DNA of 64,000 bases from an uncultured Planctomycetota bacterium (lineage in GTDB: Bacteria > Planctomycetota > Phycisphaerae > SM23-33): positions 1,347 to 65,346 of the forward strand of contig CAITIS010000067.1 of assembly GCA_903892515.1 (NCBI GenBank), given 5' to 3'. Both the position numbers and the translations under genes were made by a program. Shown here one piece after another: positions 1 through 64,000 of the stretch (positions within the stretch are counted from its first letter, which is position 1; each line of letters opens with the position of its first letter). The notes under the pieces are model-generated. The model did not search any database. It had not been told where the DNA came from and worked only from the letters and a program-made list of their open reading frames with translations.

Positions 1-351
1 CGGCGACTTTTCCGGCGTCCCTTGCAGCCAGTACGCAAACACCAGCACTGCCTGGAAGTCGGCACCGAAGATGTTCTCCCATTCCTGCAAGGAATCAACA
101 TCCTCGCGCGTGACCCAGTTCTCCCAGGCCCGCACGCCGGATTGGCTCTTGGAGGTGTCGGGGAACTTCCGGCCTTTCACGTCCACCAGCAGGTTGCGCT
201 GGCTGGTCGAGTAGACCAGGAAGTCAAAACTCTTGATCGAGACGTTGGAGAAGATGGCCTTCTTGGCTTCGTCGACGGCGACGTAAGGCCAGCCCTTGGC
301 TTGCAGGTAGCTCTCGAAGGCGGCCTCATAATGAACGCTTCGTCGGGCCAA
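1..351 (-). CDS. Partial hypothetical protein (N-terminal 117 aa in window; possible PD-(D/E)xK-like motif D..DVK). Putative TTG start at 351, continues past the window start.
   Basis: Minus-strand frame translates ...LARRSVHYEAAFESYLQAKGWPYVAVDEAKKAIFSNVSIKSFDFLVYSTSQRNLLVDVKGRKFPD... with high GC3. The listed + ORF 22..429 is its antisense. AAGGA lies 9 nt upstream of the TTG. Confidence 0.35.
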   Translation of the reverse strand, partial: MARRSVHYEAAFESYLQAKGWPYVAVDEAKKAIFSNVSIKSFDFLVYSTSQRNLLVDVKGRKFPDTSKSQSGVRAWENWVTREDVDSLQEWENIFGADFQAVLVFAYWLQGTPEKSP

Positions 352-489
352 AGTCCCATATCCTTGGTAACTGTAGTAACTATCTCACAAGCTGATTCAC
401 CGCAGAGACCGCGAAGCCCGCAAAGTTGAAAATGTTTCAAAGCATTTCTCTGCGTTCTTTGCGGCCTCTGCGGTGAGTTCTGAGTTCTT

Positions 490-1782
490 CTAGACCAGAA
501 ATCGCCGCGGGTCCGAAACCAGTTCCGCCACATTTACATCCACCTGCTGGCCGGTGCCGAGGTCCTTCAGGCCGGCGGATGGGCCCGAGAGGATTACGGC
601 ATACCGCGCCTGGCGGCGGTTGGCTTCCTTGAGCAACTTGCCGACGTTGGCACTGCGGGCAGAGTAATCGCAGATGATGCCGCCCCGCCGCAACTTCGCT
701 GCCAGAGATAAGACGGCCGATGCGTCCTGGCCTTCCAGGCCGCTGATGACAAAGGCGTCGAGGCGATTTGTGAGAACGGGCCGCTTGCCCTTTTCCTCCA
801 GCAGAATGCCCAGCACGGCATCGCCCATGCCCAGGCCGGTGGCGCCGACTTTGGGCCCGCCTAAGACCTCCAGCAGATTATCGTACCGCCCCCCGCCGGC
901 CACCGCCCGCAGCGACTGCGCCGCGTCGAACACCTCGTAGACGATGCCCGTGTAATAGGCCAGCCCACGCACGACGTTCACGTCATACTTGCACCAGTCG
1001 GCGATGCCGAACGCGTCGAGCGCCTTCTGAAACGTCTTCAACTCGGCCAGGGCCTGCTCGATCGGCTCATTCTTCAGGCTCTGCAACTCCTGCGGCAGGT
1101 CGCCGGTTCCCGAACTGCCTTCCAGGAAGGCCAGCACCTTGGGGCGAATCGCCTCATCCGTCACGGCCCCCGCCAGCATCTCGGCAAAAGCTTCGGCGGG
1201 CACCTTTGACCGCTTATCCAGCACCGCCAGCATGCCTGGCACGCTCTCGGCTGACAGGCCCGCCGCCTTCAATACTTCCGACAGCAGCTTGCGGCTGGAG
1301 TATCGCACCTGGGCTTCGCCGGCGGTCAGGCCAAGTTCCTGCAAGGCGTCGATGGCCGTGAAGACGCACTCGGCGTCGGAGATGCCTTCCTCGCCGCCGA
1401 TGATGTCGATATTCCACTGAAAGAATTCCCGCAGCCGCCCTTTCTGGGGGTTTTCGGCCCGGAACAGCCGCGGCACGGAGAACCACTTTATTGGCCGGGG
1501 CAGTGAGTTGATCTTGGCGTTGACCATGCGGGCGAGCGTGGGCGTGATCTCTGGCCGCATGGCCAGTTGCCGCCCGGCGCGGTCGGTGAGATTGAAAAGC
1601 TGCGAGACGATCTCCTCGCCGCTCTTGACGCGGTACAGGTCGAGATACTCCAGTACCGGCCCGTCGAACTCGACAAAACCGTTGCGAATAGAGACCCGCC
1701 GCCAAGCCTCCGTAATCCAGTTACGAATAGCCATATCTTCGGGATAAAAGTCCCGCGTGCCTTTGACTGCCTGAAACGCCAT
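490..1782 (-). CDS. hisS: Histidine--tRNA ligase
   Basis: MAFQAVKGTRDFYPEDMAIRNWI...LFRAENPQKGRLREFFQWNIDIIG: class II aaRS HisRS motifs. True ATG at 1780-1782 inside the longer listed ORF (431 aa). Confidence 0.9.
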   Translation of the reverse strand: MAFQAVKGTRDFYPEDMAIRNWITEAWRRVSIRNGFVEFDGPVLEYLDLYRVKSGEEIVSQLFNLTDRAGRQLAMRPEITPTLARMVNAKINSLPRPIKWFSVPRLFRAENPQKGRLREFFQWNIDIIGGEEGISDAECVFTAIDALQELGLTAGEAQVRYSSRKLLSEVLKAAGLSAESVPGMLAVLDKRSKVPAEAFAEMLAGAVTDEAIRPKVLAFLEGSSGTGDLPQELQSLKNEPIEQALAELKTFQKALDAFGIADWCKYDVNVVRGLAYYTGIVYEVFDAAQSLRAVAGGGRYDNLLEVLGGPKVGATGLGMGDAVLGILLEEKGKRPVLTNRLDAFVISGLEGQDASAVLSLAAKLRRGGIICDYSARSANVGKLLKEANRRQARYAVILSGPSAGLKDLGTGQQVDVNVAELVSDPRRFLV

Positions 1783-2097
1783 GTTCTTACTCCCCCGCCG
1801 CAATGTCAGCGTGGCGGGACGCCGGTTGATAAACGGCGGATTATAGAGTCCCGCCCCTTCGGCGACAAGGCCGGAACGGCAAAGGCAGGATTGGCAGGGA
1901 TGCAGTGGATACAAGGGATGATGACGCGAAGCACGCGGGCGTTGGACGTGATGGCCGATGCCTGGATCGCGATGAAGCCGTTTCTGGATTTTGCTCTCGA
2001 TGGGATGCATTGATGGCCGGGCGGGCACTTGAACGTTCTGCGAAGTTCTCTCTTTGCGTCCTTTGCGTTCTCTGCGGTTTGATGTTGTAATCCACCC

Positions 2098-3537
2098 ATG
2101 CCGACTACCCGGACTCCGCGCGTTGCCCTGGTGCATGACTGGCTGGTCGGCATGCGCGGTGGCGAGGCCGTTTTGGAGGAGCTTTGCCGGTTGTTCCCCC
2201 AGGCTGAAGTTTTCACGCTCTTTCATGGCCCCGGCTCGGTGAGTGAGACGATCGAGCGGCACCGGATTCACGCCAGTTGCCTCAATAGGACGCTGTTGCG
2301 CCGCCACTACCGCCACCTGCTGCCGCTGATGCCCTGGGCCATCGAGAAGATGGACGTCAGCGACTTTGACATTGTTATTGCGTCGAGCCACTGCGTCGCC
2401 CATGGCATCGGCGGCACCGGCCGGTTCGACCGCAAGCTCACCGATGAGCGGCCGGGGCAGCTGCGCATCAGCTATTGCCACACGCCCATGCGGTACGCGT
2501 GGTCGGCTACCGACGAGTACGCGCGCAGCGGGTTTCTCAGCGGCTTGGCGCTGCGGACAGTGGCGGGCTCGCTGCGAAAATGGGATCGTCGCGCTGCTCT
2601 GTCGGTGGATTTGTTCATCGCCAATAGTCAGAACGTCGCCGACAGGATTGGGCGATTCTATGGCCGGCCGGCGGATGTGCTGTACGCGCCGGTGGAGGCA
2701 GAGTACTTCTGCCCCGCCGACGTGGCACGCGAGGATTTCTACCTTGTCGTGGCCGCCAATGCCCCGTACAAACGCATCGATCAAGCCATCGCCGCCGCGC
2801 GACAACTTGGCCGGCGGCTGGTCATTGCCGGGCCGGGGTACAAGACCGGGGCACTAGGATGCGTTTCGCCGTGCCGCCCCTTCGGGGCTCATAACTCCAG
2901 CGAGCCTTACCGGGGGCTCACGCCCCCGGCTACAATCGTTCCGGCCCTTCGGGCCTCAGCGGGGCCTCGAACGCGTGACGATCTGCACTCCGCGTCGCCT
3001 CCAATCGAACGCCGAACGGAACGCGTAGGTGAATCCCAATCTGAACATGGCGTTGAATCCCAATCTGAGCGTGGAACTGAATCCCGATCAGAACGCGGAA
3101 TCAAATCCCGGTCAGAACATGAAATGCCACACCGGCATGAACCGGAGATTCTTGGCGCCGTGGCGCGCGGGCCGCTGCGGGAGCTGTACCGTTCCGCCCG
3201 GGCGGTGCTGATGCCTGGCGAGGAGGATTTCGGCATCGCCGCCGTCGAGGCCATGGGCTCCGGCTGTCCCGTCATCGCCTATGCTGCCGGCGGGGCCCTG
3301 GAAACCGTCCGCGACGTGCGGCAGAACGTGGCCAATCCCACCGGCCTGTTGTATAAGCGGCAGGACGTGGAGTCGCTGGCCGAGGCGATGCTCGAATTGG
3401 AAGGCCTGACCGACCGCTTCGTGCCCTCGCAGATGCACGAGTGGGCGCGGCGCTTCTCGCCTGAGCAATTCCGCGCCGGTTTCCAGCGGATCGTCGGGCC
3501 CCTGATGCAAGAACGAAATTGGACCTGTCCATGGTGA
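2098..3537 (+). CDS. Glycosyltransferase family 4 (GT-B) with a ~100-aa in-frame insertion in the C-terminal Rossmann domain
   Basis: N-terminal GT4 domain, then DFYLVVAANAPYKRIDQAIAAARQLGRRLVIAGPG ... EDFGIAAVEAMGSGCPVIAYAAGGALETV (E-x7-E-like GT4 motif). The insertion at ~2850-3140 carries a REP-like hairpin element plus a 24-bp x4 tandem repeat. Confidence 0.75.
   Translation: MPTTRTPRVALVHDWLVGMRGGEAVLEELCRLFPQAEVFTLFHGPGSVSETIERHRIHASCLNRTLLRRHYRHLLPLMPWAIEKMDVSDFDIVIASSHCVAHGIGGTGRFDRKLTDERPGQLRISYCHTPMRYAWSATDEYARSGFLSGLALRTVAGSLRKWDRRAALSVDLFIANSQNVADRIGRFYGRPADVLYAPVEAEYFCPADVAREDFYLVVAANAPYKRIDQAIAAARQLGRRLVIAGPGYKTGALGCVSPCRPFGAHNSSEPYRGLTPPATIVPALRASAGPRTRDDLHSASPPIERRTERVGESQSEHGVESQSERGTESRSERGIKSRSEHEMPHRHEPEILGAVARGPLRELYRSARAVLMPGEEDFGIAAVEAMGSGCPVIAYAAGGALETVRDVRQNVANPTGLLYKRQDVESLAEAMLELEGLTDRFVPSQMHEWARRFSPEQFRAGFQRIVGPLMQERNWTCPW
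2869..2957. repeat. GC-rich multi-hairpin repeat element (family 4) lying inside the GT4 coding sequence; second copy at 42962..43045
   Basis: Shares ...cgccccNtcggggctc...gggctcRcgcccNcggctacaatcgttccggcccttcgggcctc with 42962-43045 (~75% identity). Internal hairpins: gcccc-ttc-ggggc, ccggggg-ctcac-gcccccgg, ggccc-ttcg-ggcc. Confidence 0.6.
3007..3126 (+). repeat. 24-bp tandem repeat, 4 clear units plus one degenerate, encoding (E/K)S(Q/R)SE(H/R)G(V/T/I)-type octapeptides in-frame within GT4
   Basis: gaatcccaatctgaacatggcgtt / gaatcccaatctgagcgtggaact / gaatcccgatcagaacgcggaatc / aaatcccggtcagaacatgaaatg. Confidence 0.7.
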
Positions 3538-4847
3538 AGCAACATAGTCAATTGATGCGGGCCTTGCTGGGCCTGTGCGACCTGGCCGTGATGGCGGCGG
3601 CGGCGGCGGCGGCGTGCTGGCTGGCCGAGCGCGACGACGCGTTTCGCCGGCCGATGCTGACGCTGGGGGCGATTCTCACGCTGCTGATCTTCAGCCGGTG
3701 CGACCTGTACAGCCCGCGGCGCACGGCCGCCATCATCTGGGAATGGGTCGATGTCACGCGGGCCTGCGTCATCGTGGCGGTGCTGGCCGGGCTGGTGCTG
3801 TCGCTGCTGCTGCCGGACGTGCCGGTAGTGATCGCCCTGTTCCTGGTGATCTGGGTGCCGCTGGCGGTGCTCTTTCGCACGGCTGCGCGGATGATCCTGC
3901 GCCGGGCCCGCCGCCGCGGCTGGAACGCCCGTTCCGCCGCCATCGTCGGCGACGCCGCCAGCGCCGACCAACTCATGCAGGAACTCCAATCCAGCACGTG
4001 GACCGGCATCAACGTGATTTACCGCCTGGCGGACGAGCACCCGGCCATCGGCTCGATCGATCAACTCGGTTCGTGCCTGGCCCGCGAGCCGGTGGAGATG
4101 GTTTTCGTGGCCCTGTCATCGGCTCAGCAGCAGCGTCTGCAAGCGGTGCTGGCGGAGTTACAGAAGGTCACCACCGACATCCACATCGTGCCTGACTTGG
4201 TGCAGTACTCCTTTCTCCGCCGCCAGGTCAATCAGATCGGCTCGGTACCGACGATCTCGCTGACCCACAGCCCGCAAGAGGGCTTCCACGAGTTGCTCAA
4301 GCGCGGCATGGATGTGATCGGTTCGCTCATCGGCCTGCTGCTCTTTGGGCCGGCGATGATCGTGATTGCAGCGATGATCCGGCTCAAGGACGGCCCGGGC
4401 GTGCTGTTCGTGCAGCGGCGAAGTTCGCTGGGCGGGCGCGAGTTTCCGATGCTGAAGTTTCGCACCATGGCCGGGGCGGCCGGGGCGGAAAATGATGCCG
4501 ATGATCGGCGCGTGACCGCGTTGGGAAAGACGCTCAGGCGGTGGAGCTTGGACGAGCTGCCGCAGCTTCTCAACGTGCTGATCGGGCAGATGTCGCTGGT
4601 GGGCCCGCGGCCGGAGCGGCCAGAGCGGATCGCGGAACTGGCCCCGCAGATTTCGGACTACCTGCTGCGGCAGCACGTCAAGAGCGGCATGACCGGCTGG
4701 GCGCAGATCCACGGCCTGCGCGGGCCGTGCGACATGAGCCGGCGAGTCCAATACGACCTTTACTATATCATTCACTGGAGCATCGGCCTGGACCTGTGGG
4801 TCCTGGCATTGACGCTGCTGAAAGGGTTTTTCCATTCCGACGAATGA
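3519..4847 (+). CDS. Polyprenyl-phosphate glycosyl-1-phosphate transferase (WbaP/exopolysaccharide sugar transferase family)
   Basis: N-terminal TM helices. C-terminal bacterial sugar transferase domain: DVIGSLIGLLLFGPAMIVIAAMIRLKDGPGVLFVQRRSSLGGREFPMLKFRTM...DELPQLLNVLIGQMSLVGPRPERPE. Confidence 0.85.
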   Translation: MDLSMVKQHSQLMRALLGLCDLAVMAAAAAAACWLAERDDAFRRPMLTLGAILTLLIFSRCDLYSPRRTAAIIWEWVDVTRACVIVAVLAGLVLSLLLPDVPVVIALFLVIWVPLAVLFRTAARMILRRARRRGWNARSAAIVGDAASADQLMQELQSSTWTGINVIYRLADEHPAIGSIDQLGSCLAREPVEMVFVALSSAQQQRLQAVLAELQKVTTDIHIVPDLVQYSFLRRQVNQIGSVPTISLTHSPQEGFHELLKRGMDVIGSLIGLLLFGPAMIVIAAMIRLKDGPGVLFVQRRSSLGGREFPMLKFRTMAGAAGAENDADDRRVTALGKTLRRWSLDELPQLLNVLIGQMSLVGPRPERPERIAELAPQISDYLLRQHVKSGMTGWAQIHGLRGPCDMSRRVQYDLYYIIHWSIGLDLWVLALTLLKGFFHSDE

Positions 4848-4911
4848 GGTAATCGCGCCGGAGGCATCGAATTCCCGGCCAGGGCGGCGGCAGCTTGCCG
4901 CTCTGGTATTT

Positions 4912-6420
4912 GTGCTGGCGATCTGCCTGCTGGCTCGGCTGTACACGCTGGCCCACACGGATAACATCGCCGTGGACGGGGCCACGCTGCTGTCGATGGC
5001 GATGCGGCTGGCGCAATCGCCAACGGCGGCCATTCATGAATTTCCGCACCACCCGGGCTACCCCGCCCTGGTCGCGTTTGCTGCCAAAGCGGTCGGCGCC
5101 AGCGGGCCCGTTGAGTGGGCTCTAACGGGCCAGGTGGTGACCATTGTGCTAAGCCTACTGGCCGTGGGGTGCCTGTACGGCATCGCGGCATTGCTGTTTG
5201 ACCACTCGATCGCCCTGCTGTCGGCGCTGATGTTTGGCCTGTGCCCGGAGGTCGGGTATCTTTGCGCCGATGCCCTCTCGGACATTCCCGCGCTGGCCTG
5301 GGGGCTGCTCTCGCTGATGTTGGCGTTGTACGCGGTGCGCGACGACCGCCGGCCGAAACTCTTGCCCGTGATTCTTGGCGGCCTGGCCGGTGGCTTGGCC
5401 TATCTCACCCGGCCAGAGTACCTGCTATGCCCTGCCCTGGGCGTACTGGTGCTGCTGCTGGCGCCCAAGCGGAGTTTCCTGGCCCTCGGGCTGTACGTCG
5501 GTGTGTGCGCGGCGCTGTGCGGCCCTTATGCCATCGCCATCGGCGGCTTCACGAACAAGAAGGGTGTGCACGACTTCGTGCTGGCCCAATCCGCTGCGGC
5601 GACGCTGACAGCCGGCGTGGGCCATGACTTCTACCAGGTCTTCAAACGCTCGGCCCAGATCATCAGCGCCCCGCCGCTGGTCCTGCTGCACGTGTATGTG
5701 CTGGGCAGAATCGCCTCCCGGTTTTGGCCCGCTATCAAGACACAATTCGTGGCCTTGCAGCATCGTCGTTTGCAGTGGCTGCTGATAGCCCCCCTGCTGC
5801 TGATGACGCCGCTGCTGATGAGCCTGGAGGAACGCCGCGGGCCGGGCTACATCGACTCGCGGCACATGCTGCTGCCCTCGGCATTACTGTTCGTCTATGC
5901 CGCCCTGGGATTGGTGCTGCTCGTGGAGGTTCTATCAGCCCTGATGCAGCGGCTGCGGCGCGCCCCCGCCACCGGGGCCATCCTGGTAACGCTGCTGGTG
6001 ATCGTGATTGGCGCCAACATGCCGCGCGTGGTCAGGCCGTTGCAGGTGGGCAAGGCGATCTTTCGCCAGGCCGGTAGCAAGCTGCTGGCGGAATACGGGC
6101 CGGGACATTACGTGCTGAGTTCAGATAGCCGCGTGGCGTTCTTTGCGGCCAGCCCATTGCAGCAATTCACACACGGCACGGACATGCCTTCTCTTCTCCG
6201 GCCGGAGTATTTGAAGAGCGCCGAATCGCTACGCAGCGCGCTGGCCGAACGCCACGGCCGGCGCTACGAGTTCCTGGCCATCGCCCAGAATGTCATTACT
6301 GACGCCAGCACTCGCGGCCCGCTCGATGCCCTCGCCGGCCGGTTGATCCCCCTCTTCTCGGGCCAGTCGCCCGGCACGCGCCCACAGGCCGTCATGGTTT
6401 TTGAGATCAAGGCGGAGTGA
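4912..6420 (+). CDS. Polytopic membrane protein, possible GT-C (GT39/ArnT-like) glycosyltransferase
   Basis: At least 10 predicted hydrophobic helices and a C-terminal soluble domain. Sits in a GT4/WbaP glycosylation cluster. Family assignment is weak. Confidence 0.5.
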   Translation: MLAICLLARLYTLAHTDNIAVDGATLLSMAMRLAQSPTAAIHEFPHHPGYPALVAFAAKAVGASGPVEWALTGQVVTIVLSLLAVGCLYGIAALLFDHSIALLSALMFGLCPEVGYLCADALSDIPALAWGLLSLMLALYAVRDDRRPKLLPVILGGLAGGLAYLTRPEYLLCPALGVLVLLLAPKRSFLALGLYVGVCAALCGPYAIAIGGFTNKKGVHDFVLAQSAAATLTAGVGHDFYQVFKRSAQIISAPPLVLLHVYVLGRIASRFWPAIKTQFVALQHRRLQWLLIAPLLLMTPLLMSLEERRGPGYIDSRHMLLPSALLFVYAALGLVLLVEVLSALMQRLRRAPATGAILVTLLVIVIGANMPRVVRPLQVGKAIFRQAGSKLLAEYGPGHYVLSSDSRVAFFAASPLQQFTHGTDMPSLLRPEYLKSAESLRSALAERHGRRYEFLAIAQNVITDASTRGPLDALAGRLIPLFSGQSPGTRPQAVMVFEIKAE

Positions 6421-6499
6421 CGTCGGCGGACATTGTCTCCGCCCAATGCTAACGGATTGCGACGCAGAGACACTGAGAGGCACAGAGGCAGGACTTTGC

Positions 6500-6790
6500 A
6501 TAAAGCGAGCGAAGTCGCGTTGCCTTAAGCCCGAAGGGCTTGGAGTCTAGCCCAGGGCAGAGCGAAGCGCCGCCCTGGGTTGGCAGGGATACATGTTAGC
6601 CCTGTAAGGGCGGGATAGCTCTGTCTCTGACGCCCTTTCAGGGCTTGCTTTTGTGACGCATGTTTACCTGGGGCGTTGCCCCAGGCTGTAGTCTCTCAGC
6701 CCTTCGGGCTGCATAGCCCAACGGTCCAGCGAGTCATCACAAATGCCTAATCATGCAAAAAGCCCGAGAGGCAGAGAAATCCCTACGTTG
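6500..6790. repeat. Dense array of GC-rich stem-loops (at least 6 hairpins with tetraloop-like loops) in a 370-bp intergenic region
   Basis: aagccc-gaag-ggctt; cccagggc-(13 nt)-gccctggg; gccct-gtaa-gggc; gccct-ttca-gggc; cctgggg-cgtt-gccccagg; cagccc-ttcg-ggctg. Confidence 0.55.
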
Positions 6791-6792
6791 GC

Positions 6793-7029
6793 TCACTCGA
6801 CCGGATCGTAGCCCTTGCCGCCCCAGGGATGGCAGCGCAGGATTCGCCAGAGCCCCTTGGCCGAACCACGGAGCGGGCCCTTCTTTTGCACCGCTTCGAT
6901 GAAGTATTCGCTGCACGTCGGCTGAAAACGGCACTGCCCGCCCAGAAACCGCGAGAGCGTCACTTGGTAGAATCGTACGATGGCGATTATCGCCCTGCCC
7001 GCGAAACTCGCGTGTGGCTCGCCGCTCAC
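6793..7029 (-). CDS. yidD: Membrane protein insertion efficiency factor YidD
   Basis: [64 protein letters not shown]. Confidence 0.85.
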
Positions 7030-7394
7030 GGCTTGGCTTCCTGCGCGCCGGCCCGGCTGAGTTTACGCAGCGACTGCTGCAATTCTTCCAGCACCGGCTC
7101 GTAGCCCAATTGCGGGCGCAGGACGTAATCGTAACCGGCAGGCAGTTCCGGGCGGGTTAAGCGGAAGGCTTCACGGCAGACGCGTTTAATGCGGTTGCGC
7201 TTAACGGCTGGGCCATGACGCACCGACACCAGCACGGCCATTCGGGAGCGTCCCAGGCCGTTGGCTATCATGTGCAGCCGAAGCCGGCGGTCGGAAACCA
7301 CCTTGCCCTGTCGGATACCTCGCGACAGGTCGCGCTCGCGATGGATGCGGTCGTTTTTCTTAAGGCCAAGGCGCAGAGGTCTCTCCATGTTCAC
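7026..7394 (-). CDS. rnpA: Ribonuclease P protein component
   Basis: Basic protein with [28 protein letters not shown]. Overlaps yidD by 4 nt (rnpA-yidD synteny). GTG start. Confidence 0.8.
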
Positions 7395-7489
7395 CGGCGC
7401 ATTCTACGTCGGAGGGAGGGAAATGAGAAGTCATCGTACACTTGGTGCTTGACGGAAAGGTCCACCTTCCATACAAGTAATGTAATTCC

Positions 7490-8548
7490 ATGGATTCGGG
7501 AGCTCATAGAATGGCCTTTAGGGTTGCTCAGACAACATTGTCCGCTCTTATGGTGCTGGCTTGGGTGGCAGGATGCCAGAAGCCCGAGGCCAGCCCTCTC
7601 GTCCCTGCGCATCAGGCCAGCAGTTATTACGTCGAAGGCCAGTTGGCCATGGATCGTCAGGACTATGACGCCGCCCTGGCGGAACTGCGAAAGGCCATCG
7701 CGGCCGATCCTTCGCTGTCGGTGGCCCACGCCGCCATCGGCGATATCTACCGCAAGCAAGGCAAGTTAGAAGAAGCCGCCAGCGCCTACGAGCAGGCCGT
7801 CACCACCGACCCGTCCTCCTTCCGGCCACAGTACAACCTTGGCGTCGTCTACCAGGCGCTGGCCGATGCCGCCAAAGACGCCCAGGCCGGGGCCGAGTAC
7901 ATCCAGAAGGCCATCGATACCTACGTCAAGGCCCTGGAGATTCAGCCGGGCGATTTTGACGCCAATTTGAACCTCTGCTCCTGCTACTTCCAGGAAGGCA
8001 AGTACGACCTGGCCGAGAAGTACTGCAAGGGCGCCATCCAGGCCGACCCGAAAAACCCAGGCGGACCGTTCAATCTGGGCGTGATCTACAAGCAGATGGA
8101 CCGCCCCTACGATGCCATCCGTGCCTTCAAAGACTCGCTCGAACTGGACATCAACCAGCCACGGCTGCTCGTAGAACTGGGCAACGTGTACATGAAGCTT
8201 GACCGTCTCAAGGACGCCCAGAAGGCGTTTGAACTGGCCACGCAGCAAGACGCTGAGAACGCCGATGCCTGGGAGCAGATGGGCCAGGTCTACTACCATC
8301 AGCAGCGCTATGATGAGGCGGTCAAGGCCTATGAGAAGGCCATCACGCTGAATCCCAAAAGTTCCTCGGCCTATCGCGGGCTGGGTGTGGTCTATATGAC
8401 GCAGTTCATCAATCAGCCGGGCGAGCCGGGGCTGCGTGAAAAAGGTCTGGAGGCCTGGAATCTGTCGTTGGAGTACAACTCTAACCAGGAGGACCTTGTG
8501 AAGTTGGTTCGGAAGTACACGCCGACGTTGTCGAAGCCGTCGTTGTAA
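7490..8548 (+). CDS. Tetratricopeptide-repeat lipoprotein
   Basis: Signal peptide plus lipobox (LAWVAGC). Multiple TPR-like A-x-x-Y/A repeats (AYEQAVTTDP, YVKALEIQP, KAYEKAITLNP). Likely start at the MAFRV ATG at 7511. Confidence 0.7.
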   Translation: MDSGAHRMAFRVAQTTLSALMVLAWVAGCQKPEASPLVPAHQASSYYVEGQLAMDRQDYDAALAELRKAIAADPSLSVAHAAIGDIYRKQGKLEEAASAYEQAVTTDPSSFRPQYNLGVVYQALADAAKDAQAGAEYIQKAIDTYVKALEIQPGDFDANLNLCSCYFQEGKYDLAEKYCKGAIQADPKNPGGPFNLGVIYKQMDRPYDAIRAFKDSLELDINQPRLLVELGNVYMKLDRLKDAQKAFELATQQDAENADAWEQMGQVYYHQQRYDEAVKAYEKAITLNPKSSSAYRGLGVVYMTQFINQPGEPGLREKGLEAWNLSLEYNSNQEDLVKLVRKYTPTLSKPSL

Positions 8549-8603
8549 GCGTAAGCTTTTCTGGACCAGGAACCGAGCCTCTAGAAACATACGGACACCG
8601 ACC

Positions 8604-9398
8604 ATGCCTCGAATTGCACGAATAGTGCTGCCAAACGTCCCTCACCTCGTCGGGCAGCGCGGCAACCGTGGCGAGAAGCTTTTCCCCGCCCCGGGCGACC
8701 GCGAGCTCTACCTTGAAATCCTCAACGAGAACCTCAAGGGCTGCGCGGTCAAGCTTTGGGCTTACCGGCTGGAGAATACCGAGGTCTTGCTGTTGCTGCA
8801 GCCGGCGGACCTGCACGGCATGGCCAAATGCCTGCGGAACGCCCACGGCCTGTATAGCCAGACCATCAACCGGCGAGTTACCGCCACAGGCCACCTCTTC
8901 CAGGGCCGGTTCTACAGTTGCCCCCTCGACGCCGAGTATGCGATGGAGGCGCTAAAGCACCTGGACCGCGCGACCGGCACCGCCCAGGCCTCGCGCCAGT
9001 GCCGCTTGCATCGTCTCGGCCAGCCGTCGGAAGGCCACGACGGAGTCTGCGCCTTCTGCGGCATGCTGGACGAGAGCATCCCCTACCCCAAGATGGCATC
9101 AGAACTGCCCCAGTGGCTCGCACGCCCGGCAGATCCGGCCATCGTGCGGGCTGTGCTGGGTCGGTTGCGCGTCGGCAAGCCTGCGGGCTCCCCCAGCTTC
9201 ATCAGGGAGGTCGAGGTGCTGACGGGGCTGAACCTGTCTCGCCGCCGCGGCCGGCCGAGAAAGCTGCTTGTGCAGGCGAGCGTGCCCGAAGTCATGCCGG
9301 CCAAGTCGCAGCCAGTCGTCGAAGTGCCGGAAACGCTGCCGACGGCGCCGCCTGTGGGCGTCTACATCGCACAGAATCCAAACGTGCCCATTTCGTGA
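8604..9398 (+). CDS. RAYT-like / IS200 (Y1 HUH-family) transposase homologue with degenerate HUH motif
   Basis: MPRIARIVLPNVPHLVGQRGNRGEKLF...YLEIL...AYRLENTEVLLLL...GHLFQGRFYS aligns to the RAYT/TnpA(IS200) N-terminus and Q-G-R-F block. The expected HvH is replaced by TEV. A REP hairpin lies 42 bp downstream. Confidence 0.65.
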   Translation: MPRIARIVLPNVPHLVGQRGNRGEKLFPAPGDRELYLEILNENLKGCAVKLWAYRLENTEVLLLLQPADLHGMAKCLRNAHGLYSQTINRRVTATGHLFQGRFYSCPLDAEYAMEALKHLDRATGTAQASRQCRLHRLGQPSEGHDGVCAFCGMLDESIPYPKMASELPQWLARPADPAIVRAVLGRLRVGKPAGSPSFIREVEVLTGLNLSRRRGRPRKLLVQASVPEVMPAKSQPVVEVPETLPTAPPVGVYIAQNPNVPIS

Positions 9399-9439
9399 CT
9401 TCGTTTCCAGGGATGAGTTTCTAGAACCGATATGCCTTC

Positions 9440-9480
9440 GTGGCACAGCCGCCCTCGGCTGTGGATGTGGCGGTCATATC
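9440..9480 (+). repeat. REP-like palindromic element (family 1): GTGGCACAGCCG-CCCT-CGGCTGTGG plus conserved 3' flank
   Basis: 8-9 bp stem, 4-nt loop. Same 25-mer at 43089-43113 (+) and 17839-17863 (inverted). Extended flank conserved: aTGTgGCGGtCAtAT versus cTGTtGCGGcCAcAT. Confidence 0.75.
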
Positions 9481-9592
9481 CGGTGTCTTCTCACGCGGTT
9501 GCACGCCCGAGGGCGGACGCACCACGCCGACGACGCAGTTCCCGGCCACGGGCTGCGGCCCAGTCAAACCCCCTCACTTTGCAGCTACCGTC

Positions 9593-9621
9593 TTGACAGC
9601 TTTGCCCGCTGTAGATAGAAA
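9593..9621 (+). promoter_or_regulatory. Sigma70-like promoter candidate for pckG: TTGACA-N17-TAGAAA
   Basis: TTGACA at 9593-9598, 17-nt spacer, TAGAAA at 9616-9621. AGGAG RBS precedes the ATG at 9663. Confidence 0.4.
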
Positions 9622-9662
9622 GGTGCGACTAACTAGAACGTAACATTCACAGGAGCAGGGAC

Positions 9663-11528
9663 ATGACCCAGTACGCTGAGTTGTTCGCCTCGAAGCTGGA
9701 CAAGATCAGTCTCGAAAAGCTGCTGGCGTTGAAGAACGCCAAGCTCGAATCATTCCTGGCCGACGCCATTGAACTCTGCCAGCCCGCCAAGGTGGTAGTC
9801 TTCGACGACTCCCAGGCCGATATTGCGCGAATTCGCCAGTTGGCGTTGGAGAATCACGAAGAGGCCCCGCTCAGCACGCCCGGCCACACGATCCACTTCG
9901 ACAGCGCCAGCGACCTGGCCCGCGACCCCAAGGCCACCAAGTACCTGCTGCCTCCCGGCGTGACGCTGGGCAAGAGCCTCAACGCCACCGGCCGAGAGGA
10001 AGGCCTGGCTGAAATCCGCGGCTATCTCAAGGGCAGCATGAAGGATCGCACGATGATCCTGTGCTTCCTGAGCCTGGGCCCGACCGAGTCGCAGTTCTCC
10101 ATCCCGTGCGCCCAGATCACCGATTCGGGCTACGTCGCCCACAGCGAAATGCTGCTCTACCGCCCCGGCTACGCGCAGTTCCGGCGGATTTCCGGCAGCG
10201 GCGATTTCTTCCGCTTCCTGCACAGTGCCGGCCGGGTCGGGCCTGACCTGACCAGCATCGACCACGACAAGCGCCGCATCTACATCGACATCGCCGAGGA
10301 CATGGTCTACACCGTCAACACGCAGTACGCCGGCAACACGGTGGGCCTGAAGAAGCTGGCCTTGCGTCTGGCCATTCGCAAAGCCGACCGGGAAGGCTGG
10401 CTGGCTGAGCACATGTTCCTGATGGGCGTCAAGGGCCCCAATGGCCGGAAGACGTACTTCTCCGGTGCGTACCCTTCGGCCTGCGGCAAGACCTCCACGG
10501 CCATGGTTCCGGGCGAAACAATCATTGGCGACGACCTGGCCTACTTCAAGATCATCGACGGTCAGATTCGCGCCGCCAACGTGGAAAAGGGCATCTTCGG
10601 CATCGTCGAGGACGTCAACGCCAAAGACGACCCGGTGATCTGGAACGTCCTGAACAACCCCGGCGAGGTGATCTTCTCCAACGTGCTGGTCAAGGACGGC
10701 AAGCCGTACTGGGCCGGCATGGGCGTGCCGACGCCGACCGAAGGCAAGAACAGCCACGGCCAGTGGACGCAGGGCAAGATTGGCCCCAACGGCAAAGTCA
10801 TCCCGATTTCCGACAAGAACGCCCGCTACACGATCTCGCTGAGCTACCTGGCCAACCTGGACGAGCAGGCCAATAACCCCAAGGGCGTGGCGATCGAGGG
10901 CATCTTCTACGGCGGACGCGACAGCGACACGTGGGTGCCGGTGCAGGAGAGCTTCGACTGGGCTCACGGCATCGTCTGCTACGGCGCGTCGCTGGAGAGC
11001 GAAAGCACCGGCGCCACGATTGGCGCCACCGGCGTTCGCAACTTCGACGTGATGAGCATTCTGCAGTTCCTGGCCATTCCGGTGGGCAAGTACGTGCAGA
11101 ACAACCTCGACTTCGGCAAGACGGTCAAGCGGCCAAGGATCTTCGCGACGAATTACTTCCTCAAGAACAAGCAAGGCCAGTACCTCAACGGCAAGCTGGA
11201 CAAGTCCGTGTGGATCAAGTGGGCGGAGATGCGCGTGCATGGCGACGCCGATGCCATCGAGGGCCCGACCGGCAATCTGCCCAAGTACGAAGACCTGGCC
11301 AAGCTGTTCAAGCAGGTTCTCAAGAAGGATTACACTAGGCAGCAGTACGTCGAGCAGTTCACGGTGCGGATCCCAGAGAACCTGGCCAAGCTCGACCGCA
11401 TCGAGAAGGTATACCGCGAGATCACTGACACGCCGGCGGAGGTCTTCAAGAACCTGTCGGCTCAGCGGCAGCGGCTGCTGGAATTGCAGAAGGCCAAGGG
11501 CGACCACGTCAGCCCGATGGACCTGTAA
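9663..11528 (+). CDS. pckG: Phosphoenolpyruvate carboxykinase (GTP)
   Basis: Kinase-1a motif YPSACGKTS. Matches GTP-PEPCK family blocks across the full 621-aa length. Confidence 0.92.
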   Translation: MTQYAELFASKLDKISLEKLLALKNAKLESFLADAIELCQPAKVVVFDDSQADIARIRQLALENHEEAPLSTPGHTIHFDSASDLARDPKATKYLLPPGVTLGKSLNATGREEGLAEIRGYLKGSMKDRTMILCFLSLGPTESQFSIPCAQITDSGYVAHSEMLLYRPGYAQFRRISGSGDFFRFLHSAGRVGPDLTSIDHDKRRIYIDIAEDMVYTVNTQYAGNTVGLKKLALRLAIRKADREGWLAEHMFLMGVKGPNGRKTYFSGAYPSACGKTSTAMVPGETIIGDDLAYFKIIDGQIRAANVEKGIFGIVEDVNAKDDPVIWNVLNNPGEVIFSNVLVKDGKPYWAGMGVPTPTEGKNSHGQWTQGKIGPNGKVIPISDKNARYTISLSYLANLDEQANNPKGVAIEGIFYGGRDSDTWVPVQESFDWAHGIVCYGASLESESTGATIGATGVRNFDVMSILQFLAIPVGKYVQNNLDFGKTVKRPRIFATNYFLKNKQGQYLNGKLDKSVWIKWAEMRVHGDADAIEGPTGNLPKYEDLAKLFKQVLKKDYTRQQYVEQFTVRIPENLAKLDRIEKVYREITDTPAEVFKNLSAQRQRLLELQKAKGDHVSPMDL

Positions 11529-11545
11529 AAACCACTACGAAGAAA

Positions 11546-11578
11546 CGCGGCGGCTCGATGTGAGCCGCCGCGTCTTTC
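11546..11578. terminator. Bidirectional rho-independent terminator between pckG (+) and the cytochrome gene (-)
   Basis: gcggcggctc-gatgt-gagccgccgc followed by gtctttct. Confidence 0.6.
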
Positions 11579-11610
11579 TAACTACTTCGCGCACTTCTTG
11601 CTTGCCAGAA

Positions 11611-14130
11611 TCAGTCGTCTCTACTGCCCGATGATCGGCCGCTTCCCGTGCCCGTCCCGCCGCCTGCTGCGGATGACCCCAGTGCCGTTGCGATGGCCTG
11701 GGCCTGGGTCGAAGTCAGCGAGATGCCCCTCATGGCCGATACGCTGCTGATGGCCGAAGTGATCTGCGACGCGCTGCTTCCGCGCACGCTCGATGACGCC
11801 AGAGCACGGTGACAGGAGGCACAGGTGCTCGCATACAGGCTGGCACCGTCAGTGGTTGTTGTTCCGCCGCCAGTGGTGCCGCCGCCAGTCGTTCCGCCAC
11901 CCGTGCTGGACGTTCCCAGTGCGGTTGCGATGGCCTGGACTTGCGCCGCGGTCAGCGAGGAAAGGCTCCTCATGCCCGAGACGCTGCTGATGGCCGAAGT
12001 GATCTGCGACGCTGTGCGCCCACGCTTGGCGGAGGAAGCCAGCGCCCCGTGACAAGAGGCACAATCACTGGCATACAGCGTGGCCCCGTCGGTGGTTGTC
12101 GTCCCGCCACCAGTGGTCCCGCCGCCCGTGCCGGACGTTCCCAGCGCCGTGGCGATGGCTTGGATTTGCGTCGCGGTCAGCGTCGAAAGGCTCCTCATGC
12201 CCGAGACGCTGCTGATGGCCGAAGTGATCTGCGACGCCGTGCGCCCACGCTTGGCGGAGGAAGCCAGCGCCCCGTGACAAGAGGCACAATCACTGGCATA
12301 CAGCGTGGCCCCGTCGGTGGTTGTCGTTCCGCCACCAGTGGTGCCGCCGCCGGTCGTCCCACTGACGCCAGTGTGGGGTGGCATCTGGCCTACACGTCCG
12401 TCGGTGTGACACACCTGGCAGTGGTTCTGCCCCAGTGGCCGATTCGTGCCCTGTAGCGCCATGACCTGCTGATTGTCAACGGCCTGCATCGAAGGATACC
12501 ACGAGTGCGGGCTGTTGTGGCAGGCCGCACAGTGCAGACCGCCGTGCCCGGTGGCCTGGCGGAAGAGTTGCGTGCCCGTGTCGAACTGGCTGCCGTGGCA
12601 CTGAGAGCACTTGGGCTCTTGCAGCCACGCTTGCCGGCCATTCTTCAGGCCCGTGGCCATAGCCGTCAGATCGCCGTGACAGGTATCGCACTTGGGATCG
12701 GTGCCCACCGGCCCCATGCCCGGCAGAGTGCTGCGGTTGCACTGGGTCTTGGCGCCGGGATGACAATCGTAGCAGGCCGGCTGGACCGCGATGGTGCTGT
12801 GCTTGTCGTGCATCGACTGCGATAGCGACGGCACGCCGGTCATGCCAGCCATCTTCAGGGCGTTGTCCTGGTGGCACTTGGAGCACAGCACAGGCCGGCT
12901 GGCCATGAGCGTGGTGCCGTGGGTACGGTCGTGCAGGGTCAGGATGTTCGACTCCACCGTCCCGTTGAGCCCCACTGCTGCCACCGCGCCGGGGGCGTGG
13001 CACTTCTGGCAGTTCATCTCATCGGAGGTGGGAATAACAACCTTGGCCGTGTTGCCGGCGCTGAGTTTGACCGTGGCCACCTGCAATGGATTCCACACCT
13101 TCTGATCGTTGTACGGTGTAATGGGAATTCCGCTGGCCTCGAAGATGCCGCCGGCGATCGGCACGGCCGAGCCGCTGAGCTTGTTGCCCGTCAGGCCCGT
13201 GTCCGGCGCCAGGGCCACGCCAAAGAGCTGCTGGGCGTAAGTCCAGAAGTCAATCTTGTTCGAGGACGTGGTGTTGCCGTCGATGGAATAGGTAACCGTT
13301 ACTCCGCTGGTGATCACCTGCGGCTCGGCCGCCCGCCCGATGACCTGCACATGGAGGTCATTGTACGGCGGCAGAACGCATAGTTCGGCCGAGCGAGAGC
13401 TGAAGCAGTGCATGCCCAGGTCATTCCAGCCGATCATCATGTACGTGCCTGCGGCACCGGTGCTGCCAGTGCCACCTTCGCCGTCATCACTCCCGCTCGT
13501 CGTCCCGCCCGTGCCTGTGCCGCCAGTACCTGTGCTGGCCGTGCCCAAGGCCGTGGCAATAGCTTGGATTTGCGTGGAAGTCAGCGAAAGGTTCCTCATG
13601 GCCGAGATGCTGCTGATGGCCGAAGTGATCTGCGAGGCGGTGCGCCCGCGTTTGGAAGAGGAGGCAATCGCGCCGTGACACGAGGCGCAATCGCTGGCAT
13701 AGAGCGTGGCCCCGTCCGTGGCGGTGGTTCCGCCGCCGGTAGTGCCGCCACCAGTGGTCGTTCCGCCCCCCGTGGTTCCGCCGCCGGTCGTCGTGCCGGA
13801 CGTGCCCAAGGCCGTGGCAATGGCCTGGACTTGCGTGGAGGTCAGCGATGAAAGCCCGCGCATGCCCGAGACGCTGCTGATGGCCGAAGTGATCTGGGAG
13901 GCGCTGCGCCCGCGCTTCGAGGAGGACGCCAGGGCCCCGTGACAAGAGGCACAATCGCTGGCGTACAATGTCGCCCCGTCCGTGGCCGTGGCTCCACCCC
14001 CAGTCGTCCCCCCGCTCTGCTGGGCCGATGCCGTACACGGCCAGCCGATCACCGACCATCCCGCCAGCGCCATCAGCGCCAGCAACATCATCGTTGTCCT
14101 TCTGTTCATGACAATTGCCTTTCCATGCAT
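11611..14130 (-). CDS. Modular multiheme cytochrome c: 12 CxxCH motifs arranged as 2 mono-haem class-I cyt c modules, a 7-haem core, then 3 mono-haem modules, joined by Gly/Thr linkers
   Basis: Signal peptide MNRRTTMMLLALMALAGWSVIGWP (probable true start at 14109). Repeated module DGATLYASDCASCHGALASSSKRGRSASQITSAISSVSGMRGLS.LTSTQ.QAIATALG x5. Core contains CQKCH, CSKCH, CYDCH, CDTCH, CSQCH, CAACH, CQVCH. Confidence 0.8.
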   Translation of the reverse strand: MHGKAIVMNRRTTMMLLALMALAGWSVIGWPCTASAQQSGGTTGGGATATDGATLYASDCASCHGALASSSKRGRSASQITSAISSVSGMRGLSSLTSTQVQAIATALGTSGTTTGGGTTGGGTTTGGGTTGGGTTATDGATLYASDCASCHGAIASSSKRGRTASQITSAISSISAMRNLSLTSTQIQAIATALGTASTGTGGTGTGGTTSGSDDGEGGTGSTGAAGTYMMIGWNDLGMHCFSSRSAELCVLPPYNDLHVQVIGRAAEPQVITSGVTVTYSIDGNTTSSNKIDFWTYAQQLFGVALAPDTGLTGNKLSGSAVPIAGGIFEASGIPITPYNDQKVWNPLQVATVKLSAGNTAKVVIPTSDEMNCQKCHAPGAVAAVGLNGTVESNILTLHDRTHGTTLMASRPVLCSKCHQDNALKMAGMTGVPSLSQSMHDKHSTIAVQPACYDCHPGAKTQCNRSTLPGMGPVGTDPKCDTCHGDLTAMATGLKNGRQAWLQEPKCSQCHGSQFDTGTQLFRQATGHGGLHCAACHNSPHSWYPSMQAVDNQQVMALQGTNRPLGQNHCQVCHTDGRVGQMPPHTGVSGTTGGGTTGGGTTTTDGATLYASDCASCHGALASSAKRGRTASQITSAISSVSGMRSLSTLTATQIQAIATALGTSGTGGGTTGGGTTTTDGATLYASDCASCHGALASSAKRGRTASQITSAISSVSGMRSLSSLTAAQVQAIATALGTSSTGGGTTGGGTTGGGTTTTDGASLYASTCASCHRALASSSVRGSSASQITSAISSVSAMRGISLTSTQAQAIATALGSSAAGGGTGTGSGRSSGSRDD

Positions 14131-14456
14131 ACGTCAATGTTCTGATACACCCCCCTGAAAGGAGGGAAACAATGTCGGGAGACACCTCGTGCGTTCGCGG
14201 CCTGGTGGTCGTCAGATGCATCGCCCTGCGCAGGGATACACATGGCAAGAGCGAAGCGGCCAGCATGAGACAGAGGCACTATCACAGTGTGATATGATAC
14301 GAAACTCCCCGGGGGTCGGATCAAGAAATCCTTCAGGCCCGAGTAGTGCTCGGCCCCGAGGCTTCGGGGACAGAACGCCAGTGGTTGTCCGTCAGAAGAG
14401 CAACGCCGAGACGCTACGTCTATAAGCAGCGCCCCAGAATGCGGTTAGGCCGGAGG

Positions 14457-14723
14457 CTACAGAACCATGACGACCAGGCCGTGGGCCTTGAGGCGGGTAA
14501 ACAGGCCGCGACGGGTCTTCTCGTCGGGCACAATTACTTTCAGCAAGGCTGAACAATACTTCCCGCCTTTGCTGATGTTGGACGCGTCGAGTTCGTACTC
14601 CTTTCCCGCCATCACCTCGGTCACAGCCTGCTCGATGTCGTGCTGGCTGGCGCCGATTATCTTGTATTCCCACAGACAGGGGTAAGTCAGCTCAGGTTTG
14701 TCGTCTTGGCCAAAGGTCATCAT
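14457..14723 (-). CDS. DUF493/YbeD-family protein
   Basis: MMTFGQDDKPELTYPCLWEYKIIG...GLVVMVL resembles the YbeD N-terminal and C-terminal (VRMVL) blocks. Start taken at the MMTF ATG. Confidence 0.65.
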   Translation of the reverse strand: MMTFGQDDKPELTYPCLWEYKIIGASQHDIEQAVTEVMAGKEYELDASNISKGGKYCSALLKVIVPDEKTRRGLFTRLKAHGLVVMVL

Positions 14724-14795
14724 TGTCTTCCTACGTTGGCTCGTGCGCGCCAGTTGCCATCGCACACGGCCAGATAAGGGCTTATAATCCTACGC

Positions 14796-15944
14796 GTGAG
14801 TTTACAGGACAATGCATTCATGCTCCAGGCCCTGGAGTTGGCGGCAATGGGCCGCGGCGCGGTCGAACCCAACCCGATGGTCGGCGCTGTCATCGTCAGA
14901 GATGGCGCCGTGCTGGGTGAGGGGTTCCATCACCGTTTCGGCGGGCCGCACGCGGAAGTCGAAGCCATCGCCGACGCTCGCCGGGCCGGGCATAACCTGG
15001 CCGGGGCCACCATGTACGTTACGCTGGAGCCCTGCTGCCATTACGGCAAGACGCCGCCCTGCACGCAGGCGGTCATCGCCTCGGGCGTCACCCGCGTGGT
15101 CGTGGCCATGCAGGATCCCGACGAGCGCGTGAGTGGCCAGGGCCTGGCTGAATTGCGCTCCGCCGGCATCGAGGTGGTCGCGGGCGTGCAGGAACAATCG
15201 GCCTGGCGACTGCTGGGGGCCTACATCAAGTTGCGGACAAAGCGTCGCCCCTGGGTCATCTGCAAGTGGGCCCAAAGCCTGGACGGCAAGATCGCCCCCG
15301 CCAGCCGACAGAGCAAGTGGATCACCGGCGAACTGGCCCGAGCGAGAGCCCATCAACTCCGCAGCCAGTGCCAGGGCGTATGCGTCGGTGTGGGAACCGT
15401 CCTGGCCGACGATCCCCTGCTGACCAACCGCAGCGGCGCAGGCCGACAGCCGACGCGGCTGGTGCTAGACGCAAGGCTGCGAACGCCGAGCGAGTCTCAA
15501 CTTCTCCGCACTGCCGGCGAAGTGCCCCTGATCGTGGCCACGGGCCCAGGGGCTTCGCCGGCCCAGGCCGACGCCATCCAACGCGCCGGTGGTGAGGTGC
15601 TAAGACTAAATGAGCAGGCCGGCGAACTTGACCTAGGACAGCTTCTGGATGAACTGGGCCGCCGGCAGTGGACGCGTCTGCTTGTCGAAGGCGGCCAGGC
15701 TGTGCTGCGGTCATTCTTGCGGCAGCAGTTGGCGGATGAACTGGCCATCTTCATTGCCCCGTGCATGATCGGTTCTGACGGGCTGAGCGTCATGGACTGG
15801 CTTCACGCCGAGCAGATGTCGCAGGCACTCCGCCTGCCGCTTGCGGAGACCGAACGACTGGGACCCGACCTGCTGCTGCGATTCCGGTTGGATGTAATTA
15901 GCAGGGATACATGGGATGCACGGGATGAAGAGATTTGTGATTGA
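14796..15944 (+). CDS. ribD: Bifunctional riboflavin biosynthesis protein RibD (pyrimidine deaminase / reductase)
   Basis: CDA zinc motif HAEVEAI...PCCHYGKTPPC. C-terminal RibD_C reductase domain. Confidence 0.9.
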   Translation: MSLQDNAFMLQALELAAMGRGAVEPNPMVGAVIVRDGAVLGEGFHHRFGGPHAEVEAIADARRAGHNLAGATMYVTLEPCCHYGKTPPCTQAVIASGVTRVVVAMQDPDERVSGQGLAELRSAGIEVVAGVQEQSAWRLLGAYIKLRTKRRPWVICKWAQSLDGKIAPASRQSKWITGELARARAHQLRSQCQGVCVGVGTVLADDPLLTNRSGAGRQPTRLVLDARLRTPSESQLLRTAGEVPLIVATGPGASPAQADAIQRAGGEVLRLNEQAGELDLGQLLDELGRRQWTRLLVEGGQAVLRSFLRQQLADELAIFIAPCMIGSDGLSVMDWLHAEQMSQALRLPLAETERLGPDLLLRFRLDVISRDTWDARDEEICD

Positions 15945-16084
15945 AAGTTTTTGATTGGGGATTGGGCCGCATCAAGCAAGCTCACTGGCGAAACTATCGC
16001 GAACAGCGCTTGCCAATCAACGCTTTCCAATCAAAGATATCCTGCATCCCTGCTGATTGTTGGAACTATGGAAAGGTACTGAGT

Positions 16085-17098
16085 ATGCCGCTTCGACTGG
16101 CGTTTGCGGGATTTCGTCACGGGCACATTCTGAGTCTGTATGGCTTGGCCAAGTCGCATCCGGGCGTTACGGTCGTTGCCGCCTGCGAGGAGCATGCTCC
16201 TTCGCGGGTCGAGCTGGAGACCGCGGGCAAGGTGCAGTTTACGCACGCCACGTACGACGAGATGTTCGCCTCCGAGTTCGACGCCGTGGCCGTGGGCGAC
16301 TACTATGGCCGGCGCGGCGAGATCATCCTGCGCAGCCTGCGCGCCGGCAAGCACGTCATTGCCGATAAGCCCGTCTGTACCAGCCTGAAGGAGCTCGACG
16401 CCATCGCCAAGCTTCTCGGGCAGGAGCATCTCTGCCTGGGCTGCCAACTGAGCCTGCGTGGCGACCGCAACTTCCTGGCCCTGCGCGAGCTGATCCGCTC
16501 CGGCCGGCTGGGCGATATCCACACCGTCAACTTCACCGGCCAGCATCCGCTGTACTTCGGCCAGCGGCCCGTGTGGTACTTCGAGCCCGGCAAGCACGGC
16601 GGAACCATCAACGACATCGGCATCCACGGCATCGACGCCATCGGCTGGCTGACGGGCCGCAAAGTAGTGTCGATCGTCTCAGCTCGCGCCTGGAACGCCC
16701 GGCTGGAACAGGCCGAACAATTCCAGGATGCCGCCCAGTTCATGCTCAAGCTGGACAACAAGGGCGGCGTGCTGGCCGACGTGTCGTATCTCGCGCCGGA
16801 CTCAGTGGGCTACCAGGCCCCGCAGTATTGGCGGTACACCGTTCACGGCACTAATGGCATGGCGGAAGCGAACCTGGCCAGCGAGGGCGTGACCTACGCC
16901 ACGAACGAGAGCGACCAGATGCAGCACCTCCCGCCGGCCCAGCCGACGCCTAGCAGCTACCTGGACAGCTTCCTGGCGGAGATCGCCGGCCAGACCGAGG
17001 GCCTGACGCTGACCACGCAGGAAGTCTTGGAATCCAGCCGGGTGACGCTGCTGGCCCAGCACGCGGCCGACGCGCACATGCACGATTTGAAGGTGTAA
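16085..17098 (+). CDS. Gfo/Idh/MocA-family NAD(P)-dependent oxidoreductase
   Basis: MPLRLAFAGFRHGH...EKP motif (HVIADKPVC). True ATG at 16085 with GGAAAGG RBS, inside the longer listed ORF. Confidence 0.8.
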   Translation: MPLRLAFAGFRHGHILSLYGLAKSHPGVTVVAACEEHAPSRVELETAGKVQFTHATYDEMFASEFDAVAVGDYYGRRGEIILRSLRAGKHVIADKPVCTSLKELDAIAKLLGQEHLCLGCQLSLRGDRNFLALRELIRSGRLGDIHTVNFTGQHPLYFGQRPVWYFEPGKHGGTINDIGIHGIDAIGWLTGRKVVSIVSARAWNARLEQAEQFQDAAQFMLKLDNKGGVLADVSYLAPDSVGYQAPQYWRYTVHGTNGMAEANLASEGVTYATNESDQMQHLPPAQPTPSSYLDSFLAEIAGQTEGLTLTTQEVLESSRVTLLAQHAADAHMHDLKV

Positions 17099-17235
17099 AG
17101 AGCTTGGCGACAGGAGCAGGCTTGAAACCATGCTACAGGTGCTGTAACCGTAGCACGGGCGTCTCGCCCGTGACCACCTGACGCCGGAATGAAGAAGCTC
17201 GTGGGCGAGACGCCCATGCTACGTTTGAAACTGCT

Positions 17236-17727
17236 TTAGTACTGTTTCCGGCCCTTGACGCGCTGCATGTCGCGGTCGTGCTCGCGTTTCTGGATGGACT
17301 CCCGTTTGTCGAAGTCACGCTTGCCCGTGGCTGCGGCGATCTCGCACTTGGCCCAGCCATCCTTGAAGTAGATAGCCAGCGGGATCAGCGTGTGCCCCTT
17401 CTGGGCGACGTGCACCTTGAGCTGCTCGATCTGGCGTTTGTGCAGCAGCAGCCGGCGGTCGCGCAGCGGGTCGTGCTGCAACTGCCCCACCGCCTGCGGA
17501 TACACGGCGATATTCGCGCCGCATAAAAAGACTTGGTCGCCCCGCAGCATCGCGTACGCGCCGTCAAGGCTGGCGCTGCTGGAACGCAGGCTTTTGACTT
17601 CCGTGCCGGTTAACTCCATGCCGGCTTCGACTTTCTCAATGATGTGGTAATCGAAGTGCGCGCGGCGATTCCCGATCCGCGGCGTTCGCGGAGCCTGATC
17701 GTCCTGCTTGGCGCTCTTCTTGGCCAT
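17236..17727 (-). CDS. smpB: SsrA-binding protein SmpB
   Basis: IGNRRAHFDYHIIEKVEAGMELTGTEVKSLR...DGWAKCEIAAATGKRDFDKR. Start at the MAKK ATG at 17725-17727. Confidence 0.9.
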   Translation of the reverse strand: MAKKSAKQDDQAPRTPRIGNRRAHFDYHIIEKVEAGMELTGTEVKSLRSSSASLDGAYAMLRGDQVFLCGANIAVYPQAVGQLQHDPLRDRRLLLHKRQIEQLKVHVAQKGHTLIPLAIYFKDGWAKCEIAAATGKRDFDKRESIQKREHDRDMQRVKGRKQY

Positions 17728-17795
17728 GCGGTCATCATACAGCCGATGGGCTCGTCTGCCCAATGGGACTTTGCCGCAACTGGTTTCATAAGCGG

Positions 17796-17821
17796 CTCAC
17801 GTCCGCTCTCGGACGTGAGCC
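17796..17821. terminator. Hairpin gctcacgtccg-ctct-cggacgtgagc downstream of the hsp20 operon and upstream of smpB
   Basis: 11-bp perfect stem. No clear U-tract. Confidence 0.35.
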
Positions 17822-17838
17822 GCACGATGTCGCGAAAT

Positions 17839-17863
17839 CCACAGCCGAGGGCGGCTGTGCCAC
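17839..17863 (-). repeat. REP family-1 copy (inverted orientation)
   Basis: ccacagccgagggcggctgtgccac is the exact reverse complement of the 25-mer at 9440 and 43089. Confidence 0.75.
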
Positions 17864-17898
17864 GGGAACCACGGGACAAGCCGGTCATGAAACCGGTT

Positions 17899-18294
17899 CT
17901 AATCACATGTCTGTATTTCAATCTTCCTGGTCTTGGCCATCTCCGCCTTGGGTAGATGGATCGTCAGCACGCCGTTGGTGGTGGTGGCGCGGATCTTGTC
18001 GCGATCGATCTCATCGCTCAGGGCAAAGGCGCGGTAGTACGGCCCGGACTCAAATCCCTTGTACGTCGCGGCGAACTCCGGACCCACCGACAGCGGCGTG
18101 GGCTTGGCCTCCAGCGTCAGCACGCCCTTGTCGACCTGGATGGAGACCGAGTCCTTGTTGACGCCGGGGATTTCAGCCACCAGCACCACCTCGTTGGGCA
18201 GTTCATAGATATCGACCAGCGGGCTGAGCGCGCTGCTGTTCGGCTCGGCCGCTGCGCGATTCGTTTCAACCTGTACGGTTCTTTCGTCGGTCAT
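17899..18294 (-). CDS. Hsp20/alpha-crystallin family small heat-shock protein
   Basis: VDIYELPNEVVLVAEIPGVNKDSVSIQVDKGVLTL...GVLTIHLPK. Confidence 0.85.
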   Translation of the reverse strand: MTDERTVQVETNRAAAEPNSSALSPLVDIYELPNEVVLVAEIPGVNKDSVSIQVDKGVLTLEAKPTPLSVGPEFAATYKGFESGPYYRAFALSDEIDRDKIRATTTNGVLTIHLPKAEMAKTRKIEIQTCD

Positions 18295-18304
18295 GGCAAT
18301 CTCC

Positions 18305-18748
18305 TTAGCTCGTCTTGACGTCGATCTTGCGTGGCTTGGCCGTGGCAGCCTTGGGCAGATGAATCGTCATGATGCCATCCGCCAGCTTGGCCTGAATCTT
18401 GTCGGCCTCGACTTCGTCAGGCAGCACGATGGTGCGAGTGAACTCGCCGCTGCCACGCTCGCGCCGCACATAGCGGACGTCTTGCTCGTCCGGCGGACGC
18501 TTGACCCCCTTGATCGTGAGCGTCTCGCCGGTGATGGAGATGTCGAAATCCGCAGCGCTCACTCCGGCGGCCTCGCACTGCACGACGATCTCGCCGGGCG
18601 ACTCGTACACGTTGACCGGCGGATACGTGCCGCCGCCCACACGCCGGGCCTCGCCGGACCAAGGCCAGCTCAGCCGCTCCAACTCCCGTTGCAGGCTGCG
18701 CAGCCCCACGAACGGATCGAAACTGGTTCCCAGACGGAATATGGCCAT
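18305..18748 (-). CDS. Hsp20/alpha-crystallin family small heat-shock protein
   Basis: VNVYESPGEIVVQCEAAGV...LTIKGVKR...GIMTIHLPKA. ATG at 18746-18748 with AAGGAAGGAGA RBS. Forms an operon with the downstream hsp20 (10-bp gap, GGAG RBS). Confidence 0.85.
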   Translation of the reverse strand: MAIFRLGTSFDPFVGLRSLQRELERLSWPWSGEARRVGGGTYPPVNVYESPGEIVVQCEAAGVSAADFDISITGETLTIKGVKRPPDEQDVRYVRRERGSGEFTRTIVLPDEVEADKIQAKLADGIMTIHLPKAATAKPRKIDVKTS

Positions 18749-18756
18749 GTTCGTCT

Positions 18757-18806
18757 CCTTCCTTGACAAAACATTGTAGGGGTAGGCCAACCAAGCCAGT
18801 TGCAAC
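18757..18806 (-). promoter_or_regulatory. Candidate sigma32-type heat-shock promoter for the hsp20-hsp20 operon
   Basis: Minus-strand read: cgTTGCAAc-N15-TACCCCTACAAT, about 25 nt upstream of the RBS. Compare with sigma32 consensus CTTGAAA-N13-15-CCCCATNT. Confidence 0.3.
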
Positions 18807-19054
18807 GGCCATGCCATTGATGGTGAACGATGCACCCTCGTGTCAGTCAAGAAGTTGCGGGCTCATCAGCCGTTGGCCGCCGCTGCCTGTTGATTCCACA
18901 GGCGGTGCCATGGCCTGCAATTATGGCAGGGTCTATGACGATAACACCTATGTTCGGCCACGGCAAGGCCAAACGCATCGTCGCGGAGTGATCGACCCTA
19001 ACAGGTTCCAAATTACACTTGCATCATCGCCCGGGCGTCCGCAAGATAGCAGCC

Positions 19055-21367
19055 ATGGACGCCCGGGCTTTTTTGCGCGAAGTGACCACTGACCGCCGGT
19101 ATCGCGGCCAAGTCGTTCACGTGCGCGAGTTGCCGCCGCGAGATGCCCAGTACGCCCAGCCGGCCGAGCCGCTGCCGCAGCCCGTCGCGTCGCACCTGCA
19201 GCGTCAGGGCATCGGCCAGCTTTACCGCCACCAGGCTGACGCCGTCGATGCCGTGCGGGACGGCAAGGACGTCGTCATCGTCACCGGCACGGCCTCGGGC
19301 AAGACGCTCTGCTACAACATCCCCGTCGTCAGCGCCCTGATCGAGAACCCATCGGCGCGGGCACTGTACATCTTCCCCACCAAGGCGCTGGCACAGGACC
19401 AGTTGGGCCACCTGCAGAAATGGGCGGCCGATGATGAGATTCGCGAGGCCCTCCGGCCCGCCGTGTACGATGGCGACACGCCCTCGCACAACCGCACGAA
19501 AATTCGCTCGTCGGCATCAGTCATTCTCACCAACCCTGACATGCTGCACGTGGGCATCCTGCCGTATCACGGCAAGTGGCATCAGTTCCTGCGGAACCTG
19601 CGGTACATCGTGCTGGACGAGGTGCACACGTATCGCGGCATCTTCGGCAGTCACGTGGCCAACGTGCTGCGACGGCTCGAGCGGCTGTGTCGGCACTACG
19701 GCTCGAACCCGCAGATCATCTGCTGTTCAGCCACCATCGCCAACCCGCTGGAGTTGACGGGCAAGCTTACCGGCAGGGAGATGACGCTGATCGACCGCGA
19801 CGGCGCGCCGCGCGGGCGGAAGTATTTCGTGCTCTGGAACCCGCCGTACATCGACGCCGGCGAGAACATCGCCCGCCGCTCCGCCAACGTCGAGGCCGTC
19901 GAGCTGCTGTGCGACCTGGTGCAGCGGAAGGCGCAGACCATCGTCTTTTCCAAAGCCCGCATCGTGGCCGAATTGGTTTACAAGTACGCCACCGACGCGC
20001 TGCGGCGGCACCCGGACCTGGCCAAGAAGATTCGCCCGTACCGCGGCGGGTATCTGCCGGCTGAACGGCGGGAGATCGAGCAGCAGCTCTTTCAAGGCAA
20101 GCTGCTGGCGGTGTCCGCCACCAACGCCCTGGAACTGGGCATCGACGTCGGCAGCTTGGACGCGGCCATTCTGGTGGGGTTTCCCGGCACGATTTGCTCG
20201 ACCTGGCAGCAAGCTGGCCGGGCTGGCCGCTCGGGTTCCGACAGCATCGTGTTTCTGCTGGCGTACAACGACCCGATCGATCAGTACCTCATGCGGCATC
20301 CCGAGTACTTCTTCGGCGTGCCGCACGAGAACGCCGTCATCGACCCGCAAAACCCATTCATCCTGTCAGGCCAGCTCGCCTGTGCATGCTTTGAAAAACC
20401 GCTGTCGCAGGAAGACGAAGTGTACTTCGGCCCGCAGTTGGAGGACCTGGCCGCCGATCTCGAGCAGGAAGGCCAGGTCCACAGCATCGATGGCAAGCGC
20501 TACTGGCGTCAGGCCGAGCAGCCCTCGGCCCAGGTCGATCTGCGGACGATCTCGCAGGACACGTACGCCATCGTCGATATTTCACAGAACCATCGCACCA
20601 TCGGCCAGGTGGATTCGATCTCGGCGCCCGAGCTGGTCTATCCCGAAGCGATCTACCTGCACGAGGCCGTGCCGTACATCGTGCGGCAGTTGGACACGCA
20701 GGCCAAGATCGCGCTGGTCGAGCCTTGCGAGGTGGACTATTACACCCAGCCGGTGCTGGCCAACCAGTGTCGCATCATCGAGCAGCGCCAGGAGAAGCCC
20801 TACCGCGACGGCCGGTTGTGCTATGGCGACCTGGACGTGACGTGGCAGACGACCGCCTTTCGCAAGATCCGCTATTACAGCATGGAACTCATCGGCCAAG
20901 CGGCGCTGGACCTGCCGGCCCAGACGCTCTCGACCACGGGCATGTGGTTCGCCCCATCTGAGCCGATGCGCCAGCAGCTTGGCCAGGCTGGACACAACCC
21001 GGTCGACGCGATGGTGGGCGTGCGGAACCTCATGCTGGCCGCCCTTCCGAGCCTGGCCATGTGCGACCGCCGCGACATCTCCGGCCAGGTGGATTCGTCC
21101 AATCTCGGCACGCCGGCCATGTTCGTCTACGACCGCTACAACGGCGGCGTGGGGTTCGCATATCGCGGCTTCGATCTGATCGAGGAATGGCTCAAGCTCT
21201 GCTGGAACATGGTCAGCGAATGCCCGTGCGAAAGCGGCTGCCCAAGTTGCGTGGGCCTGGCCAACCTCCGGCCGCCGCTGCATCAAGACCCCGACCTGGG
21301 CGCCGGCTACCCCGTGCCCGACAAAGCGGCTGCCACTGCGCTGCTAAAGGCGTTGCTGAGCGACTGA
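19055..21367 (+). CDS. DEAD/DEAH-box helicase with C-terminal DUF1998 zinc-ribbon (MrfA/YprA-like)
   Basis: Walker A TGTASGKT. DEVH box (VLDEVHTY). Helicase C motifs. C-terminal CPCESGCPSCVG four-Cys motif typical of DUF1998. Confidence 0.85.
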   Translation: MDARAFLREVTTDRRYRGQVVHVRELPPRDAQYAQPAEPLPQPVASHLQRQGIGQLYRHQADAVDAVRDGKDVVIVTGTASGKTLCYNIPVVSALIENPSARALYIFPTKALAQDQLGHLQKWAADDEIREALRPAVYDGDTPSHNRTKIRSSASVILTNPDMLHVGILPYHGKWHQFLRNLRYIVLDEVHTYRGIFGSHVANVLRRLERLCRHYGSNPQIICCSATIANPLELTGKLTGREMTLIDRDGAPRGRKYFVLWNPPYIDAGENIARRSANVEAVELLCDLVQRKAQTIVFSKARIVAELVYKYATDALRRHPDLAKKIRPYRGGYLPAERREIEQQLFQGKLLAVSATNALELGIDVGSLDAAILVGFPGTICSTWQQAGRAGRSGSDSIVFLLAYNDPIDQYLMRHPEYFFGVPHENAVIDPQNPFILSGQLACACFEKPLSQEDEVYFGPQLEDLAADLEQEGQVHSIDGKRYWRQAEQPSAQVDLRTISQDTYAIVDISQNHRTIGQVDSISAPELVYPEAIYLHEAVPYIVRQLDTQAKIALVEPCEVDYYTQPVLANQCRIIEQRQEKPYRDGRLCYGDLDVTWQTTAFRKIRYYSMELIGQAALDLPAQTLSTTGMWFAPSEPMRQQLGQAGHNPVDAMVGVRNLMLAALPSLAMCDRRDISGQVDSSNLGTPAMFVYDRYNGGVGFAYRGFDLIEEWLKLCWNMVSECPCESGCPSCVGLANLRPPLHQDPDLGAGYPVPDKAAATALLKALLSD

Positions 21368-21391
21368 CCGGCCGCTGGCAAGCCATCGCCA

Positions 21392-22315
21392 GTGCAACAC
21401 GATGAGAACGCCGGCCGACTTGCTAGAATGGCCGTCATGGCGTTATCGGAGTCCAGGCGAAGAAAGCTCGAGATGCTCACGCGTTGCTTGGCCGGCGGAA
21501 AGGTCAAGGACGCGCAGGCGGTAATCGACGCTCTGCACACCCCATCACGCGTGACGGGCCCCGCATTGCCGGTGCAATTGGCCCAGGCAGCGCCGGGGAT
21601 CGAGCAGCACAACGCCGCGGGCACGTACTGGCTCATTCGCCGGCCGCTGCTTGAAGTCAGCGCCGAACTTGCCGGCTTTCCTCGTGAATACGCCGCCATC
21701 CTGCGCGGCTCTCGGCAGCGCTTCGATGAATTGAAGGCCTCGCCCGCGCTGTGCCACATTGCCAACGGCCTGCCGGATGGCCCGCTGTTCATGGACATCG
21801 AGACATGCGGCCTGGCCGGCTGCAGCATCTTTCTCGTGGGCCTCATGAGCTTCCAGGGCGACGAACTCATGTTCGAGCAATTGCTGGCGAGGCACTACGG
21901 CGAAGAGCGGGCGATTTTGGCGGAATTCGCCGACCGCCTGGCCGGCTCGGCCACGCTGGTCACCTTCAACGGCAAGGCGTTCGACATGAACAGCCTGCGT
22001 GACCGCGGCGCATTTCACGGCGTCGATCTTGGCTTCACGCCGCCCCACTGCGACCTGCTGCACGAGTCGCGCCGGCTGTGGAAAGGCCAGGTTCCCAACT
22101 GCAAACTGCAAACGCTTGAGCAGTTCTTCTGCCGGCGGCGGCGCGTGGGCGATATCCCCGGCCGAGACATTCCCGACGCGTACCACCGCTTTGTTTCGGG
22201 CGGCGATGCCCGCGAAATGACAATGATACTGCACCATAATCTGCTGGACCTTCTTACCATGGCGCAACTGCTCTGCGCCGCGTTATCGGGCGAGCAGCCC
22301 GACTTGTCCGCGTAG
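21392..22315 (+). CDS. RNase H-like/DEDD-type 3'-5' exonuclease (MrfB/YprB-like)
   Basis: Exo I FMDIETCGL. Exo II LVTFNGKAFDMNSL. Immediately downstream of the MrfA-like helicase. Confidence 0.7.
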   Translation: MQHDENAGRLARMAVMALSESRRRKLEMLTRCLAGGKVKDAQAVIDALHTPSRVTGPALPVQLAQAAPGIEQHNAAGTYWLIRRPLLEVSAELAGFPREYAAILRGSRQRFDELKASPALCHIANGLPDGPLFMDIETCGLAGCSIFLVGLMSFQGDELMFEQLLARHYGEERAILAEFADRLAGSATLVTFNGKAFDMNSLRDRGAFHGVDLGFTPPHCDLLHESRRLWKGQVPNCKLQTLEQFFCRRRRVGDIPGRDIPDAYHRFVSGGDAREMTMILHHNLLDLLTMAQLLCAALSGEQPDLSA

Positions 22316-22400
22316 CGCTGATTGCCCGGTTTTTTTCACCAGGATCGTGCAGATGTGCTACAATCCGGCTATCAGAAATCCTGGCCTAGGAGGCGTTGAA

Positions 22401-22688
22401 ATGGAAGAGACAGCCCTTCGCAGCCGTGTCTTGGAACTTATCGAATCGCTCAGTGCCCATCCGGCCGATCAGCCTCGTGCCTCGCAGGCGTATGCCTCTG
22501 AACACGCCAATCTCCACGCCACGCGAAGCACCGAAGACCTGCTCGACCAGTTGCGGCTACAGGTGAAGTACAACCTGTTCGACCTTGAGGCCACACGGCG
22601 CGAGAATCGGTATCTACGCACCATGCTGGAACGTCGCAGCAATACCGGTGGCGAAACCGGCGGCGAGTCCGGCGGCGAACAATTCTGA
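22401..22688 (+). CDS. Small hypothetical protein (possible coiled coil; C-terminal GGE/TGG repeats)
   Basis: GGAGG RBS 7 nt upstream of the ATG at 22401. DLEATRRENRYLRTMLERR. Confidence 0.45.
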   Translation: MEETALRSRVLELIESLSAHPADQPRASQAYASEHANLHATRSTEDLLDQLRLQVKYNLFDLEATRRENRYLRTMLERRSNTGGETGGESGGEQF

Positions 22689-22702
22689 CGCTATAGTGCG
22701 GC

Positions 22703-23761
22703 ATGGCGGCCGACCCGATACAGCATCGTCTCGATGAATCCCAGGCCCTGGGCCTGTTCTCCCTGGACCTGCACGAATTGGGCCGCCGGGCCGATGCGTT
22801 CCGCCGCCGTCTGCACGGCAACAGGGCCTACTACGTCGTCAATCGGCACATCCACTACACCAATCTTTGCGCCCTGAAGTGCAAGATTTGCACCTTTGGC
22901 CATGCCCCTGGCCAAGCGGGCGTCTACGAGCGAAGCGTCGAGCAGATTGCGCAGGACGCGTCGGCAGCGGCCGATGGCGGCGCCAGCCAGATCCACCTGA
23001 CGGGCGGCCTGCACCCATCCTGGCGCATCGAACGCTACGAGCAGATGCTCCGGGCAATTCGACAGGCAGCACCCGGGCTGCACATCAAGGCCTTCACAGC
23101 CTGCGAGATTCAGCACATTGCTGCCCTGAGCACATTGACAATCGAGGCCGTGCTGGAGCGTCTGATCGAAGCCGGGCTGGGCTCGCTGCCCGGCGGTGGC
23201 GCGGAAATCCTGGATGATTCCATTCGACGCGAACTCTTCCCCGGCAAGATCTCATCCCAAGAGTGGCTGGACGTCCACCGCATGGCCCATCTCCGGGGCC
23301 TGCCGACCAACGCGACCATGCTGTATGGCCACGGCGAACGTTCCGAGCACCGCATCCGTCATCTGATGCTCCTGCGACAACTCCAGGACGAGACGGGCGG
23401 ATTCGAGGCCTTTGTACCGCTGGCGTTCATTTCACCACCTGATGGCAGGTTCCCACCTGGCCCCTGGGGGGTAGATGATCTGCGCGTGATCGCGGCCTCG
23501 CGGCTGGTGCTGGACAACTTTCCCCACATCAAGGCCTTCTGGGCGATGCAATCACTGGCGGTTTCCAGCGTCGCGTTGCATTTCGGGGCCGACGACATCC
23601 ACGCGGCGATAGCGTCCTACGATATCGTCGCCCGCCCCGGCCAGCCCAGCCAAGCCCTGTCCCAGCCGCAACTTGTAGCGGCCATTCGGGCCGCCGGCTT
23701 CGAGCCTTGCCGATGCGATGGCACCTATAGTACGCCGCGCGCCGCCACCGCCCACAAGTAG
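22703..23761 (+). CDS. Radical SAM enzyme of the futalosine menaquinone pathway (MqnE/MqnC family)
   Basis: YYVVNRHIHYTNLCALKCKICTF (CxxxCxxC). Overall MqnC/MqnE architecture. Confidence 0.75.
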   Translation: MAADPIQHRLDESQALGLFSLDLHELGRRADAFRRRLHGNRAYYVVNRHIHYTNLCALKCKICTFGHAPGQAGVYERSVEQIAQDASAAADGGASQIHLTGGLHPSWRIERYEQMLRAIRQAAPGLHIKAFTACEIQHIAALSTLTIEAVLERLIEAGLGSLPGGGAEILDDSIRRELFPGKISSQEWLDVHRMAHLRGLPTNATMLYGHGERSEHRIRHLMLLRQLQDETGGFEAFVPLAFISPPDGRFPPGPWGVDDLRVIAASRLVLDNFPHIKAFWAMQSLAVSSVALHFGADDIHAAIASYDIVARPGQPSQALSQPQLVAAIRAAGFEPCRCDGTYSTPRAATAHK

Positions 23762-23909
23762 TGGTGCATGGGCCAGAACGACTTGCAGAAAGCCTGTAGA
23801 GAAGCTTTGCCCCCAGCCGATAGCTCACACCAGATATGGGGCCTGCGCTCTGTGCCGGCCCAAGAGAATGCAGCACGAAGAAAGAACGAAAAATCGATTA
23901 AAGATAACC

Positions 23910-23945
23910 TTGACGTTCGGGCGATGTTAGGACTATAACCTAACA
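23910..23945 (+). promoter_or_regulatory. Sigma70-like promoter (TTGACG-N18-TATAAC) overlapped by the perfect palindrome TGTTAGG-N7-CCTAACA; candidate LexA operator
   Basis: TTGACG 23910-23915. TATAAC 23934-23939. Palindrome 23925-23945. About 70 nt upstream of a small ORF (ATG 24014) that runs into lexA. Confidence 0.45.
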
Positions 23946-24350
23946 GATGCCAAATGGATTGGCCAGCCGATGTGGGCTGGAGTTGTCGGTTTGGACAGAA
24001 AGGATGGAGCCACATGATGAAACTGCCACTTTGCCAGTTCGGACCAGGCGGAGAGTACGTGCAGACGTACCCGGAACCCGCGCAGCCGATGGCATCCTGG
24101 ATGGCATGGGATGCGATAGGCATGCACGTCCGCCCGGCCTGCAATGCCGAGCCGGAACTCGTGTGCATCGGCCAGACCGGCATTCGCTACGTGCGGCGGA
24201 TTGTCGCACCCGTAGCCCAGCCCAGCCGGCGCGTGCCGGCCAAGGCGATTCTCGTCCCGCGCGTTAACCGTCGGAACCTGGTCATTCGCATGCCGATGAC
24301 CGTCGATTCACGCCACAAGCAATGCCTCAACAACAGGCAGGAGGTTGCCA

Positions 24351-24962
24351 GTGAAGGCCATCACACCACGCCAGATGGACATCCTTCGCTTCATCCGGCA
24401 GTACCGGGAGAAGTTCGGTTACTCGCCGACCATGCAGGAGATCGGCGATGCACTGCAATTGAGCAAAGTCACGGTGTTCGAGCACGTCGGCGCCCTCGAA
24501 AAAAAGGGTTTGGTGCTGCGCGGCGATCGGCACAAGGCTCGCTCTTTGCAGCTGTCGGATGACGTCGAGTTTCCAGAGGATCAGCACAAGGCCACGCGCA
24601 TCCCGCTGGCCGGCAGAATTGCGGCTGGCTCGCCCATCGAGGCGATTGAGCAGAGCGAGTCGGTCGATCTGGAAGAACTGTTCGCCGGCGAGGGCAAGAA
24701 CTTCTGCCTTGAAGTAACCGGCGACAGCATGATCGAGGACCATATTCGCGATGGCGATTACGTCATCTGCGAGAAACGGTCGCAGGCCCGTAATGGCGAG
24801 ACGGTGGTCGCCCTGCTGGATTCAGGCGAAGCCACACTGAAGCGTTTCTACCGCGAAAAGGGCAGGATCCGCCTTCAGCCGGCAAACGCGGCCTACGAGC
24901 CGATCATCGTCGACAACGTCCGCATCCAAGGTGTGGTGGTCGGCGTCGTCCGTAAACTGTAG
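24351..24962 (+). CDS. lexA: LexA repressor
   Basis: N-terminal wHTH (LTPRQMDILRFI). C-terminal S24 peptidase with Ser (TGDSM) and Lys (LKR). AGGAGG 6 nt upstream of the GTG at 24351. Confidence 0.9.
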   Translation: MKAITPRQMDILRFIRQYREKFGYSPTMQEIGDALQLSKVTVFEHVGALEKKGLVLRGDRHKARSLQLSDDVEFPEDQHKATRIPLAGRIAAGSPIEAIEQSESVDLEELFAGEGKNFCLEVTGDSMIEDHIRDGDYVICEKRSQARNGETVVALLDSGEATLKRFYREKGRIRLQPANAAYEPIIVDNVRIQGVVVGVVRKL

Positions 24963-24985
24963 CCCGACATGCCTTCGTGAGAGAA

Positions 24986-25020
24986 TGAAAAGGGCCGGGA
25001 AGCCTAGCTTCCCGGCCCTT
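24986..25020. terminator. Bidirectional terminator between lexA (+) and rubredoxin (-)
   Basis: gggccgggaag-cctagc-cttcccggccc followed by ttcttctt. Confidence 0.55.
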
Positions 25021-25071
25021 CTTCTTAAACTCAGGTTCTCTCGGCTCACAGGCCCCGCAATGGAAGCGGGG

Positions 25072-25236
25072 CTAATCCGGCATCGGCGAAAACTGGCTCT
25101 TGCCCACGCTGCACTCGGGGCATTCCCAATTGGCCGGCACATCTTCCCATGCCGTCCCGGGCGCCACGCCGTTGGCCGGATCGCCCTTGGCAGGATCGTA
25201 GATCCAGCCACACACATCGCAAATATATCGCTTCAT
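25072..25236 (-). CDS. Rubredoxin
   Basis: [15 protein letters not shown]...WECPECSV: two CxxC pairs, 54 aa. True ATG at 25234-25236 inside the longer listed ORF. Confidence 0.85.
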
Positions 25237-25261
25237 GCGGCTCCTGTCGTTTTGCTGAGGT

Positions 25262-25789
<528 letters not shown>

Positions 25790-25842
25790 GTGCGGCTCCT
25801 TCCAGATGTTATATCGGCGTTGCCGGTGGCGTCCTTTGGACC

Positions 25843-27492
25843 TCAGCCAAGTATAGCCTTCAGGTCCGCCTGGGCTGTGGTAATGGGCATAATGTTGTAG
25901 TTCTTGACCAGCACGTCCAGCACGGCCGGGGTCACAAAGGCCGGCAGGCTGGGTCCCAGCCGGATGTTGCGAACGCCCAGGTGCAGCAGCGTCAGCAGAA
26001 TGCACACGGCCTTCTGCTCATACCAGGAGAGCACCATCGACAGCGGCAGGTGGTTCACGTCGGTGCCGAAGGCATTGGCCAACGCCAGAGCGATGCGAAT
26101 GGCCGAGTAGGCGTCGTTGCACTGGCCGATGTCCAGCAGCCGCGGGATGCCGCCGATCGTGCCGAAATCGAGCTTGTTGAAGCGGTACTTGCCGCACGCC
26201 AGCGTCAGGATCACGCAGTCGTTGGGCACCTGCTCCGCCAGCTCGGTGTAGTAGTTCCGGCCTGGCTTGGCGCCGTCGCAGCCGCCGATCAGGAAGAAGT
26301 GCCGAATCGCCCCGCTCTTGACGGCATCGATCACCTTGTCCGCCACGCCCAGCACCGCGTCATGACCAAACCCGGTCAGGATGCTCTTCTCGGGCTCATC
26401 CTTCTCAAAGCCCGGCGCCGCCAGAGCGGCTTCGATCACCGGTGCGAAATTGCCGTCGCTGATATGTCGCACCCCCGGCCAGGCCACCACGCCGCTGGTG
26501 AAGAGCCGTCCCTTGTAGTCATCGGATGGCTTCTGAATGCAGTTGGTGGTCATGAGGATCGCGCCGGGCAAGGCCAGGAACTCTTTCTTCTGATCCTGCC
26601 ACGCCCCGCCATAGTTGCCCACCAGGTGCTTGTACTTCTTTAAGCCCGGATACCCATGCGCCGGCAACATCTCGCCGTGCGTGTAGACGTTGATGCCCTT
26701 GCCTTCGGTCTGCTTGAGCAGTTCTTCCAGGTCCTTCAGGTCGTGGCCCGAGACCACGATGGCCTTGCCCTTGACGGGAGTTACGCGGACGCTCGAGGGC
26801 GCCGGCTGGCCGTACGCACCCGTGTTGGCCTCATCCAGCAGTTCCATCACGCGCAGGTTCACCTCGCCGACCTTCAGCACCGCCGGCAGGAGTTCCTCGA
26901 CCGTCAGGCTTGGACGGGTGAGGAAATCCAGCGCCTCGTGGAAGTAGGCGTACACCTTGTCGTCGTGCTTGCCGAGGATCTGAGCGTGGTCCGCATACGC
27001 GGCCGTGCCCTTCAGGCCATAGAGCACCAGCTCCCGCAGGCCTGTAACCGTATCGCCCTCGCGGGACATTCGATCTTGAATGCCCACGGCTTGCCCCTGC
27101 GCGACCAGCCCGGCCAGGTCCGCCGCCGGCAGCCATGCAGCCGGTCCGTCCAGATCCGCCGCAGCCTTGCCCTGCTTGAGCATCGCCCCGCGATACAGTG
27201 CCTTGGCCCGCTCCTTTACGTCGGCGGCTTGACGCAAGGTCTTTTCCAACCTGGCGACGTCGAAGCTCACGTTCGTGACGGTCGTGAACAGCGCCTCGAT
27301 CACGAAGACATCGACCTGGCGGTCGCGCGCCCCGAGCCCGCCGGCCCGATGCGCGTACATCGCGATGCCCTTGACGGCCTCGACGATGAGGTCCTGCAGC
27401 GCCGCGACCTGCGCGTCTTTCCCGCATACGCCCATGGCCGTGCAGCCCGTGCCCTTGGCGGCCTGTTCACACTGGTAACAGAACATGCTCAT
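25843..27492 (-). CDS. hcp: Hybrid-cluster protein / hydroxylamine reductase
   Basis: N-terminal [23 protein letters not shown]. Full-length Hcp family similarity (549 aa). Confidence 0.92.
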
Positions 27493-27519
27493 CTGCTAGC
27501 TCCTTCGCCCATTGGGCAG

Positions 27520-28278
27520 TTAAGTTTGCTGGTCTGACAGAATAGCGCCGCGAATCCCGACCGTCACGTCGCGTAGAACGATGCCGCTCTTTCCCGATTG
27601 TTCGATGGCCGTTCGGACGGCCAGCACGATCCCGTTGCAGCACGGGACTTCCATGTGCGCCACCGTGATGGATCGAACGTTGTTGGATTTTAGGATGGCC
27701 GTCAGCTTCTCGGCGTAAAAGGCCGCATTATCAAGCTTAGGACAGCCGACCAGGACGACCTTGCCCGCCAGCAATTGTTCGTGGAAGTTGGCCAGCGCGT
27801 ACGGCACGCAATCGGCGGAAATCAACAGGTCGGCGGCGTCATAGAAGGGCGCCTGCACCGGCGCGAGCATCAACTGCACCGGCCAGTTGCCCAAGCGGCT
27901 GGGCTTGGAAGCTGCGTCCGCAGGCCCCGCGTGCGACGCCCCGCCATCGCCCATCAAGGCCATCGCCCTGCTGCCCGGACAGCCAGCATGGTGCTGATGC
28001 CCCGCGTGTCCGGCCGCTTGCGGCATCGCCGGCGCAGTCGCGGCCCCCATGTGCTTATTCATGGCCTGCTCGTCGAACTCGTCGGCGTCGCGGACCTCGA
28101 TCGTCAGCGCCCCCTGCGGGCACTCGCCGATGCACGCGCCCAGGCCGTCACAGTACACCTCGCTCACCAGTCGAGCCTTGCCGTCGATGATCTTCAGAGC
28201 CCCTTCGGCACAGGCGATAGCGCACTGCCCGCAGCCGTTGCACTTGTCCTCATCAATGCGAATGATCTTGCGCTGCAT
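27520..28278 (-). CDS. 4Fe-4S dicluster ferredoxin-domain protein (Hcp-associated)
   Basis: DKCNGCGQCAIACAEGA...CDGLGACIGECPQGA plus a C-terminal Cys-containing domain. GGAGAAG RBS before the MQRK start at 28278. Confidence 0.65.
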   Translation of the reverse strand: MQRKIIRIDEDKCNGCGQCAIACAEGALKIIDGKARLVSEVYCDGLGACIGECPQGALTIEVRDADEFDEQAMNKHMGAATAPAMPQAAGHAGHQHHAGCPGSRAMALMGDGGASHAGPADAASKPSRLGNWPVQLMLAPVQAPFYDAADLLISADCVPYALANFHEQLLAGKVVLVGCPKLDNAAFYAEKLTAILKSNNVRSITVAHMEVPCCNGIVLAVRTAIEQSGKSGIVLRDVTVGIRGAILSDQQT

Positions 28279-28696
28279 GTTCTTCTCCATAAAGACCGGC
28301 CAGGTCCGACAGATGGGTGGTCGACAAATGCCGGCGGACCTGCTCATCAACTGACGCCACAAGCTTGCCCAGTACGCAGTCCGCTCCGGTGCAGACGCGT
28401 TTGCCCAGCAGACAGCCGGGCGGCTGGAGCGGCCCTTCAATGGCCTCGTACACCTCCAGAAGCGTCACGTCCTGGGGCTTTCGCTGGAGCCGGAAGCCAC
28501 CCTTGGGCCCGCGAACCGAATCCACCAGCCCGACGTGCCCCAACCGGCCCAGCACTTTGGCCAAGTGGGCTTGGCTGACGCCCAGTCGCTGGGCGATGTG
28601 GCTGGCAGACACAAGCTCCTCGCTCGCCGCCAGCAACACGGCCGTGTGCAGTGCCAGAGAGGCCGCCTCGGAGACTCTTAGTAGGTTCGTCGTCAT
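28253..28696 (-). CDS. Rrf2-family transcriptional regulator (NsrR/IscR-like)
   Basis: wHTH HIAQRLGVSQAHLAKVLGRL. Three Cys (C-x6-C-x5-C) for an Fe-S cluster. Heads the operon rrf2-fdx-hcp-tpx-rub. Confidence 0.85.
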   Translation of the reverse strand: MTTNLLRVSEAASLALHTAVLLAASEELVSASHIAQRLGVSQAHLAKVLGRLGHVGLVDSVRGPKGGFRLQRKPQDVTLLEVYEAIEGPLQPPGCLLGKRVCTGADCVLGKLVASVDEQVRRHLSTTHLSDLAGLYGEEHAAQDHSH

Positions 28697-28713
28697 GCCT
28701 GATCCACTTTCGA

Positions 28714-28733
28714 GTATTGCAGTACTACAATAC
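28714..28733. promoter_or_regulatory. 20-bp near-perfect dyad GTATTGCAGTACTACAATAC, 18-37 nt upstream of the rrf2 start; candidate Rrf2 autoregulatory operator
   Basis: Symmetric except for one compensating mismatch pair. Sits in the promoter region of the nitrosative-stress operon. Confidence 0.4.
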
Positions 28734-28792
28734 CGCTATCTTCTGGTTCGGCAAGAATTCTTTCAAAAATAGCTTCCGGCCATCCAATCGCC

Positions 28793-29008
28793 ATGACGTC
28801 CACGGCCTACGCGGCGTGCATCGGCTGGGGTGAACTGCCCGCCGGCCAGGATGCCGCCGGCGGACTGTGGGACGTGCTGATGGTCATGAAGAACGCGATT
28901 GCCAAGCTGCCGCCCGGCAGCGACCGCATCTTCTTCTACGTAAGCGTCTTTGACGGCAGCAAGCACAACCTCGTCAAGCTCTGGGCGCTCTGCGGCCCGG
29001 GCGATTAG
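28793..29008 (+). CDS. Small hypothetical protein (71 aa)
   Basis: Strong GC3 bias and coding-like codon usage. No recognisable family. No clear SD. Confidence 0.35.
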   Translation: MTSTAYAACIGWGELPAGQDAAGGLWDVLMVMKNAIAKLPPGSDRIFFYVSVFDGSKHNLVKLWALCGPGD

Positions 29009-29111
29009 GGCGAGCCGGTGATAACCATGCTCCAAGGTGAGGATTGACCATCACAACAGCAGAGCACAGGCACGTTCTCTGGCACGTCGGTGCCGATCTC
29101 ACCAGATTCGG

Positions 29112-29861
29112 CTACTGCGCATTCTTCTGCCAGACAGATACGTGTACCGTGCTATCTTTGGTGAATGGCTCGCGCTTCCAGCCGCCCCATCGCTCCCGCA
29201 GCGTCAACCCGGCAAGCCGAGCCATGAGGTCGAGTTCCGACGGCCAAACGTAGCGAAATGGCAGCGAGCTGACTTCACCCTTTCCGTCGCTCAGCGAGCA
29301 GTAATGCGATATCAGGCCCTGCGAGACGACATCATACTCGTCGAAGCCGAGATAGGACGGGCTCACGTGGTATACCCGGACTGTCTCGCCGGCAGGCAGC
29401 CGCTGAAGCGCCGGGATCATCACCTCGATAACGAAGCACCCGCCCGGAACAAGGTGGGCGGCCGCGTTCTGGAAGCACGCGACCTGCTCATCTTGGGTCG
29501 TCAGGTTCATGATGGTATTGAACACGAGGTAAACGAGCGAGAATTGCCGCTGAACGGTCGTCGTAGCGAAACTGCCGATGGTCGTTTCGATGTCCCCTCC
29601 ACCCCGCTTGGCACGAAGACGGGCGACCATGGCCGTCGAAAGATCGATCCCATGCACTGGCACGCCGCGCTGTGCCAGTGGCAGAGCGATACGCCCCGTC
29701 CCGATGCCGAATTCCAGGGCCGCCCCTCGGCCGGCGGCGGCAGCCAGAAAATCGACCACTGGATCGACCGTCTCGGGCTTGAACATGTCTGAGGAATCGT
29801 AGCTGGCAGCGATCTCTTCACCGAAGCGGTCGGGCGGCATTTTGAACGCGCCTGGATTCAT
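29112..29861 (-). CDS. Class I SAM-dependent methyltransferase
   Basis: Motif I LEFGIGTGRIALPLA. ATG at 29859-29861 with GGAG RBS, inside the longer listed ORF. Confidence 0.8.
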   Translation of the reverse strand: MNPGAFKMPPDRFGEEIAASYDSSDMFKPETVDPVVDFLAAAAGRGAALEFGIGTGRIALPLAQRGVPVHGIDLSTAMVARLRAKRGGGDIETTIGSFATTTVQRQFSLVYLVFNTIMNLTTQDEQVACFQNAAAHLVPGGCFVIEVMIPALQRLPAGETVRVYHVSPSYLGFDEYDVVSQGLISHYCSLSDGKGEVSSLPFRYVWPSELDLMARLAGLTLRERWGGWKREPFTKDSTVHVSVWQKNAQ

Positions 29862-30197
29862 GGCTTTCTCCTGTTTGCCACCTGGGCATGTATTCATCGC
29901 ATCAAGAACGAAAGAATAGTTGACAATGTCTGACGATACAACCGGCGAGCCTATCCTCGCCATGGATGATTCGATGTTGAACACGATCCGTAACCGCCGC
30001 TCCGCCGGCGAAAGCCTTGACGCCTTGCTGCGACTTGGCCCAGAAGGAGTTTGGCGGCGAGCATGCCGGCCGAGACGATCTGGCTGGATCGGCTGGAGGC
30101 CTTCTCTTGCCGTGCAGGAGCGTCTCTTGGGCTACCGGCCTGAGCGACCGCGTATAATGTTGCGTTGGTGCAGCAACTTTTGGAGGCCGCAAGGCTT

Positions 30198-31112
30198 ATG
30201 AGCGAAGAGCCCATCTCATTCCGCAAGCTCTCGGGCAGCGGCAACGATTTCATCTGCCTGGACAACCGCCTCGGCCAGTTTGAGCCGCTGGTGACCTCCG
30301 GGCGGATCGACCGCTTCGTGCGAGTGCTGTGTCGCCGCGGGCTGGGCGCGGGGGCCGATGGCGTGATCCTCGCCAGCCCCACCGACCTGCTGCCAGGCCT
30401 GGTGCTCCTGGCCCGCTTCTACGACGCCGACGGCACCGAGGCGGCCCTGTGCGGCAACGGCACGGCCTGCTTTGTTCGCTGGGCCCTCGACGCCGGCTGG
30501 TCGGGCCAAGATGAGGAGGTCCGCGCCTTGACCTCCGCGGGCGTGGTTCATGGCCGGCGGATCGATGATCGCTATGTCCGCGTCTGCCTGCCCTCGCCCG
30601 AAGACGTCCGGCTTGGCCTGAGCGTGCAGACGGGCGAGCGAACATGGCAGTGCGATTACATCACCGTCGGCGTGCCGCATCTTGTTACGTTCGTGGATAA
30701 CGTGGAGCAGATCGAAGTAAGTCACTGGGGAAGGCTGCTCCGCCAGCATCCCATGTTTGCCCCGGGCGGCGTGAACGCGAATTTCGTACAGGTGCTGGCA
30801 CCGGGCCGGTTGGCAGTCAGGACCTTCGAGTTCGGCGTGGAGGACGAAACGCTCTCCTGCGGCACGGGCTCTGCCGCTTCGGCCATCCTGGCGACCATCC
30901 GCTTCCACTGGTCCAGCACGTTTATGTGTGCCGTCGAGCCCGTGCGCATTCGTGCCCGCAGCGGCGACGAGTTACGCATCTACTTCACGCTGAAAGGCGA
31001 GCAGGCGTCCGACCTGTGCTTAGAGACGGTGGTCAGGCCCGTGTACGACGCGACGCTGTCGGCGGAACTGACCCGAGCCGCACTGGGGCAAGACGATGGC
31101 GGCGCAGGCTGA
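30198..31112 (+). CDS. dapF: Diaminopimelate epimerase
   Basis: FRKLSGSGNDFI...CGNGTACF...SCGTGSAAS (both catalytic Cys). TATAAT at 30147-30152 upstream. Confidence 0.9.
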   Translation: MSEEPISFRKLSGSGNDFICLDNRLGQFEPLVTSGRIDRFVRVLCRRGLGAGADGVILASPTDLLPGLVLLARFYDADGTEAALCGNGTACFVRWALDAGWSGQDEEVRALTSAGVVHGRRIDDRYVRVCLPSPEDVRLGLSVQTGERTWQCDYITVGVPHLVTFVDNVEQIEVSHWGRLLRQHPMFAPGGVNANFVQVLAPGRLAVRTFEFGVEDETLSCGTGSAASAILATIRFHWSSTFMCAVEPVRIRARSGDELRIYFTLKGEQASDLCLETVVRPVYDATLSAELTRAALGQDDGGAG

Positions 31113-32727
31113 CATGTTCAGCATCGACCAGAACAGCCACAGTCTCTGGGACGCCCTGCCCAAGGTTCAGGCCCTGGCCGGCAAAGGCATCGCGGTCCGC
31201 CACTTTGTCGAGGACGTGGACACCGCCTTCACCGCCATGGGCGCCGGCGTGGGCGGAAAGCTCTCACTGGCACGCGAGCGATTCTACCGCAGCGGCGGGG
31301 CCGACTGGGGCGCCGCCCTCTTCTACACCGAATTCTTCGGCCGGCAAGCGGTGGATATCCGGCAGTGGGAAATCTACACCGGCCTGGCGACCGCGGCGCT
31401 GGCCAAGAAACTGGATGTCAGCGTCGCTGCCCTGTTCGATGAGTTCTCACCCGGCGATAACTGGCAACTCATCGGTCCCAGCTATGTGCAAGACTACGAT
31501 CATCATCGCGTCATCGCCGACTTGTCCGTGGCCGAGACGGCGGAGTTTCTGCGGCAGATACTCCTGATCGCCCAGCAGGACATGCTCAAGGCCTTCCCCG
31601 CATCCGCGAGCCAGCAACGCGTGCGGGAGTTTTTCACGCAAGAGTCCGCACGGGTCGATGCGCTCATCGCCAAGCATGCTGGCGGCCCGCTCGTGAACGT
31701 CTACCAGGATTGGATGGGGCAATACGCCCCCACGGTGCAGGTCGGTCTCGCCTCCACGCTGTTCGCTCTGGGTGACGACCCGCTCTTGCGACTGTTTCTG
31801 GGTGATTATGGTCGACTTGCCGCGCTGTACAATGAGGCGCTGCGCGAAAGCCATGTCGGCCTGAACAGCCTGGATGTCCAGATCGGCGAACTGCCCTTCT
31901 TCGCCGTCAGGCCGTTCCAGGGCCACTGCGTCCGCGTCGGCATGTACTGCCGTGATGGAAGGCTCATCGTCGGCGAAGATGAGTTTCGCATCGGCGAGTC
32001 GCTGCTGGATGACCTGGCCAGGGCGGGCGTCACGTGCATCTGCGGCAAGGCCGTGGTGCTGGTCATTCAAGCCCGGCTGGGCGCGGGCCGGAGTGGCTTG
32101 GCGCTGCCCTATCGAGGCTCGATCTATCTGGGGGCCTCGCACCGTTTCGTGGTCAAGCTGCAACAGAACGCTCTGCTGGGCGAGCCGCTGCATCCGATCG
32201 TGCGCGTCCGCCTGCGATTTCTCGACCGGCTGTCTGAGGTCGATTCGGTGATCCGCCTGCCGGCCTATCTGGCCGACGCGGCCGGGAAGTCGGAGATGCC
32301 CGCGCGCGAGTTCTCACAAATCTGGCACGAACTGGCTCACTCAGCCCAGCAGGAATTGCAGGCCTTTCGTCAAGCCGGCGGCATGGAGAAGTGGCAACAG
32401 AGCGCCCTGCCCGATCTGTGGCGCAAGGACCAGCAGTTGAGCTTACGCCGTCGCGAAATGGCCAAACAGGATCCCAAGTCCGCAGCCATTCGCGAACTGT
32501 GGCAGGAAAACCGCGCCGTGCAGGTGGAGATGCTGTGGGCCGCCATCCGGCATATCGCCCGCCAGGAGCAGGTGGCCAATCTCGACTATTGGGACAGCCG
32601 CGGGGCCATCTATCCTTGGGCGCTGGCCCTGAGCGGCGAAGACTTTTACCGTAGCGTGCTTCAGCAGGCCGAGGTATATGAGGAAGGGCCGGAGGCTGAG
32701 CCCGCCACGCTAGAGCGGTTGCCATAA
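31096..32727 (+). CDS. Conserved hypothetical protein (543 aa), translationally coupled to dapF
   Basis: Long ORF with strong GC3 bias. Overlaps the dapF stop by 17 nt. No family recognised by eye. Confidence 0.55.
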   Translation: MAAQADMFSIDQNSHSLWDALPKVQALAGKGIAVRHFVEDVDTAFTAMGAGVGGKLSLARERFYRSGGADWGAALFYTEFFGRQAVDIRQWEIYTGLATAALAKKLDVSVAALFDEFSPGDNWQLIGPSYVQDYDHHRVIADLSVAETAEFLRQILLIAQQDMLKAFPASASQQRVREFFTQESARVDALIAKHAGGPLVNVYQDWMGQYAPTVQVGLASTLFALGDDPLLRLFLGDYGRLAALYNEALRESHVGLNSLDVQIGELPFFAVRPFQGHCVRVGMYCRDGRLIVGEDEFRIGESLLDDLARAGVTCICGKAVVLVIQARLGAGRSGLALPYRGSIYLGASHRFVVKLQQNALLGEPLHPIVRVRLRFLDRLSEVDSVIRLPAYLADAAGKSEMPAREFSQIWHELAHSAQQELQAFRQAGGMEKWQQSALPDLWRKDQQLSLRRREMAKQDPKSAAIRELWQENRAVQVEMLWAAIRHIARQEQVANLDYWDSRGAIYPWALALSGEDFYRSVLQQAEVYEEGPEAEPATLERLP

Positions 32728-32835
32728 CTTCTTTCCGCGCGCGGCGGGTCTCCTGACCCGCCGCGGTGCCTGTCGTTAGGCGGTGGTGGGGCAGGAGACC
32801 CACCACCCTCCAGGAAAAGACTTTTGGCAACCGCG

Positions 32836-33948
32836 CTAGGCCTTTGACGCCTCGTGCACGGCCTGGAAGTAGACCCGGTAGTTCTCGACCACCTCAGGCC
32901 TCAGCGGGTATTCAAACGGCGCCGATGTCGGCAGCATCACGAACCCGCCGCCCGGGGTCGCCACGTTTAGAATCTCGCGCATCCGTCGCGCCAGGGCGTC
33001 GGGCTGCAGCAGCTCCAGCTCGCTCGCCTGAATGCCGCCCATCAGGCACATCTTCGAGCCGAGCTTCTCCTTCACCTGCCGCATGGTGACGTTCGCGGTC
33101 GAGGCCGGCAGCACTTCCAATGGCTCCAGCGCCGTCGGGGCCAGATCTAGCAGGTAGTCCAGCAGTTCAGCCATATTTCCATGGCAATGAATGATCGCGA
33201 AGTTGCCCGATTCCTTTATGATCCGAATCGGCTCGGCGTCGAAGCGCGTGACGAGCTTCTCGAAGTACTTGCGTGGGTTCAACAGCGGCGCGCCGGCGTA
33301 CTCGGGCCCCCAGAAGCGAATACCGACATTGCGAACCTTGGCACAGAGCTTCTTCAGCCCGCGGTTGATCCGCTCGGACATGACGCCGAGCATTTCCAGA
33401 ATCAGGCCTTCGTCCTCCATCAGCGTCATCGCGAAGGCGTCGAAATGAAACATGCCGCAGATCAGCCCCAGCGCATCGCCCGGGCCATACCACACCAGGC
33501 CCTGCTCGCCGACCTTCTCCTGCATCTGCAGGATAGGCGTCGGGTCGGGATCGACCTGCTGGGATTGAAGTGAAAGCCACTTCCGGCAATCCTCGGGGCT
33601 CTCCAGCCAGGGCTTGACCCGCCACCAGGTGATGTTCCCGGCATCGCGACGCAAGACCGTGGTCAGCGGCCCTTCGGGAGTCGCAATGGTTGCCGTCGAG
33701 GTTTGGCTCTCGTCGAACCGTTCACTACCCTGGGTGACCACGTTCTGGTCCTGCATGGAGGTGCCGATATCCACGCCGACGTGAACGATGCATTCGCCCA
33801 GCTGCCGCTGCATGTCGCGCAAGGCGGTGTAGTTGGCGTCATCGGCCGGGCGGCGGTCGTCAAAGTGCGAAAACTCATACAGCGTGACGGGAATCCGGTC
33901 AGGCGTTCCTCCGCCCAGGGCGGTCAGCAATCTTTGTCGCGGGGTCAT
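32836..33948 (-). CDS. Uroporphyrinogen decarboxylase (URO-D) family protein (MtaA/CmuA-like)
   Basis: MTPRQRLLTALGGGTPDRIPV... URO-D-like TIM-barrel signature. Two convergent terminator hairpins at 32745-32820. Confidence 0.7.
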   Translation of the reverse strand: MTPRQRLLTALGGGTPDRIPVTLYEFSHFDDRRPADDANYTALRDMQRQLGECIVHVGVDIGTSMQDQNVVTQGSERFDESQTSTATIATPEGPLTTVLRRDAGNITWWRVKPWLESPEDCRKWLSLQSQQVDPDPTPILQMQEKVGEQGLVWYGPGDALGLICGMFHFDAFAMTLMEDEGLILEMLGVMSERINRGLKKLCAKVRNVGIRFWGPEYAGAPLLNPRKYFEKLVTRFDAEPIRIIKESGNFAIIHCHGNMAELLDYLLDLAPTALEPLEVLPASTANVTMRQVKEKLGSKMCLMGGIQASELELLQPDALARRMREILNVATPGGGFVMLPTSAPFEYPLRPEVVENYRVYFQAVHEASKA

Positions 33949-34133
33949 AGTGGTATCTCCAGTTCGCATGATTACTAACGGCCGTAAGGGCCTGGAGCAA
34001 GAGAATCTCCGGCTCGACGGGCATCATAGATTATCTGACCCGAAAGGCTCTTGCGTTCGTCGGGGCGGGTCATATAATGGCTTTTCTTTGCCAGTCCGTT
34101 GGGGCCGGCAGCTTTGGAGAATGAGAGCGAGAG

Positions 34134-34268
34134 ATGGCACATAAGAGAAAGAATGGCAAGTTTGGCTGGCGGACAAAGAAGGCCAATCACGGCGTCAAGC
34201 CGGAGAAGGGCAAGGAAAAGAGCCGGTTTGCACGCGACTTCCGGCGGAAGAGGAAGCTCGTTCCGTAA
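34134..34268 (+). CDS. Small, highly basic protein (44 aa; MAHKRKNGKFGWRTKKANHGVKPEKGKEKSRFARDFRRKRKLVP)
   Basis: GC3-biased. Purine-rich sequence before the ATG. Not in the ORF track (shorter than 60 aa). Resembles ribosome-associated small basic proteins but no family assigned. Confidence 0.3.
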   Translation: MAHKRKNGKFGWRTKKANHGVKPEKGKEKSRFARDFRRKRKLVP

Positions 34269-34441
34269 CGAGTCGGCTGTTGAACGAATCAGGTTTTCCC
34301 GCGGCCAGGCAATCGCTTGGCCGCTTTGCTGCGCTCAAAATCGACTCGTTCCCGGCCCGCGTGCTTCTTGAAGGGCCCAGCCTGGGCGGCGCGTGAGAAG
34401 ACATGGGCAGTCTCAGCTTCGGCAAGGCTGCCTTGCGAAAC

Positions 34442-35593
34442 TTACCGGCTTGCCAGCATTCGCTCCAGCGACTCCACCTGGCGCTGCGTGAATGGCATGG
34501 CATGGGCCGGTGAGAAGCCCTGCATTCCCAGCCGGCGCCACAGGGCAAGACGAAGTTCCTTCAAGCCCGCCAGGCTCTCGACCGACACAGCCAATTCGTA
34601 CCGCGCCGCAACGATGTCCACTTTGCTCGACACCGGCAACGCATGGGGCAAGGCCAATAACCCCGTAATGAGCCGCTCTTCCGCCGGCCCCGCTTCCGCC
34701 ACGAGCACAATCACCACGTCGGCCTGCCGCACCCGCTGCCACGCCCGAAGAATCGACTGTCTGTCGATATCGCCTGTCACCTGTTCCAGCAAGCCGGCTG
34801 TGTCGGTCAGCCAGACGGGCAGGCCATCGAGATCGACGAGTTCGCGAACCCAGTCGCGCGTCGTCCCGGCCGTGGGCGAGACAATCGACACCTGCCGACC
34901 AGCCAGCGCGTTGGCCAGGGAACTCTTGCCCGCATTCACCGCACCGGCGATTACGACCTCGGATGGTTCCAGCAGCCGCCGCATCATCGGCCAGCGTGCC
35001 AGCGCCGCCTGCAAATCCTGCGCGTCAGGCTCGTGTGCAAGTAAGGCTGAAAGTCCGCCCGACCATTGATTCGTGATGGCCGATACCGCCAAGGCCGTCC
35101 GTGCTGTGGGCAGCGTATCGATCATCTCCCGGGCGATTTCGCTGTTGTTGAAGTGCGGATGCGTTAAGCCCATCGCCGAATCGCCCAGTTGAGGCGAGTC
35201 GATCTGACAGCCGAAATCCTTGAGCAGCGTCAGCACGGCCCGCGCCACCTGCGGCCCGCCGTGAATGTTGATCTCGAAGAAATCGTCGGCAATGGCCGTC
35301 ACGATGGCCTCATCGATCCGGCGGTCGCCCTGGACGATCCAGCCGAGCGAAAGTTTGCCCTGCGTTGTTGCATCAGTAGGCGGGCACTCAGAAGATGGCG
35401 GCGTGGCGGTGGCAGCAGCCGTTCGGGACGGCTGCGCTAGAAAGATTTGTGAGAGCACTGTGCCGGCGGCGGGACCATGCAGGGCGATCACCGCGATGCC
35501 GCCACGCGATGGCGCCGTCAGCAGCCGGGCTGTGGTCGGCGCGGTCACTGTCGCAGGAACATCTGGTAGGCCAGGCCCACGCCCATCAGGCAA
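34442..35593 (-). CDS. MnmE/TrmE-like GTPase (short form lacking the C-terminal CIGK tail)
   Basis: N-terminal TAPSRGGIAVIALHGP (THF-binding domain). G1 VVIAGAVNAGKSSLANALAG. DTAG. Ends before the canonical C-terminus. True start uncertain (overlaps coaX). Confidence 0.65.
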   Translation of the reverse strand: MPDGRGPGLPDVPATVTAPTTARLLTAPSRGGIAVIALHGPAAGTVLSQIFLAQPSRTAAATATPPSSECPPTDATTQGKLSLGWIVQGDRRIDEAIVTAIADDFFEINIHGGPQVARAVLTLLKDFGCQIDSPQLGDSAMGLTHPHFNNSEIAREMIDTLPTARTALAVSAITNQWSGGLSALLAHEPDAQDLQAALARWPMMRRLLEPSEVVIAGAVNAGKSSLANALAGRQVSIVSPTAGTTRDWVRELVDLDGLPVWLTDTAGLLEQVTGDIDRQSILRAWQRVRQADVVIVLVAEAGPAEERLITGLLALPHALPVSSKVDIVAARYELAVSVESLAGLKELRLALWRRLGMQGFSPAHAMPFTQRQVESLERMLASR

Positions 35594-36318
35594 AGATCGG
35601 GCACGATGGCATGGACGATGTCATAGTCCTTGCACACCAGTTCGGCGTCGCCGCCCGTGACCAGCAGCGGCGGCCATTGCCCCAGCTTGGTGGCGTAGGC
35701 CTCGGTCAGTTCACGCAGCGCCCCGCGGGCGCCGTAAACGATGCCACCGATAATGGCGTCGATGGTGTTGCGGCCAAAGACCCAGTCGGGCCGGTGCAGT
35801 TCGACCTTCGGCAATGCGGCCGTGCCTTCGTGCAAGGCCTGGGCCGACATCTTCAGCCCCGGCAGGATCGCTCCGCCCAGGAATGCCCCGTCGTCGCCGA
35901 CGCAGTCGATGGTGATGGCCGTACCGAAGCTGGCGACGGCGCACGCCTTCTCGAAGCTGAAGTACGCCATCGCGGCCGAGCAGAGCCGGTCCGTGCCGAC
36001 GCGGGCCAGGTCCGGCAGATCAGAATCAATCGGCAAGGGCAATTCACGCCCCACCAGCATGACCTTCTGCCCCAGGTGGCCGGCGGCCTCATCCAGCAGG
36101 GCCAGGTTCCGCGGGCTCACGGACGACGCCGCAACGGCCTCGCAGGCGTGCTCGCTCCAAAGCTGCCGCAGCATCTCGGGCAGCAGGTGAAACTCCTGCG
36201 TCGACAGTCGGCGAGTCTCCAGCGGCTTCTCCCCCACCATCGCAGCCAGCGCGATGCGGGAGTTGCCGACGTCACAGGTCAGGATTGTCTGCTGCTCGTT
36301 GGATTCGCTCATGGCCAT
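35545..36318 (-). CDS. coaX: Type III pantothenate kinase
   Basis: ILTCDVGNSRIALA...GTDRL...GTAITIDCV (ASKHA fold, CoaX family). Confidence 0.85.
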   Translation of the reverse strand: MAMSESNEQQTILTCDVGNSRIALAAMVGEKPLETRRLSTQEFHLLPEMLRQLWSEHACEAVAASSVSPRNLALLDEAAGHLGQKVMLVGRELPLPIDSDLPDLARVGTDRLCSAAMAYFSFEKACAVASFGTAITIDCVGDDGAFLGGAILPGLKMSAQALHEGTAALPKVELHRPDWVFGRNTIDAIIGGIVYGARGALRELTEAYATKLGQWPPLLVTGGDAELVCKDYDIVHAIVPDLCLMGVGLAYQMFLRQ

Positions 36319-36368
36319 ATCCTAGCCGGGAGGTGGGTAACTGGTGAACTGCTTAACTGATTCACCAG

Positions 36369-37361
36369 TTAGCGGCTCTTCCGGTGCAACTTCTTCCAAA
36401 GCGTCTCGGTCAGTTCCCGCAGCCCTTGGCCTGTAGCGGCCGAGATGCGATGGACTCTCTTGCCGATCTCTCGCTCGAATACTTTCACGGCCTCGGCCGC
36501 ACCGGTGAGGTCGAGCTTGTTGGCGACGATGATCTGGGGCTTCTTCCCGAGTTGCGCCGAGTACTGGCGCAGTTCCTCGTTGATCTTGTGGAAATTCTCA
36601 GCCGCGGTGCCCACGGGCGGCAGCACATCGACAATATGCACCAGCAGGCTTGTCCGCTCCACGTGTTTGAGAAACTCATCGCCCAGCCCCACGCCGCGAT
36701 GCGCGCCTTCGATCAAGCCCGGAATATCGGCCATGACGAAGCGCCGCTCGCCGGTCAGTTCGACGATGCCCAGCACCGGTTCCAGCGTCGTGAAGGGGTA
36801 GTCGGCAATCTTCGGCCTGGCGGAGGAAAGGTGGGAAATCAGCGTGCTCTTGCCGGCGTTGGGCATGCCCAGCAAGCCGACGTCGGCGATGAGCTTGAGT
36901 TCCAGCTTCAGGTGGCGCATCTGACCCTTGCCGCCCGGAATGGCGCGCCGCGGGGCTTGGTGCGTGGGCGTGGCAAAGTTCATGTTGCCCTTGCCGCCCC
37001 GGCCGCCTTGGGCCAGGCAGACCGTTTCGTTGGGCGTGGTCAGATCCTTCAGAATCGTGTCGTGCTCCATGTCGCGGATGATCGTGCCCGGAGGCAGCGC
37101 GATGAGCAGGTCGTTTCCATTGGCGCCGTGGCACTTCGAGCCCATGCCGTTGCCGCCGCGCCCGGCCTTCCAATGGTGCTTGCCCACGAGGTGCCGCAGC
37201 GTGTTGTAGGAGGTGTCGGCCACGCAGAAAACGCTGCCGCCATCGCCGCCGTCGCCGCCGTCGGGCCCGCCCAGCGGGACGAACTTCTCCCGCCGGAAGC
37301 TGATGGCTCCGTCGCCGCCGTCGCCGGCCTTCACCATGATTTCCGCTTCGTCAATAAACAC
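36369..37361 (-). CDS. obg: GTPase Obg
   Basis: FIDEAEIMVKAGDGGDGAISFRREKFVPLGGPDGGDGGDGG (Obg fold). GLLGMPNAGKSTL. DIPGLIEGA. Probable GTG start inside the longer listed ORF. Confidence 0.9.
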   Translation of the reverse strand: MFIDEAEIMVKAGDGGDGAISFRREKFVPLGGPDGGDGGDGGSVFCVADTSYNTLRHLVGKHHWKAGRGGNGMGSKCHGANGNDLLIALPPGTIIRDMEHDTILKDLTTPNETVCLAQGGRGGKGNMNFATPTHQAPRRAIPGGKGQMRHLKLELKLIADVGLLGMPNAGKSTLISHLSSARPKIADYPFTTLEPVLGIVELTGERRFVMADIPGLIEGAHRGVGLGDEFLKHVERTSLLVHIVDVLPPVGTAAENFHKINEELRQYSAQLGKKPQIIVANKLDLTGAAEAVKVFEREIGKRVHRISAATGQGLRELTETLWKKLHRKSR

Positions 37362-37558
37362 TGCTAACACCCGCTGATCTTGATCCGGCCACTTGGGCCG
37401 CACTTCGCGCGCCGCCTGGGCGCGTCGCGCCCGTGCAGGCATCCACAAAAAAGAGATGACAAGGCCTCAGTCCCGAAGCGATCGGAACTGAGGCCCGTTC
37501 ATCCCTGGCGCTCCTATACCCGCATAGGCTATCCGCCCACGGGTATATGGCCGAGAAT

Positions 37559-37804
37559 TTATACGGCTTCCACCATCACGTCCACGAACCGGCCACGGAA
37601 CCGCACCTGCCCGTCTTTGAGGGCAAAGAGCGTAAAGTCCCGCCCGGTGCCGCAGTTCATGCCGGCCTTGAAGGGGCTGCCGCACTGCCGCACGATGATC
37701 GTGCCGGTCGTGACGAACTGCCCGCCCCATCGCTTCAGGCCGCGATTCTGCGCGTTCGAGTCGCGACCGTTCTTGGTTGAACCCTGTCCTTTTTTATGTG
37801 CCAT
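37559..37804 (-). CDS. rpmA: 50S ribosomal protein L27
   Basis: [28 protein letters not shown]...[10 protein letters not shown]. Confidence 0.92.
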
Positions 37805-37896
37805 GCTTACCTACTCCATGTACCAGTCGCCGGCCCGCTCCGGGCCAGTCGCGAAGACTCACCATTTTATGATACGAACAATGCGGCGTCAATAGT

Positions 37897-38592
37897 TCAC
37901 CGCATGACCCATTCCTTCTTTTCCAACTGCGGGGTATTGGCCGACCGGGCCGCCGCCTCGCCGGGCAACCAGAAATGCAACTGCAGCGTCTTGGCCAGGA
38001 TGGCCTCGTCGGTGGTAGTTTCCTGCTTGTTGCCCTCGGCATCGATGACCGTGACCTTCACGGGCTCGGGCAACTTGACCTTGACTCGCTCGCCGGACAT
38101 GCCGCCGATGAAGATGTCAAAGCTGCGGGCGTTGGGGTCGATGTCGCGCCAAATGGCCACGCCGCCCTTGAAGTTGTCCTGGCCCTGGAGAATCTTGCCG
38201 GTAATGTGGGCCTGATCCAGCAGGAGCGGATCGTTGTGACGCTTCTGGATGGCTGTGAAAACCTCGCTGGGCACCTTTTCGCCGGCGCGAAGGATCTGGC
38301 CGGTGTCGGTGTACAGCACGAAATCAGGCACAAAAATCTGATCCTTGCCCGTCTCGTTGGTCACGCGGTACAGCACGTACCAGAAGGTCTGGGGCTTGGT
38401 CTCGCCGGCCAGGCACAGCGTGATGGGCTGAGGATTCTGGTAGTCCAGCTTCAGTTCCCAGCTTGCCGGGACGATCCGCGGCTTGGGCAGCGTGGCCGCA
38501 GGGCTCTTTTCAGCAGGGGCCGTCGTCGGCTCTGCCATCGCCATGCCGGCAACGATCGCCACGGCCGCGACCCAGATAATAATTCTGTTCAT
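37897..38592 (-). CDS. Secreted hypothetical protein
   Basis: Signal peptide MNRIIIWVAAVAIVAGMAMA. AGGAG RBS. No family recognised. Confidence 0.55.
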   Translation of the reverse strand: MNRIIIWVAAVAIVAGMAMAEPTTAPAEKSPAATLPKPRIVPASWELKLDYQNPQPITLCLAGETKPQTFWYVLYRVTNETGKDQIFVPDFVLYTDTGQILRAGEKVPSEVFTAIQKRHNDPLLLDQAHITGKILQGQDNFKGGVAIWRDIDPNARSFDIFIGGMSGERVKVKLPEPVKVTVIDAEGNKQETTTDEAILAKTLQLHFWLPGEAAARSANTPQLEKKEWVMR

Positions 38593-38780
38593 GCTGACTC
38601 CTTGATGACGCAAGCGACGCGCCGCCCTAAAGGTATGACGCCGCCATGCGAATGTCAACATCGGCAACTCGTGCGTCGGGCCGTTAGTCCTCAGGCCACG
38701 GTGAAATACTGGGCCCTATAAAGCTAATTGCCCCTGGTTGGGCCATTGAGCCCGCCGCCCAAGCAGCGTACCATGCCACG

Positions 38781-39692
38781 ATGTCTGTTCTTGAAGCCGT
38801 ACCGCCGTCGAAGCTTCGAGCGGCCCTTGCGCTGCTCGTCGGCGGAGAGTCCCCCACCGCTTCCCGCAAGGTCGACCAGTTCGAAAAGCTTCTCATCGGT
38901 CCCGAGGCCGCCAAGAGCACGTTCTGGTGGGCACGCACGCCCGACGGCCCCCAGGTGGCCGTGCTGATCGTCCACACCCCTGGCCGGGTTGGCATGGTCT
39001 TTCAAGGGCCGCCATATTCCCGTCAGCAGGAACTCCTGGCCAGCCTGATAGACCGCACCAGCCGCGAGGCGCTCGCCCAGCCGCTATCACTCGTGCAGGC
39101 GCTGCTTGAAGAATCGGCCGTACTGGCGCGACAAGCTTACCTCCAGGCCGGCTTTGTGGACTTGGCCCGCCTGGCGTATTTGCAGCGCCGGCTTGAGGAC
39201 GCCGCCGACCTCCCCGCCAGCCTGATCACGTATCGCACGCCTCCGAAGTTTTCGTTGGATGAACTGGCCGCCCTGCTGGAGCAGACCTATGAGGACTCCC
39301 TGGACTGCCCGGGCCTTCAAGGCCTGCGCCGGTCCTCGGACATCATCGTAAGTCACCAGAACACAGGCGTATACGACCCCGCGCTGTGGCGAATCGCCTT
39401 TGAGGGATCTGAGCCGATTGGCTGTGTGCTGATGAACGTTGTGTCGCCGGCCAACCGGAGCGTCGAGGTGGTGTACATCGGGCTGCGGAAGGCATGGCGA
39501 GGCCGGGGTCTGGGCCGCCAGATGCTGCAAGACGCAATGGCACTTGCCCACGCCAAAGGCCAGCGAAGCATGTACTTAGCGGCCGATGCCTCCAACGTGC
39601 CCGCCATGGGACTGTATCGTTCGCTGGGTTTTGTGCCGTTGCAGCATCGGCTAGTCTTGATCCGCGCGAATCGGGAGATCTCGGAAAAATAG
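38781..39692 (+). CDS. GNAT-family N-acetyltransferase
   Basis: C-terminal GNAT core: VEVVYIGLRKAWRGRGLGRQMLQDAMALAHAKG...GLYRSLGF. Confidence 0.7.
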   Translation: MSVLEAVPPSKLRAALALLVGGESPTASRKVDQFEKLLIGPEAAKSTFWWARTPDGPQVAVLIVHTPGRVGMVFQGPPYSRQQELLASLIDRTSREALAQPLSLVQALLEESAVLARQAYLQAGFVDLARLAYLQRRLEDAADLPASLITYRTPPKFSLDELAALLEQTYEDSLDCPGLQGLRRSSDIIVSHQNTGVYDPALWRIAFEGSEPIGCVLMNVVSPANRSVEVVYIGLRKAWRGRGLGRQMLQDAMALAHAKGQRSMYLAADASNVPAMGLYRSLGFVPLQHRLVLIRANREISEK

Positions 39693-39932
39693 GCGGTTCC
39701 CATCACGTGGACGAATTGTGGACAACATGTGCGTGAAAAAAAACTTGTGCCCCCGCCAACCGCTGGATCATGGCCACTGAAGGGCTGTGCATAACATTCC
39801 AGCCAAGTGCTACATTGACCGAGTGCAACAAGGGCAGTACATTATCCCCCTATTAGCCGGTCGTTAAGGAATCGCAACGGCTTCTGTTCGTTGCGATGAC
39901 TGGCCCGTCGCTGATTCCAAAGGAAGGATCCT

Positions 39933-41354
39933 ATGACCATCACAGGGAATGTCTGCGCGCCCAGCGAGCTATCGAGCACGCTGCTGGAACTCGTGCAGAA
40001 AAAGATAGGTGTCCAGAAGTTTGAAGCCTGGTTCAAGCACGGCGCGAGCGTGAAGTTGGAAGAAAATTGCGTAAAGATCGGCGCACCGAATCCATTCGTG
40101 GCCGGATGGATTGAAAGCCACTTCGCCGACGTCATTATCGACGCGGCGCAGGAGATCGCAGGCCAGCGCCCACGCCTCGTCATCAACGTGGACCCCGTGC
40201 TCTCAGGCAGCCTGCGCAAACGCCAACTCGACGCCCAGGCCAGGCTGGTCAGCCGCTCAACCAGCGGCCAGGCTCGTCATTCCGGCCCGGCCCCGACCCG
40301 CCAGCGGCTGCGGTACACGCTTAAGGATTTCATTGTCGGGCCGTGCAACCAGTTGGCCTTCACCGCCGCCGAAACGGTCGCCAAGACCGGCAAGGGCCCG
40401 TTTAACCCGCTGTTTATTCACGGCACGTGCGGCGTGGGCAAGACACACCTGCTTCAGGGCATCTGCAACGGCGTGGCGTCGCTGACGCAGGAAGGCAAGG
40501 ACCTGAACTGGAAGTACACCACGGCCGAGCAGTTCACCAACGAGTTTGTCAACGCCATCCGCACGAAGAAGCTCGAGACCTTCCGCCGCTCGTATCGCGA
40601 CCTGGATGTTCTGGTGATCGACGACGTGCACTTCCTCTCGGGCAAGAAGGCCACGCAGGAGGAATTCCTGCACACCTTCAACAGCATCGACGCCGCCGGC
40701 AGGCAGGTCATCATGGCCTCGGATGCCCATCCGCGTATGGTCGGCCAGTTGGCTGAGCAGCTGGTCAGCCGGTTCCTGTCGGGCATGGTTGTAAAGATCG
40801 AAACCCCCGACCGCGCCACGCGCCTGACGATCCTGCAGAAATTCGCCGCCCGGCTGAATCTGAATTGCCCGCTGGAGGTGCTGGAATACGTGGCCGACCA
40901 GATTCGCGGCTCGGTCCGCGAGCTGGAGGGCGCGCTGGTCAAGCTTTCGGCCTTGATGCAACTGACGCACCGCCAGGGCAGTCTCGACCTGGCGCGAGAA
41001 GCGCTGGCCGAGCACCTGTCCCACACGGGCAGTGCGACCAGCCTGGGCGAGATCGAGGCCGTAGTGTCGTCATTCTTCGGCATCACTCCGGCGGACATCC
41101 ACTCGACGCGGCGGACGCACACAATCAGCTTGGCCAGGTCGCTGGCCATGTACCTGGCCCGTCGGCGGACGCACATGAGCTATCCCGAGATCGGGCGGTT
41201 CATGGGCAAGAATCACTCCTCGGCGGTACTGGCCGTGCAGAAGCTGGAGCGGCTGGCCAAAGACAACAAGCCTTGCCGCTGGATGTCGGCAGCGGGGCCC
41301 AAAGAAATGCCGATTCGCAGTATGCTGGAATTGCTGACCGAACAGGTTGGCTAA
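39933..41354 (+). CDS. dnaA: Chromosomal replication initiator protein DnaA
   Basis: AAA+ Walker A GTCGVGKTHLLQ. Box VII. C-terminal DNA-binding HTH (SYPEIGRFMGKNHSSAVLAVQK). Confidence 0.9.
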   Translation: MTITGNVCAPSELSSTLLELVQKKIGVQKFEAWFKHGASVKLEENCVKIGAPNPFVAGWIESHFADVIIDAAQEIAGQRPRLVINVDPVLSGSLRKRQLDAQARLVSRSTSGQARHSGPAPTRQRLRYTLKDFIVGPCNQLAFTAAETVAKTGKGPFNPLFIHGTCGVGKTHLLQGICNGVASLTQEGKDLNWKYTTAEQFTNEFVNAIRTKKLETFRRSYRDLDVLVIDDVHFLSGKKATQEEFLHTFNSIDAAGRQVIMASDAHPRMVGQLAEQLVSRFLSGMVVKIETPDRATRLTILQKFAARLNLNCPLEVLEYVADQIRGSVRELEGALVKLSALMQLTHRQGSLDLAREALAEHLSHTGSATSLGEIEAVVSSFFGITPADIHSTRRTHTISLARSLAMYLARRRTHMSYPEIGRFMGKNHSSAVLAVQKLERLAKDNKPCRWMSAAGPKEMPIRSMLELLTEQVG

Positions 41355-41400
41355 ACGAGATGCACGCCGGATGGATGCCGGCGTGCTGTTGCCTCAAGGA

Positions 41401-41440
41401 CGGGCGCCCGAGCAAGGACGCTCGGGCGCCGGTATTTTTC
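41401..41440 (+). terminator. Rho-independent terminator after dnaA
   Basis: cgggcgcccgagc-aaggac-gctcgggcgcc followed by ggtattttt. Confidence 0.6.
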
Positions 41441-41542
41441 CCCCACATAAACTCTTTAGTCCGCCGAACAGCGCATTTCAATTCGACGCTACAATATCTA
41501 CTGCCTCCACGCTGAAAGCGCTGGCCGCTAGATATGGAATGA

Positions 41543-42829
41543 TTGATGCCGCAATGGCTTATCGATTTTTCACAAAATATCCTGCCCTGGCTGGGTCAGA
41601 GGCTCCCGGATTTGCCGCGCGAGTTCTGGACTGTGCTGGCGGAGATGTCGCCCTACCTGCTCTTTGGCTTTCTTGCCGCCGGCATGCTGTCGGTGCTGAT
41701 CCGGCCTGAAGTCGTCGAAAAGCACCTGGGCGGCAAGGGCATCTGGCCCGTGCTGAAGGCCTCGGCTTTTGGCGTGCCGCTGCCGCTGTGTTCCTGCGGA
41801 GTGATCCCGGTGGCAGCATCGTTGCGCCGACACGGCGCCAGTCGGGGCTCGACCATTGCATTTCTGATATCTACGCCCATGACGGGCGTGGACAGCATCT
41901 TCGCCACCTTCAGCCTGCTGGGGCTGACGTTCGCCATCTTCCGCCCGATTTCGGCCCTGATCAGCGGCGTGCTGGGCGGCATGGCCGTCGACTTGGCCGA
42001 CCGCAAAAGCAGCCAGTTCGGCACGGGCTGGCAGGAACCGCCGGCCGCGGACGATGGCAAGCCAAAGTGGAGACAAATACTCAGCTACGGCTTTGGCACG
42101 CTGCCGCAAGACATCGGCAAGAGCATGATCGTGGGCCTGTTCATCGCCGCGATCATGTCGGCCTTGATTCCGCGCGACTACTTCGCCGGCAGTCTTGGCA
42201 CGGGCTTCGGGGCCATGCTGGTGATGATGCTCATCGGCATCCCCGTCTACGTCTGCGCCACCGCCAGCGTGCCGGTAGCGGCGGCGTTGGTAATGGCGGG
42301 GATTTCGCCCGGAGCGGCGCTGGTGTTCCTCATGACCGGCCCGGCCACGAATGCGGCCACCATCGCGACAATCTGGAAGGTGCTGGGGCGGCGTTCGGCC
42401 ATCATCTACCTGCTCAGCATCGCTGTAACGGCCTTGGCGTCGGGGCTGACGCTGGACTACATCGTGCGGTTCCAGGGCGAGATGAGCCACGAGCACATGC
42501 ACAACATGATTCCACCGCTGGCGAACAACATCTGCGGCCTGGTGCTGCTGGCCGTGCTTGCCCGCGGCGTGTACAAGTCGCTCGTGGCCGGAAGGCCTCA
42601 CGACGCATCAGAAGGAGACGCCATGCCTCAAGCCACTCTACAGATAGACGGAATGACGTGCAGCCACTGCGCCGCGGCCGTGGAAAGAGCCCTCAAGGGC
42701 TGCAAGGGCGTCACCGGCGCCCGCGTCGATCTGGCGGGTAAACGGGCCGAAGTCTCAGGCGAGGCCTTTGCTACCGTTGAGCTGCGCCAAGCCGTCGAGT
42801 CTCTCGGCTACAAGGTTCTCAATCCCTAA
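41543..42829 (+). CDS. SO_0444-family (DUF318) permease fused to a C-terminal HMA heavy-metal-binding domain; putative Cu/Zn efflux
   Basis: Polytopic permease with CSCG motif. C-terminal GMTCSHCAAAVERAL (HMA fold). Confidence 0.7.
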   Translation: MMPQWLIDFSQNILPWLGQRLPDLPREFWTVLAEMSPYLLFGFLAAGMLSVLIRPEVVEKHLGGKGIWPVLKASAFGVPLPLCSCGVIPVAASLRRHGASRGSTIAFLISTPMTGVDSIFATFSLLGLTFAIFRPISALISGVLGGMAVDLADRKSSQFGTGWQEPPAADDGKPKWRQILSYGFGTLPQDIGKSMIVGLFIAAIMSALIPRDYFAGSLGTGFGAMLVMMLIGIPVYVCATASVPVAAALVMAGISPGAALVFLMTGPATNAATIATIWKVLGRRSAIIYLLSIAVTALASGLTLDYIVRFQGEMSHEHMHNMIPPLANNICGLVLLAVLARGVYKSLVAGRPHDASEGDAMPQATLQIDGMTCSHCAAAVERALKGCKGVTGARVDLAGKRAEVSGEAFATVELRQAVESLGYKVLNP

Positions 42830-42840
42830 TACTACAACGC

Positions 42841-42960
42841 TACGAAATTCAGACCCGAAGGGTCGGTACTACTGTAGCCGGGGGGCGTAAGCCCCCGGTG
42901 TGCATGGGCTTGTGCCTGAGCCCCGAAGGGGCGACACAGTTGGCTTGCCCAACAACTCTG
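42841..42960. repeat. GC-rich hairpin array (at least 4 stem-loops) preceding the family-4 and family-1 repeat copies
   Basis: gaccc-gaa-gggtc; ccggggg-gcgtaag-cccccgg; gcccc-gaa-ggggc; gcccc-gtc-ggggc. Confidence 0.5.
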
Positions 42961-42961
42961 T

Positions 42962-43045
42962 CGCCCCGTCGGGGCTCTGTGCCACTGGGGCGGTCTCCGT
43001 GGGCTCGCGCCCACGGCTACAATCGTTCCGGCCCTCCGGGCCTCC
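42962..43045. repeat. Family-4 hairpin element (intergenic copy; paralogue of the copy inside GT4 at 2869-2957)
   Basis: Shared 3' block ggctacaatcgttccggccctYcgggcctc. ccgtgggc-tcgc-gcccacgg. Confidence 0.6.
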
Positions 43046-43088
43046 AATCCAGTCGCAATGCCAAGACTCCATTCGTGCGGTTTGCCCC

Positions 43089-43130
43089 GTGGCACAGCCG
43101 CCCTCGGCTGTGGCTGTTGCGGCCACATCG
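43089..43130 (+). repeat. REP family-1 copy
   Basis: gtggcacagccgccctcggctgtgg plus conserved flank ctgttgcggccacat. Confidence 0.75.
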
Positions 43131-43225
43131 CTCGCGCGGTTTCACTCCCTCTCGCCCACTCTGCATCGCCTATGATTCATTGGCAGGCGGCAAGGCTTGA
43201 AAGATTCGGCTGGGTGAGAGCAATC

Positions 43226-43549
43226 ATGACATGGCCGCCATCGACAGTCAGGCTCAAGATCGTTCGCAAAGGCAGTGTGTGGTGCAGTTTTACGCTTCCG
43301 CTGGTTCTGCTGGCTCCGGCCCTGATGGCCTTGCCGGTTTTCATGCTGGCAGAGGCGGTCTTGGCGCTGCCGGCAATTGTGGTTGTGTGTGTCCAGCCGC
43401 CTGGGCTGATGGTCCGCCTCAAACGGGTTGCTAAGTTTCTCTTTACCGCGGGCGTGCTGCGGGAGGTGCTGGCCATGCTCGTCTACGTCAAGGGGCTGAA
43501 GATTCACTATGAAACGAGCACAGATACGTTTCTTGTCGAACTGAGGTGA
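43226..43549 (+). CDS. Small membrane protein (2-3 TM helices)
   Basis: Likely true start MTWPPST at 43226. The N-terminal part of the listed ORF runs through REP repeats and is probably not coding. Confidence 0.4.
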   Translation: MTWPPSTVRLKIVRKGSVWCSFTLPLVLLAPALMALPVFMLAEAVLALPAIVVVCVQPPGLMVRLKRVAKFLFTAGVLREVLAMLVYVKGLKIHYETSTDTFLVELR

Positions 43550-43552
43550 GTC

Positions 43553-44005
43553 ATGGACTCTGAACGCAAGCGAATCGTTGACATGTTGGAGCAGGGCAAA
43601 CTCAGCCCGGATCAGGCCGAAAGGCTGCTGACGGCGCTGGGGCAGGAACCCGAGCCGCACGGAGGGGTAGCCGTCGTGGTCGAAGAGACTCCAAAGGTCG
43701 AAACGACCGGCTCAGGCACACACCCCAATCAGTACCTGCACATCCTGGTTGAAAAAGCCAACAGCACCACCGACGGCGGCGAGAAGATCAACATCCGCGT
43801 GCCGCTGCGGCTGCTCAAGGCCGGGGTGAAACTGGGCAACCTGCTGCCAGAGAGATACCGCGACAAGATCCGGATAGCCTTGGAAAAACGCGGCTACAAG
43901 TCTGGCGGAAAAGGCGACATCTGGGACGCCATCGTCGAGAAGATCGGCGACATCTCCGTGGATGTTGAGACCGCCGGCGACCGCGTCCGCGTGTATTGCG
44001 ATTAG
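43553..44005 (+). CDS. Hypothetical protein with N-terminal SHOCT-like helix and DUF4097/'toastrack'-like C-terminal domain
   Basis: KRIVDMLEQGKLSPDQAERLLTAL. Beta-rich C-terminus (INIRVPLRLLKAGVKLGNLL...VDVETAGDRVRV). Confidence 0.45.
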   Translation: MDSERKRIVDMLEQGKLSPDQAERLLTALGQEPEPHGGVAVVVEETPKVETTGSGTHPNQYLHILVEKANSTTDGGEKINIRVPLRLLKAGVKLGNLLPERYRDKIRIALEKRGYKSGGKGDIWDAIVEKIGDISVDVETAGDRVRVYCD

Positions 44006-44055
44006 CGGCGGCAAGAGCCCAGAATAGTGGCTATCGCGCTGCTCTTGGTGATGCC

Positions 44056-45609
44056 ATGATCGACGCATTGATCATCGGGGCCGGACCAGTCGGGTTGAGC
44101 ATGGCCATCGGGCTGACCCGGCAGGGCTTGAATTATCGGATCATCGACATGGGAACCGGGCCGGTGCCCGAGTCTCGTGCCATCGGCATCCAGGCCCGAA
44201 CACTGGAGATGCTGGAGATGGCCGGGGTGGTCGAGCCCTTCATCGAGCAGGGCCATCCGCTCCGGGGCTTCATCCTTCACGGCCCCGAAGGCCGCCAACT
44301 CGGCAGCTTGAGCTTTGAACACATAAAGAGTCGCTATCCATTCATCCTGGCCCTGCCGCAGAATGACACGGAGCGGATTCTGACCGAGCATCTGCGCCGC
44401 TTGGGCGTGCAGGTCGAGCGGCTGACGAAGCTCCTCTCTTTCCGCCAGGACCAGGACCAGGTCACCGCCCAAATCCAGCGGCCTGACGGCGGCATTGAAG
44501 ACGTGACGTGCCAGTGGCTCTTAGGCTGCGATGGCATCCATAGCCGCGTCCGCGAGGTGTTGGCTCTGCAATTCCCCGGCAAGACGTACGATCTGCGCTT
44601 CATCCTGGCCGACTGCCACGCCGAAATGGAGCTGAGCGACGACCATGCCCATGGCTTCGCGCATCGCACCAGCCTGGTGGCCATCTTCCCGCTTGGTCAC
44701 GCGCGGCACCGGCTGGTGGCCGCTGATCCCCCCGCCTGTTTCGACTGGCAGAGAAAGCCCACGCTGGCGGAATGGCAGGAGCTTGTGGACGCCCGGGCCA
44801 GCGTTCCGATACGCCTGAGCGAGCCCAAGTGGACGACGTTCTTCCGCGTGCAATGCCGGCTGGTGGATCGCCTCAAGAGAGGGCGCGTCTTCGTGCTGGG
44901 CGACGCCGCTCACGTCCACAGCCCGGCGCTGGCCCAGGGCATGAACACCGGCATGCAGGACGCGTGGAACCTGGGATGGAAACTGGGGCTCGTGCGTAAA
45001 GGCCTGGCCAAGCCAGAGCTGCTCGATTCGTTCGAGGCAGAACGCCTGCCGGTGGAGCGTCGCGTGCTGGATATCACGGATTTCACGCAGAATGTAGTCG
45101 GCGCTACGGATCGGTTCCGACAGGCGGCGCGTGATCTGTTGGCGCCGCTGTTTACGCGCTCGGTGGCGGTGCAACGACGGATCAGCCTGATCGTCAGCGA
45201 ACTGGGCGTCAACTACCATGACAGTCCGATTGTTGAGGATCACCACTTGCCCCACGGGCCTAAAGCCGGCCAGCGTGCGCCTGACGCGATCGTGGCAGGC
45301 CGCGACGGCATGCCAGTTCACCTGATGCCGCTGCTGGGGCGGAATCACGTGCTCTTGACTGTGGATGCCGACCTCTCCTCGCCTGCACTCAAGGAAATTG
45401 CGCAAGACTACGCCGGAATCGTCGATGTTCAGGCACTGACGATCGACGCGGCCGGGACAAGCGTCTATGGCAACACGCCTGCGTTCTATTTGATTCGCCC
45501 CGATGGCCACGTGGCCTTCCGCTGCGGGGCCCAGCACCCGGAATTATTGCGGGCCTATCTTGGAAGAATGTTGGCTGTGGCGGGCGTGAGCCAGCTTCAG
45601 CATGCCTGA
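44056..45609 (+). CDS. FAD-dependent aromatic-ring monooxygenase (UbiH/PheA-like)
   Basis: MIDALIIGAGPVGLSMAIGL (GxGxxG). DG motif. GD motif VFVLGDAAHVHSPALAQGMNTGMQDAWNLGWKL. Confidence 0.8.
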   Translation: MIDALIIGAGPVGLSMAIGLTRQGLNYRIIDMGTGPVPESRAIGIQARTLEMLEMAGVVEPFIEQGHPLRGFILHGPEGRQLGSLSFEHIKSRYPFILALPQNDTERILTEHLRRLGVQVERLTKLLSFRQDQDQVTAQIQRPDGGIEDVTCQWLLGCDGIHSRVREVLALQFPGKTYDLRFILADCHAEMELSDDHAHGFAHRTSLVAIFPLGHARHRLVAADPPACFDWQRKPTLAEWQELVDARASVPIRLSEPKWTTFFRVQCRLVDRLKRGRVFVLGDAAHVHSPALAQGMNTGMQDAWNLGWKLGLVRKGLAKPELLDSFEAERLPVERRVLDITDFTQNVVGATDRFRQAARDLLAPLFTRSVAVQRRISLIVSELGVNYHDSPIVEDHHLPHGPKAGQRAPDAIVAGRDGMPVHLMPLLGRNHVLLTVDADLSSPALKEIAQDYAGIVDVQALTIDAAGTSVYGNTPAFYLIRPDGHVAFRCGAQHPELLRAYLGRMLAVAGVSQLQHA

Positions 45610-45618
45610 GCGGGCAAT

Positions 45619-47580
45619 CTACCCCAGATGCCCCGGCCGGTAGTGGACGCGCAGCCGCGACTGGCCATCGGCGGCGCCGAAGATGGGCACGCGCAGGCGG
45701 GATCGTTTGAAATAGCTCAGGCGCTGCTTGTCCAGGCGGTAATAGTACAAGGGCAGGTCGATCAGAAGTTCCGACGGCCCCGCCGGCACGTCGACGACCA
45801 CCAATAGCGGAAAGGTCGGTCGGCTGATGGTTCGGTCCGTCAAACCGGCCGACAGGATCGCGCCGTTGGGAGAGAACACCCGCACGGTGTTGGCCGCCGT
45901 CGGGTTTATCGCCAGCCCGGCCGGCAAGTCCAGGGCGATAGACAGCGTCACGGGCCCCGGCAGCACGGTCTGGAGCGGCATGTCCTTGATGAGGTCGCCG
46001 GTCGCTTCTGTTTCGCCCGTCTCGGCCGATTCCTCCAAGCCCTGCACGTGCAGCGTGGCGACCTCGCCCGTGATCAGGTCCAACGTGCGAACGGCGCTGG
46101 TGTTCGTGTCGGCCACATACAGCTTCTCGCCGGAGAGCCCCAGCCCGGCCGGTTCGTGAAAGCCGCCCGGAATGCCGTCTTCCAAACCGCTCTGTCCTGA
46201 GCCCGCCAGTGTGCGGCACGTCTGCGAGGCTAGGTCGATGAGCTTGATCTTGTTGTTGTAGGTGTCGGCCACGTACAGCCTGTTGTCGTGATAGGCCAGG
46301 CCCATGGGGTGCTGCAGTCGGGTGGTCGCGGCCGAGCCGTCCACGTCGCCGAAGTCAAACAGATCCCCTCCGACAATCGTTCGCACTTGCCTGCTCTGCA
46401 AGTCTATTTCGCGGATGCTGCTGGTTTCGCTGTCAGCCACGTACAGTCGCCGGCCATCCGTCGCCAGGCCGGAGGGCTCGGCAAAGGCCGCCTGTTCAAC
46501 CGGGCCGTCCACGCGGGCCTCTTCGCCGGTGCCGGCAAACGCCTCGATGCGGCCAGTGTCCAGGGCAAGCCGCCAGATTTGATGGCTGCCCGCGTTGGCG
46601 ATGTACAGCCAGTGCCCCGCGGCCGCCAAGTCCCACGGCACGTTCAGCGATGTCAGCTTTCCCGCCCCGGCATGGGCAGGCTTCTTCGCCTGCCGACCAG
46701 TGCCGGCCACCGTGACGACGGTGTTCATTTCGATATTGACGGCGCGAATCGCGTGGTTGCCGGCATCGGCCACATACAACAGCCCATCGACCAGCGCCAA
46801 GCCTTGCGGATTGCAGAACTCGCAGCAGCTAGAGTCGCCGTCGGAGAAGCCTTCCATGCCGCTGCCGATGGTCATCTGCAACCGCTGGTCCTCCAGGCCG
46901 ATGACGAGGATGCGATGATGATTGGAGTCCGACACGAACAGCCGATTGAGAATCGGATCGACCAGCAGCTTGCCAGGAAACGCCAGCGCCGTCGCGGGTG
47001 ACGACACGGCGTCGGGCCCGACGCTCAGCGGCGTGCGGTCGAGCCGGCGCTTCTTCTCGAAGGTCTGCACGACCATCGAGATCAATTCGTCGAAGGGTTC
47101 ATAGATGTCCTGGCCCGCCATCGACCAGACGACCTTGCCCAGCGGATCCAGCAGCACGGCGGTCGGCCAGACCTTCACGCCATAGCGGCTCCACAGGACC
47201 ATGTCGGCGTCATTGATCACCGGGTGCTCAATCTCGAATCGCAGGATGGCCTTGCGGATGTTCTCGCCCTGGGTTTCCTGCGAAAACTTCCCGGAATGCA
47301 CGCCGACCACGACCAGTTCGGAGGGGTACTTCCTTTCGAGACGCTTGAGTTCCGGCAGGATGCTTAGGCAACTGACGCGGCAGTACGCCCAGAACCCCAG
47401 CAGCACCACCTTGCCCCGCAGTTCGCGCAGATGCAGAGGCCGATCCACGTTCAGCCACTCCAGATCCTCTGGGAAATCCGGGGCCGATAACTTCCCTTCG
47501 TAGCTCTGCATACTCACGGTTTGGTCTCCTATCGATTGTACATCGACAATCGACAGGTCGTTTGCCGGGTATTCCCCCAA
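45619..47580 (-). CDS. Thioredoxin-like (redoxin) domain plus NHL-repeat beta-propeller protein (NHLRC2-like)
   Basis: VLLGFWAYCRVSC redoxin motif. Repeated NHL units (LYVADAGNHAIR, LYIANAGSHQIWR, LYVADSETSSIREI, LYVADTYNNKIKLI, LYVADTNTSAVRTL). Confidence 0.7.
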   Translation of the reverse strand: MGEYPANDLSIVDVQSIGDQTVSMQSYEGKLSAPDFPEDLEWLNVDRPLHLRELRGKVVLLGFWAYCRVSCLSILPELKRLERKYPSELVVVGVHSGKFSQETQGENIRKAILRFEIEHPVINDADMVLWSRYGVKVWPTAVLLDPLGKVVWSMAGQDIYEPFDELISMVVQTFEKKRRLDRTPLSVGPDAVSSPATALAFPGKLLVDPILNRLFVSDSNHHRILVIGLEDQRLQMTIGSGMEGFSDGDSSCCEFCNPQGLALVDGLLYVADAGNHAIRAVNIEMNTVVTVAGTGRQAKKPAHAGAGKLTSLNVPWDLAAAGHWLYIANAGSHQIWRLALDTGRIEAFAGTGEEARVDGPVEQAAFAEPSGLATDGRRLYVADSETSSIREIDLQSRQVRTIVGGDLFDFGDVDGSAATTRLQHPMGLAYHDNRLYVADTYNNKIKLIDLASQTCRTLAGSGQSGLEDGIPGGFHEPAGLGLSGEKLYVADTNTSAVRTLDLITGEVATLHVQGLEESAETGETEATGDLIKDMPLQTVLPGPVTLSIALDLPAGLAINPTAANTVRVFSPNGAILSAGLTDRTISRPTFPLLVVVDVPAGPSELLIDLPLYYYRLDKQRLSYFKRSRLRVPIFGAADGQSRLRVHYRPGHLG

Positions 47581-47623
47581 TTTCGAAACAAGTCAGGGCC
47601 GGCGATGGACTTGGGCGGAGGAT

Positions 47624-49693
47624 TTGGTAGCATTCGCCGCCATGAGCGACCAACTCTGGATCAATCGGCCTTTCAGCGTCATGGGGCACCTGTTTGACGT
47701 TCACCTGCTGCCCAAAGACCCCAGGGAACAGGTGGCCTTTAAGCGCGGACTGGGCTTTGACAGCGAGCACTGGCTGTCGAGCCTGTTCAAGACCGGCGGC
47801 GACGACGGCAAGCAGTGGCTGCTGAAGACCCGCTACGGCTGCGTCGAGGATCTCCTGAGGCCATACCTCAAGGCCGCCAAGGCCGAGGGGCTGAAGGTCA
47901 TCGTCTACGTCAACGCCCATTGGTACACCAGCGACTTTCCCGCCGAGATGCTGCTGCGCCGCGCCGACGGCTCAGCCGTCACCGGTTACGGCGCCGGCCT
48001 GCTGACCTGCCCAGGCGGGCCATTCCTGAAGTACATGCTGGACCTGGCGGAGGACTTGAGCGAGTATGCCATCGACGGCGTCTTTCTGGACGGCCCAATT
48101 GCCTCGCCGTGCTGGTGCGAGTCCTGCCGCAAGCAGTATCGCGAGCGGTTTGACGCGCACATGCCGGATCAGCCGCGGAATCTCCGCGAGCTGCGCAACG
48201 CTCACCACATGGCGGCTGACAACGTGGCGGAGTTCGTCGGAGCATTTCGCGACACGCTGCGGCGCAAGCAGCCCCAGGCGATCGTCTATCACAATGGCAC
48301 GACGCTGGGCTCGCTGACGTGGTCCAACCAGACCACGATCCGCCGCGCCGACCTGCTGGGCATCGAGGGCGGGTTTATCGGCTATAATCCGCTCAACAAA
48401 CAATTCCTGTATAAGACGGCCGCTACCGGCAAGCTCCTGGAAGCATTGGCCGATGGCAAGCCGGCTGTCATGTTCGACGACCACGCCTTCAAGGTCTACG
48501 ACTATACGCCGCACACGCCGGCGGAACTGGACCTGATGCTGCTGGGCACGCTGACGACCAACGCCAACCCGTGGTTTCTCATCTATTACAGCAACCGCGA
48601 TACGCACGCGCCGGCCGTGGCCAAGCGCTGGAACCAGTTGATCGCAGAGCATCGCGAGGATCGCGCCGACACGCACTCGGCGGAGGAGGCCGCCCTGCTG
48701 TGGTCCGACAGCATGCTGCTGGCCGCCCAGAATAAGGGGCTCAGCGAAGACTCCGTCCACGCCGACGCTTCGACCACGGCCAACCAGTTCGACGTCGACT
48801 ATCACGCTGCGTTCGACGGCGCGTACGAGATGCTAGCGCGATCGGCACTGCCCTTCCGCCTGGCCGTCGAGGACAAGTTGGCGGAGAATCTCAAGGGCGT
48901 AAAGGTGCTGGTGGCGCCCTCTTGTCTGGTGCTGTCGCAGTCGGCCTTCGAGAACGTCAAGGACTTCGTCCACCGCGGCGGCGTGCTGCTGGCGGATGAT
49001 CGCTTTGGGGCGTTCGATGAATTTGGCCAGGCCCGCGACGCCAAGGCCCTGCGCGAACTGCTGGGGCTGGAGTATGGGGCGGACATCCCGTTCGCACAGC
49101 GTGGCATTGATTACATCGCGTCGGATGAAAGCGACGTGCTGGCAGGCATCGCCAAGTCGCCCATTCCCCGGCCAACGCGGGCGGTGCAGGTCCGCCTGCA
49201 AGGCGCCAAGGCATTGGTGTATCTATATAAGCCTCTTACCGGCCGATACGACTACTTGACGGATGTTTCCGACGCACCGGCCGTCACGGAGCACGCCTTT
49301 GGCAAGGGCTTCGTCACGCTGCTGCCGATGAACCTGTTCGAGCATTACGGCCAGTGGCTCTTCGGCGAGCACCGCCAGTTCGTGGATAATCTGCTGCGCC
49401 GGCACTGGCGGCCAAGCGTGGAAGTCGAGGGCCTGCACCAGCGCGGCGAAGTAATGGTTCGGGCCAAGGACGGGGCCTTGCTGGTGAACCTGATAAACTA
49501 CAACGGCTTCCGCCGGCCTTTTGAATACATTCAGCCGCTCAATGATGTCCGCATCGTCGTCCGTGGCCACGAGGTCAAGACCGCCCACGGCCTGGTCGGC
49601 GGCCAAAGCTTGAAGATCGACCATCGCGGCGGCGACAGTGTTGTTCACCTGCCCGAACTGCGCGCCGGCGAAATGGTGATGATGCGGGTGTAA
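47624..49693 (+). CDS. Putative glycoside hydrolase-like protein (TIM-barrel GH-like domain plus C-terminal beta-galactosidase-trimerisation/GATase-like domain)
   Basis: 689-aa ORF with strong GC3 bias. GH42/GHL10-like organisation inferred loosely. Family uncertain. Confidence 0.5.
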   Translation: MVAFAAMSDQLWINRPFSVMGHLFDVHLLPKDPREQVAFKRGLGFDSEHWLSSLFKTGGDDGKQWLLKTRYGCVEDLLRPYLKAAKAEGLKVIVYVNAHWYTSDFPAEMLLRRADGSAVTGYGAGLLTCPGGPFLKYMLDLAEDLSEYAIDGVFLDGPIASPCWCESCRKQYRERFDAHMPDQPRNLRELRNAHHMAADNVAEFVGAFRDTLRRKQPQAIVYHNGTTLGSLTWSNQTTIRRADLLGIEGGFIGYNPLNKQFLYKTAATGKLLEALADGKPAVMFDDHAFKVYDYTPHTPAELDLMLLGTLTTNANPWFLIYYSNRDTHAPAVAKRWNQLIAEHREDRADTHSAEEAALLWSDSMLLAAQNKGLSEDSVHADASTTANQFDVDYHAAFDGAYEMLARSALPFRLAVEDKLAENLKGVKVLVAPSCLVLSQSAFENVKDFVHRGGVLLADDRFGAFDEFGQARDAKALRELLGLEYGADIPFAQRGIDYIASDESDVLAGIAKSPIPRPTRAVQVRLQGAKALVYLYKPLTGRYDYLTDVSDAPAVTEHAFGKGFVTLLPMNLFEHYGQWLFGEHRQFVDNLLRRHWRPSVEVEGLHQRGEVMVRAKDGALLVNLINYNGFRRPFEYIQPLNDVRIVVRGHEVKTAHGLVGGQSLKIDHRGGDSVVHLPELRAGEMVMMRV

Positions 49694-49717
49694 GCGGACT
49701 TATGTACGTTCCGGATG

Positions 49718-49766
49718 GTGGAACAGGCCTTCAGCCTGTTCGGCACAGCCTAAAAGGCTGTGCCAC
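49718..49766 (+). repeat. Twin-hairpin REP-like element (family 2), copy 1
   Basis: gtggaacaggc-cttca-gcctgttc + ggcacagcc-taaaa-ggctgtgcc + acc. Confidence 0.7.
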
Positions 49767-49795
49767 CGCCAAAGACTTATGTAGGGCCGCTTAGA

Positions 49796-50296
49796 CTAAA
49801 ACCTGTTGTACCGCACCACGTCCTTGAATTGCGGCTTCTCGGGACGCTTGGCGGCGACGGCCGGCTTGCCCACAGGCGTCAGCGCGATGACGCGCAGGGC
49901 TTCGGGCACGCCCAGCACGCCCTTGACGTAGCTTTCCTGCCGGCGGATCGCCCCTTCGATCCAGCAGCCGGCGTAGCCCAGGGCCACGATGGCCAGCAGC
50001 ATGTTCTCCATGGCTGCGGCCGCGTCCTGCTGCCAGAACTCGCCATGCGGCGTAGGCTTGGGATCGACCACCAGCACGACGGCCGCCGTGGCGCCGGTCA
50101 TCGCCTTGCTGACCGAGTCGAGCTTGGCCATGACGGCGGGATCGTCGACGATGATGTACTGTTTGAACTGGGCGTTGCAGCCCGTCGGGGCTTCGATGCC
50201 GGCCTGGACGATCCTATCCAGCACCGCGCGCGGCACCGGCTCGCTGGTGTATTGCCTGACGCTGCGACGACTGTTGATGACGTCAAAGAATTCCAT
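49796..50296 (-). CDS. Nitroreductase-family protein
   Basis: MEFFDVINSRRSVRQYTSEPV... (nitroreductase N-terminal signature). Confidence 0.8.
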   Translation of the reverse strand: MEFFDVINSRRSVRQYTSEPVPRAVLDRIVQAGIEAPTGCNAQFKQYIIVDDPAVMAKLDSVSKAMTGATAAVVLVVDPKPTPHGEFWQQDAAAAMENMLLAIVALGYAGCWIEGAIRRQESYVKGVLGVPEALRVIALTPVGKPAVAAKRPEKPQFKDVVRYNRF

Positions 50297-50357
50297 GTAA
50301 ACTCCCTTTCAAATCGGCCTGCTGGCGCAGCTTTCGAGCCGGCGTGAATGATATCCT

Positions 50358-50391
50358 CGCGTGGCCGCTGGACGCCGCGGCCACGGCACCC
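50358..50391 (+). repeat. Hairpin repeat (family 3), copy 1: cgcgtggccgc-tggacgc-cgcggccacggcaccc
   Basis: Identical 34-mer at 60247-60280. Confidence 0.7.
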
Positions 50392-50407
50392 GCGCTACAC
50401 GTTTGCC

Positions 50408-51088
50408 TCACACTGGAATCGCCGCGCCGGTGACCGCGTTGGCGGCGTCGGAAGCCAGAAACGCGATTACTTCGGCGATGTCCCGCGGCCTGGTCCACTT
50501 GGAAAAGTCGGCCTTGGGCATCGCCTGGCGATTGGCCGGCGTGTCGATCGTGCCGGGAAGAACGGCGTTGACGGTGATCATCTGCTCGGCCAATTCCTTG
50601 GCCAACGCGCCCGTCAAGGCCACCACAGCCGCCTTGGACGCGGCATAGCAGCTCATGCCCGACGCCGGCGCTGTCGCCCGCTGACTGGCGACGTTGATGA
50701 TCCGCCCGCCGCCCTGGCCTGTCATGAGCCTGGCCCCCTGCCGACAGCACAGCCAGCAGGTCCGCAGGTTCATCGAGAGCATCTTCTCCAGGTCGGCCAA
50801 GCTGCTTTGGGCGATGGGCCCAGACAGGAACCCGCCGGCCACATTGGCCACGATATCCAGCCGGCCATGGCGGTCGCGGACCTCCGCAAACACCCGTTCA
50901 ACCGCCGACTCGTCGGAGAGGTCCGCCTGGTGAAAGAAAACATTCACCCCGACGGCGTCCGGTTGGCCGTAATGGTAAATGCCGTGGACGATGGCCCCAT
51001 CGGCGACGAAGCGTTCGATGACGGCCCGGCCCAGGCTGCCGCCGGCGCCCGTGACGAACGATATCTTGTTTTCCAAGCTCGGACGCAT
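50408..51088 (-). CDS. SDR-family short-chain dehydrogenase/reductase
   Basis: ISFVTGAGGSLG (TGxxxGxG). YAASK catalytic motif. ATG at 51086-51088. Confidence 0.85.
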   Translation of the reverse strand: MRPSLENKISFVTGAGGSLGRAVIERFVADGAIVHGIYHYGQPDAVGVNVFFHQADLSDESAVERVFAEVRDRHGRLDIVANVAGGFLSGPIAQSSLADLEKMLSMNLRTCWLCCRQGARLMTGQGGGRIINVASQRATAPASGMSCYAASKAAVVALTGALAKELAEQMITVNAVLPGTIDTPANRQAMPKADFSKWTRPRDIAEVIAFLASDAANAVTGAAIPV

Positions 51089-51302
51089 AAGATAGTTGCT
51101 CCGTTGCGCCGGTGACTGTGCTTGCCCAGGCAAAGCCAGCATCGGCGGTGCGGCCAGGCCGCATTCAAGGTTGCGTGAGCTTGCGGCCTGAACGATTATC
51201 GGCTCGACCGGGTTGCGTAGGTCAGTAAACGTCTGGCCGCCCGCGAGTTGAGAAGACGAAAAGCTTTCAATCGCCGTCGGCGTTATCGTAAGATTTTAGG
51301 CA

Positions 51303-54300
51303 ATGAAGGTGGACTCAAGATTCCTCACCAGCCAGGGGCCGGAGATCTTTACCGGCAACGAACTGTTGGTCAAAGGCGCCCTGGAGGCCCAGGGCGGCAT
51401 GCATCTGCTGGGCGGCTACCCGGGCTCGCCCGTGGCGGGCTTCTTTGATGCGCTCTCCCAGATCAAAGACCTGCTTACCGAAAAGGGCATCCGCGCCGTC
51501 ATAAACAATAACGAGGCACTCTCCGGGGCCATGCTCAATGGCAGCCAGCTTCTGGGCTGCCGGGCAATGATCGTCATGAAGTCCGTGGGCGTGCACGTGG
51601 CCGCCGATGCGCTGGCGTTGGGCAACCTGGCCGGGGCGCATCCCGACGGCGGGGCCATCCTCGTCTGCGGCGACGATCCCTGGAGCGACTCCACCCAGGT
51701 GCCCGCCGACAGCCGGTACATCTGCAAGCACCTGCACATGCCCGTCATCGAGCCGGCCACGGCGCAGGACGTAAAGGACTACGTCGATCTGTCGCTGCGG
51801 GTTTCGCGAGAGGCCGAGTTGTACGCGGGCTATCTCATCACCACCAACCTCGCCGATGGCGGCGGCACCGTGCAATGCCGGCCTAACCAGTTTCCAACTT
51901 TCAGCACCCGCCAGCAGTTGGCGATGAAGACCGACGAGATCAACCTGAACAAATACGTCCTGCTGCCGCCGCGAACATGGTGGCAGGAGGCATCGCTGCC
52001 GGCGCGGTTTGCTCGCGCCATGGCCACCGCCCGGCGCACCGGCATGAACCAGCTGCTCTTTGGCGGCGGCGGGAAGAAGAAGCCGCTGGGCTTTGTCGCC
52101 AGCGGGCTGGCTTTTAGCTATCTTCAGCAAGCACTGGGCGAGATGGACCTGCTGGGCGAATTCCCCATCGTCAAGTTCGGCCTGAGCTATCCCATCGACC
52201 CGCAGATGGTGCGCGAGTTGGCGCAGCAGTGCGACCGCATCATCGTCGTGGAAGAGCGCCGCGGCTTCATGGAAGAGCAGATCGGCCAGGTCATTCTGCG
52301 CGACCGCCAGGAAGGCGCCGACACGGGCAATGTCGAGCTTTGGGGCAAGAAGTTTCCGGGCAACCTGCCGGGCTTCCCGGAACGGCTGGGCCTGCATCCC
52401 TCGCTCGTCATCGAGACGCTGGGCAGGTTGATGGATCATCTGGCCAAGCGCGGCCAGTTAGGCAGCTCCGGCGAAGCCTCCTCCAAGCGCGAGGTCGAGA
52501 GCATCCAGGCCACCGGTCGCGCCGAGTTCGGCGCCACCCCGCCACGGCTGCCCAGTTTCTGCCCCGGCTGCCCGCACCGCGACAGCGCCAGCCTGTGCCT
52601 GGAAATCAAGAAATCCTTCGCCGACGAACTCTACATGCGGCGGATGCACAAGCGTGGGGCCGTGGACCTGGTCTTCCACGGCGACACCGGCTGCTACACG
52701 ATGCTGATGTTCCCGCCCAACACGCCGCTGATGCACAATTATTCCGGCATGGGGCTGGGCGCCGGCACCGGCTCGGGCATCGACCCGTTCGTCACCAACA
52801 AGCAAGTCGTCTTCATGGGCGACTCGACCTTCTTCCACTCCGGCCAGATCGGGATTTCGCAGGCCATCAAGCTGGGCCAGGACATCACCTTCATCATCCT
52901 GGACAACCGCACCACGGCCATGACGGGCCACCAGCCCACCCCGGGCGTCGACTACGACATTCTGGGCAACTCCACGGCCGCTCAGAGCATCGACGACATC
53001 GTCCGCGGCATGAGCATCGATGGCACCTTGCCAGTGGTGCGCGTCTCGCCGGAACGACGAACCGAGTACCGCCGGCTGCTGGAGCAGACGTTTCTCTCCG
53101 ACGGCGTGAAGATCATCATCGCCGACAAGGAGTGCGGCATCACGCGCACACGGCGGCGGCGCAGGGCCGAGCGGCAGGTCATCCGCAACACGGGATTCCT
53201 TCCCGCCTGGGAGCACATGAATGTCAACCAGGACATCTGTAACTTCTGCCTGGACTGTTCGCGGCTGACCGGCTGCCCTGGCCTTAAGCACGTCCAGACC
53301 GACTACGGCCTGAAGACCGACACCGACCTGACCTGGTGCGTCAACGACGGCGCGTGCGAACGCATCGGCAGTTGCTCGGCCTTCGAGCACGTGACGATCA
53401 AGCGCAAGGCCGCCCCGCGATCCAGGGTTCCCGAACTGAACCTCGACGCGATTCCCGAACCGGCCCTGCCGCCCATGCCCGAAAGCGGGCTGTGGCGCTG
53501 CTGCCTGGTGGGCGTGGGCGGCATGGGCATCGGCCTGGCCACACAGGTGCTGGTCCGCGCCGGCCACAAGCAAGGCCTGGAGGTCACCTTCTACGACAAG
53601 AAGGGCCTGGCCATTCGCAACGGCGGCACTATCAGCCACGTGACTTACGCCTCTGGCTCGACCAAGCCCGTGACAGCGGTGATTCCCTTCGGCAAGGCTG
53701 ACCTGCTGCTGGGCATGGACGTGCTGGAGGCCGCCAGGGCTGTCGATCCCGAATCGCGCAGCCGGATCGCTTCGCCCGAGCGAACCGCCGCGGTCATCAA
53801 CACCGATAAAATTTCGACCATCAGCGGGCTCATCAATGGCCGGGACTTTGACGTCGAAGGGCTCGACCAGGTTATTCGGCGGCACACCCGGCCCAACGAG
53901 ACGTTCACGCGCAACATTGGCCGGCTGTGCGAAAAGTATCTCGGCAACAAGCTGTACACGAACATCATGCTGCTGGGGCTGGCCTTCCAGAAAGGCCTGA
54001 TCCCCGTTTCGCTGCACTCGATGGCCTGGGCCATCAAGGACACCATCAAGGCCGACTTCCGCAAGAACATGTATGCGTTCAACATTGGGCGCAAGCTCAT
54101 GGTCGAGCCGGCGCTCTTCCAAGGCCCGCCCAAGCGCACCGGCTGGCGCGAGACCCTGGAAGACAAGTGCCGCCACACGATCCGCCGCTACGGACGCGGG
54201 CAGGTCATGGCCGAGTCGCTGCGACAGATGGCGGCCGAAGTGGTCGGCAGGATGGACACGCTGGATGAGTCCGTCAAACGCGACGTGATCGTTCGCCTGT

Positions 54301-56048
54301 ACGACTGCATGCGCTGGGGCGGCCTGGAGTACGCCCGGCGCTACGCCGACGCCATCGCGTCCGTCCACGAGCAGGAAACCCGCGGCATCGTCACCTGCGG
54401 CTTAGAGCAGTACGGCGCCAAGCTGCCGGCCACGCGGGCCGTCATCGACAACTTGGCCAAAGCGATGCTCATCAAGGACATCGTTTTCATCGCCGAGCTG
54501 GCCACCAGCCCCGAAAAGTACGCCCGCGACCGCGAGAAGTACAACGTCAACCCGCCCTCGGGCGACCGCATCGTGTATCGCCACCTGCTGCACCCCGACA
54601 TTCACCTGTTCGGCAAGACCTTCCGTCCCAGCTTGATCGCCCCGCACTGGGTGATGCAACTGGCCAAGCGGATGACGTTCCTGCGCAAGGGCAGGAACTG
54701 GCGGCGGCGCGAGCGCGAGTTCCTGGCCCTGTACGAGCAGCGGATCGCCAACTTCCACTTCGGCAGCGTCGAGCAGTATCACCAGGCCGTCGCCCGCCTG
54801 TCCGAGCCGCAGTGCATGCAGTGCCTGACGCCGCACTGCCAGGACCAAGGCTGCCCACTGCACAGCGAGATCGACGGCTGGATGGAACTGGCTCGCCAGG
54901 GCAAGTGGAAAGAGGCCTCCGACCTGCTGCACAAGTACAACAACTTCCCCGAGTTCACGGCCTACATCTGCCCGGCGGCGTGCGAGTCGGCGTGCCGGCA
55001 GGCATTGAGCGGGTATCCCGTGCGCATTCAGAAGGTCGAGCGAGAGATCATCGAGCGGGCTTGGCAGGACGGCTTCGTGCAGCCTCAGCGGCCGACGGAA
55101 AAGACCGGCAAGAAGGTCGCTGTCATCGGCTCAGGCCCAGCCGGCTTGGCGGCAGCGCAACAACTGGTTCGGCGCGGACACCAGGTCGTCGTGTATGAAA
55201 AGGACTCTCAGCCTGGCGGGCTGTTGCGCTACGGCGTGCCGGAATTCCGCCTGCCCAAGAAGATGCTCGACCGCCGCTTGGAACAGATGATTTCCGAAGG
55301 CGTCAATTTCGAGGTCGGGCTGGCCATCGGCAAGGACACGCCGCTGGGCGAACTGCGGAAGCAGTACGATGCGGTGTTGCTGGCCGGCGGAGCGGCCAGG
55401 CCGAGGGATCTGCGCGTCGCGGGCCGGGAGAATAGCTCAGCCGTGCAGTACGCCATGGACTTCCTGCGGCAGGCCAACCTGGCCGTCGCGGGCAAGACCG
55501 ATGCCAAGACCACCTCGGCCGCCGGCAGGACCGTCGCGGTCATCGGCGGCGGCGAGACCGGCAACGACTGCGTGGAGATGGCCCTGTCGCAAGGGGCCAA
55601 GAAGGTCTACCAGCTCGAGATCATGCCCGCGTCCAATGGCCAGGCGGCCAGCGACCTGGAGGGCAGGATCGAGCGGCGTTGGTGCGTGGCCACCACGCAG
55701 ATCCATTCCAACGGCCAGGGCGTCCGGCTGTCGGGCGTGCAGGTTCGTTGGCTGTTCACGGCGGCTGGGCGGCAACACGTCCAAACGCCCGGCACGGAGT
55801 TTGAACTCAGCGCCGACCTGGTGCTGCTGGCCCTGGGCTTCGACGCCCCCGCCGATCCGGCCATGGTGGAACAACTGGGCCTAAAGACCGACGAGGCCGG
55901 GCGGCTCGTCGTCAACGAATTCTCGACCAGCGCTGCCGGCGTGTTCGTGGCCGGCGATCTGGCCTCAGGCGCCAGCTTAGTGGCAAAGGCCATCGACTCA
56001 GGCCGAAGAGCGGCCGAGCACGTCGATCAGTTTCTGCGGCGGGCGTAG
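51303..56048 (+). CDS. Fusion protein: indolepyruvate/2-oxoacid:ferredoxin oxidoreductase (IorA+IorB-like, TPP and 4Fe-4S) fused to a GltD-like NAD(P)H-dependent FAD/Fe-S oxidoreductase domain
   Basis: Residues 1-~1160: GYPGSPV..., TPP motif GDTGCYTM...GDSTFFHSG, ferredoxin CNFCLDC...CPG / CVNDGACERIGSC, IorB-like GVGGMGIG. Residues ~1165-1581: CMQCLTPHCQDQGCP...NNFPEFTAYICPAACESAC...KKVAVIGSGPAGLAAAQQL...LLRYGVPEFRLPK...AVIGGGETGNDCV (GltD/NfnB/SudA family). Confidence 0.85.
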   Translation: MKVDSRFLTSQGPEIFTGNELLVKGALEAQGGMHLLGGYPGSPVAGFFDALSQIKDLLTEKGIRAVINNNEALSGAMLNGSQLLGCRAMIVMKSVGVHVAADALALGNLAGAHPDGGAILVCGDDPWSDSTQVPADSRYICKHLHMPVIEPATAQDVKDYVDLSLRVSREAELYAGYLITTNLADGGGTVQCRPNQFPTFSTRQQLAMKTDEINLNKYVLLPPRTWWQEASLPARFARAMATARRTGMNQLLFGGGGKKKPLGFVASGLAFSYLQQALGEMDLLGEFPIVKFGLSYPIDPQMVRELAQQCDRIIVVEERRGFMEEQIGQVILRDRQEGADTGNVELWGKKFPGNLPGFPERLGLHPSLVIETLGRLMDHLAKRGQLGSSGEASSKREVESIQATGRAEFGATPPRLPSFCPGCPHRDSASLCLEIKKSFADELYMRRMHKRGAVDLVFHGDTGCYTMLMFPPNTPLMHNYSGMGLGAGTGSGIDPFVTNKQVVFMGDSTFFHSGQIGISQAIKLGQDITFIILDNRTTAMTGHQPTPGVDYDILGNSTAAQSIDDIVRGMSIDGTLPVVRVSPERRTEYRRLLEQTFLSDGVKIIIADKECGITRTRRRRRAERQVIRNTGFLPAWEHMNVNQDICNFCLDCSRLTGCPGLKHVQTDYGLKTDTDLTWCVNDGACERIGSCSAFEHVTIKRKAAPRSRVPELNLDAIPEPALPPMPESGLWRCCLVGVGGMGIGLATQVLVRAGHKQGLEVTFYDKKGLAIRNGGTISHVTYASGSTKPVTAVIPFGKADLLLGMDVLEAARAVDPESRSRIASPERTAAVINTDKISTISGLINGRDFDVEGLDQVIRRHTRPNETFTRNIGRLCEKYLGNKLYTNIMLLGLAFQKGLIPVSLHSMAWAIKDTIKADFRKNMYAFNIGRKLMVEPALFQGPPKRTGWRETLEDKCRHTIRRYGRGQVMAESLRQMAAEVVGRMDTLDESVKRDVIVRLYDCMRWGGLEYARRYADAIASVHEQETRGIVTCGLEQYGAKLPATRAVIDNLAKAMLIKDIVFIAELATSPEKYARDREKYNVNPPSGDRIVYRHLLHPDIHLFGKTFRPSLIAPHWVMQLAKRMTFLRKGRNWRRREREFLALYEQRIANFHFGSVEQYHQAVARLSEPQCMQCLTPHCQDQGCPLHSEIDGWMELARQGKWKEASDLLHKYNNFPEFTAYICPAACESACRQALSGYPVRIQKVEREIIERAWQDGFVQPQRPTEKTGKKVAVIGSGPAGLAAAQQLVRRGHQVVVYEKDSQPGGLLRYGVPEFRLPKKMLDRRLEQMISEGVNFEVGLAIGKDTPLGELRKQYDAVLLAGGAARPRDLRVAGRENSSAVQYAMDFLRQANLAVAGKTDAKTTSAAGRTVAVIGGGETGNDCVEMALSQGAKKVYQLEIMPASNGQAASDLEGRIERRWCVATTQIHSNGQGVRLSGVQVRWLFTAAGRQHVQTPGTEFELSADLVLLALGFDAPADPAMVEQLGLKTDEAGRLVVNEFSTSAAGVFVAGDLASGASLVAKAIDSGRRAAEHVDQFLRRA

Positions 56049-56171
56049 CGGACGCCACGGGTGCGGCGCATGCGCCGTGCCGCAGCGGGCACACGCCACA
56101 GTCTGGCATCGCGTGCAACAAGAGCGGCCTCACTTCTTCCCAAAGCCTGTTCGCACTCCTATCCTGTTGAT

Positions 56172-56825
56172 ATGCCCACAGAACCTCAGCCGCAGCGAAA
56201 GACGCGCACAGCCAGGATTATCGCCCTGCTGAAGAAGCGGTTCCCTGACGCCAAGATCGCCCTGAACTTCTCCAACCCATTGGAATTGCTGGTGGCGACG
56301 ATCCTGTCGGCGCAGTGCACCGACGTGCGGGTCAACGTGGTCACGCCGGCGCTGTTCAAGAAGTACCGCTGGGCCCGGGACTTCGCCCGCGCCGATTTGG
56401 AGACGCTGCAAGAGGAAGTCCGCAGCACGGGCTTCTTTCGCAACAAGGCCAAGAGCATCAAGTCGGCTGCGACGCGGATCGTCGAGGCATACGACGGCCA
56501 GGTGCCCGAGACGATGGAAGAGCTGCTGACGCTCTCGGGCGTCGCCCGCAAGACGGCCAATGTGGTACTGGGCAACGCCTTCGGCAAGAACGAGGGCGTG
56601 GTGGTGGATACGCACGTCCGTCGCCTGTCGCAGCGGCTTGGTCTGACGAAGCACGACGACCCCGAGAAGATCGAGCAGGATCTCATGCAACTCGTGCCGC
56701 GCAGGCAATGGGCCGACTTCGCCCACCTGATGATCTTTCATGGCCGGAACATCTGCTTCGCCCGCAAGCCAAACTGCGCCGAATGCCCGCTGAACAAGCT
56801 CTGCCCCTCGGCCTTCAAGGTTTGA
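56172..56825 (+). CDS. nth: Endonuclease III
   Basis: HhH-GPD (LTLSGVARKTANVVLG). FCL CxxxxxxCxxC...C cluster (CFARKPNCAECPLNKLC). ATG at 56172 inside the longer listed ORF. Confidence 0.9.
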   Translation: MPTEPQPQRKTRTARIIALLKKRFPDAKIALNFSNPLELLVATILSAQCTDVRVNVVTPALFKKYRWARDFARADLETLQEEVRSTGFFRNKAKSIKSAATRIVEAYDGQVPETMEELLTLSGVARKTANVVLGNAFGKNEGVVVDTHVRRLSQRLGLTKHDDPEKIEQDLMQLVPRRQWADFAHLMIFHGRNICFARKPNCAECPLNKLCPSAFKV

Positions 56826-56836
56826 GGGCAAAGAAC

Positions 56837-56946
56837 TTTAGCAGGGATGCTGGGGATACAGGGGATGAAGGCATTTCGGTTCAACGCATGTACGGAACTG
56901 CATTTATAAAGCAATGTCTTTATCCCATGCATCCCCAGCATCCCTG
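56837..56946. repeat. 20-bp perfect inverted repeat (ttagcagggatgctggggat ... atccccagcatccctgctaa) flanking a ~70-bp AT-richer core, between nth (+) and the VOC gene (-)
   Basis: Observed directly. Could be a long-stem terminator or a MITE-like element. Confidence 0.5.
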
Positions 56947-56953
56947 CTAACAC

Positions 56954-57397
56954 CTATTTGTTTTCCAACAGTTCCAGCACGAGCTTGAGTTTCTTGGTGG
57001 CGTCCACGTAGGCGTACTGGCCGCCGGTGTAGTCGCCGCGCTGGACGGTCGGGCAGCCTTGGCTGTCCAGTTGGGCCAGCGTGTTGTCCATGCCGCTGAC
57101 CATGAAGGCGATGTGGTGCATGCCTTCGCCCCTTGAGTCCAGCACTTCCTGCCACGTGCTGGGGCCGCCGATGGGCTCGATAAGTTCCAGCACGACCTGG
57201 CCCATGTTGAAGAACGCCAGCTTCGCCCGGCCTTCGGTCGGCTTGCCGTGGTAGCGCGTGTGGGCTTTTTCCAACGGGTCGGTGATGACGACCTCCGGCA
57301 CGGCCAGGCCGAAGATTTCGGCGTAGTCGCGGGCGGTCTTTTCGATGTCCTTCACGACGACGGCGACTTGGCAGACGATGTTGTTTCCGACAGGCAT
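56954..57397 (-). CDS. VOC/glyoxalase-family protein (methylmalonyl-CoA epimerase-like)
   Basis: Two betaalphabetabetabeta modules with H/E metal ligands (HHIAFMV...E). Confidence 0.7.
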   Translation of the reverse strand: MPVGNNIVCQVAVVVKDIEKTARDYAEIFGLAVPEVVITDPLEKAHTRYHGKPTEGRAKLAFFNMGQVVLELIEPIGGPSTWQEVLDSRGEGMHHIAFMVSGMDNTLAQLDSQGCPTVQRGDYTGGQYAYVDATKKLKLVLELLENK

Positions 57398-57545
57398 TGG
57401 TGGCTCCGAAAAGTTTGGTCGTTACCGGCTTTAACGCCCGTCAGCATCACGGAAAGATCGCGATTTCGCAAGCGGCGGCTGGGAATTCCTGAGGCCAAAC
57501 CGACTTTCCTTTGACTTGCCTGGCTAGGCCCTCGTAAATGATTCA

Positions 57546-58604
57546 ATGGCGTTACAAGTTCCACCACTGTTGATCGGCAGCATTCGCGTCGACCCGCCGG
57601 GCATTCTGGCCTCGCTGGCGGGGTACACCGACCTGCCCTACCGGCTGCTGTGCCGCAGCCTGGACGCCACTTTTTGCGCCACCGAAATGATGCTGGACCG
57701 TCAGCTCCTGCTGCCTGGCCGGCTGCGAAATCGGCTGGTGCACACCGACCCGGCCGATCATCCCGTCAGCGGCCAGATCATCGGCAACGATCCGGCCGTC
57801 ATGGCCAAGGCGGCCGTCGAGCTGCAAAAGTGCGGCTTTGATGCGGTGGATATGAACTTTGCCTGCCCGGTGCGCAAGGTTCTCCAGCGTCACCGGGGCG
57901 GCTACCTGATGCAGGATTGCGACAAGACGCTCGAAATCATCCGGGCGGTCACGGCCTCCGTCAGCATTCCCGTTACGGTCAAGATTCGCATGGGCTTCGC
58001 CGCCACCGATGTCGGCAGCGAGCATTTCTGGGCCATTGCCGAGGGCGGCTTTGACGCCGGCCTGGCGGGGCTGATCATCCACGCCCGCACCGTCGAGCAG
58101 CGTTACACCGGCAAGGCCGACTGGGAGTTCCTGGCCAAGGTCAAGCAGCACTTTGCGGACAAGGTGATCGTCGGCTCGGGCGACGTGACAGGACCGGCCG
58201 CCGCCGAGCGGATGCTGCAAGAGACGGGCGTCAACGGCGTTAGCTTTGCCCGCGCGGCCTTGGGGAACCCGTGGATATTCCGCCAGTTCGCCGACCAACT
58301 CGCCGGCAGGCCGCTGTACAAGCCGGGCCTGGCGGAACAGCGTGAGCGGTTGCGGCGGCACTTTGAGTCCGTGGTGGAGCTGTACGGCGTCCGGCGCGGG
58401 CCCAAGATGATGCGCAAATTCGGCATCAAGTACGCCCGGCTGCACCCGACGCCCGGCAAGGTCCGCGCCGCCTTCATCGGCGTCCGCACCGGTTCGCAGT
58501 GGCGGGCCATTCTGGATGAGTTCTACAGTGACGACTTCGATGCCTCAGCCATCACCGACGCGCCGGGCATCACGACCGAGGACGACGTTTCGGAGGAAGA
58601 ATGA
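57546..58604 (+). CDS. dus: tRNA-dihydrouridine synthase
   Basis: LAGYTDLPYRLLCR...FDAVDMNFACPVRKV...KIRMG (Dus FMN TIM-barrel). Confidence 0.85.
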   Translation: MALQVPPLLIGSIRVDPPGILASLAGYTDLPYRLLCRSLDATFCATEMMLDRQLLLPGRLRNRLVHTDPADHPVSGQIIGNDPAVMAKAAVELQKCGFDAVDMNFACPVRKVLQRHRGGYLMQDCDKTLEIIRAVTASVSIPVTVKIRMGFAATDVGSEHFWAIAEGGFDAGLAGLIIHARTVEQRYTGKADWEFLAKVKQHFADKVIVGSGDVTGPAAAERMLQETGVNGVSFARAALGNPWIFRQFADQLAGRPLYKPGLAEQRERLRRHFESVVELYGVRRGPKMMRKFGIKYARLHPTPGKVRAAFIGVRTGSQWRAILDEFYSDDFDASAITDAPGITTEDDVSEEE

Positions 58605-60217
58605 TGACTCGACCGATGTTGCTGGCCATGGCCTGCCTGTTGCCTTCCCTGCTGGCCGCACAGACCGCCACGGTGCCCTCGCGGCTGAACGTTTCGCCCG
58701 CTGTGAGCACACCCGCTGCGCCGGCATCGAGCCGGGCCGTGGCGACTTCGCGAGTGGCCACGTCGCTTCCGGCCAGCGTGCCGACTTCACGGGCGTCATC
58801 GGACAAGCAGGTGCAGTACTACGTCCTGCTGCTCAACGCTAAGAAGGTGGGATATCTCGTTCACAAGCGGCAGGTCGAGGGCGAGAAGGTCACCACCACC
58901 GAGATGCTCGAAATCACCATGAGCCGGAGCAAGACCCCCGTCACGATCACGGAAAAGGACATCTGCGTTGAGTCCTCCGACGGCACGCCGCTGTCGTTTC
59001 AGACCTTCCAGTCTTTAGGCGGTGCGACGCAGCAGGTCGAGGGCACGGTCGAAGGCGGCAAGATTCGCCTGCTGCTCAACTCTGGAACCGCGCAGACGCG
59101 GCAGGAAATGCCTTGGCCGCAAGGCGCGATGATGCCTGAGGGGCTTCGGCTCTTGCAGCTTTCCAAAGGCCTGGCCGAGGGCACGAGCTACGCTGTCCGC
59201 TCCTTCCTGCCTTCGAGCCTGACGGCCATCGACACGCAGGTTACCGTCGGCAAGAAGGTCGATGTGGACGTGCTGGGGCAGAAGATCCAGGCGTGGGAAA
59301 TCAAGGACGTGAGCGAGAGCATCGCCGGCGGGCTGAGCATGACCAGCTACGTCAATGACGAGATGGACATTCTCCGCAGTTCCATGCCGATGGCGGGGCT
59401 GAAGGTCGAGGTCGTGGCCGCGACGCGGGCCATCGCCCTGGCGAGGCCTGAAGTCTTCGAGGCCTTCGACTCGCTGGCTGTGGCCAGTCCCAGCCCGCTG
59501 CCAATCACTAAGGAGACGCCCTCGGCCACGTATGTGCTCCAGGCCGAGAAGGACCAGAAGCTTTCGCTCGTGGAGTCGGATTACCAGTCGGTGCGCTACG
59601 ACGAAGCCGCCGGCGTCAGCACCGTCACGGTCAGGAACGCCAAGCCCGAAGGCGATTACTACCTGCCCTACCAGGAGCAGGACGCCGAGGCCCTCAAGGC
59701 AATGGGCCCCTCACGCTACCTCCAGAGCGACGATGAGACGGTCCGGCAACTGGCGGAGCAGGCCGTTGGCGAGACCGCGCTGGCTTCGGAAGCGGCGGCC
59801 AAGCTGGAGGCGTTCGTCGCCCAGTACATCACCAAGAAGGATCTCTCTGTGGGGTACGCATCGGCCGCTGACGTAGCCAGGGGCCGCGAGGGCGACTGCA
59901 CCGAGCACGCCGTGCTGCTGGCGGCCATGTGCCGGGCGGTGGGCTTGCCGGCCCGCGTGTCCTGCGGCGTGGTGTATGTGCCGACCTGGCAGCAGAAGAA
60001 GGACGTATTCCTGCCGCACGCGTGGGTGGAGGCGTACATCGGCAAGGAGTGGGTTTGCCTGGATGCGGCCTTGCACGGTTTCGACGTGGGCCACATCGCC
60101 TTTTGCCACGGCGATGGCAACCCCGAGAGCTTTTTCGGCATCATCAACACGCTGGGCAACTTCAAGATCGTATCAGCCAGCGTGGAGAAAACGGCCAGTT
60201 CGGAGCCGGCGCAGTGA
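58601..60217 (+). CDS. Secreted transglutaminase-like cysteine protease superfamily protein
   Basis: Signal peptide plus Thr/Ser/Pro-rich linker. C-terminal GDCTEHAVLLAAMCRAVGLPARV...HAWVEAYIG...CLDAALH (Cys-His-Asp core). Confidence 0.7.
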   Translation: MMTRPMLLAMACLLPSLLAAQTATVPSRLNVSPAVSTPAAPASSRAVATSRVATSLPASVPTSRASSDKQVQYYVLLLNAKKVGYLVHKRQVEGEKVTTTEMLEITMSRSKTPVTITEKDICVESSDGTPLSFQTFQSLGGATQQVEGTVEGGKIRLLLNSGTAQTRQEMPWPQGAMMPEGLRLLQLSKGLAEGTSYAVRSFLPSSLTAIDTQVTVGKKVDVDVLGQKIQAWEIKDVSESIAGGLSMTSYVNDEMDILRSSMPMAGLKVEVVAATRAIALARPEVFEAFDSLAVASPSPLPITKETPSATYVLQAEKDQKLSLVESDYQSVRYDEAAGVSTVTVRNAKPEGDYYLPYQEQDAEALKAMGPSRYLQSDDETVRQLAEQAVGETALASEAAAKLEAFVAQYITKKDLSVGYASAADVARGREGDCTEHAVLLAAMCRAVGLPARVSCGVVYVPTWQQKKDVFLPHAWVEAYIGKEWVCLDAALHGFDVGHIAFCHGDGNPESFFGIINTLGNFKIVSASVEKTASSEPAQ

Positions 60218-60246
60218 AGCATGCGTCACGCAGCCGGTAGATGTTA

Positions 60247-60341
60247 ATCGCGTGGCCGCTGGACGCCGCGGCCACGGCACCCGGCGTCACGTGGTGGCAC
60301 AGCCTTTCAGGCTGTGCCGCACAGGCTAAAAGCCTGTGCCA
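60247..60341 (+). repeat. Composite repeat: family-3 hairpin (60247-60280) directly followed by a family-2 twin hairpin (60292-60341)
   Basis: cgcgtggccgctggacgccgcggccacggcaccc ... gtggcacagcc-tttca-ggctgtgcc + gcacaggc-taaaa-gcctgtgc + cacc. Confidence 0.7.
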
Positions 60342-60389
60342 CCTCACCCAGAAACTACAAAAGTTTCCTTAGCTGGACCGCGAGTTCGT

Positions 60390-61745
60390 TCACTCCGCCT
60401 GCACGGGTTCGACCACGAGATCGTAGTCGCGGATATCCACGACGCGGGCGCGGATGATCGTGCCGACCTCAGCGGGCTCGGTGATGTGGCAGATGCCATC
60501 GACCTCCGGCGCCTGGCCAGCGTGCCGGCCGGTGCCCAAACCTTCACCTTGGTCAGGGTCAGGCTGTGACTCCACCAGCACGTCCAGCTCGGTGTCCATG
60601 CGGGCCCAGTTCAGGTCGAAGGCCACCTTCTGCTGTTCGCGCATGAGCTTGTCGCGGCGGCGCTGGCTGATCCTGATGGGAATCTGGTTGGGCAGCCGGG
60701 CCGCCGGCGTGCCGGGCTCAGCGGAGTACGGGAAGACCCCCACCGCGTCGAAGCGTGCGGTCTTGACGAACTCCATAAGCTGATCGTAATCGGCGATGGC
60801 CTCGCCGGGAAAACCCGCGATGAAGGTTGTGCGAATGATGATGCCGGGCATGGCTCGCCGCAGCCGCGCGAGCAAGTCCACCACCCTCTGGCCGTTGTAG
60901 TGCCGGTTCATGCGGGTCAGAATCTTGTCGGAGATATGCTGCAGCGGGATGTCCAGGTACTTCACCACCCGCTCGCACTCGGACATGGCGGCAACCATTT
61001 CGTCGGTCATGGTGGCGGGGTTGGCGTACATGACGCGAATCCACCGCACCGACTCGATCTCGTTGAGCTTGCGCAGCAGCACGGCCAGGTTCGTGCCCTC
61101 GCTGCCGGGGGCGGCTGTGCCACGGTCGGTGAGGTCTTGGCCGTAGGCCGAGGTGTCCTGGCCGATCAGGTTCAGTTCGATGGCACCGTCGGCGGCCAGT
61201 TCCTTGGCTTCTTCCAGTACGTCCGGCAGCGGCTTGGAACGCAGCGGCCCACGGATCGACGGGATCGTGCAATAGCTGCACCCGGAGCTGCACCCCTCGC
61301 TGATGCGGAGATAGGCCATGTGCCGCGGGGTCAGGCGCAAGCGGCCGCGGTCGTCCTGGCAGCCTTGGTGGTCCTTGGTGACGCCGCTGCGGAGCTTGCC
61401 CATCACGGCCGGTACGATCTTGTCGCGGTCGAAGACGCCCACGATGGCGTCGATGCCCGGCTCGGCCTTGAGCAGCTCATCGGCCTGCTTCTGGGCCAGG
61501 CAGCCGGCCACCACCACGCGTTGGACGCGGAACTTCTTCTTGGCCCGCACGGCCTCACGAATGGCCTGCATCGACTCTTCGCGGGCCGACTCGATGAACG
61601 CGCAGGTGTTCACCAGCACCACGTCGGCCTGCTTGAGCGGGGCGCCAATGACGCACCCGGCCTCGGCCAGCAGCCCCAGCAACTTCTCGCTGTCCACAAG
61701 GTTCTTGGGGCAGCCCAACGACATAACCGCAATTCGTAAAGACAT
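60390..61745 (-). CDS. rimO: Ribosomal protein S12 methylthiotransferase
   Basis: MTTase N-terminal domain (MSLGCPKNLVDSE). Radical SAM CSSGCSYC. C-terminal TRAM domain. Confidence 0.9.
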   Translation of the reverse strand: MSLRIAVMSLGCPKNLVDSEKLLGLLAEAGCVIGAPLKQADVVLVNTCAFIESAREESMQAIREAVRAKKKFRVQRVVVAGCLAQKQADELLKAEPGIDAIVGVFDRDKIVPAVMGKLRSGVTKDHQGCQDDRGRLRLTPRHMAYLRISEGCSSGCSYCTIPSIRGPLRSKPLPDVLEEAKELAADGAIELNLIGQDTSAYGQDLTDRGTAAPGSEGTNLAVLLRKLNEIESVRWIRVMYANPATMTDEMVAAMSECERVVKYLDIPLQHISDKILTRMNRHYNGQRVVDLLARLRRAMPGIIIRTTFIAGFPGEAIADYDQLMEFVKTARFDAVGVFPYSAEPGTPAARLPNQIPIRISQRRRDKLMREQQKVAFDLNWARMDTELDVLVESQPDPDQGEGLGTGRHAGQAPEVDGICHITEPAEVGTIIRARVVDIRDYDLVVEPVQAE

Positions 61746-61781
61746 AGGCCCGATATAGTACGTTCAGAGTGCCAGGGGGAT

Positions 61782-61980
61782 ACAACGTTTTCGTGTGTGG
61801 CTCAGCACTTGTCGTGCCCAACTCCGATTATCAAACGGCCCGAAGGTTCCGGTTCATCGGCGAGGTGCCATAGGCTGAGCCGACTTCGCGTTGTCTTGCG
61901 AAGACGGGGCGGCCTATGCGAACGGTCACATAGGTAGAGCCGCAACTTCGCGGCTCAACCTATGGCACCCAACGTTTTCG
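61782..61980. other. Structured intergenic element: 11-bp direct repeat CAACGTTTTCG flanking a 175-bp segment containing a cloverleaf-like fold (8-bp outer stem enclosing three 6-bp hairpins)
   Basis: Outer stem gccatagg/cctatggc. Inner hairpins cttcgc-gttgtctt-gcgaag, cctatg-cgaacggtca-catagg, agccgc-aacttc-gcggct. Direct repeats at 61783-61793 and 61970-61980. Confidence 0.45.
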
Positions 61981-62005
61981 CGGGTTCGGCTGGCTTCACA
62001 GAAGC

Positions 62006-63004
62006 TCACCACTCCTCCAGTTCTCCGACGATCTCTTCGACCAGGTCCTTCACCGTCACCAGCCCGGTGCATTTGCCCTCGGCGTTGCGAATGAAGGCGA
62101 TGCTCTGATGACGCCGCTGCATCTCCAGCAAGGCCTCGAAGATGCCCCGATCCTGCGAAAGGAAATGGGCCGGCGTCAGGAAGCTGACCGGCGGAATTTC
62201 CGCCTCCTCCAGCAGCACATCGTAGATATTCAGCACGCCGATGATGTTCTCGCGCGGGCCCGAGTGCACGCCCACGCGCGGGTGGTTGTAGCGAGACAGC
62301 AGGTCGCGCAGCTCGTCTCGCGTCACGGCCTGGCTCACCAAGACCGCCTTGTCCAGCGGCACCATCGAGTGCGACAGGCTCATCTGGCGAATGTTGATGA
62401 CCCGCTCGGCCATGATGGACTGCGTATGCGTCAGCACGCCGCTGGCGCGGCCTTCGGCCAGGATGCCCGCAAGGTGGCTGCCGCGGGCCAGCGGGCTCTC
62501 CAGCCGGCCGAGCTTGCGGCCAGCCAGTCTCAGCACGCCCCACATCGCCACGTTGACCAGTGCCGCCAACCCGGTCGCGGTGAACACCCATTTTCCAAAC
62601 GTCAGGAATCGGCCCAGGGCGTACGTCAGCGTCTCGGCGTGCCGGTGGAACAGGTTCTTGGGCAGCAGCTCGCAGAAGATGAAGATCAGCGGCGTGAGGA
62701 TCAGCATTGCCTGCCACTCGGGATGCCGCCAGCCCGAATGCGTCAGCAGCAGCACCATGCCGGCTGAACTGAGGTAGTTGCCCACGCTGTTGGACAGCAG
62801 CAGCACGGCCAGGGCTTCTCCGGGCCGGAGCAGCGACAGCCGCAGCCGCCGTGCCGTCTTGGCCCCAGATTCGGCCCGGAGATCCAGCCGGATCTTGTTG
62901 ATGACGTAGATTCCCGTCTCCATGCCGCTGGAGATGAACGAAATGGCCGTCCCCGCCGCCAGGGCCGCCCAGCCGACCGCATCTGTCAACCAGGAAGCCG
63001 TCAT
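62006..63004 (-). CDS. CNNM/HlyC-CorC family protein (DUF21 TM domain plus CBS pair; no CorC_HlyC tail)
   Basis: TM N-terminus then a CBS pair (...IMAERVINIRQMSLSHSMVPLDKAVLVSQ...). ATG at 63002-63004. Confidence 0.65.
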   Translation of the reverse strand: MTASWLTDAVGWAALAAGTAISFISSGMETGIYVINKIRLDLRAESGAKTARRLRLSLLRPGEALAVLLLSNSVGNYLSSAGMVLLLTHSGWRHPEWQAMLILTPLIFIFCELLPKNLFHRHAETLTYALGRFLTFGKWVFTATGLAALVNVAMWGVLRLAGRKLGRLESPLARGSHLAGILAEGRASGVLTHTQSIMAERVINIRQMSLSHSMVPLDKAVLVSQAVTRDELRDLLSRYNHPRVGVHSGPRENIIGVLNIYDVLLEEAEIPPVSFLTPAHFLSQDRGIFEALLEMQRRHQSIAFIRNAEGKCTGLVTVKDLVEEIVGELEEW

Positions 63005-64000
63005 CGCTTGCCCTCGTCGAGTTGCACGCGCAGGCGGGCGATGCGCCGCCGCCGCATGGCCTCTATCGTGAAGACGACGTTGTGATAGCGCACACTCTGG
63101 CCCACGCGCGGAATGTCGCCCAGCAGGCTCAGCACAAAGCCGCCGATGGTGCTGTAGCGGGCCCCGCTCAGTTCCGTCGGAAAAGCTTCGATCCACTCGT
63201 GAATGGGCATGTCGCCGTTGACCATCCACTGGCGCGGGCCCAGGGGCTGGACCATCGGCTGCTCAGTCTCGCGCTCATCGGCGATGTCGCCAACCAGTTC
63301 CTCCAGAATGTCTTCGAGCGTGACCATACCGGCCGTGCCGCCGTACTCATCGACCACGATGGCGACCTGCGTCCGCGTGGCGCGAAATTGCAGCAGCACC
63401 GTCTCCAGGGCGGCGGTTTCGGGCACGAATGGCACCACCACGACCATTTCACGCAAACTTTGGCCGGGCGACGTGAGCATCCGCTTGGCGTACACGACGC
63501 CGATCATGTGATCCAGGTTGCCCTCGTACACCGGCAGTTTCGTCATGCGCCGCCGGCGGACGATCTCCAGCGGCGCCGCCACCGGCTGATTGACTTCGAC
63601 GGCCACCATGTCCACGCGCGGCACCATGATGTTGCCCGCGCGCAGGTCGGTCAGTTCGAGCACCTCTTGCAGCAGGGCCGTCTCGTTCTTGCCGATGAGC
63701 CCGCGTTTCTGCGACAGCGTCAGCAGCGATTCCATCTCCTCGGCCGTCAGGTCGCCGCGTCGGCTCCTGGGCGGGGCGATCAGCCGTGTCAGCGGATTAA
63801 CGATCATCGCCGCCAGAAAGCGGTGCAGCGGTTGCACGAGTCGGCACAGCATCAAGATTACGGGAGCGGCCGCTTCGGCCAGCCGGCGCGGATACAGATA
63901 CGCCACGCTCTTGGGAATGATCTCGCCGAACAGCACCAACGCCAGCAGCGACGCCACTGCCCCCACGCCCGACCACACCGCGCCGTGCCGGACCTCGTGC
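63001..64000 (-). CDS. CNNM/HlyC-CorC family protein (DUF21-CBS-CorC_HlyC), N-terminus beyond the window
   Basis: GEIIPKS... CBS pair. C-terminal transporter-associated domain (ARYSTIGGFVLSLLGDIPRVGQSV...). Confidence 0.7.
   Translation of the reverse strand, partial: HEVRHGAVWSGVGAVASLLALVLFGEIIPKSVAYLYPRRLAEAAAPVILMLCRLVQPLHRFLAAMIVNPLTRLIAPPRSRRGDLTAEEMESLLTLSQKRGLIGKNETALLQEVLELTDLRAGNIMVPRVDMVAVEVNQPVAAPLEIVRRRRMTKLPVYEGNLDHMIGVVYAKRMLTSPGQSLREMVVVVPFVPETAALETVLLQFRATRTQVAIVVDEYGGTAGMVTLEDILEELVGDIADERETEQPMVQPLGPRQWMVNGDMPIHEWIEAFPTELSGARYSTIGGFVLSLLGDIPRVGQSVRYHNVVFTIEAMRRRRIARLRVQLDEGKR

Follow-up and report, generated by a model that had tools for sequence, protein, structure and literature searches.

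REPs carry a GT(A/G)G head (PMC2817692), and in the group-3 REPs of Stenotrophomonas maltophilia and Marinomonas the unit is 23 nt long, with an 8-bp perfect palindrome and a 3-nt loop, and is recognized as ssDNA (Corneloup et al., 2021, PMC8266576). For the GTAG-tagged REPs of Opitutus terrae and Planctomycetes (GTAG-17, -19 and -20), the text of Di Nocera et al. (2013, PMC3733652) describes head-to-head dimers 1-5 bp apart, heterodimers with different stems, a GTGG variant, REP dimers inside longer palindromes, hosts in the PVC phyla and sites between convergent ORFs. REPIN-RAYT systems have been described as lineage-specific (10.1101/2021.07.10.451892). Related arrangements are the E. coli BIMEs, mosaics in which REP units of alternating orientation are joined by other conserved modules, and the REPINs of Pseudomonas fluorescens SBW25, in which two inverted REP units form one repeat with many, extragenic copies. 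The SBW25 REPINs are reportedly thought, after Bertels and Rainey in 2011, to be moved by a RAYT.

When the whole 64-kb stretch of DNA studied here (the window) was analyzed, we observed six REP-type elements, all extragenic and all downstream of a gene (Table 1). Two of them are twin hairpins of about 51 nt each. Copy A reads GGTGG-A-ACAGGC-CTTCA-GCCTGT-T-CG-GCACAGCC-TAAAA-GGCTGTGCCACC, that is, GGTGG, the Y hairpin (GAACAGGC-CTTCA-GCCTGTTC), the X hairpin (GGCACAGCCT-AAA-AGGCTGTGCC) and then ACC. Copy B reads GGTGG-C-ACAGCC-TTTCA-GGCTGT-GCC-GCACAGGC-TAAAA-GCCTGTGC-CACC, with the units GGTGG, GGCACAGCCT-TTC-AGGCTGTGCC, GCACAGGCT-AAA-AGCCTGTGC and CACC. The sequences are as the earlier note had given them and its twin-hairpin architecture is borne out at both sites, each copy folding into two neighboring hairpins closed by a short stem (z = -6.5 and -6.4 for A and B). 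The twin hairpins are confirmed to be far beyond chance; the pattern ACAGSC-N4-8-GSCTGT occurs 7 times in the window vs 0.11 expected, and GGCACAGCC occurs 8 times vs 1.5 expected. Duplication by the assembly is ruled out, since copies A and B differ at 7-9 positions and have unlike flanks, and copy A recurs, identical, in four independent metagenome assemblies of the same organism.

Table 1. Coordinates of the REP-type elements and associated features in the window.
Feature	Position	Strand	Remarks
RAYT/TIRYT-like Y1-transposase homologue	8604-9398	+	No HUH motif, no catalytic Tyr
Single REP, GTGG + CACAGCCG-CCCT-CGGCTGTG	9440-9463	+	42 nt downstream of RAYT-like gene
REP doublet of a second kind, GTAG-CACGGGCG-TCT-CGCCCGTG, 27-nt spacer, CGTGGGCG-AGA-CGCCCATG-CTAC	17150-17222		27.9 bits
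Single REP, type as 9440 unit	17840-17863	-	Downstream of Hsp20 gene
Single REP, sequence type as 9440 unit	43089-43112	+	Downstream of ArsP-like permease gene
Composite element, outer imperfect palindrome (TAAGCGG...CCGCTTA arms) around copy A	49691-49793		103 nt
Copy A, head-to-head REP heterodimer	49717-49767		Y then X on + strand; covariance-model score 63.9 bits
Family-3 hairpin, second copy	50357-50392	+	Between SDR gene stop and nitroreductase start
Family-3 hairpin, CGTGGCCGC-TGGACGCC-GCGGCCACG plus GCACCCG	60248-60283	+	8-9 nt upstream of copy B
Copy B, same heterodimer as copy A, inverted	60293-60343		X then Y on + strand; covariance-model score 67.5 bits
Diverged remnant of Y-side outer arm, adjoining copy B	60344-60372		19/27 to reverse-complemented copy A left arm

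The REP unit consists of a 5' GTGG tag, a perfect stem of 8-10 bp and a 3-nt loop; a second, like hairpin follows on the opposite strand after 1-3 nt, which makes the tags face outward (GGTGG...CCACC). In the source lineage the doublet is a heterodimer of one ACAGGC stem and one ACAGCC stem. The three single REPs at 9440, 17840 and 43089 have the GTGG tag on one side only, and the 17150 doublet, found as a covariance-model match, has a DNA fold z of -5.3. The GTGG-CACAGCC half-site is indeed common to the twin hairpins and the single REP beside the RAYT-like gene. Its proposed extension to all families holds in part: GGCACAGCC is carried by the twin hairpins and by all three single REPs and is missing from the family-3 hairpins.

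The acaggc/acagcc exchange between the stems of copies A and B had been read as a set of compensatory substitutions. Copy A matches the reverse complement of copy B at 46 of 53 positions vs 44 of 53 for copy B taken directly, and reverse-complemented copy B also aligns better with all nine relatives. A single polarity is found in 11/11 subfamily sequences, the GAACAGGC hairpin followed by the GGCACAGCC hairpin, with invariant G/C positions. The right flank of copy B is identical to the reverse complement of the copy A left arm at 19 of 27 positions, a match equalled by 15 of 2000 shuffles, and the direct-orientation alternatives are not significant. From the shared polarity, the better reverse-complement match and the flank homology it follows that A and B are mutually inverted; they are inserted in opposite orientations. 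The G/C "swap" arises because a heterodimer is read in opposite orientations, and the compensatory reading is not supported; the sole true double change between the copies is one base pair, A:T vs C:G, in the GAACAGGC stem.

Beyond the window, a pattern scan returned at least 113 doublets that share the core from MAGs labelled as 10 or more phyla, a core conservation that is partly ascertainment since the scan pattern had fixed the core. In the flanks fetched around doublets there were 115 doublets vs 32 singles. The tags across the family are GTGG, GTAG or GGAG, the last of which falls outside the published consensus, and tags and stem-foot pairs vary by lineage. The doublets of Desulfobacterota are accompanied by C-rich/G-rich arms as modules, and one locus (L105) is a BIME-like tandem cluster with an 80-nt period. 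Open frames contain 34 of 106 doublets (32%) vs 67% of random positions, a depletion. Ser/Thr kinase domains and Ddl, AroDE and GH94 genes contain in-frame copies of 17-19 codons, and such copies within real, conserved genes point to mobility.

In the alignment of 108 doublets, 96.8% of the cells are paired under a two-hairpin model (98-99% for the hairpin cells alone), and the covariation score is 0.341 vs 0.082 for shuffles, with 0 of 500 shuffles as high. Covariation thus strongly favors two separate hairpins over a single long one, which does worse, with 86.7% paired and a score of 0.168; the positions that discriminate between the models are paired in 20-80% of sequences under the long-hairpin model (for example, 15:41 in 34/108) vs 92-100% under the two-hairpin model. 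The earlier note's structure-constrained repeat is therefore upheld as a REP-like hairpin family whose covariation in the wider family is real and beyond random, while the A/B swap gives no such evidence. All four Watson-Crick types are used at the loop-closing pair, and loop-closing and stem-foot pairs vary freely among these types and stay paired. In the hairpin stems G:T wobble is nearly absent (0-1 of 108 at each pair), as would fit a constraint on the DNA or on both strands; covariation alone is no proof of selection on RNA.

Structured RNAs normally contain G:U pairs. Their essential absence here bears on the reading of the doublet as primarily an RNA element, a two-hairpin cap that would stop 3' exonucleases or end transcription with no need of a U-tract, and that would be the same on both convergent transcripts, the two strands of the element looking alike. 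The covariance model scores the element equally on both strands, RNA folding is strong, with z about -6.5, and both twin hairpins, like the 17150 doublet, are placed between convergent genes within 25-50 nt of the stop codons, all of which would suit such a cap, as would the RNA roles that Di Nocera et al. propose for many REPs (PMC3733652). In addition to the missing wobble pairs, a T/U run follows neither hairpin on either strand, no intrinsic (Rho-independent) terminator-like site was found at copy A or B on either strand, and family members occur in frame in coding regions, where a terminator would be lethal. Nor does the twin hairpin match an Rfam family: the Rfam 15 covariance models gave no gathering-level match, and relaxed thresholds gave chance-level miRNA-type hairpins only. 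We consider a primary RNA function unlikely, and such a function need not exclude a REP origin. The Acido-Lenti-1 RNA motif (Rfam RF01687), which is also a short two-hairpin repeat and is unrelated in sequence, occurs twice in the same window (2910-2956 and 42997-43043); two-hairpin repeats of this sort have thus already been catalogued as candidate structured RNAs.

The hairpins might also be neither mobile nor RNA elements but, like the E. coli BIMEs that gyrase, IHF and Pol I bind, double-stranded binding sites for a conserved host protein, with their perfect symmetry kept by template-switch correction of quasi-palindromes during replication. A 12-nt core, ACAGGC/GCCTGT, and the TCY triloop are constant in MAGs of 10 or more phyla and conserved beyond the needs of structure alone, and the absence of wobble pairs also speaks for such a site; yet the conservation of this core is partly a product of the search pattern. 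The freely varying and still paired loop-closing and stem-foot pairs fit base pairing, not base-specific contacts, and the many copies per genome, together with in-frame copies in unrelated genes, argue for spread by copying. A host-protein site is improbable as an explanation of the family.

The earlier note had also proposed that the twin hairpin is joined to other modules, and this is the case for the family-3 hairpin next to copy B and for the outer arms around copy A. The 103-nt composite opens with the TAA stop codon of the GH42-like gene that lies upstream. A composite of 99-101 nt with conserved arms and TA at both ends recurs at non-orthologous loci (L128/L129 and L130/L131), and at L132 the contig end cuts the locus, leaving the twin hairpin and one arm only. 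As DNA, the composite folds with a z-score of -6.2 in the window and of -8.5 at L130. This recurrence at three or more non-orthologous loci would be consistent with copy A being a conventional MITE, a composite moved by a TA-duplicating DDE transposase with the twin hairpin as cargo. The imperfect inverted arms of copy A and L128-L131, however, are about 25-30 nt long and include the TA in the palindrome itself, which is thus not scorable as a target duplication, and copy B and the great majority of family members are without outer arms. Neither empty arms nor a transposase with matching ends turned up, and REP dimers nested in longer palindromes are already described for REPs in the text of PMC3733652. 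We give the MITE reading little credence. At copy B the family-3 hairpin occupies the expected place of the X-side arm. The two family-3 copies are identical at 36/36 positions, none was found in the other fetched loci except on contigs of the same organism, and the copy at 50357 folds no better than shuffled sequence (z = -1.3).

The association of the repeats with the RAYT-like gene turned out to be a weak link. This gene is the only Y1-like gene of the window, and a REP flanks it only on the 3' side; with both the HUH motif and the Tyr lost, its product is probably not the mobilizing enzyme. Its orthologues adjoin PEPCK and have no ACAGSC hairpins nearby, and such hairpins are likewise absent near three HUH-intact homologues. 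No cognate transposase for the doublets was found in the 64-kb window or in 754 kb of flanks around the doublets, which hold no more than one or two RAYT-like ORFs; these are weak, and one (L117) is linked to another type of REP. Nor did an empty orthologous site or a presence/absence polymorphism of the doublets come to light.

In architecture the twin hairpin belongs with the GT(A/G)G-tagged superfamily (Nunvar 2010; Di Nocera 2013): it is built of short palindromic units with GT(A/G)G at one foot, arranged as inverted heterodimers. The 64 kb of the source genome hold six elements, and other MAGs at least 6-11 doublets each. We consider it rather probable that the twin hairpin is a head-to-head REP doublet of this superfamily, and the finding is largely ordinary, REP-type repeats being of a well-known kind. 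It resembles the GTAG families, as the text of PMC3733652 presents them, in that the hairpin is short and perfect with a loop of 2-3 nt, the GT(A/G)G tag is left unpaired (GTGG in GTAG-20), head-to-head dimers are closely spaced and include heterodimers whose stems use alternative complementary residues, the hosts belong to PVC phyla, and copies are found in frame within genes and between convergent ORFs. The ACAGGC/ACAGCC core does not appear in the text and supplements of that paper compared here, and the doublet may still be identical with one of its families; from the peptides given there one would expect a core of the ACGGGC type, a single compensated transition from ACAGGC and similar to the 17150 doublet. 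The group-3 REPs have the same unit of about 23 nt with a tetranucleotide tag, 8-bp palindrome and 3-nt loop, and differ in stem sequence and hosts; they are recognized strand-specifically as folded ssDNA (PMC8266576).

The likeness to E. coli BIMEs lies in the added modules, here the arms around copy A, family 3 by copy B, the Desulfobacterota arms and the L105 cluster; the unit sequences are different, the stems are not bulged and the modules are unrelated. SBW25 REPINs have longer spacers and a proposed single long hairpin, in contrast to the 1-3 nt spacer and the two hairpins favored by covariation in the present doublets. REPIN-RAYT systems pair a lineage-specific sequence with a cognate, co-evolving single-copy HUH/Tyr RAYT flanked by the same REPs, whereas the present core is common to many phyla, which is unexpected because those systems are described as lineage-specific, and no RAYT of this kind accompanies it in the window or the flanks.

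Taken as REP doublets, the twin hairpins would be non-autonomous elements, and we infer that a trans-acting HUH/Y1 (RAYT-type) enzyme, encoded at some other place in the genome, copies them in the form of folded single-stranded DNA hairpins. Copies would persist where harm is small, mostly just downstream of genes, and pairing would be kept since only copies that still fold would be recognized and propagated, possibly with help from templated correction of quasi-palindromes. Those copies that are transcribed may secondarily serve as 3'-end RNA hairpins.

Copies A and B, two twin hairpins of about 51 nt that each contain one ACAGGC and one ACAGCC stem, match exactly the architecture described for them in an earlier note when the sequence is read out. 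That note further interpreted the acaggc/acagcc exchange between the two copies as compensatory substitutions. The twin-hairpin element is, to a close approximation, its own reverse complement: aligned directly, A and B match at 44 of 53 positions, while the reverse complement of A matches B at 46 of 53. Nine further members of the subfamily were detected, four in one Planctomycetaceae MAG (genome scan) and five in JGI contigs (metagenome scan), and their polarity is uniform, with a GAACAGGC-TTTCA hairpin first and a GGCACAGCC-TGAAA hairpin second. With B turned to its reverse complement, none of the 11 subfamily sequences varies at the G/C positions. The right flank of B is identical to the reverse complement of the left arm of A at 19 of 27 positions (15 of 2000 shuffles were as high), and comparison of the A and B flanks in direct orientation yielded nothing. 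By the uniform polarity of the relatives, with the flank match as independent support, A and B are one heterodimer present in two opposite orientations. The exchange is thus an effect of orientation according to the alignments, the polarity across the 11 members and the flank homology, and the direct A/B alignment was rejected as proof of compensatory change in favour of inversion. Between A and B, the ACAGGC stem has the sole true double change, at its second pair (A:T to C:G), and locus L089 carries the C..T intermediate. The second loop of copy A went from TGAAA to TAAAA (the same transition is seen in locus L132) and that of copy B, read on the opposite strand, from TTTCA to TTTTA; the TAAAA loop common to A and B is a coincidence of these two different transitions. 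Near-palindromic repeats need to be compared in both orientations before any claim of compensatory evolution is made.

Repeat features in the window
Feature	Position	Strand	Sequence or remark
Twin-hairpin copy A	49717-49767		GGTGG-A-ACAGGC-CTTCA-GCCTGT-T-CG-GCACAGCC-TAAAA-GGCTGT-GCCACC
Twin-hairpin copy B	60293-60343		GGTGG-C-ACAGCC-TTTCA-GGCTGT-GCC-GCACAGGC-TAAAA-GCCTGT-GC-CACC
Single REP unit	9440-9463	+	tag on one side only; GTGG-CACAGCCG-CCCT-CGGCTGTG
Single REP unit	43089-43112	+	tag on one side only; GTGG-CACAGCCG-CCCT-CGGCTGTG
Single REP unit	17840-17863	-	tag on one side only; GTGG-CACAGCCG-CCCT-CGGCTGTG
Sister-type REP doublet	17150-17222		GTAG-CACGGGCG-TCT-CGCCCGTG, 27-nt spacer, inverted unit, CTAC; covariance-model match
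Family-3 hairpin	50357-50392 and 60248-60283		36/36 identical
Acido-Lenti-1 RNA (RF01687)	2910-2956	+	44.5 bits
Acido-Lenti-1 RNA (RF01687)	42997-43043	+	37.6 bits; within dense cluster of further hairpin repeats, 42860-43130
Four-copy direct-repeat family	1891-1929, 6580-6618, 15898-15936, 56838-56876		TTAGCAGGGATRC...GGGATGAAG
Internal repeats of ~225 nt	11678-14022		four or five copies, 60-93% identity; within minus-strand ORF 11611-14130

The window has seven occurrences of the stem motif ACAGSC-N4-8-GSCTGT, where 0.11 would be expected, and eight of GGCACAGCC, where 1.5 would be. Copies A and B each fold into two adjacent hairpins with GGTGG/CCACC as the closing pair, with fold z-scores near -6.5 for the plus strand and between -4.5 and -5.3 for the opposite one. 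They are not products of assembly duplication, differing at 7-9 positions and having different flanks, and four assemblies made independently for the same organism all carry copy A in unaltered form. Both copies are located between convergent genes: for A these are a GH42-like and a nitroreductase gene, for B a transglutaminase-like and a MiaB-like radical-SAM gene. Homologues of the window proteins point to Planctomycetota/Phycisphaerae. A terminator role is counted against by two observations: no T-run was found after copy A or copy B, and intragenic copies of the family exist, with which such a role is incompatible.

Each half of the element consists of a 5' GTGG tag and a perfect stem of 8-10 bp with a loop of 3 nt. 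On the opposite strand the second half has the identical design, and the tags point outward. A covariance model made from the family sequences and run on the window recovered the two doublets (paired head-to-head REP units) A and B at 64-68 bits. The sister-type doublet, located upstream of smpB in a gap between convergent genes, is one compensated transition apart from the ACAGGC core and is similar to the core implied by the GTAG-19 peptides of O. terrae. A "GT(A/G)G head" followed by a palindrome is the REP anatomy of Nunvar et al. (2010; PMC2817692), and group-3 REPs, which are processed in the form of folded ssDNA, are 23 nt in length with an 8-bp perfect palindrome and a 3-nt loop (Corneloup et al., 2021; PMC8266576). 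Di Nocera et al. (2013; PMC3733652) catalogued head-to-head REP dimers 1-5 bp apart, heterodimers and GTGG variants, as well as dimers inside longer palindromes, hosts among the PVC phyla and positions between convergent ORFs. The hairpin anatomy in the window is that of the GT(A/G)G-tagged REPs in these three accounts. Judged by their architecture, the twin hairpins are members of the GTAG-tagged REP superfamily in the form of head-to-head heterodimers, agreeing with it in structure. Among the other repeats in the window, the two copies of Acido-Lenti-1 RNA, a two-hairpin repeat, reach the Rfam gathering score; the four-copy direct-repeat family bears no relation to the hairpins, and the ~225-nt internal repeats are probably a repetitive protein domain.

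The proposed modular combination with a second hairpin family was borne out. Copy A is contained in a 103-nt composite (49691-49793) with imperfect outer arms TAAGCGG...CCGCTTA, a type that recurs with lengths of 99-101 nt at non-orthologous loci; the upstream gene has the first TAA of the composite as its stop codon. The direct repeat GACTTATGTA around copy A was rejected as a target-site duplication, being part of the outer arms conserved at other loci. Copy B retains a single arm (60344-60372) beside its ACAGGC hairpin, and its other side is taken by a hairpin of family 3, a separate repeat for which no copies beyond the two in the table were found wherever searched. Desulfobacterota doublets (loci L007-L119, for example L079:5040-5180; GGGAGC tags) are flanked by long inverted arms, C-rich and G-rich (CCCCTCCCCCAACCCC ... 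GGGGTTGGGGGAGGGG), which together with the doublet constitute much larger composite palindromes. Locus L105 holds a tandem cluster with an 80-nt period. These combinations resemble BIME-like mosaics.

In a scan that took a single genome from each species, the pattern ACAGSC-N5-GSCTGT-N5-ACAGSC-N5-GSCTGT, for which simple arithmetic gives less than one expected chance match, matched at least 113 doublet loci. Among the matches listed, the MAG labels are Desulfobacterota (about 50), Planctomycetota (28) and Verrucomicrobiota (12), together with Acidobacteriota, Schekmanbacteria, Hydrogenedentota, Nitrospinota, Kiritimatiellota, Lentisphaerota, Chloroflexota and Methylomirabilota, and several genomes carry 6-11 copies each. 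Viral contigs gave one match, the subfamily pattern was present in only five contigs of the JGI metagenomes, and a search of a plasmid collection returned partial single-hairpin matches only. Loop 1 of the family doublets is N-TCY-N' and loop 2 is of the complement class N-RGA-N', which confirms that the two units are inverted to each other. The search pattern fixed 5 of the 8 pairs per hairpin, and covariation is informative at the free positions only. Across 108 doublets, the S position pairs as G:C or C:G in 107/108 sequences for one hairpin and 108/108 for the other, the loop-closing pair takes all four Watson-Crick types (UA 41, AU 33, GC 22, CG 8; unpaired 4), and the stem-foot pair is CG, GC or AU. 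Under the two-hairpin model 96.8% of cells are paired and the covariation score is 0.341, versus 0.082 for shuffles (0/500 as high) and at most 0.09 for slid registers; the covariation sought by the earlier note is therefore real at the level of the family. A single long REPIN-style hairpin was rejected (86.7% paired, score 0.168, discriminating positions mostly unpaired). G:T pairs are virtually absent from the stems, which fits a constraint on DNA or on both strands and not on a single RNA. Head/tail covariation (GGTGG/CCACC, GGGAG/CTCCC, GTAGG/CCTAC) could equally represent the shared tag of both units.

Doublets are depleted in open reading frames (34 of 106 spanned versus 67% of random positions). 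In-frame doublets add 17-19 codons within conserved domains of real genes in Planctomycetota and Acidobacteriota MAGs (L015:484, L064:4146, L081:742, L025:4176, L093:581), usually encoding the peptide GGTG..PV.HR.DACAT. Their hosts are two Ser/Thr kinases, a D-Ala-D-Ala ligase, an AroD-AroE protein and a GH94 enzyme; in one kinase the insertion is between DFG and APE, in the activation loop. Di Nocera et al. (PMC3733652) likewise report in-frame intragenic REP copies for O. terrae; the comparison covered their intragenic list, which contains no ACAGGC-type peptides. The many copies per genome, the ORF depletion and the in-frame copies count for copying and insertion. An orthologous empty site was sought through nitroreductase homologues, among which synteny is not conserved. 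The repeats in the window are ordinary selfish or semi-domesticated palindromic repeats in harmless places. By family resemblance, they would be copied by a RAYT via ssDNA.

The gene at 8604-9398 (+) encodes a RAYT/TIRYT-like member of the Y1_Tnp superfamily. In its clade of 22 protein clusters (P0002-P0024, L120-L122), a conserved xxEV stands in place of NHVH and Y/H..F(T/A)G in place of Y..NP, and the window protein has additionally lost the tyrosine; according to a 2018 survey, all classes keep HuH and Y (PMC6006769). The gene is single-copy and syntenic beside PEPCK or near rnpA in distant relatives. The clade looks like a catalytically dead, exapted transposase, and the HUH-less protein beside the REP may possibly be an exapted hairpin-binding protein. 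The suggested association of the repeats with this gene did not hold: no ACAGSC hairpins were found near the orthologues beside PEPCK or near three HUH-intact homologues, and no more than one or two weak RAYT-like ORFs lie in the 754 kb flanking at least 113 doublets. On these grounds the link between the repeats and the neighbouring gene was rejected. One of the weak ORFs, at L117 (4940-5400), is small, HUH-intact and associated with a different REP, GTAGGGGCGGGTTTCAAACCCGCCC, one copy of which overlaps the 3' end of the ORF and another is apparently inside it (peptide AGLKPAPT).

Three traits of REPIN-RAYT systems, namely a flanking RAYT that is cognate, one long hairpin and specificity to a lineage, are absent or without clear support in the twin hairpins. 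REPIN-RAYT pairs have been described as lineage-specific (10.1101/2021.07.10.451892); one core common to many phyla is at odds with this and is the only mildly surprising aspect, the cross-phylum sharing being in part an ascertainment effect of the search pattern. No paper was found in the literature with the exact hairpin strings, and an Rfam search with the twin hairpins gave no model. It seems rather unlikely that the ACAGGC-N-TCY-N'-GCCTGT doublet is one coherent REP family of at least 10 phyla (PVC, Desulfobacterota, Acidobacteriota, Nitrospinota and Schekmanbacteria among the matches listed) with RAYT-free surroundings and in-frame copies in essential genes. If REP-RAYT lineage specificity is true, such breadth would point to an unrecognised widespread or horizontally moving enzyme that copies the hairpins, or alternatively to a conserved host factor that constrains the core sequence. 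Hairpins of this type are very widespread among phyla that have received little study; they raise the number of "hypothetical protein" calls and are able to enter real genes. With a covariance model of the type, annotation could be cleaned up and the spreading enzyme might be easier to find.

What the first reader, a model, noticed from the sequence alone, without database searches (positions are those of the whole stretch)
51303..56048. Single 1581-aa polypeptide fusing an indolepyruvate/2-oxoacid:ferredoxin oxidoreductase to a GltD-type NAD(P)H flavoprotein
The N-terminal ~1160 aa has all the hallmarks of the fused IorA/IorB 2-oxoacid:ferredoxin oxidoreductase family: TPP-binding GDTGCY...GDSTFFHSG, two ferredoxin-type Cys clusters, and an IorB-like GVGGMGIG domain. 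The C-terminal ~420 aa is an unmistakable GltD/NfnB/SudA-like module (CMQCLTPHC...CPAACESAC, two dinucleotide folds GSGPAGLAAA and VIGGGETGNDCV). In characterised systems these two activities are separate proteins linked through free ferredoxin. A covalent fusion implies a self-contained 2-oxoacid (aryl-pyruvate or branched-chain oxoacid) to NAD(P)+ oxidoreductase. That is analogous to eukaryotic pyruvate:NADP+ oxidoreductase but built from a different reductase module.
Basis: partly seen in the sequence, partly recalled or inferred. Interest (0 to 1): 0.7.

Follow-up and report, generated by a model that had tools for sequence, protein, structure and literature searches.

The report
Oxoacid oxidoreductase fused to NAD(P)H flavoprotein
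One 1581-residue planctomycete protein joins a thiamine-dependent 2-oxoacid oxidoreductase to a glutamate-synthase-type NAD(P)H flavoprotein, so it probably passes electrons from oxoacid oxidation straight to NAD(P)+ without free ferredoxin; the fusion is real, conserved in one bacterial lineage and apparently unstudied.

Summary
Window 51303-56048 (+) is one uninterrupted 1581-aa ORF. Its domain order is IorA-like Pyr and TPP domains, a ferredoxin-like domain, an IorB-like domain III, DUF6537, then a GltD module (Fer4_20 + Pyr_redox_2). It is not an assembly artefact: at least 120 protein clusters and 27 species-level genomes carry the same full-length ORF at 56-63% identity. All named sources are Planctomycetota or Phycisphaerae. 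Every predicted cofactor ligand is 96-100% conserved, and the junction has no linker or length variation. An exhaustive search of 50%-identity representatives found only one full-length fusion cluster, which points to a single origin. The nearest relatives are unfused DUF6537-type IORs (45-51%, for example Poriferisphaera) and free glutamate-synthase small subunits (41-46%). The best reading is a ferredoxin-independent, CoA-acylating 2-oxoacid:NAD(P)+ oxidoreductase. The substrate and the NAD/NADP preference are unresolved; NAD kinase lies directly upstream in 14 loci. The idea is not unprecedented. Eukaryotic PNO, AorABC and phenylglyoxylate:NAD+ oxidoreductase use the same logic. I also found a second, independent and much more diverse IorA-GltD-ferredoxin fusion family in other phyla. 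No paper describing either fusion was found. Verdict: a new variant of a known kind, of moderate interest.

The parts
51303..56048 (+). Complete CDS of the 1581-aa IOR-GltD fusion protein (stop codon included)
   Evidence: Single ORF. The N-terminus MKVDSRFLT matches the family consensus MKVDPRFLT. Full-length homologues are found in at least 120 clusters and 27 genomes.
51345..52529 (+). OFOR domains I-II (IorA-like N-terminal half, aa 15-409)
   Evidence: NCBIfam IOR_alpha covers aa 15-693, E 2.4e-85. The AF2 model matches the OorA, OGOR alpha and OOR alpha folds (TMt 0.45-0.68) and PFOR (E about 2e-15).
52530..53207 (+). TPP-binding (PP) domain, aa 410-635. It holds the proximal [4Fe-4S] ligands C420, C423, C464 and C611 and the TPP/Mg motif GDS506-508...DN534-535.
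   Evidence: Pfam TPP_enzyme_C 461-605. The Cys residues and the motif are 98-100% conserved in 120 homologues and in nearly all of 21 unfused relatives. C611 aligns with Cys1071 of D. africanus PFOR.
53208..53417 (+). Ferredoxin-like domain, aa 636-705: C646-x2-C649-x2-C652-x5-C658-P ... C679-x2-D682-x2-C685-x5-C691
   Evidence: All 7 Cys are 99-100% conserved. The same pattern, with an invariant Asp682, occurs in unfused DUF6537-IOR relatives. Two clusters are predicted, one of them Asp-ligated or [3Fe-4S] (inference).
53499..54092 (+). IorB-like domain III (CoA-binding 'POR' domain), aa 733-930, with GVGGMGIG at 737-744
   Evidence: Pfam PF01558 POR 739-930. NCBIfam IOR beta subunit models match 734-933. 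The motif is conserved.
54291..54803 (+). DUF6537 helical domain, aa 997-1167, truncated at its C-terminal end by the fusion
   Evidence: Pfam PF20169 matches profile positions 7-178 of 203. The region is all-helical in the AF2 models. Unfused relatives continue past ...LSxPx with ...VxGYREV..., where the fusion switches to CMxC.
54798..54815 (+). Fusion junction (aa 1166-1171, L-S-x-P-x-C)
   Evidence: No gaps or length variation occur across aa 1120-1172 in 120 homologues. The breakpoint is defined against 21 unfused relatives.
54774..55070 (+). GltD N-terminal Fe-S domain, aa 1158-1256. It holds C1171, C1174, C1179, C1184, C1223, C1227 and C1231 plus E1246, enough for two [4Fe-4S] clusters.
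   Evidence: Pfam Fer4_20. The Cys are 100% and E1246 is 99% conserved. In GltS the non-Cys cluster ligand is Glu and in DPD it is Gln (PMC8097209). The assignment of E1246 to that position comes from my reading of the alignments.
55110..56003 (+). GltD FAD/NAD(P)H domain, aa 1270-1567, with FAD GSGPAG at 1276-1281 and NAD(P)H GGGxTG at 1415-1420
   Evidence: Pfam Pyr_redox_2. The best PDB sequence match is B. subtilis GOGAT small chain 7mfm_I, E 4e-90. The AF2 model superposes on GOGAT beta with TMt 0.74-0.81 and rmsd 2.6-3.1 A. The motifs are conserved.
56061..56825 (+). Endonuclease III-like gene (HhH-GPD), 12 nt downstream on the same strand. It is a conserved neighbour and is probably co-transcribed. 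A functional link is not shown.
   Evidence: Pfam HhH-GPD. A homologue lies downstream on the same strand in 18 of 29 fusion loci, immediately adjacent in most and 1-2 kb away in four. No terminator-like site was found between the genes.

Best explanation
The gene encodes a ferredoxin-independent, CoA-acylating 2-oxoacid:NAD(P)+ oxidoreductase. The proposed steps are as follows. A 2-oxoacid is decarboxylated on TPP in the IorA-like PP domain. The two electrons leave one at a time through the proximal [4Fe-4S] cluster (C420/C423/C464/C611) and the two clusters of the ferredoxin-like domain. In an ordinary OFOR they would reduce free ferredoxin at that point. [quoted passage not shown] The FAD then delivers a hydride to NAD(P)+. 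The acyl group is released as acyl-CoA at the IorB-like domain III. What is shown: the domain identities, the full conservation of every ligand set, the rigid junction, a single origin, and restriction to Planctomycetota/Phycisphaerae, mostly from anoxic habitats. What is inferred: the direction of electron flow, which follows from the redox potentials (acyl-CoA+CO2/2-oxoacid near -500 mV against NAD(P)+ at -320 mV, textbook values); the continuity of the cluster chain, which may run across the OFOR dimer as in DPD; and the substrate. The family name suggests aryl- or branched-chain 2-oxoacids, but no DUF6537-type IOR is known to me to have been characterised, and pyruvate is not excluded. NADP+ is weakly favoured as the acceptor.
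For: The N-terminal part has an OFOR fold (PFOR E about 2e-15; OorA TMt 0.68). The C-terminal part has a GOGAT-beta fold (TMt 0.74-0.81) and a sequence match to 7mfm_I at E 4e-90. All cofactor ligands are 96-100% conserved in 120 homologues. The OFOR ligand pattern is shared with unfused relatives. The junction has fixed length and no linker. The same ORF is intact in 27 genomes. Pairwise identities of the two halves correlate (r = 0.58). The GltD modules of the fusion form one clade in an NJ tree. Only one full-length 50%-identity representative exists among 1.84 billion. Residues invariant in the fusion but different in unfused relatives are densest in domain III, the Fd-like domain and DUF6537 (18 of 21), which is where GltD attaches. 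NAD kinase lies directly upstream on the same strand in 14 of 29 loci, a hint at NADP(H). There are precedents for the design. GltD-like modules link NAD(P)H to Fe-S chains in GltS, DPD, Nfn and AegA (PMC8097209). AorABC wires a tungsten aldehyde oxidoreductase through Fe-S clusters to an FAD subunit proposed as the NAD+-reducing site (PMC6365974). PNO is an alternative form of pyruvate:ferredoxin oxidoreductase that uses NADP+ (PMC6856725).
Against: There are no biochemical data. The N-terminal part scores below the NCBIfam cut-offs (428 against 816 for PRK13030; 287 against 651 for IOR_alpha), so its substrate cannot be transferred from characterised IORs. The ferredoxin-like domain is kept intact, so ferredoxin reduction is not excluded. 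No aminotransferase, acyl-CoA synthetase or other pathway gene is a conserved neighbour. The GltD module lacks about 21 residues after the NAD(P)H Rossmann beta2 strand relative to B. subtilis GltB, which leaves the nucleotide preference open. Sending -500 mV electrons to NAD(P)+ wastes energy, which an anaerobe might be expected to avoid.
Confidence: 0.6

Rival explanations
1. Dual-acceptor or redox-valve enzyme. The protein is still mainly a ferredoxin-reducing OFOR. The attached GltD module acts as a built-in ferredoxin:NAD(P)+ reductase or overflow path, or it poises or re-reduces the clusters with NAD(P)H. NAD(P)+ reduction would then be a side or regulatory route rather than the sole outlet.
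For: The ferredoxin-like domain is fully conserved and identical in pattern to that of unfused relatives, which presumably use an external acceptor. In AorABC, benzyl viologen is thought to take electrons directly from one of the Fe-S clusters of the chain while NAD+ is reduced at the FAD.
Against: A permanent, linker-less fusion conserved across the family argues for an obligatory path. No ferredoxin gene is a conserved neighbour.
Confidence: 0.17
2. Flavin-based bifurcating or confurcating enzyme. The GltD FAD is the flavin that bifurcates in NfnB. It would split NAD(P)H electrons between the low-potential OFOR branch, driving reductive carboxylation of an acyl-CoA to a 2-oxoacid, and an unidentified high-potential partner.
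For: The GltD-like FAD with two low-potential clusters is the bifurcating unit of NfnAB (PMC8097209). The module's fold matches NfnB, Xfn, NfnABC and StnC. OFORs are reversible (established knowledge).
Against: No NfnA/PyrK-like or other candidate high-potential partner is a conserved neighbour. The module groups with canonical GltD, not with NfnB. GltS itself does not bifurcate.
Confidence: 0.07
3. Glutamate-synthase connection. The GltD module still docks to a GltB large subunit, so the protein would act as, or replace, the small subunit. 2-Oxoacid oxidation and/or NAD(P)H would then feed glutamate synthesis.
For: The module is nearly a bona fide GOGAT small subunit: TIGR01317 scores 440.6 bits against a cut-off of 447.7. 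Its best PDB match is the B. subtilis GOGAT small chain. It nests among canonical GltDs and eukaryote-type fused GOGATs in the NJ tree.
Against: No gltB is present in the 64-kb window; no other ORF exceeds 839 aa. None was seen among conserved neighbours in 29 loci. The Fe-S face of GltD that contacts GltB is the face that must contact the OFOR here (inference). There is a deletion of about 21 aa relative to GOGAT small subunits.
Confidence: 0.05
4. Artefact: two adjacent genes joined by a sequencing or assembly error.
For: None was found. L040, a MAG contig, shows the gene broken into several frames, which is the opposite kind of error.
Against: 27 independent genomes and at least 120 protein clusters from NCBI, ENA, JGI and Logan have the same uninterrupted ORF. 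In unfused relatives no gltD lies next to the IOR gene, so there is nothing to merge.
Confidence: 0.01

Closest known systems
Single-polypeptide 'indolepyruvate ferredoxin oxidoreductase family protein' with DUF6537 (NCBIfam PRK13030/PRK13029), for example Poriferisphaera sp. WC338 WP_432797481.1 (P0128)
   Same: Residues 1-1170 align end to end at 45-51% identity. The domain order is the same, as are the proximal-cluster Cys residues and the CxxCxxCx5CP...CxxDxxCx5CP ferredoxin-like pattern. Both score similarly below the cut-off on PRK13030 (428 and 454 bits).
   Different: The unfused proteins end about 40-100 aa after the LSxPx motif and have no GltD module. No gltD is nearby. Cys432 and about 20 other positions are invariant only in the fusion. 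To my knowledge no member of this unfused family has been characterised biochemically.
Glutamate synthase small (beta) subunit GltD (TIGR01317; PDB 7mfm_I, 6s6s, 2vdc)
   Same: It has the same seven Cys plus Glu for two [4Fe-4S] clusters, the same FAD and NAD(P)H dinucleotide folds and 35-46% identity. The fold superposes with TMt 0.74-0.81. The fusion module nests among canonical GltDs in the NJ tree.
   Different: The module is not a free subunit. No GltB partner is in the neighbourhood. About 21 aa are deleted after beta2 of the NAD(P)H domain. It scores 7 bits below the curated cut-off. Electrons are predicted to flow towards NAD(P)+, opposite to GltS.
Second IOR-GltD fusion family found here: IorA(POR_N-TPP_C)-GltD-Fer4 of about 1100-1200 aa, plus a separate IorB (for example P0269, L060)
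   Same: It is the same idea: an IOR catalytic unit covalently joined to a Fer4_20 + Pyr_redox_2 NAD(P)H flavoprotein.
   Different: The origin and topology are independent. Here GltD is inserted between the TPP domain and the terminal ferredoxin domain of a canonical IorA (TIGR03336 750 bits, above cut-off). IorB is usually a separate gene. The GltD part is only 27-36% identical to ours and forms a separate clade. The family is far more diverse and occurs in Thermodesulfobacteriota, Myxococcota, Dehalococcoidia and others. I found no characterisation of it either.
Pyruvate:NADP+ oxidoreductase (PNO) of Euglena gracilis and Cryptosporidium parvum
   Same: PNO is an OFOR-type enzyme that reduces NADP+ instead of ferredoxin (PMC6856725, which cites Rotte et al. 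2001). That it achieves this by fusion of PFOR to a reductase module is from my own knowledge.
   Different: PNO uses a PFOR-type OFOR and a cytochrome-P450-reductase-type FMN/FAD module (my knowledge). Here the OFOR is a DUF6537-type IOR and the reductase is a GltD-type Fe-S flavoprotein. No flavodoxin or FAD_binding_1 domains were detected.
Phenylglyoxylate:NAD+ oxidoreductase (CoA-benzoylating), PadEFGHI of Azoarcus evansii (Hirsch, Schagger and Fuchs 1998)
   Same: It is a CoA-acylating 2-oxoacid enzyme that reduces NAD+. The title and the five-subunit composition were verified through citing papers. That it is OFOR-type and carries an extra FAD subunit is from my memory.
   Different: It is a five-subunit complex, not a fusion. 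Whether its FAD subunit is GltD-like rests on my memory only and could not be checked, because the paper is not held.
AorABC tungsten aldehyde oxidoreductase of Aromatoleum aromaticum
   Same: It follows the same design principle: a catalytic module of a normally ferredoxin-dependent family, a chain of [4Fe-4S] clusters and an FAD subunit that is the proposed NAD+-reducing site. The enzyme uses NAD+ as an electron acceptor (PMC6365974).
   Different: The catalytic chemistry is unrelated (W-pterin). The subunits are separate.
Dihydropyrimidine dehydrogenase and NfnB/SudA
   Same: The GltD-like module feeds or receives electrons through further ferredoxin-like clusters. In DPD this happens within one polypeptide and across the dimer (PMC8097209). 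The folds match.
   Different: The partner modules differ (DHODH-like FMN domain; NfnA). The sequence matches are weaker than to GltD.

Membership tests
2-oxoacid:ferredoxin oxidoreductase (OFOR) superfamily | TPP/Mg-binding motif GD(G/S)-x(~25)-(N/D)N in a PP domain | tested here: met
   G506-D507-S508 ... D534-N535. G506, D507 and N535 are 100% conserved, D534 98% and S508 81% in 120 homologues. Pfam TPP_enzyme_C E 4e-13.
2-oxoacid:ferredoxin oxidoreductase (OFOR) superfamily | Four Cys for the proximal [4Fe-4S] cluster next to TPP | tested here: met
   C420, C423, C464 and C611 are 100% conserved and shared with unfused relatives. C611 aligns with PFOR Cys1071. Cluster binding itself was not tested.
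2-oxoacid:ferredoxin oxidoreductase (OFOR) superfamily | OFOR fold (Pyr domain, domain II, PP domain, domain III) | tested here: met
   The AF2 model of aa 1-1170 has pLDDT 80.8 and pTM 0.76. The top Foldseek PDB hits are PFORs (E about 2e-15, prob 1.0), OorA (TMt 0.68), OGOR alpha and OOR alpha. Global TM to PFOR is low (0.32) because the domain order differs.
2-oxoacid:ferredoxin oxidoreductase (OFOR) superfamily | CoA-dependent oxidative decarboxylation of a 2-oxoacid | not testable with these tools
   This needs an enzyme assay.
Indolepyruvate:ferredoxin oxidoreductase (IorAB; TIGR03336 / PRK13030) | Score above the curated NCBIfam cut-off | tested here: not met
   IOR_alpha scores 287 against 650.9, PRK13030 428 against 816 and PRK13029 322 against 952. 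The protein is therefore a divergent relative, and substrate specificity cannot be transferred.
Indolepyruvate:ferredoxin oxidoreductase (IorAB; TIGR03336 / PRK13030) | IorA-type order (Pyr, PP, ferredoxin-like domain) followed by IorB-type domain III | tested here: met
   Domain order.
GltD-like NAD(P)H Fe-S flavoprotein module | N-terminal domain with ligands for two [4Fe-4S] clusters (7 Cys plus Glu/Gln) | tested here: met
   C1171/1174/1179/1184/1223/1227/1231 are 100% and E1246 is 99% conserved. The Glu/Gln ligand is described in PMC8097209.
GltD-like NAD(P)H Fe-S flavoprotein module | Adrenodoxin-reductase-like FAD and NAD(P)H dinucleotide folds | tested here: met
   GSGPAG 1276-1281 and GGGxTG 1415-1420 are conserved. 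The fold superposes with TMt 0.74-0.81 on GOGAT beta.
Glutamate synthase small subunit proper (TIGR01317) | Score above the curated cut-off | tested here: not met
   440.6 bits against a cut-off of 447.7, in two stretches because of a deletion of about 21 aa.
Glutamate synthase small subunit proper (TIGR01317) | Partnership with a GltB large subunit (adjacent gene or fusion) | tested here: not met
   No ORF above 839 aa other than this one is in the window. No Glu_synthase gene is among the conserved neighbours of 29 loci. Genome-wide presence of gltB was not testable.
Pyruvate:NADP+ oxidoreductase (PNO) | PFOR fused to an NADPH-cytochrome P450 reductase-type module (flavodoxin + FAD_binding_1 + NAD_binding_1) | tested here: not met
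   None of these Pfam domains was detected. PNO is analogous in logic only.
NfnAB-type bifurcating transhydrogenase | NfnA/PyrK-like [2Fe-2S]-FAD partner for the high-potential branch | tested here: inconclusive
   It is absent from the window neighbours and from the conserved neighbours of 29 loci. Whole genomes could not be examined.

The most novel reading that the evidence does not exclude
The GltD-type flavin, which is the bifurcating site in NfnB, makes this a flavin-based electron-bifurcating or confurcating OFOR. NAD(P)H oxidation, coupled to a still unidentified high-potential acceptor, would drive reductive carboxylation of acyl-CoA to 2-oxoacids without any reduced ferredoxin. That would be a new way for anaerobes to build amino-acid skeletons or fix CO2.
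Probability: 0.07. Interest if true: 0.85.

Novelty: new variant of a known kind. Interest (0 to 1): 0.5.

Why it matters
OFORs are normally modelled as ferredoxin-dependent. If this protein delivers oxoacid electrons directly to NAD(P)+, redox and energy budgets inferred for anaerobic Phycisphaerae from MAGs would be wrong at a central node. Those genomes currently annotate it only as 'FAD-dependent oxidoreductase', 'indolepyruvate ferredoxin oxidoreductase' or 'glutamate synthase small subunit'. The same would apply to many Thermodesulfobacteriota, Myxococcota and Dehalococcoidia through the second fusion family. The protein would be a bacterial counterpart of eukaryotic PNO built from different parts. 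It would also be a natural single-chain model for electron transfer from TPP through five Fe-S clusters to a flavin. A self-sufficient, ferredoxin-free 2-oxoacid/acyl-CoA biocatalyst could be useful in practice. Finally, it offers the first functional handle on the large, uncharacterised DUF6537-type IOR family.

Tried and rejected
(1) Frameshift or missed stop at the junction: rejected.

(2) Locating the window's own contig through its exact protein P0001: nothing on record. The source organism is therefore known only as a Planctomycetota relative; the best genome match is 63% identical.

(3) Literature: ten full-text searches were run. They combined IOR, OFOR, GltD, NfnB, fusion, Planctomycetes, Phycisphaerae, DUF6537, IorA/IorB and phenylglyoxylate/Pad. 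None found a description of this or the second fusion. 'DUF6537' and 'Phycisphaerae + indolepyruvate' gave zero papers. The library lacks most subscription journals, so absence is not proof. Hirsch et al. 1998 is not held.

(4) PDB sequence search with the N-terminal 1166 aa: nothing better than E = 0.03, so no solved IOR is available to infer substrate-binding residues.

(5) NADH versus NADPH from the residues after Rossmann beta2 (consensus V-H-Q-L-E-I-L-P): inconclusive. The corresponding region differs between the two NADPH-GOGAT types, and the following approximately 21 residues are deleted here.

(6) Operon logic: no aminotransferase, acyl-CoA synthetase, ferredoxin, NfnA or gltB is a conserved neighbour. 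The promoter and terminator scan was uninformative.

(7) Origin by fusion of adjacent genes: not supported. The two unfused relatives examined have no gltD nearby.

(8) Inter-cluster geometry: it could not be measured, because the structure tool returns no coordinates.


Full report
**The observation**

Window 51303-56048 on the + strand is a single ATG-initiated ORF of 1581 codons with no internal stop. Base composition is uniform across it, at 0.64-0.66 GC, the same as the flanks.

Pfam places these domains, all above gathering thresholds:
- TPP_enzyme_C at 461-605
- POR (OFOR domain III, IorB-like) at 739-930
- DUF6537 at 997-1167
- Fer4_20 at 1158-1256
- Pyr_redox_2 at 1270-1567

NCBIfam gives three main matches:
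- IOR_alpha over 15-693, E 2.4e-85
- the single-polypeptide IOR family PRK13030 over 35-1165, E 6e-128
- the glutamate-synthase small-subunit model TIGR01317 from residue 1146, at 440.6 bits against a cut-off of 447.7

**The fusion is real and inherited**

The 120 best hits in the 5.8-billion-protein collection are all 1523-1632 aa. They are 58-63% identical and cover 97-100% of the query. They come from NCBI, ENA, JGI and Logan assemblies. Where named, they are from Planctomycetota, Phycisphaerae, Phycisphaerales or 'Planctomycetaceae' MAGs.

I scanned one genome per GTDB species with a probe spanning the junction (aa 1001-1581). This found 31 genomes in which the match runs across the junction, all Planctomycetota. 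Hits in Gammaproteobacteria, Acidobacteriaceae and others match only the GltD part. In 27 of these loci my own ORF calling gives one uninterrupted frame covering query residues 1-1578. One MAG copy (L040) is broken into several frames. The alignment of 120 homologues has no gaps and no length variation across residues 1120-1172, so there is no flexible linker.

An exhaustive HMMER search used aa 400-1581 against 1.84 billion 50%-identity representatives. It found exactly one full-length fusion representative (P0057) plus fragments. The next hits were unfused IOR-family proteins of 1186-1276 aa (45-51% identity, with the match ending at protein residue about 1170). After those came free GltDs (41-46%). 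One unfused relative is the 'DUF6537 domain-containing protein' of the cultured phycisphaerad Poriferisphaera sp. WC338. Neither it nor a second unfused relative has a gltD nearby.

Three results point to one fusion event in an ancestor of a planctomycete, mainly phycisphaeral, clade, followed by vertical inheritance:
- Pairwise identities of the N- and C-terminal halves correlate across the family (r = 0.58).
- The fusion's GltD modules form one clade nested among canonical glutamate-synthase small subunits.
- The breakpoint is sharp. Unfused proteins continue ...LSxPx-VxGYREV..., whereas the fusion switches after LSxPx to CMxC, the first Cys motif of GltD.

**Cofactor sites**

- *TPP.* The motif is GDS506-508...DN534-535. 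Its G, D and N positions are 98-100% conserved and S508 is 81%.
- *Proximal [4Fe-4S].* The ligands C420, C423, C464 and C611 are 100% conserved and shared with unfused relatives. C611 aligns with Cys1071 of D. africanus PFOR.
- *Ferredoxin-like domain.* The pattern is C646-x2-C649-x2-C652-x5-C658-P and C679-x2-D682-x2-C685-x5-C691. That is seven Cys and an invariant Asp, in both fused and unfused members. I read this as one all-Cys [4Fe-4S] cluster plus one cluster that is either Asp-ligated [4Fe-4S] or [3Fe-4S]. This is an inference from the motif.
- *GltD module.* C1171, C1174, C1179, C1184, C1223, C1227 and C1231 are 100% conserved and E1246 is 99%. Seven Cys plus a Glu (GltS) or Gln (DPD) is the known ligand set of the two GltD-type [4Fe-4S] clusters (PMC8097209).
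- *Dinucleotide folds.* The FAD motif GSGPAG (1276-1281) and the NAD(P)H motif GGGxTG (1415-1420) are conserved.

**Folds**

An AF2 model of aa 600-1581 has pLDDT 83.8 and pTM 0.74. It superposes on glutamate synthase beta subunits with TMt 0.74-0.81 and rmsd 2.6-3.1 A, followed by NfnB, Xfn, NfnABC, StnC and DPD.

A model of aa 1-1170 has pLDDT 80.8 and pTM 0.76. Its best PDB matches are PFORs (E about 2e-15, probability 1.0) and the alpha subunits of Oor, OGOR and OOR (TMt 0.45-0.68). This matters because by sequence no solved structure matches the N-terminal part better than E = 0.03.

**Most likely mechanism**

Five Fe-S clusters connect a TPP site to an FAD/NAD(P)H site within one chain, or across the expected OFOR dimer as in DPD. 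Oxidative decarboxylation of a 2-oxoacid yields electrons near -500 mV, so transfer to NAD(P)+ at -320 mV is downhill (textbook potentials). I therefore favour a ferredoxin-independent, CoA-acylating 2-oxoacid:NAD(P)+ oxidoreductase, with confidence about 0.6.

Two further results bear on this:
- Positions invariant only in the fusion cluster in domain III, the ferredoxin-like domain and DUF6537 (18 of 21), where the GltD module must pack.
- NAD kinase, confirmed by Pfam, lies directly upstream on the same strand in 14 of 29 loci, often with gaps of about 80-100 nt. It is not upstream in this window. This is a weak hint that NADP+ is the acceptor.

The nucleotide preference could not be read from the sequence. 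About 21 residues after beta2 of the NAD(P)H domain are deleted relative to B. subtilis GltB.

The substrate is open. The N-terminal part falls well below the curated IOR cut-offs, as does the unfused Poriferisphaera relative. No pathway genes are conserved neighbours.

**Rivals**

- *Dual-acceptor or valve enzyme that still reduces ferredoxin (0.17).* The ferredoxin-like domain is untouched.
- *Bifurcating enzyme driving reductive carboxylation (0.07).* The GltD flavin is the bifurcating site in Nfn, but no NfnA-like partner is conserved nearby and the module groups with GltD, not NfnB.
- *Retained role with a GltB large subunit (0.05).* The module is almost a bona fide GltD, but no gltB is in the window or in the conserved neighbourhoods.
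- *Artefact (0.01).* Refuted.

**Comparison with what is known**

The design principle is established: a normally ferredoxin-linked catalytic module wired to a flavoprotein that reduces a pyridine nucleotide. Examples are:
- PNO (PMC6856725)
- AorABC (PMC6365974)
- phenylglyoxylate:NAD+ oxidoreductase, for which I verified the title through a citing paper, while the nature of its FAD subunit is from memory only
- GltD-like modules serving GltS, DPD, Nfn and AegA (PMC8097209)

That review lists no OFOR partner, and ten full-text searches found no paper on an IOR-GltD fusion. The library is incomplete.

While examining other long proteins that matched the GltD part, I found a second family. It has a canonical IorA (TIGR03336 750 bits, above cut-off) with a GltD-like module inserted before its terminal ferredoxin domain. 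It is usually followed by a separate iorB. It comprises at least 120 clusters at 37-60% identity, from Thermodesulfobacteriota, Myxococcota, Bradymonadaceae, Dehalococcoidia and others. Its GltD part is only 27-36% identical to ours and forms a separate deep clade, so IOR-GltD coupling arose at least twice. This makes the present protein less singular. It also makes the general phenomenon, NAD(P)-linked IORs hidden under ordinary annotations, broader.

**Verdict**

I classify it as a new variant of a known kind: an uncharacterised, lineage-restricted domain fusion that implements a known strategy with a new pair of modules. Interest is moderate (0.5). It would interest OFOR and flavoenzyme specialists and would affect metabolic reconstructions of anaerobic Planctomycetota. 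It is neither categorically new nor the key to a long-standing question.

Noticed in passing
L060:6001-9330 (+) with iorB at L060:9337-10017; proteins P0269, P0257, P0278-P0396: This is a second, independent IOR-GltD fusion family: POR_N-TPP_C-Fer4_20-Pyr_redox_2-Fer4 of about 1100-1200 aa, followed by a separate IorB. It has at least 120 clusters at 37-60% identity in Thermodesulfobacteriota, Myxococcota, Bradymonadaceae, Dehalococcoidia and others. It is annotated only as 'indolepyruvate ferredoxin oxidoreductase subunit alpha'. Two members (P0335 at 1356 aa, P0348 at 1384 aa) also carry the IorB domain.
   Followed up: partly
window 56061-56825 (+): An endonuclease III-like gene (HhH-GPD, itself a [4Fe-4S] protein family) lies 12 nt downstream on the same strand. 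A homologue lies downstream on the same strand in 18 of 29 fusion loci, immediately adjacent in most, but not next to unfused relatives. The reason is unknown.
   Followed up: partly
L006:4064-4921, L010:4078-4914, L023:4059-4895 and 11 further loci; absent from the window: NAD kinase lies directly upstream of the fusion gene on the same strand in 14 of 29 loci. In the window that position is taken by two ORFs without any Pfam match (49760-50347 and 50348-51115).
   Followed up: partly
window 52596-52598 (Cys432): Cys432 sits nine residues after the CxxC of the proximal cluster. It is 99% conserved in the fusion family but is Leu/Phe/Val/Ala/Ile in 21 unfused relatives. It is the only fusion-specific invariant residue in the PP domain.
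   Followed up: no
L058:6107-7399 (-) and L059:6323-7618 (-): Both unfused DUF6537-IOR relatives examined have a divergently transcribed beta-ketoacyl synthase immediately upstream. This may hint at a role in supplying acyl-CoA primers for fatty-acid synthesis. It was not seen next to the fusion genes.
   Followed up: no
L040:4996-9822: The fusion gene in this Phycisphaerales MAG (453-kb contig) is split into at least five frames. This is most likely indel error in the assembly rather than a pseudogene.
   Followed up: no
window 11611-14130 (-), 25843-27492 (-), 22703-23761 (+), 39933-41354 (+): The window also encodes an 839-aa multihaem cytochrome c, a hybrid-cluster (prismane) protein, a CofH/MqnC-like radical SAM enzyme (a possible menaquinone-pathway gene) and DnaA. 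This fits a chromosomal region near the origin in an organism with an anaerobic or microaerobic lifestyle.
   Followed up: no
P0237 / P0274 (Holotrichia oblita, a beetle genome assembly): Eukaryote-type fused glutamate synthase fragments (Glu_synthase-GXGXG-GltD) are annotated 'fad nadph dehydrogenase/oxidoreductase' in a 95-Mb beetle scaffold. This is ordinary NADH-GOGAT architecture and is noted only because of the uninformative name.
   Followed up: no
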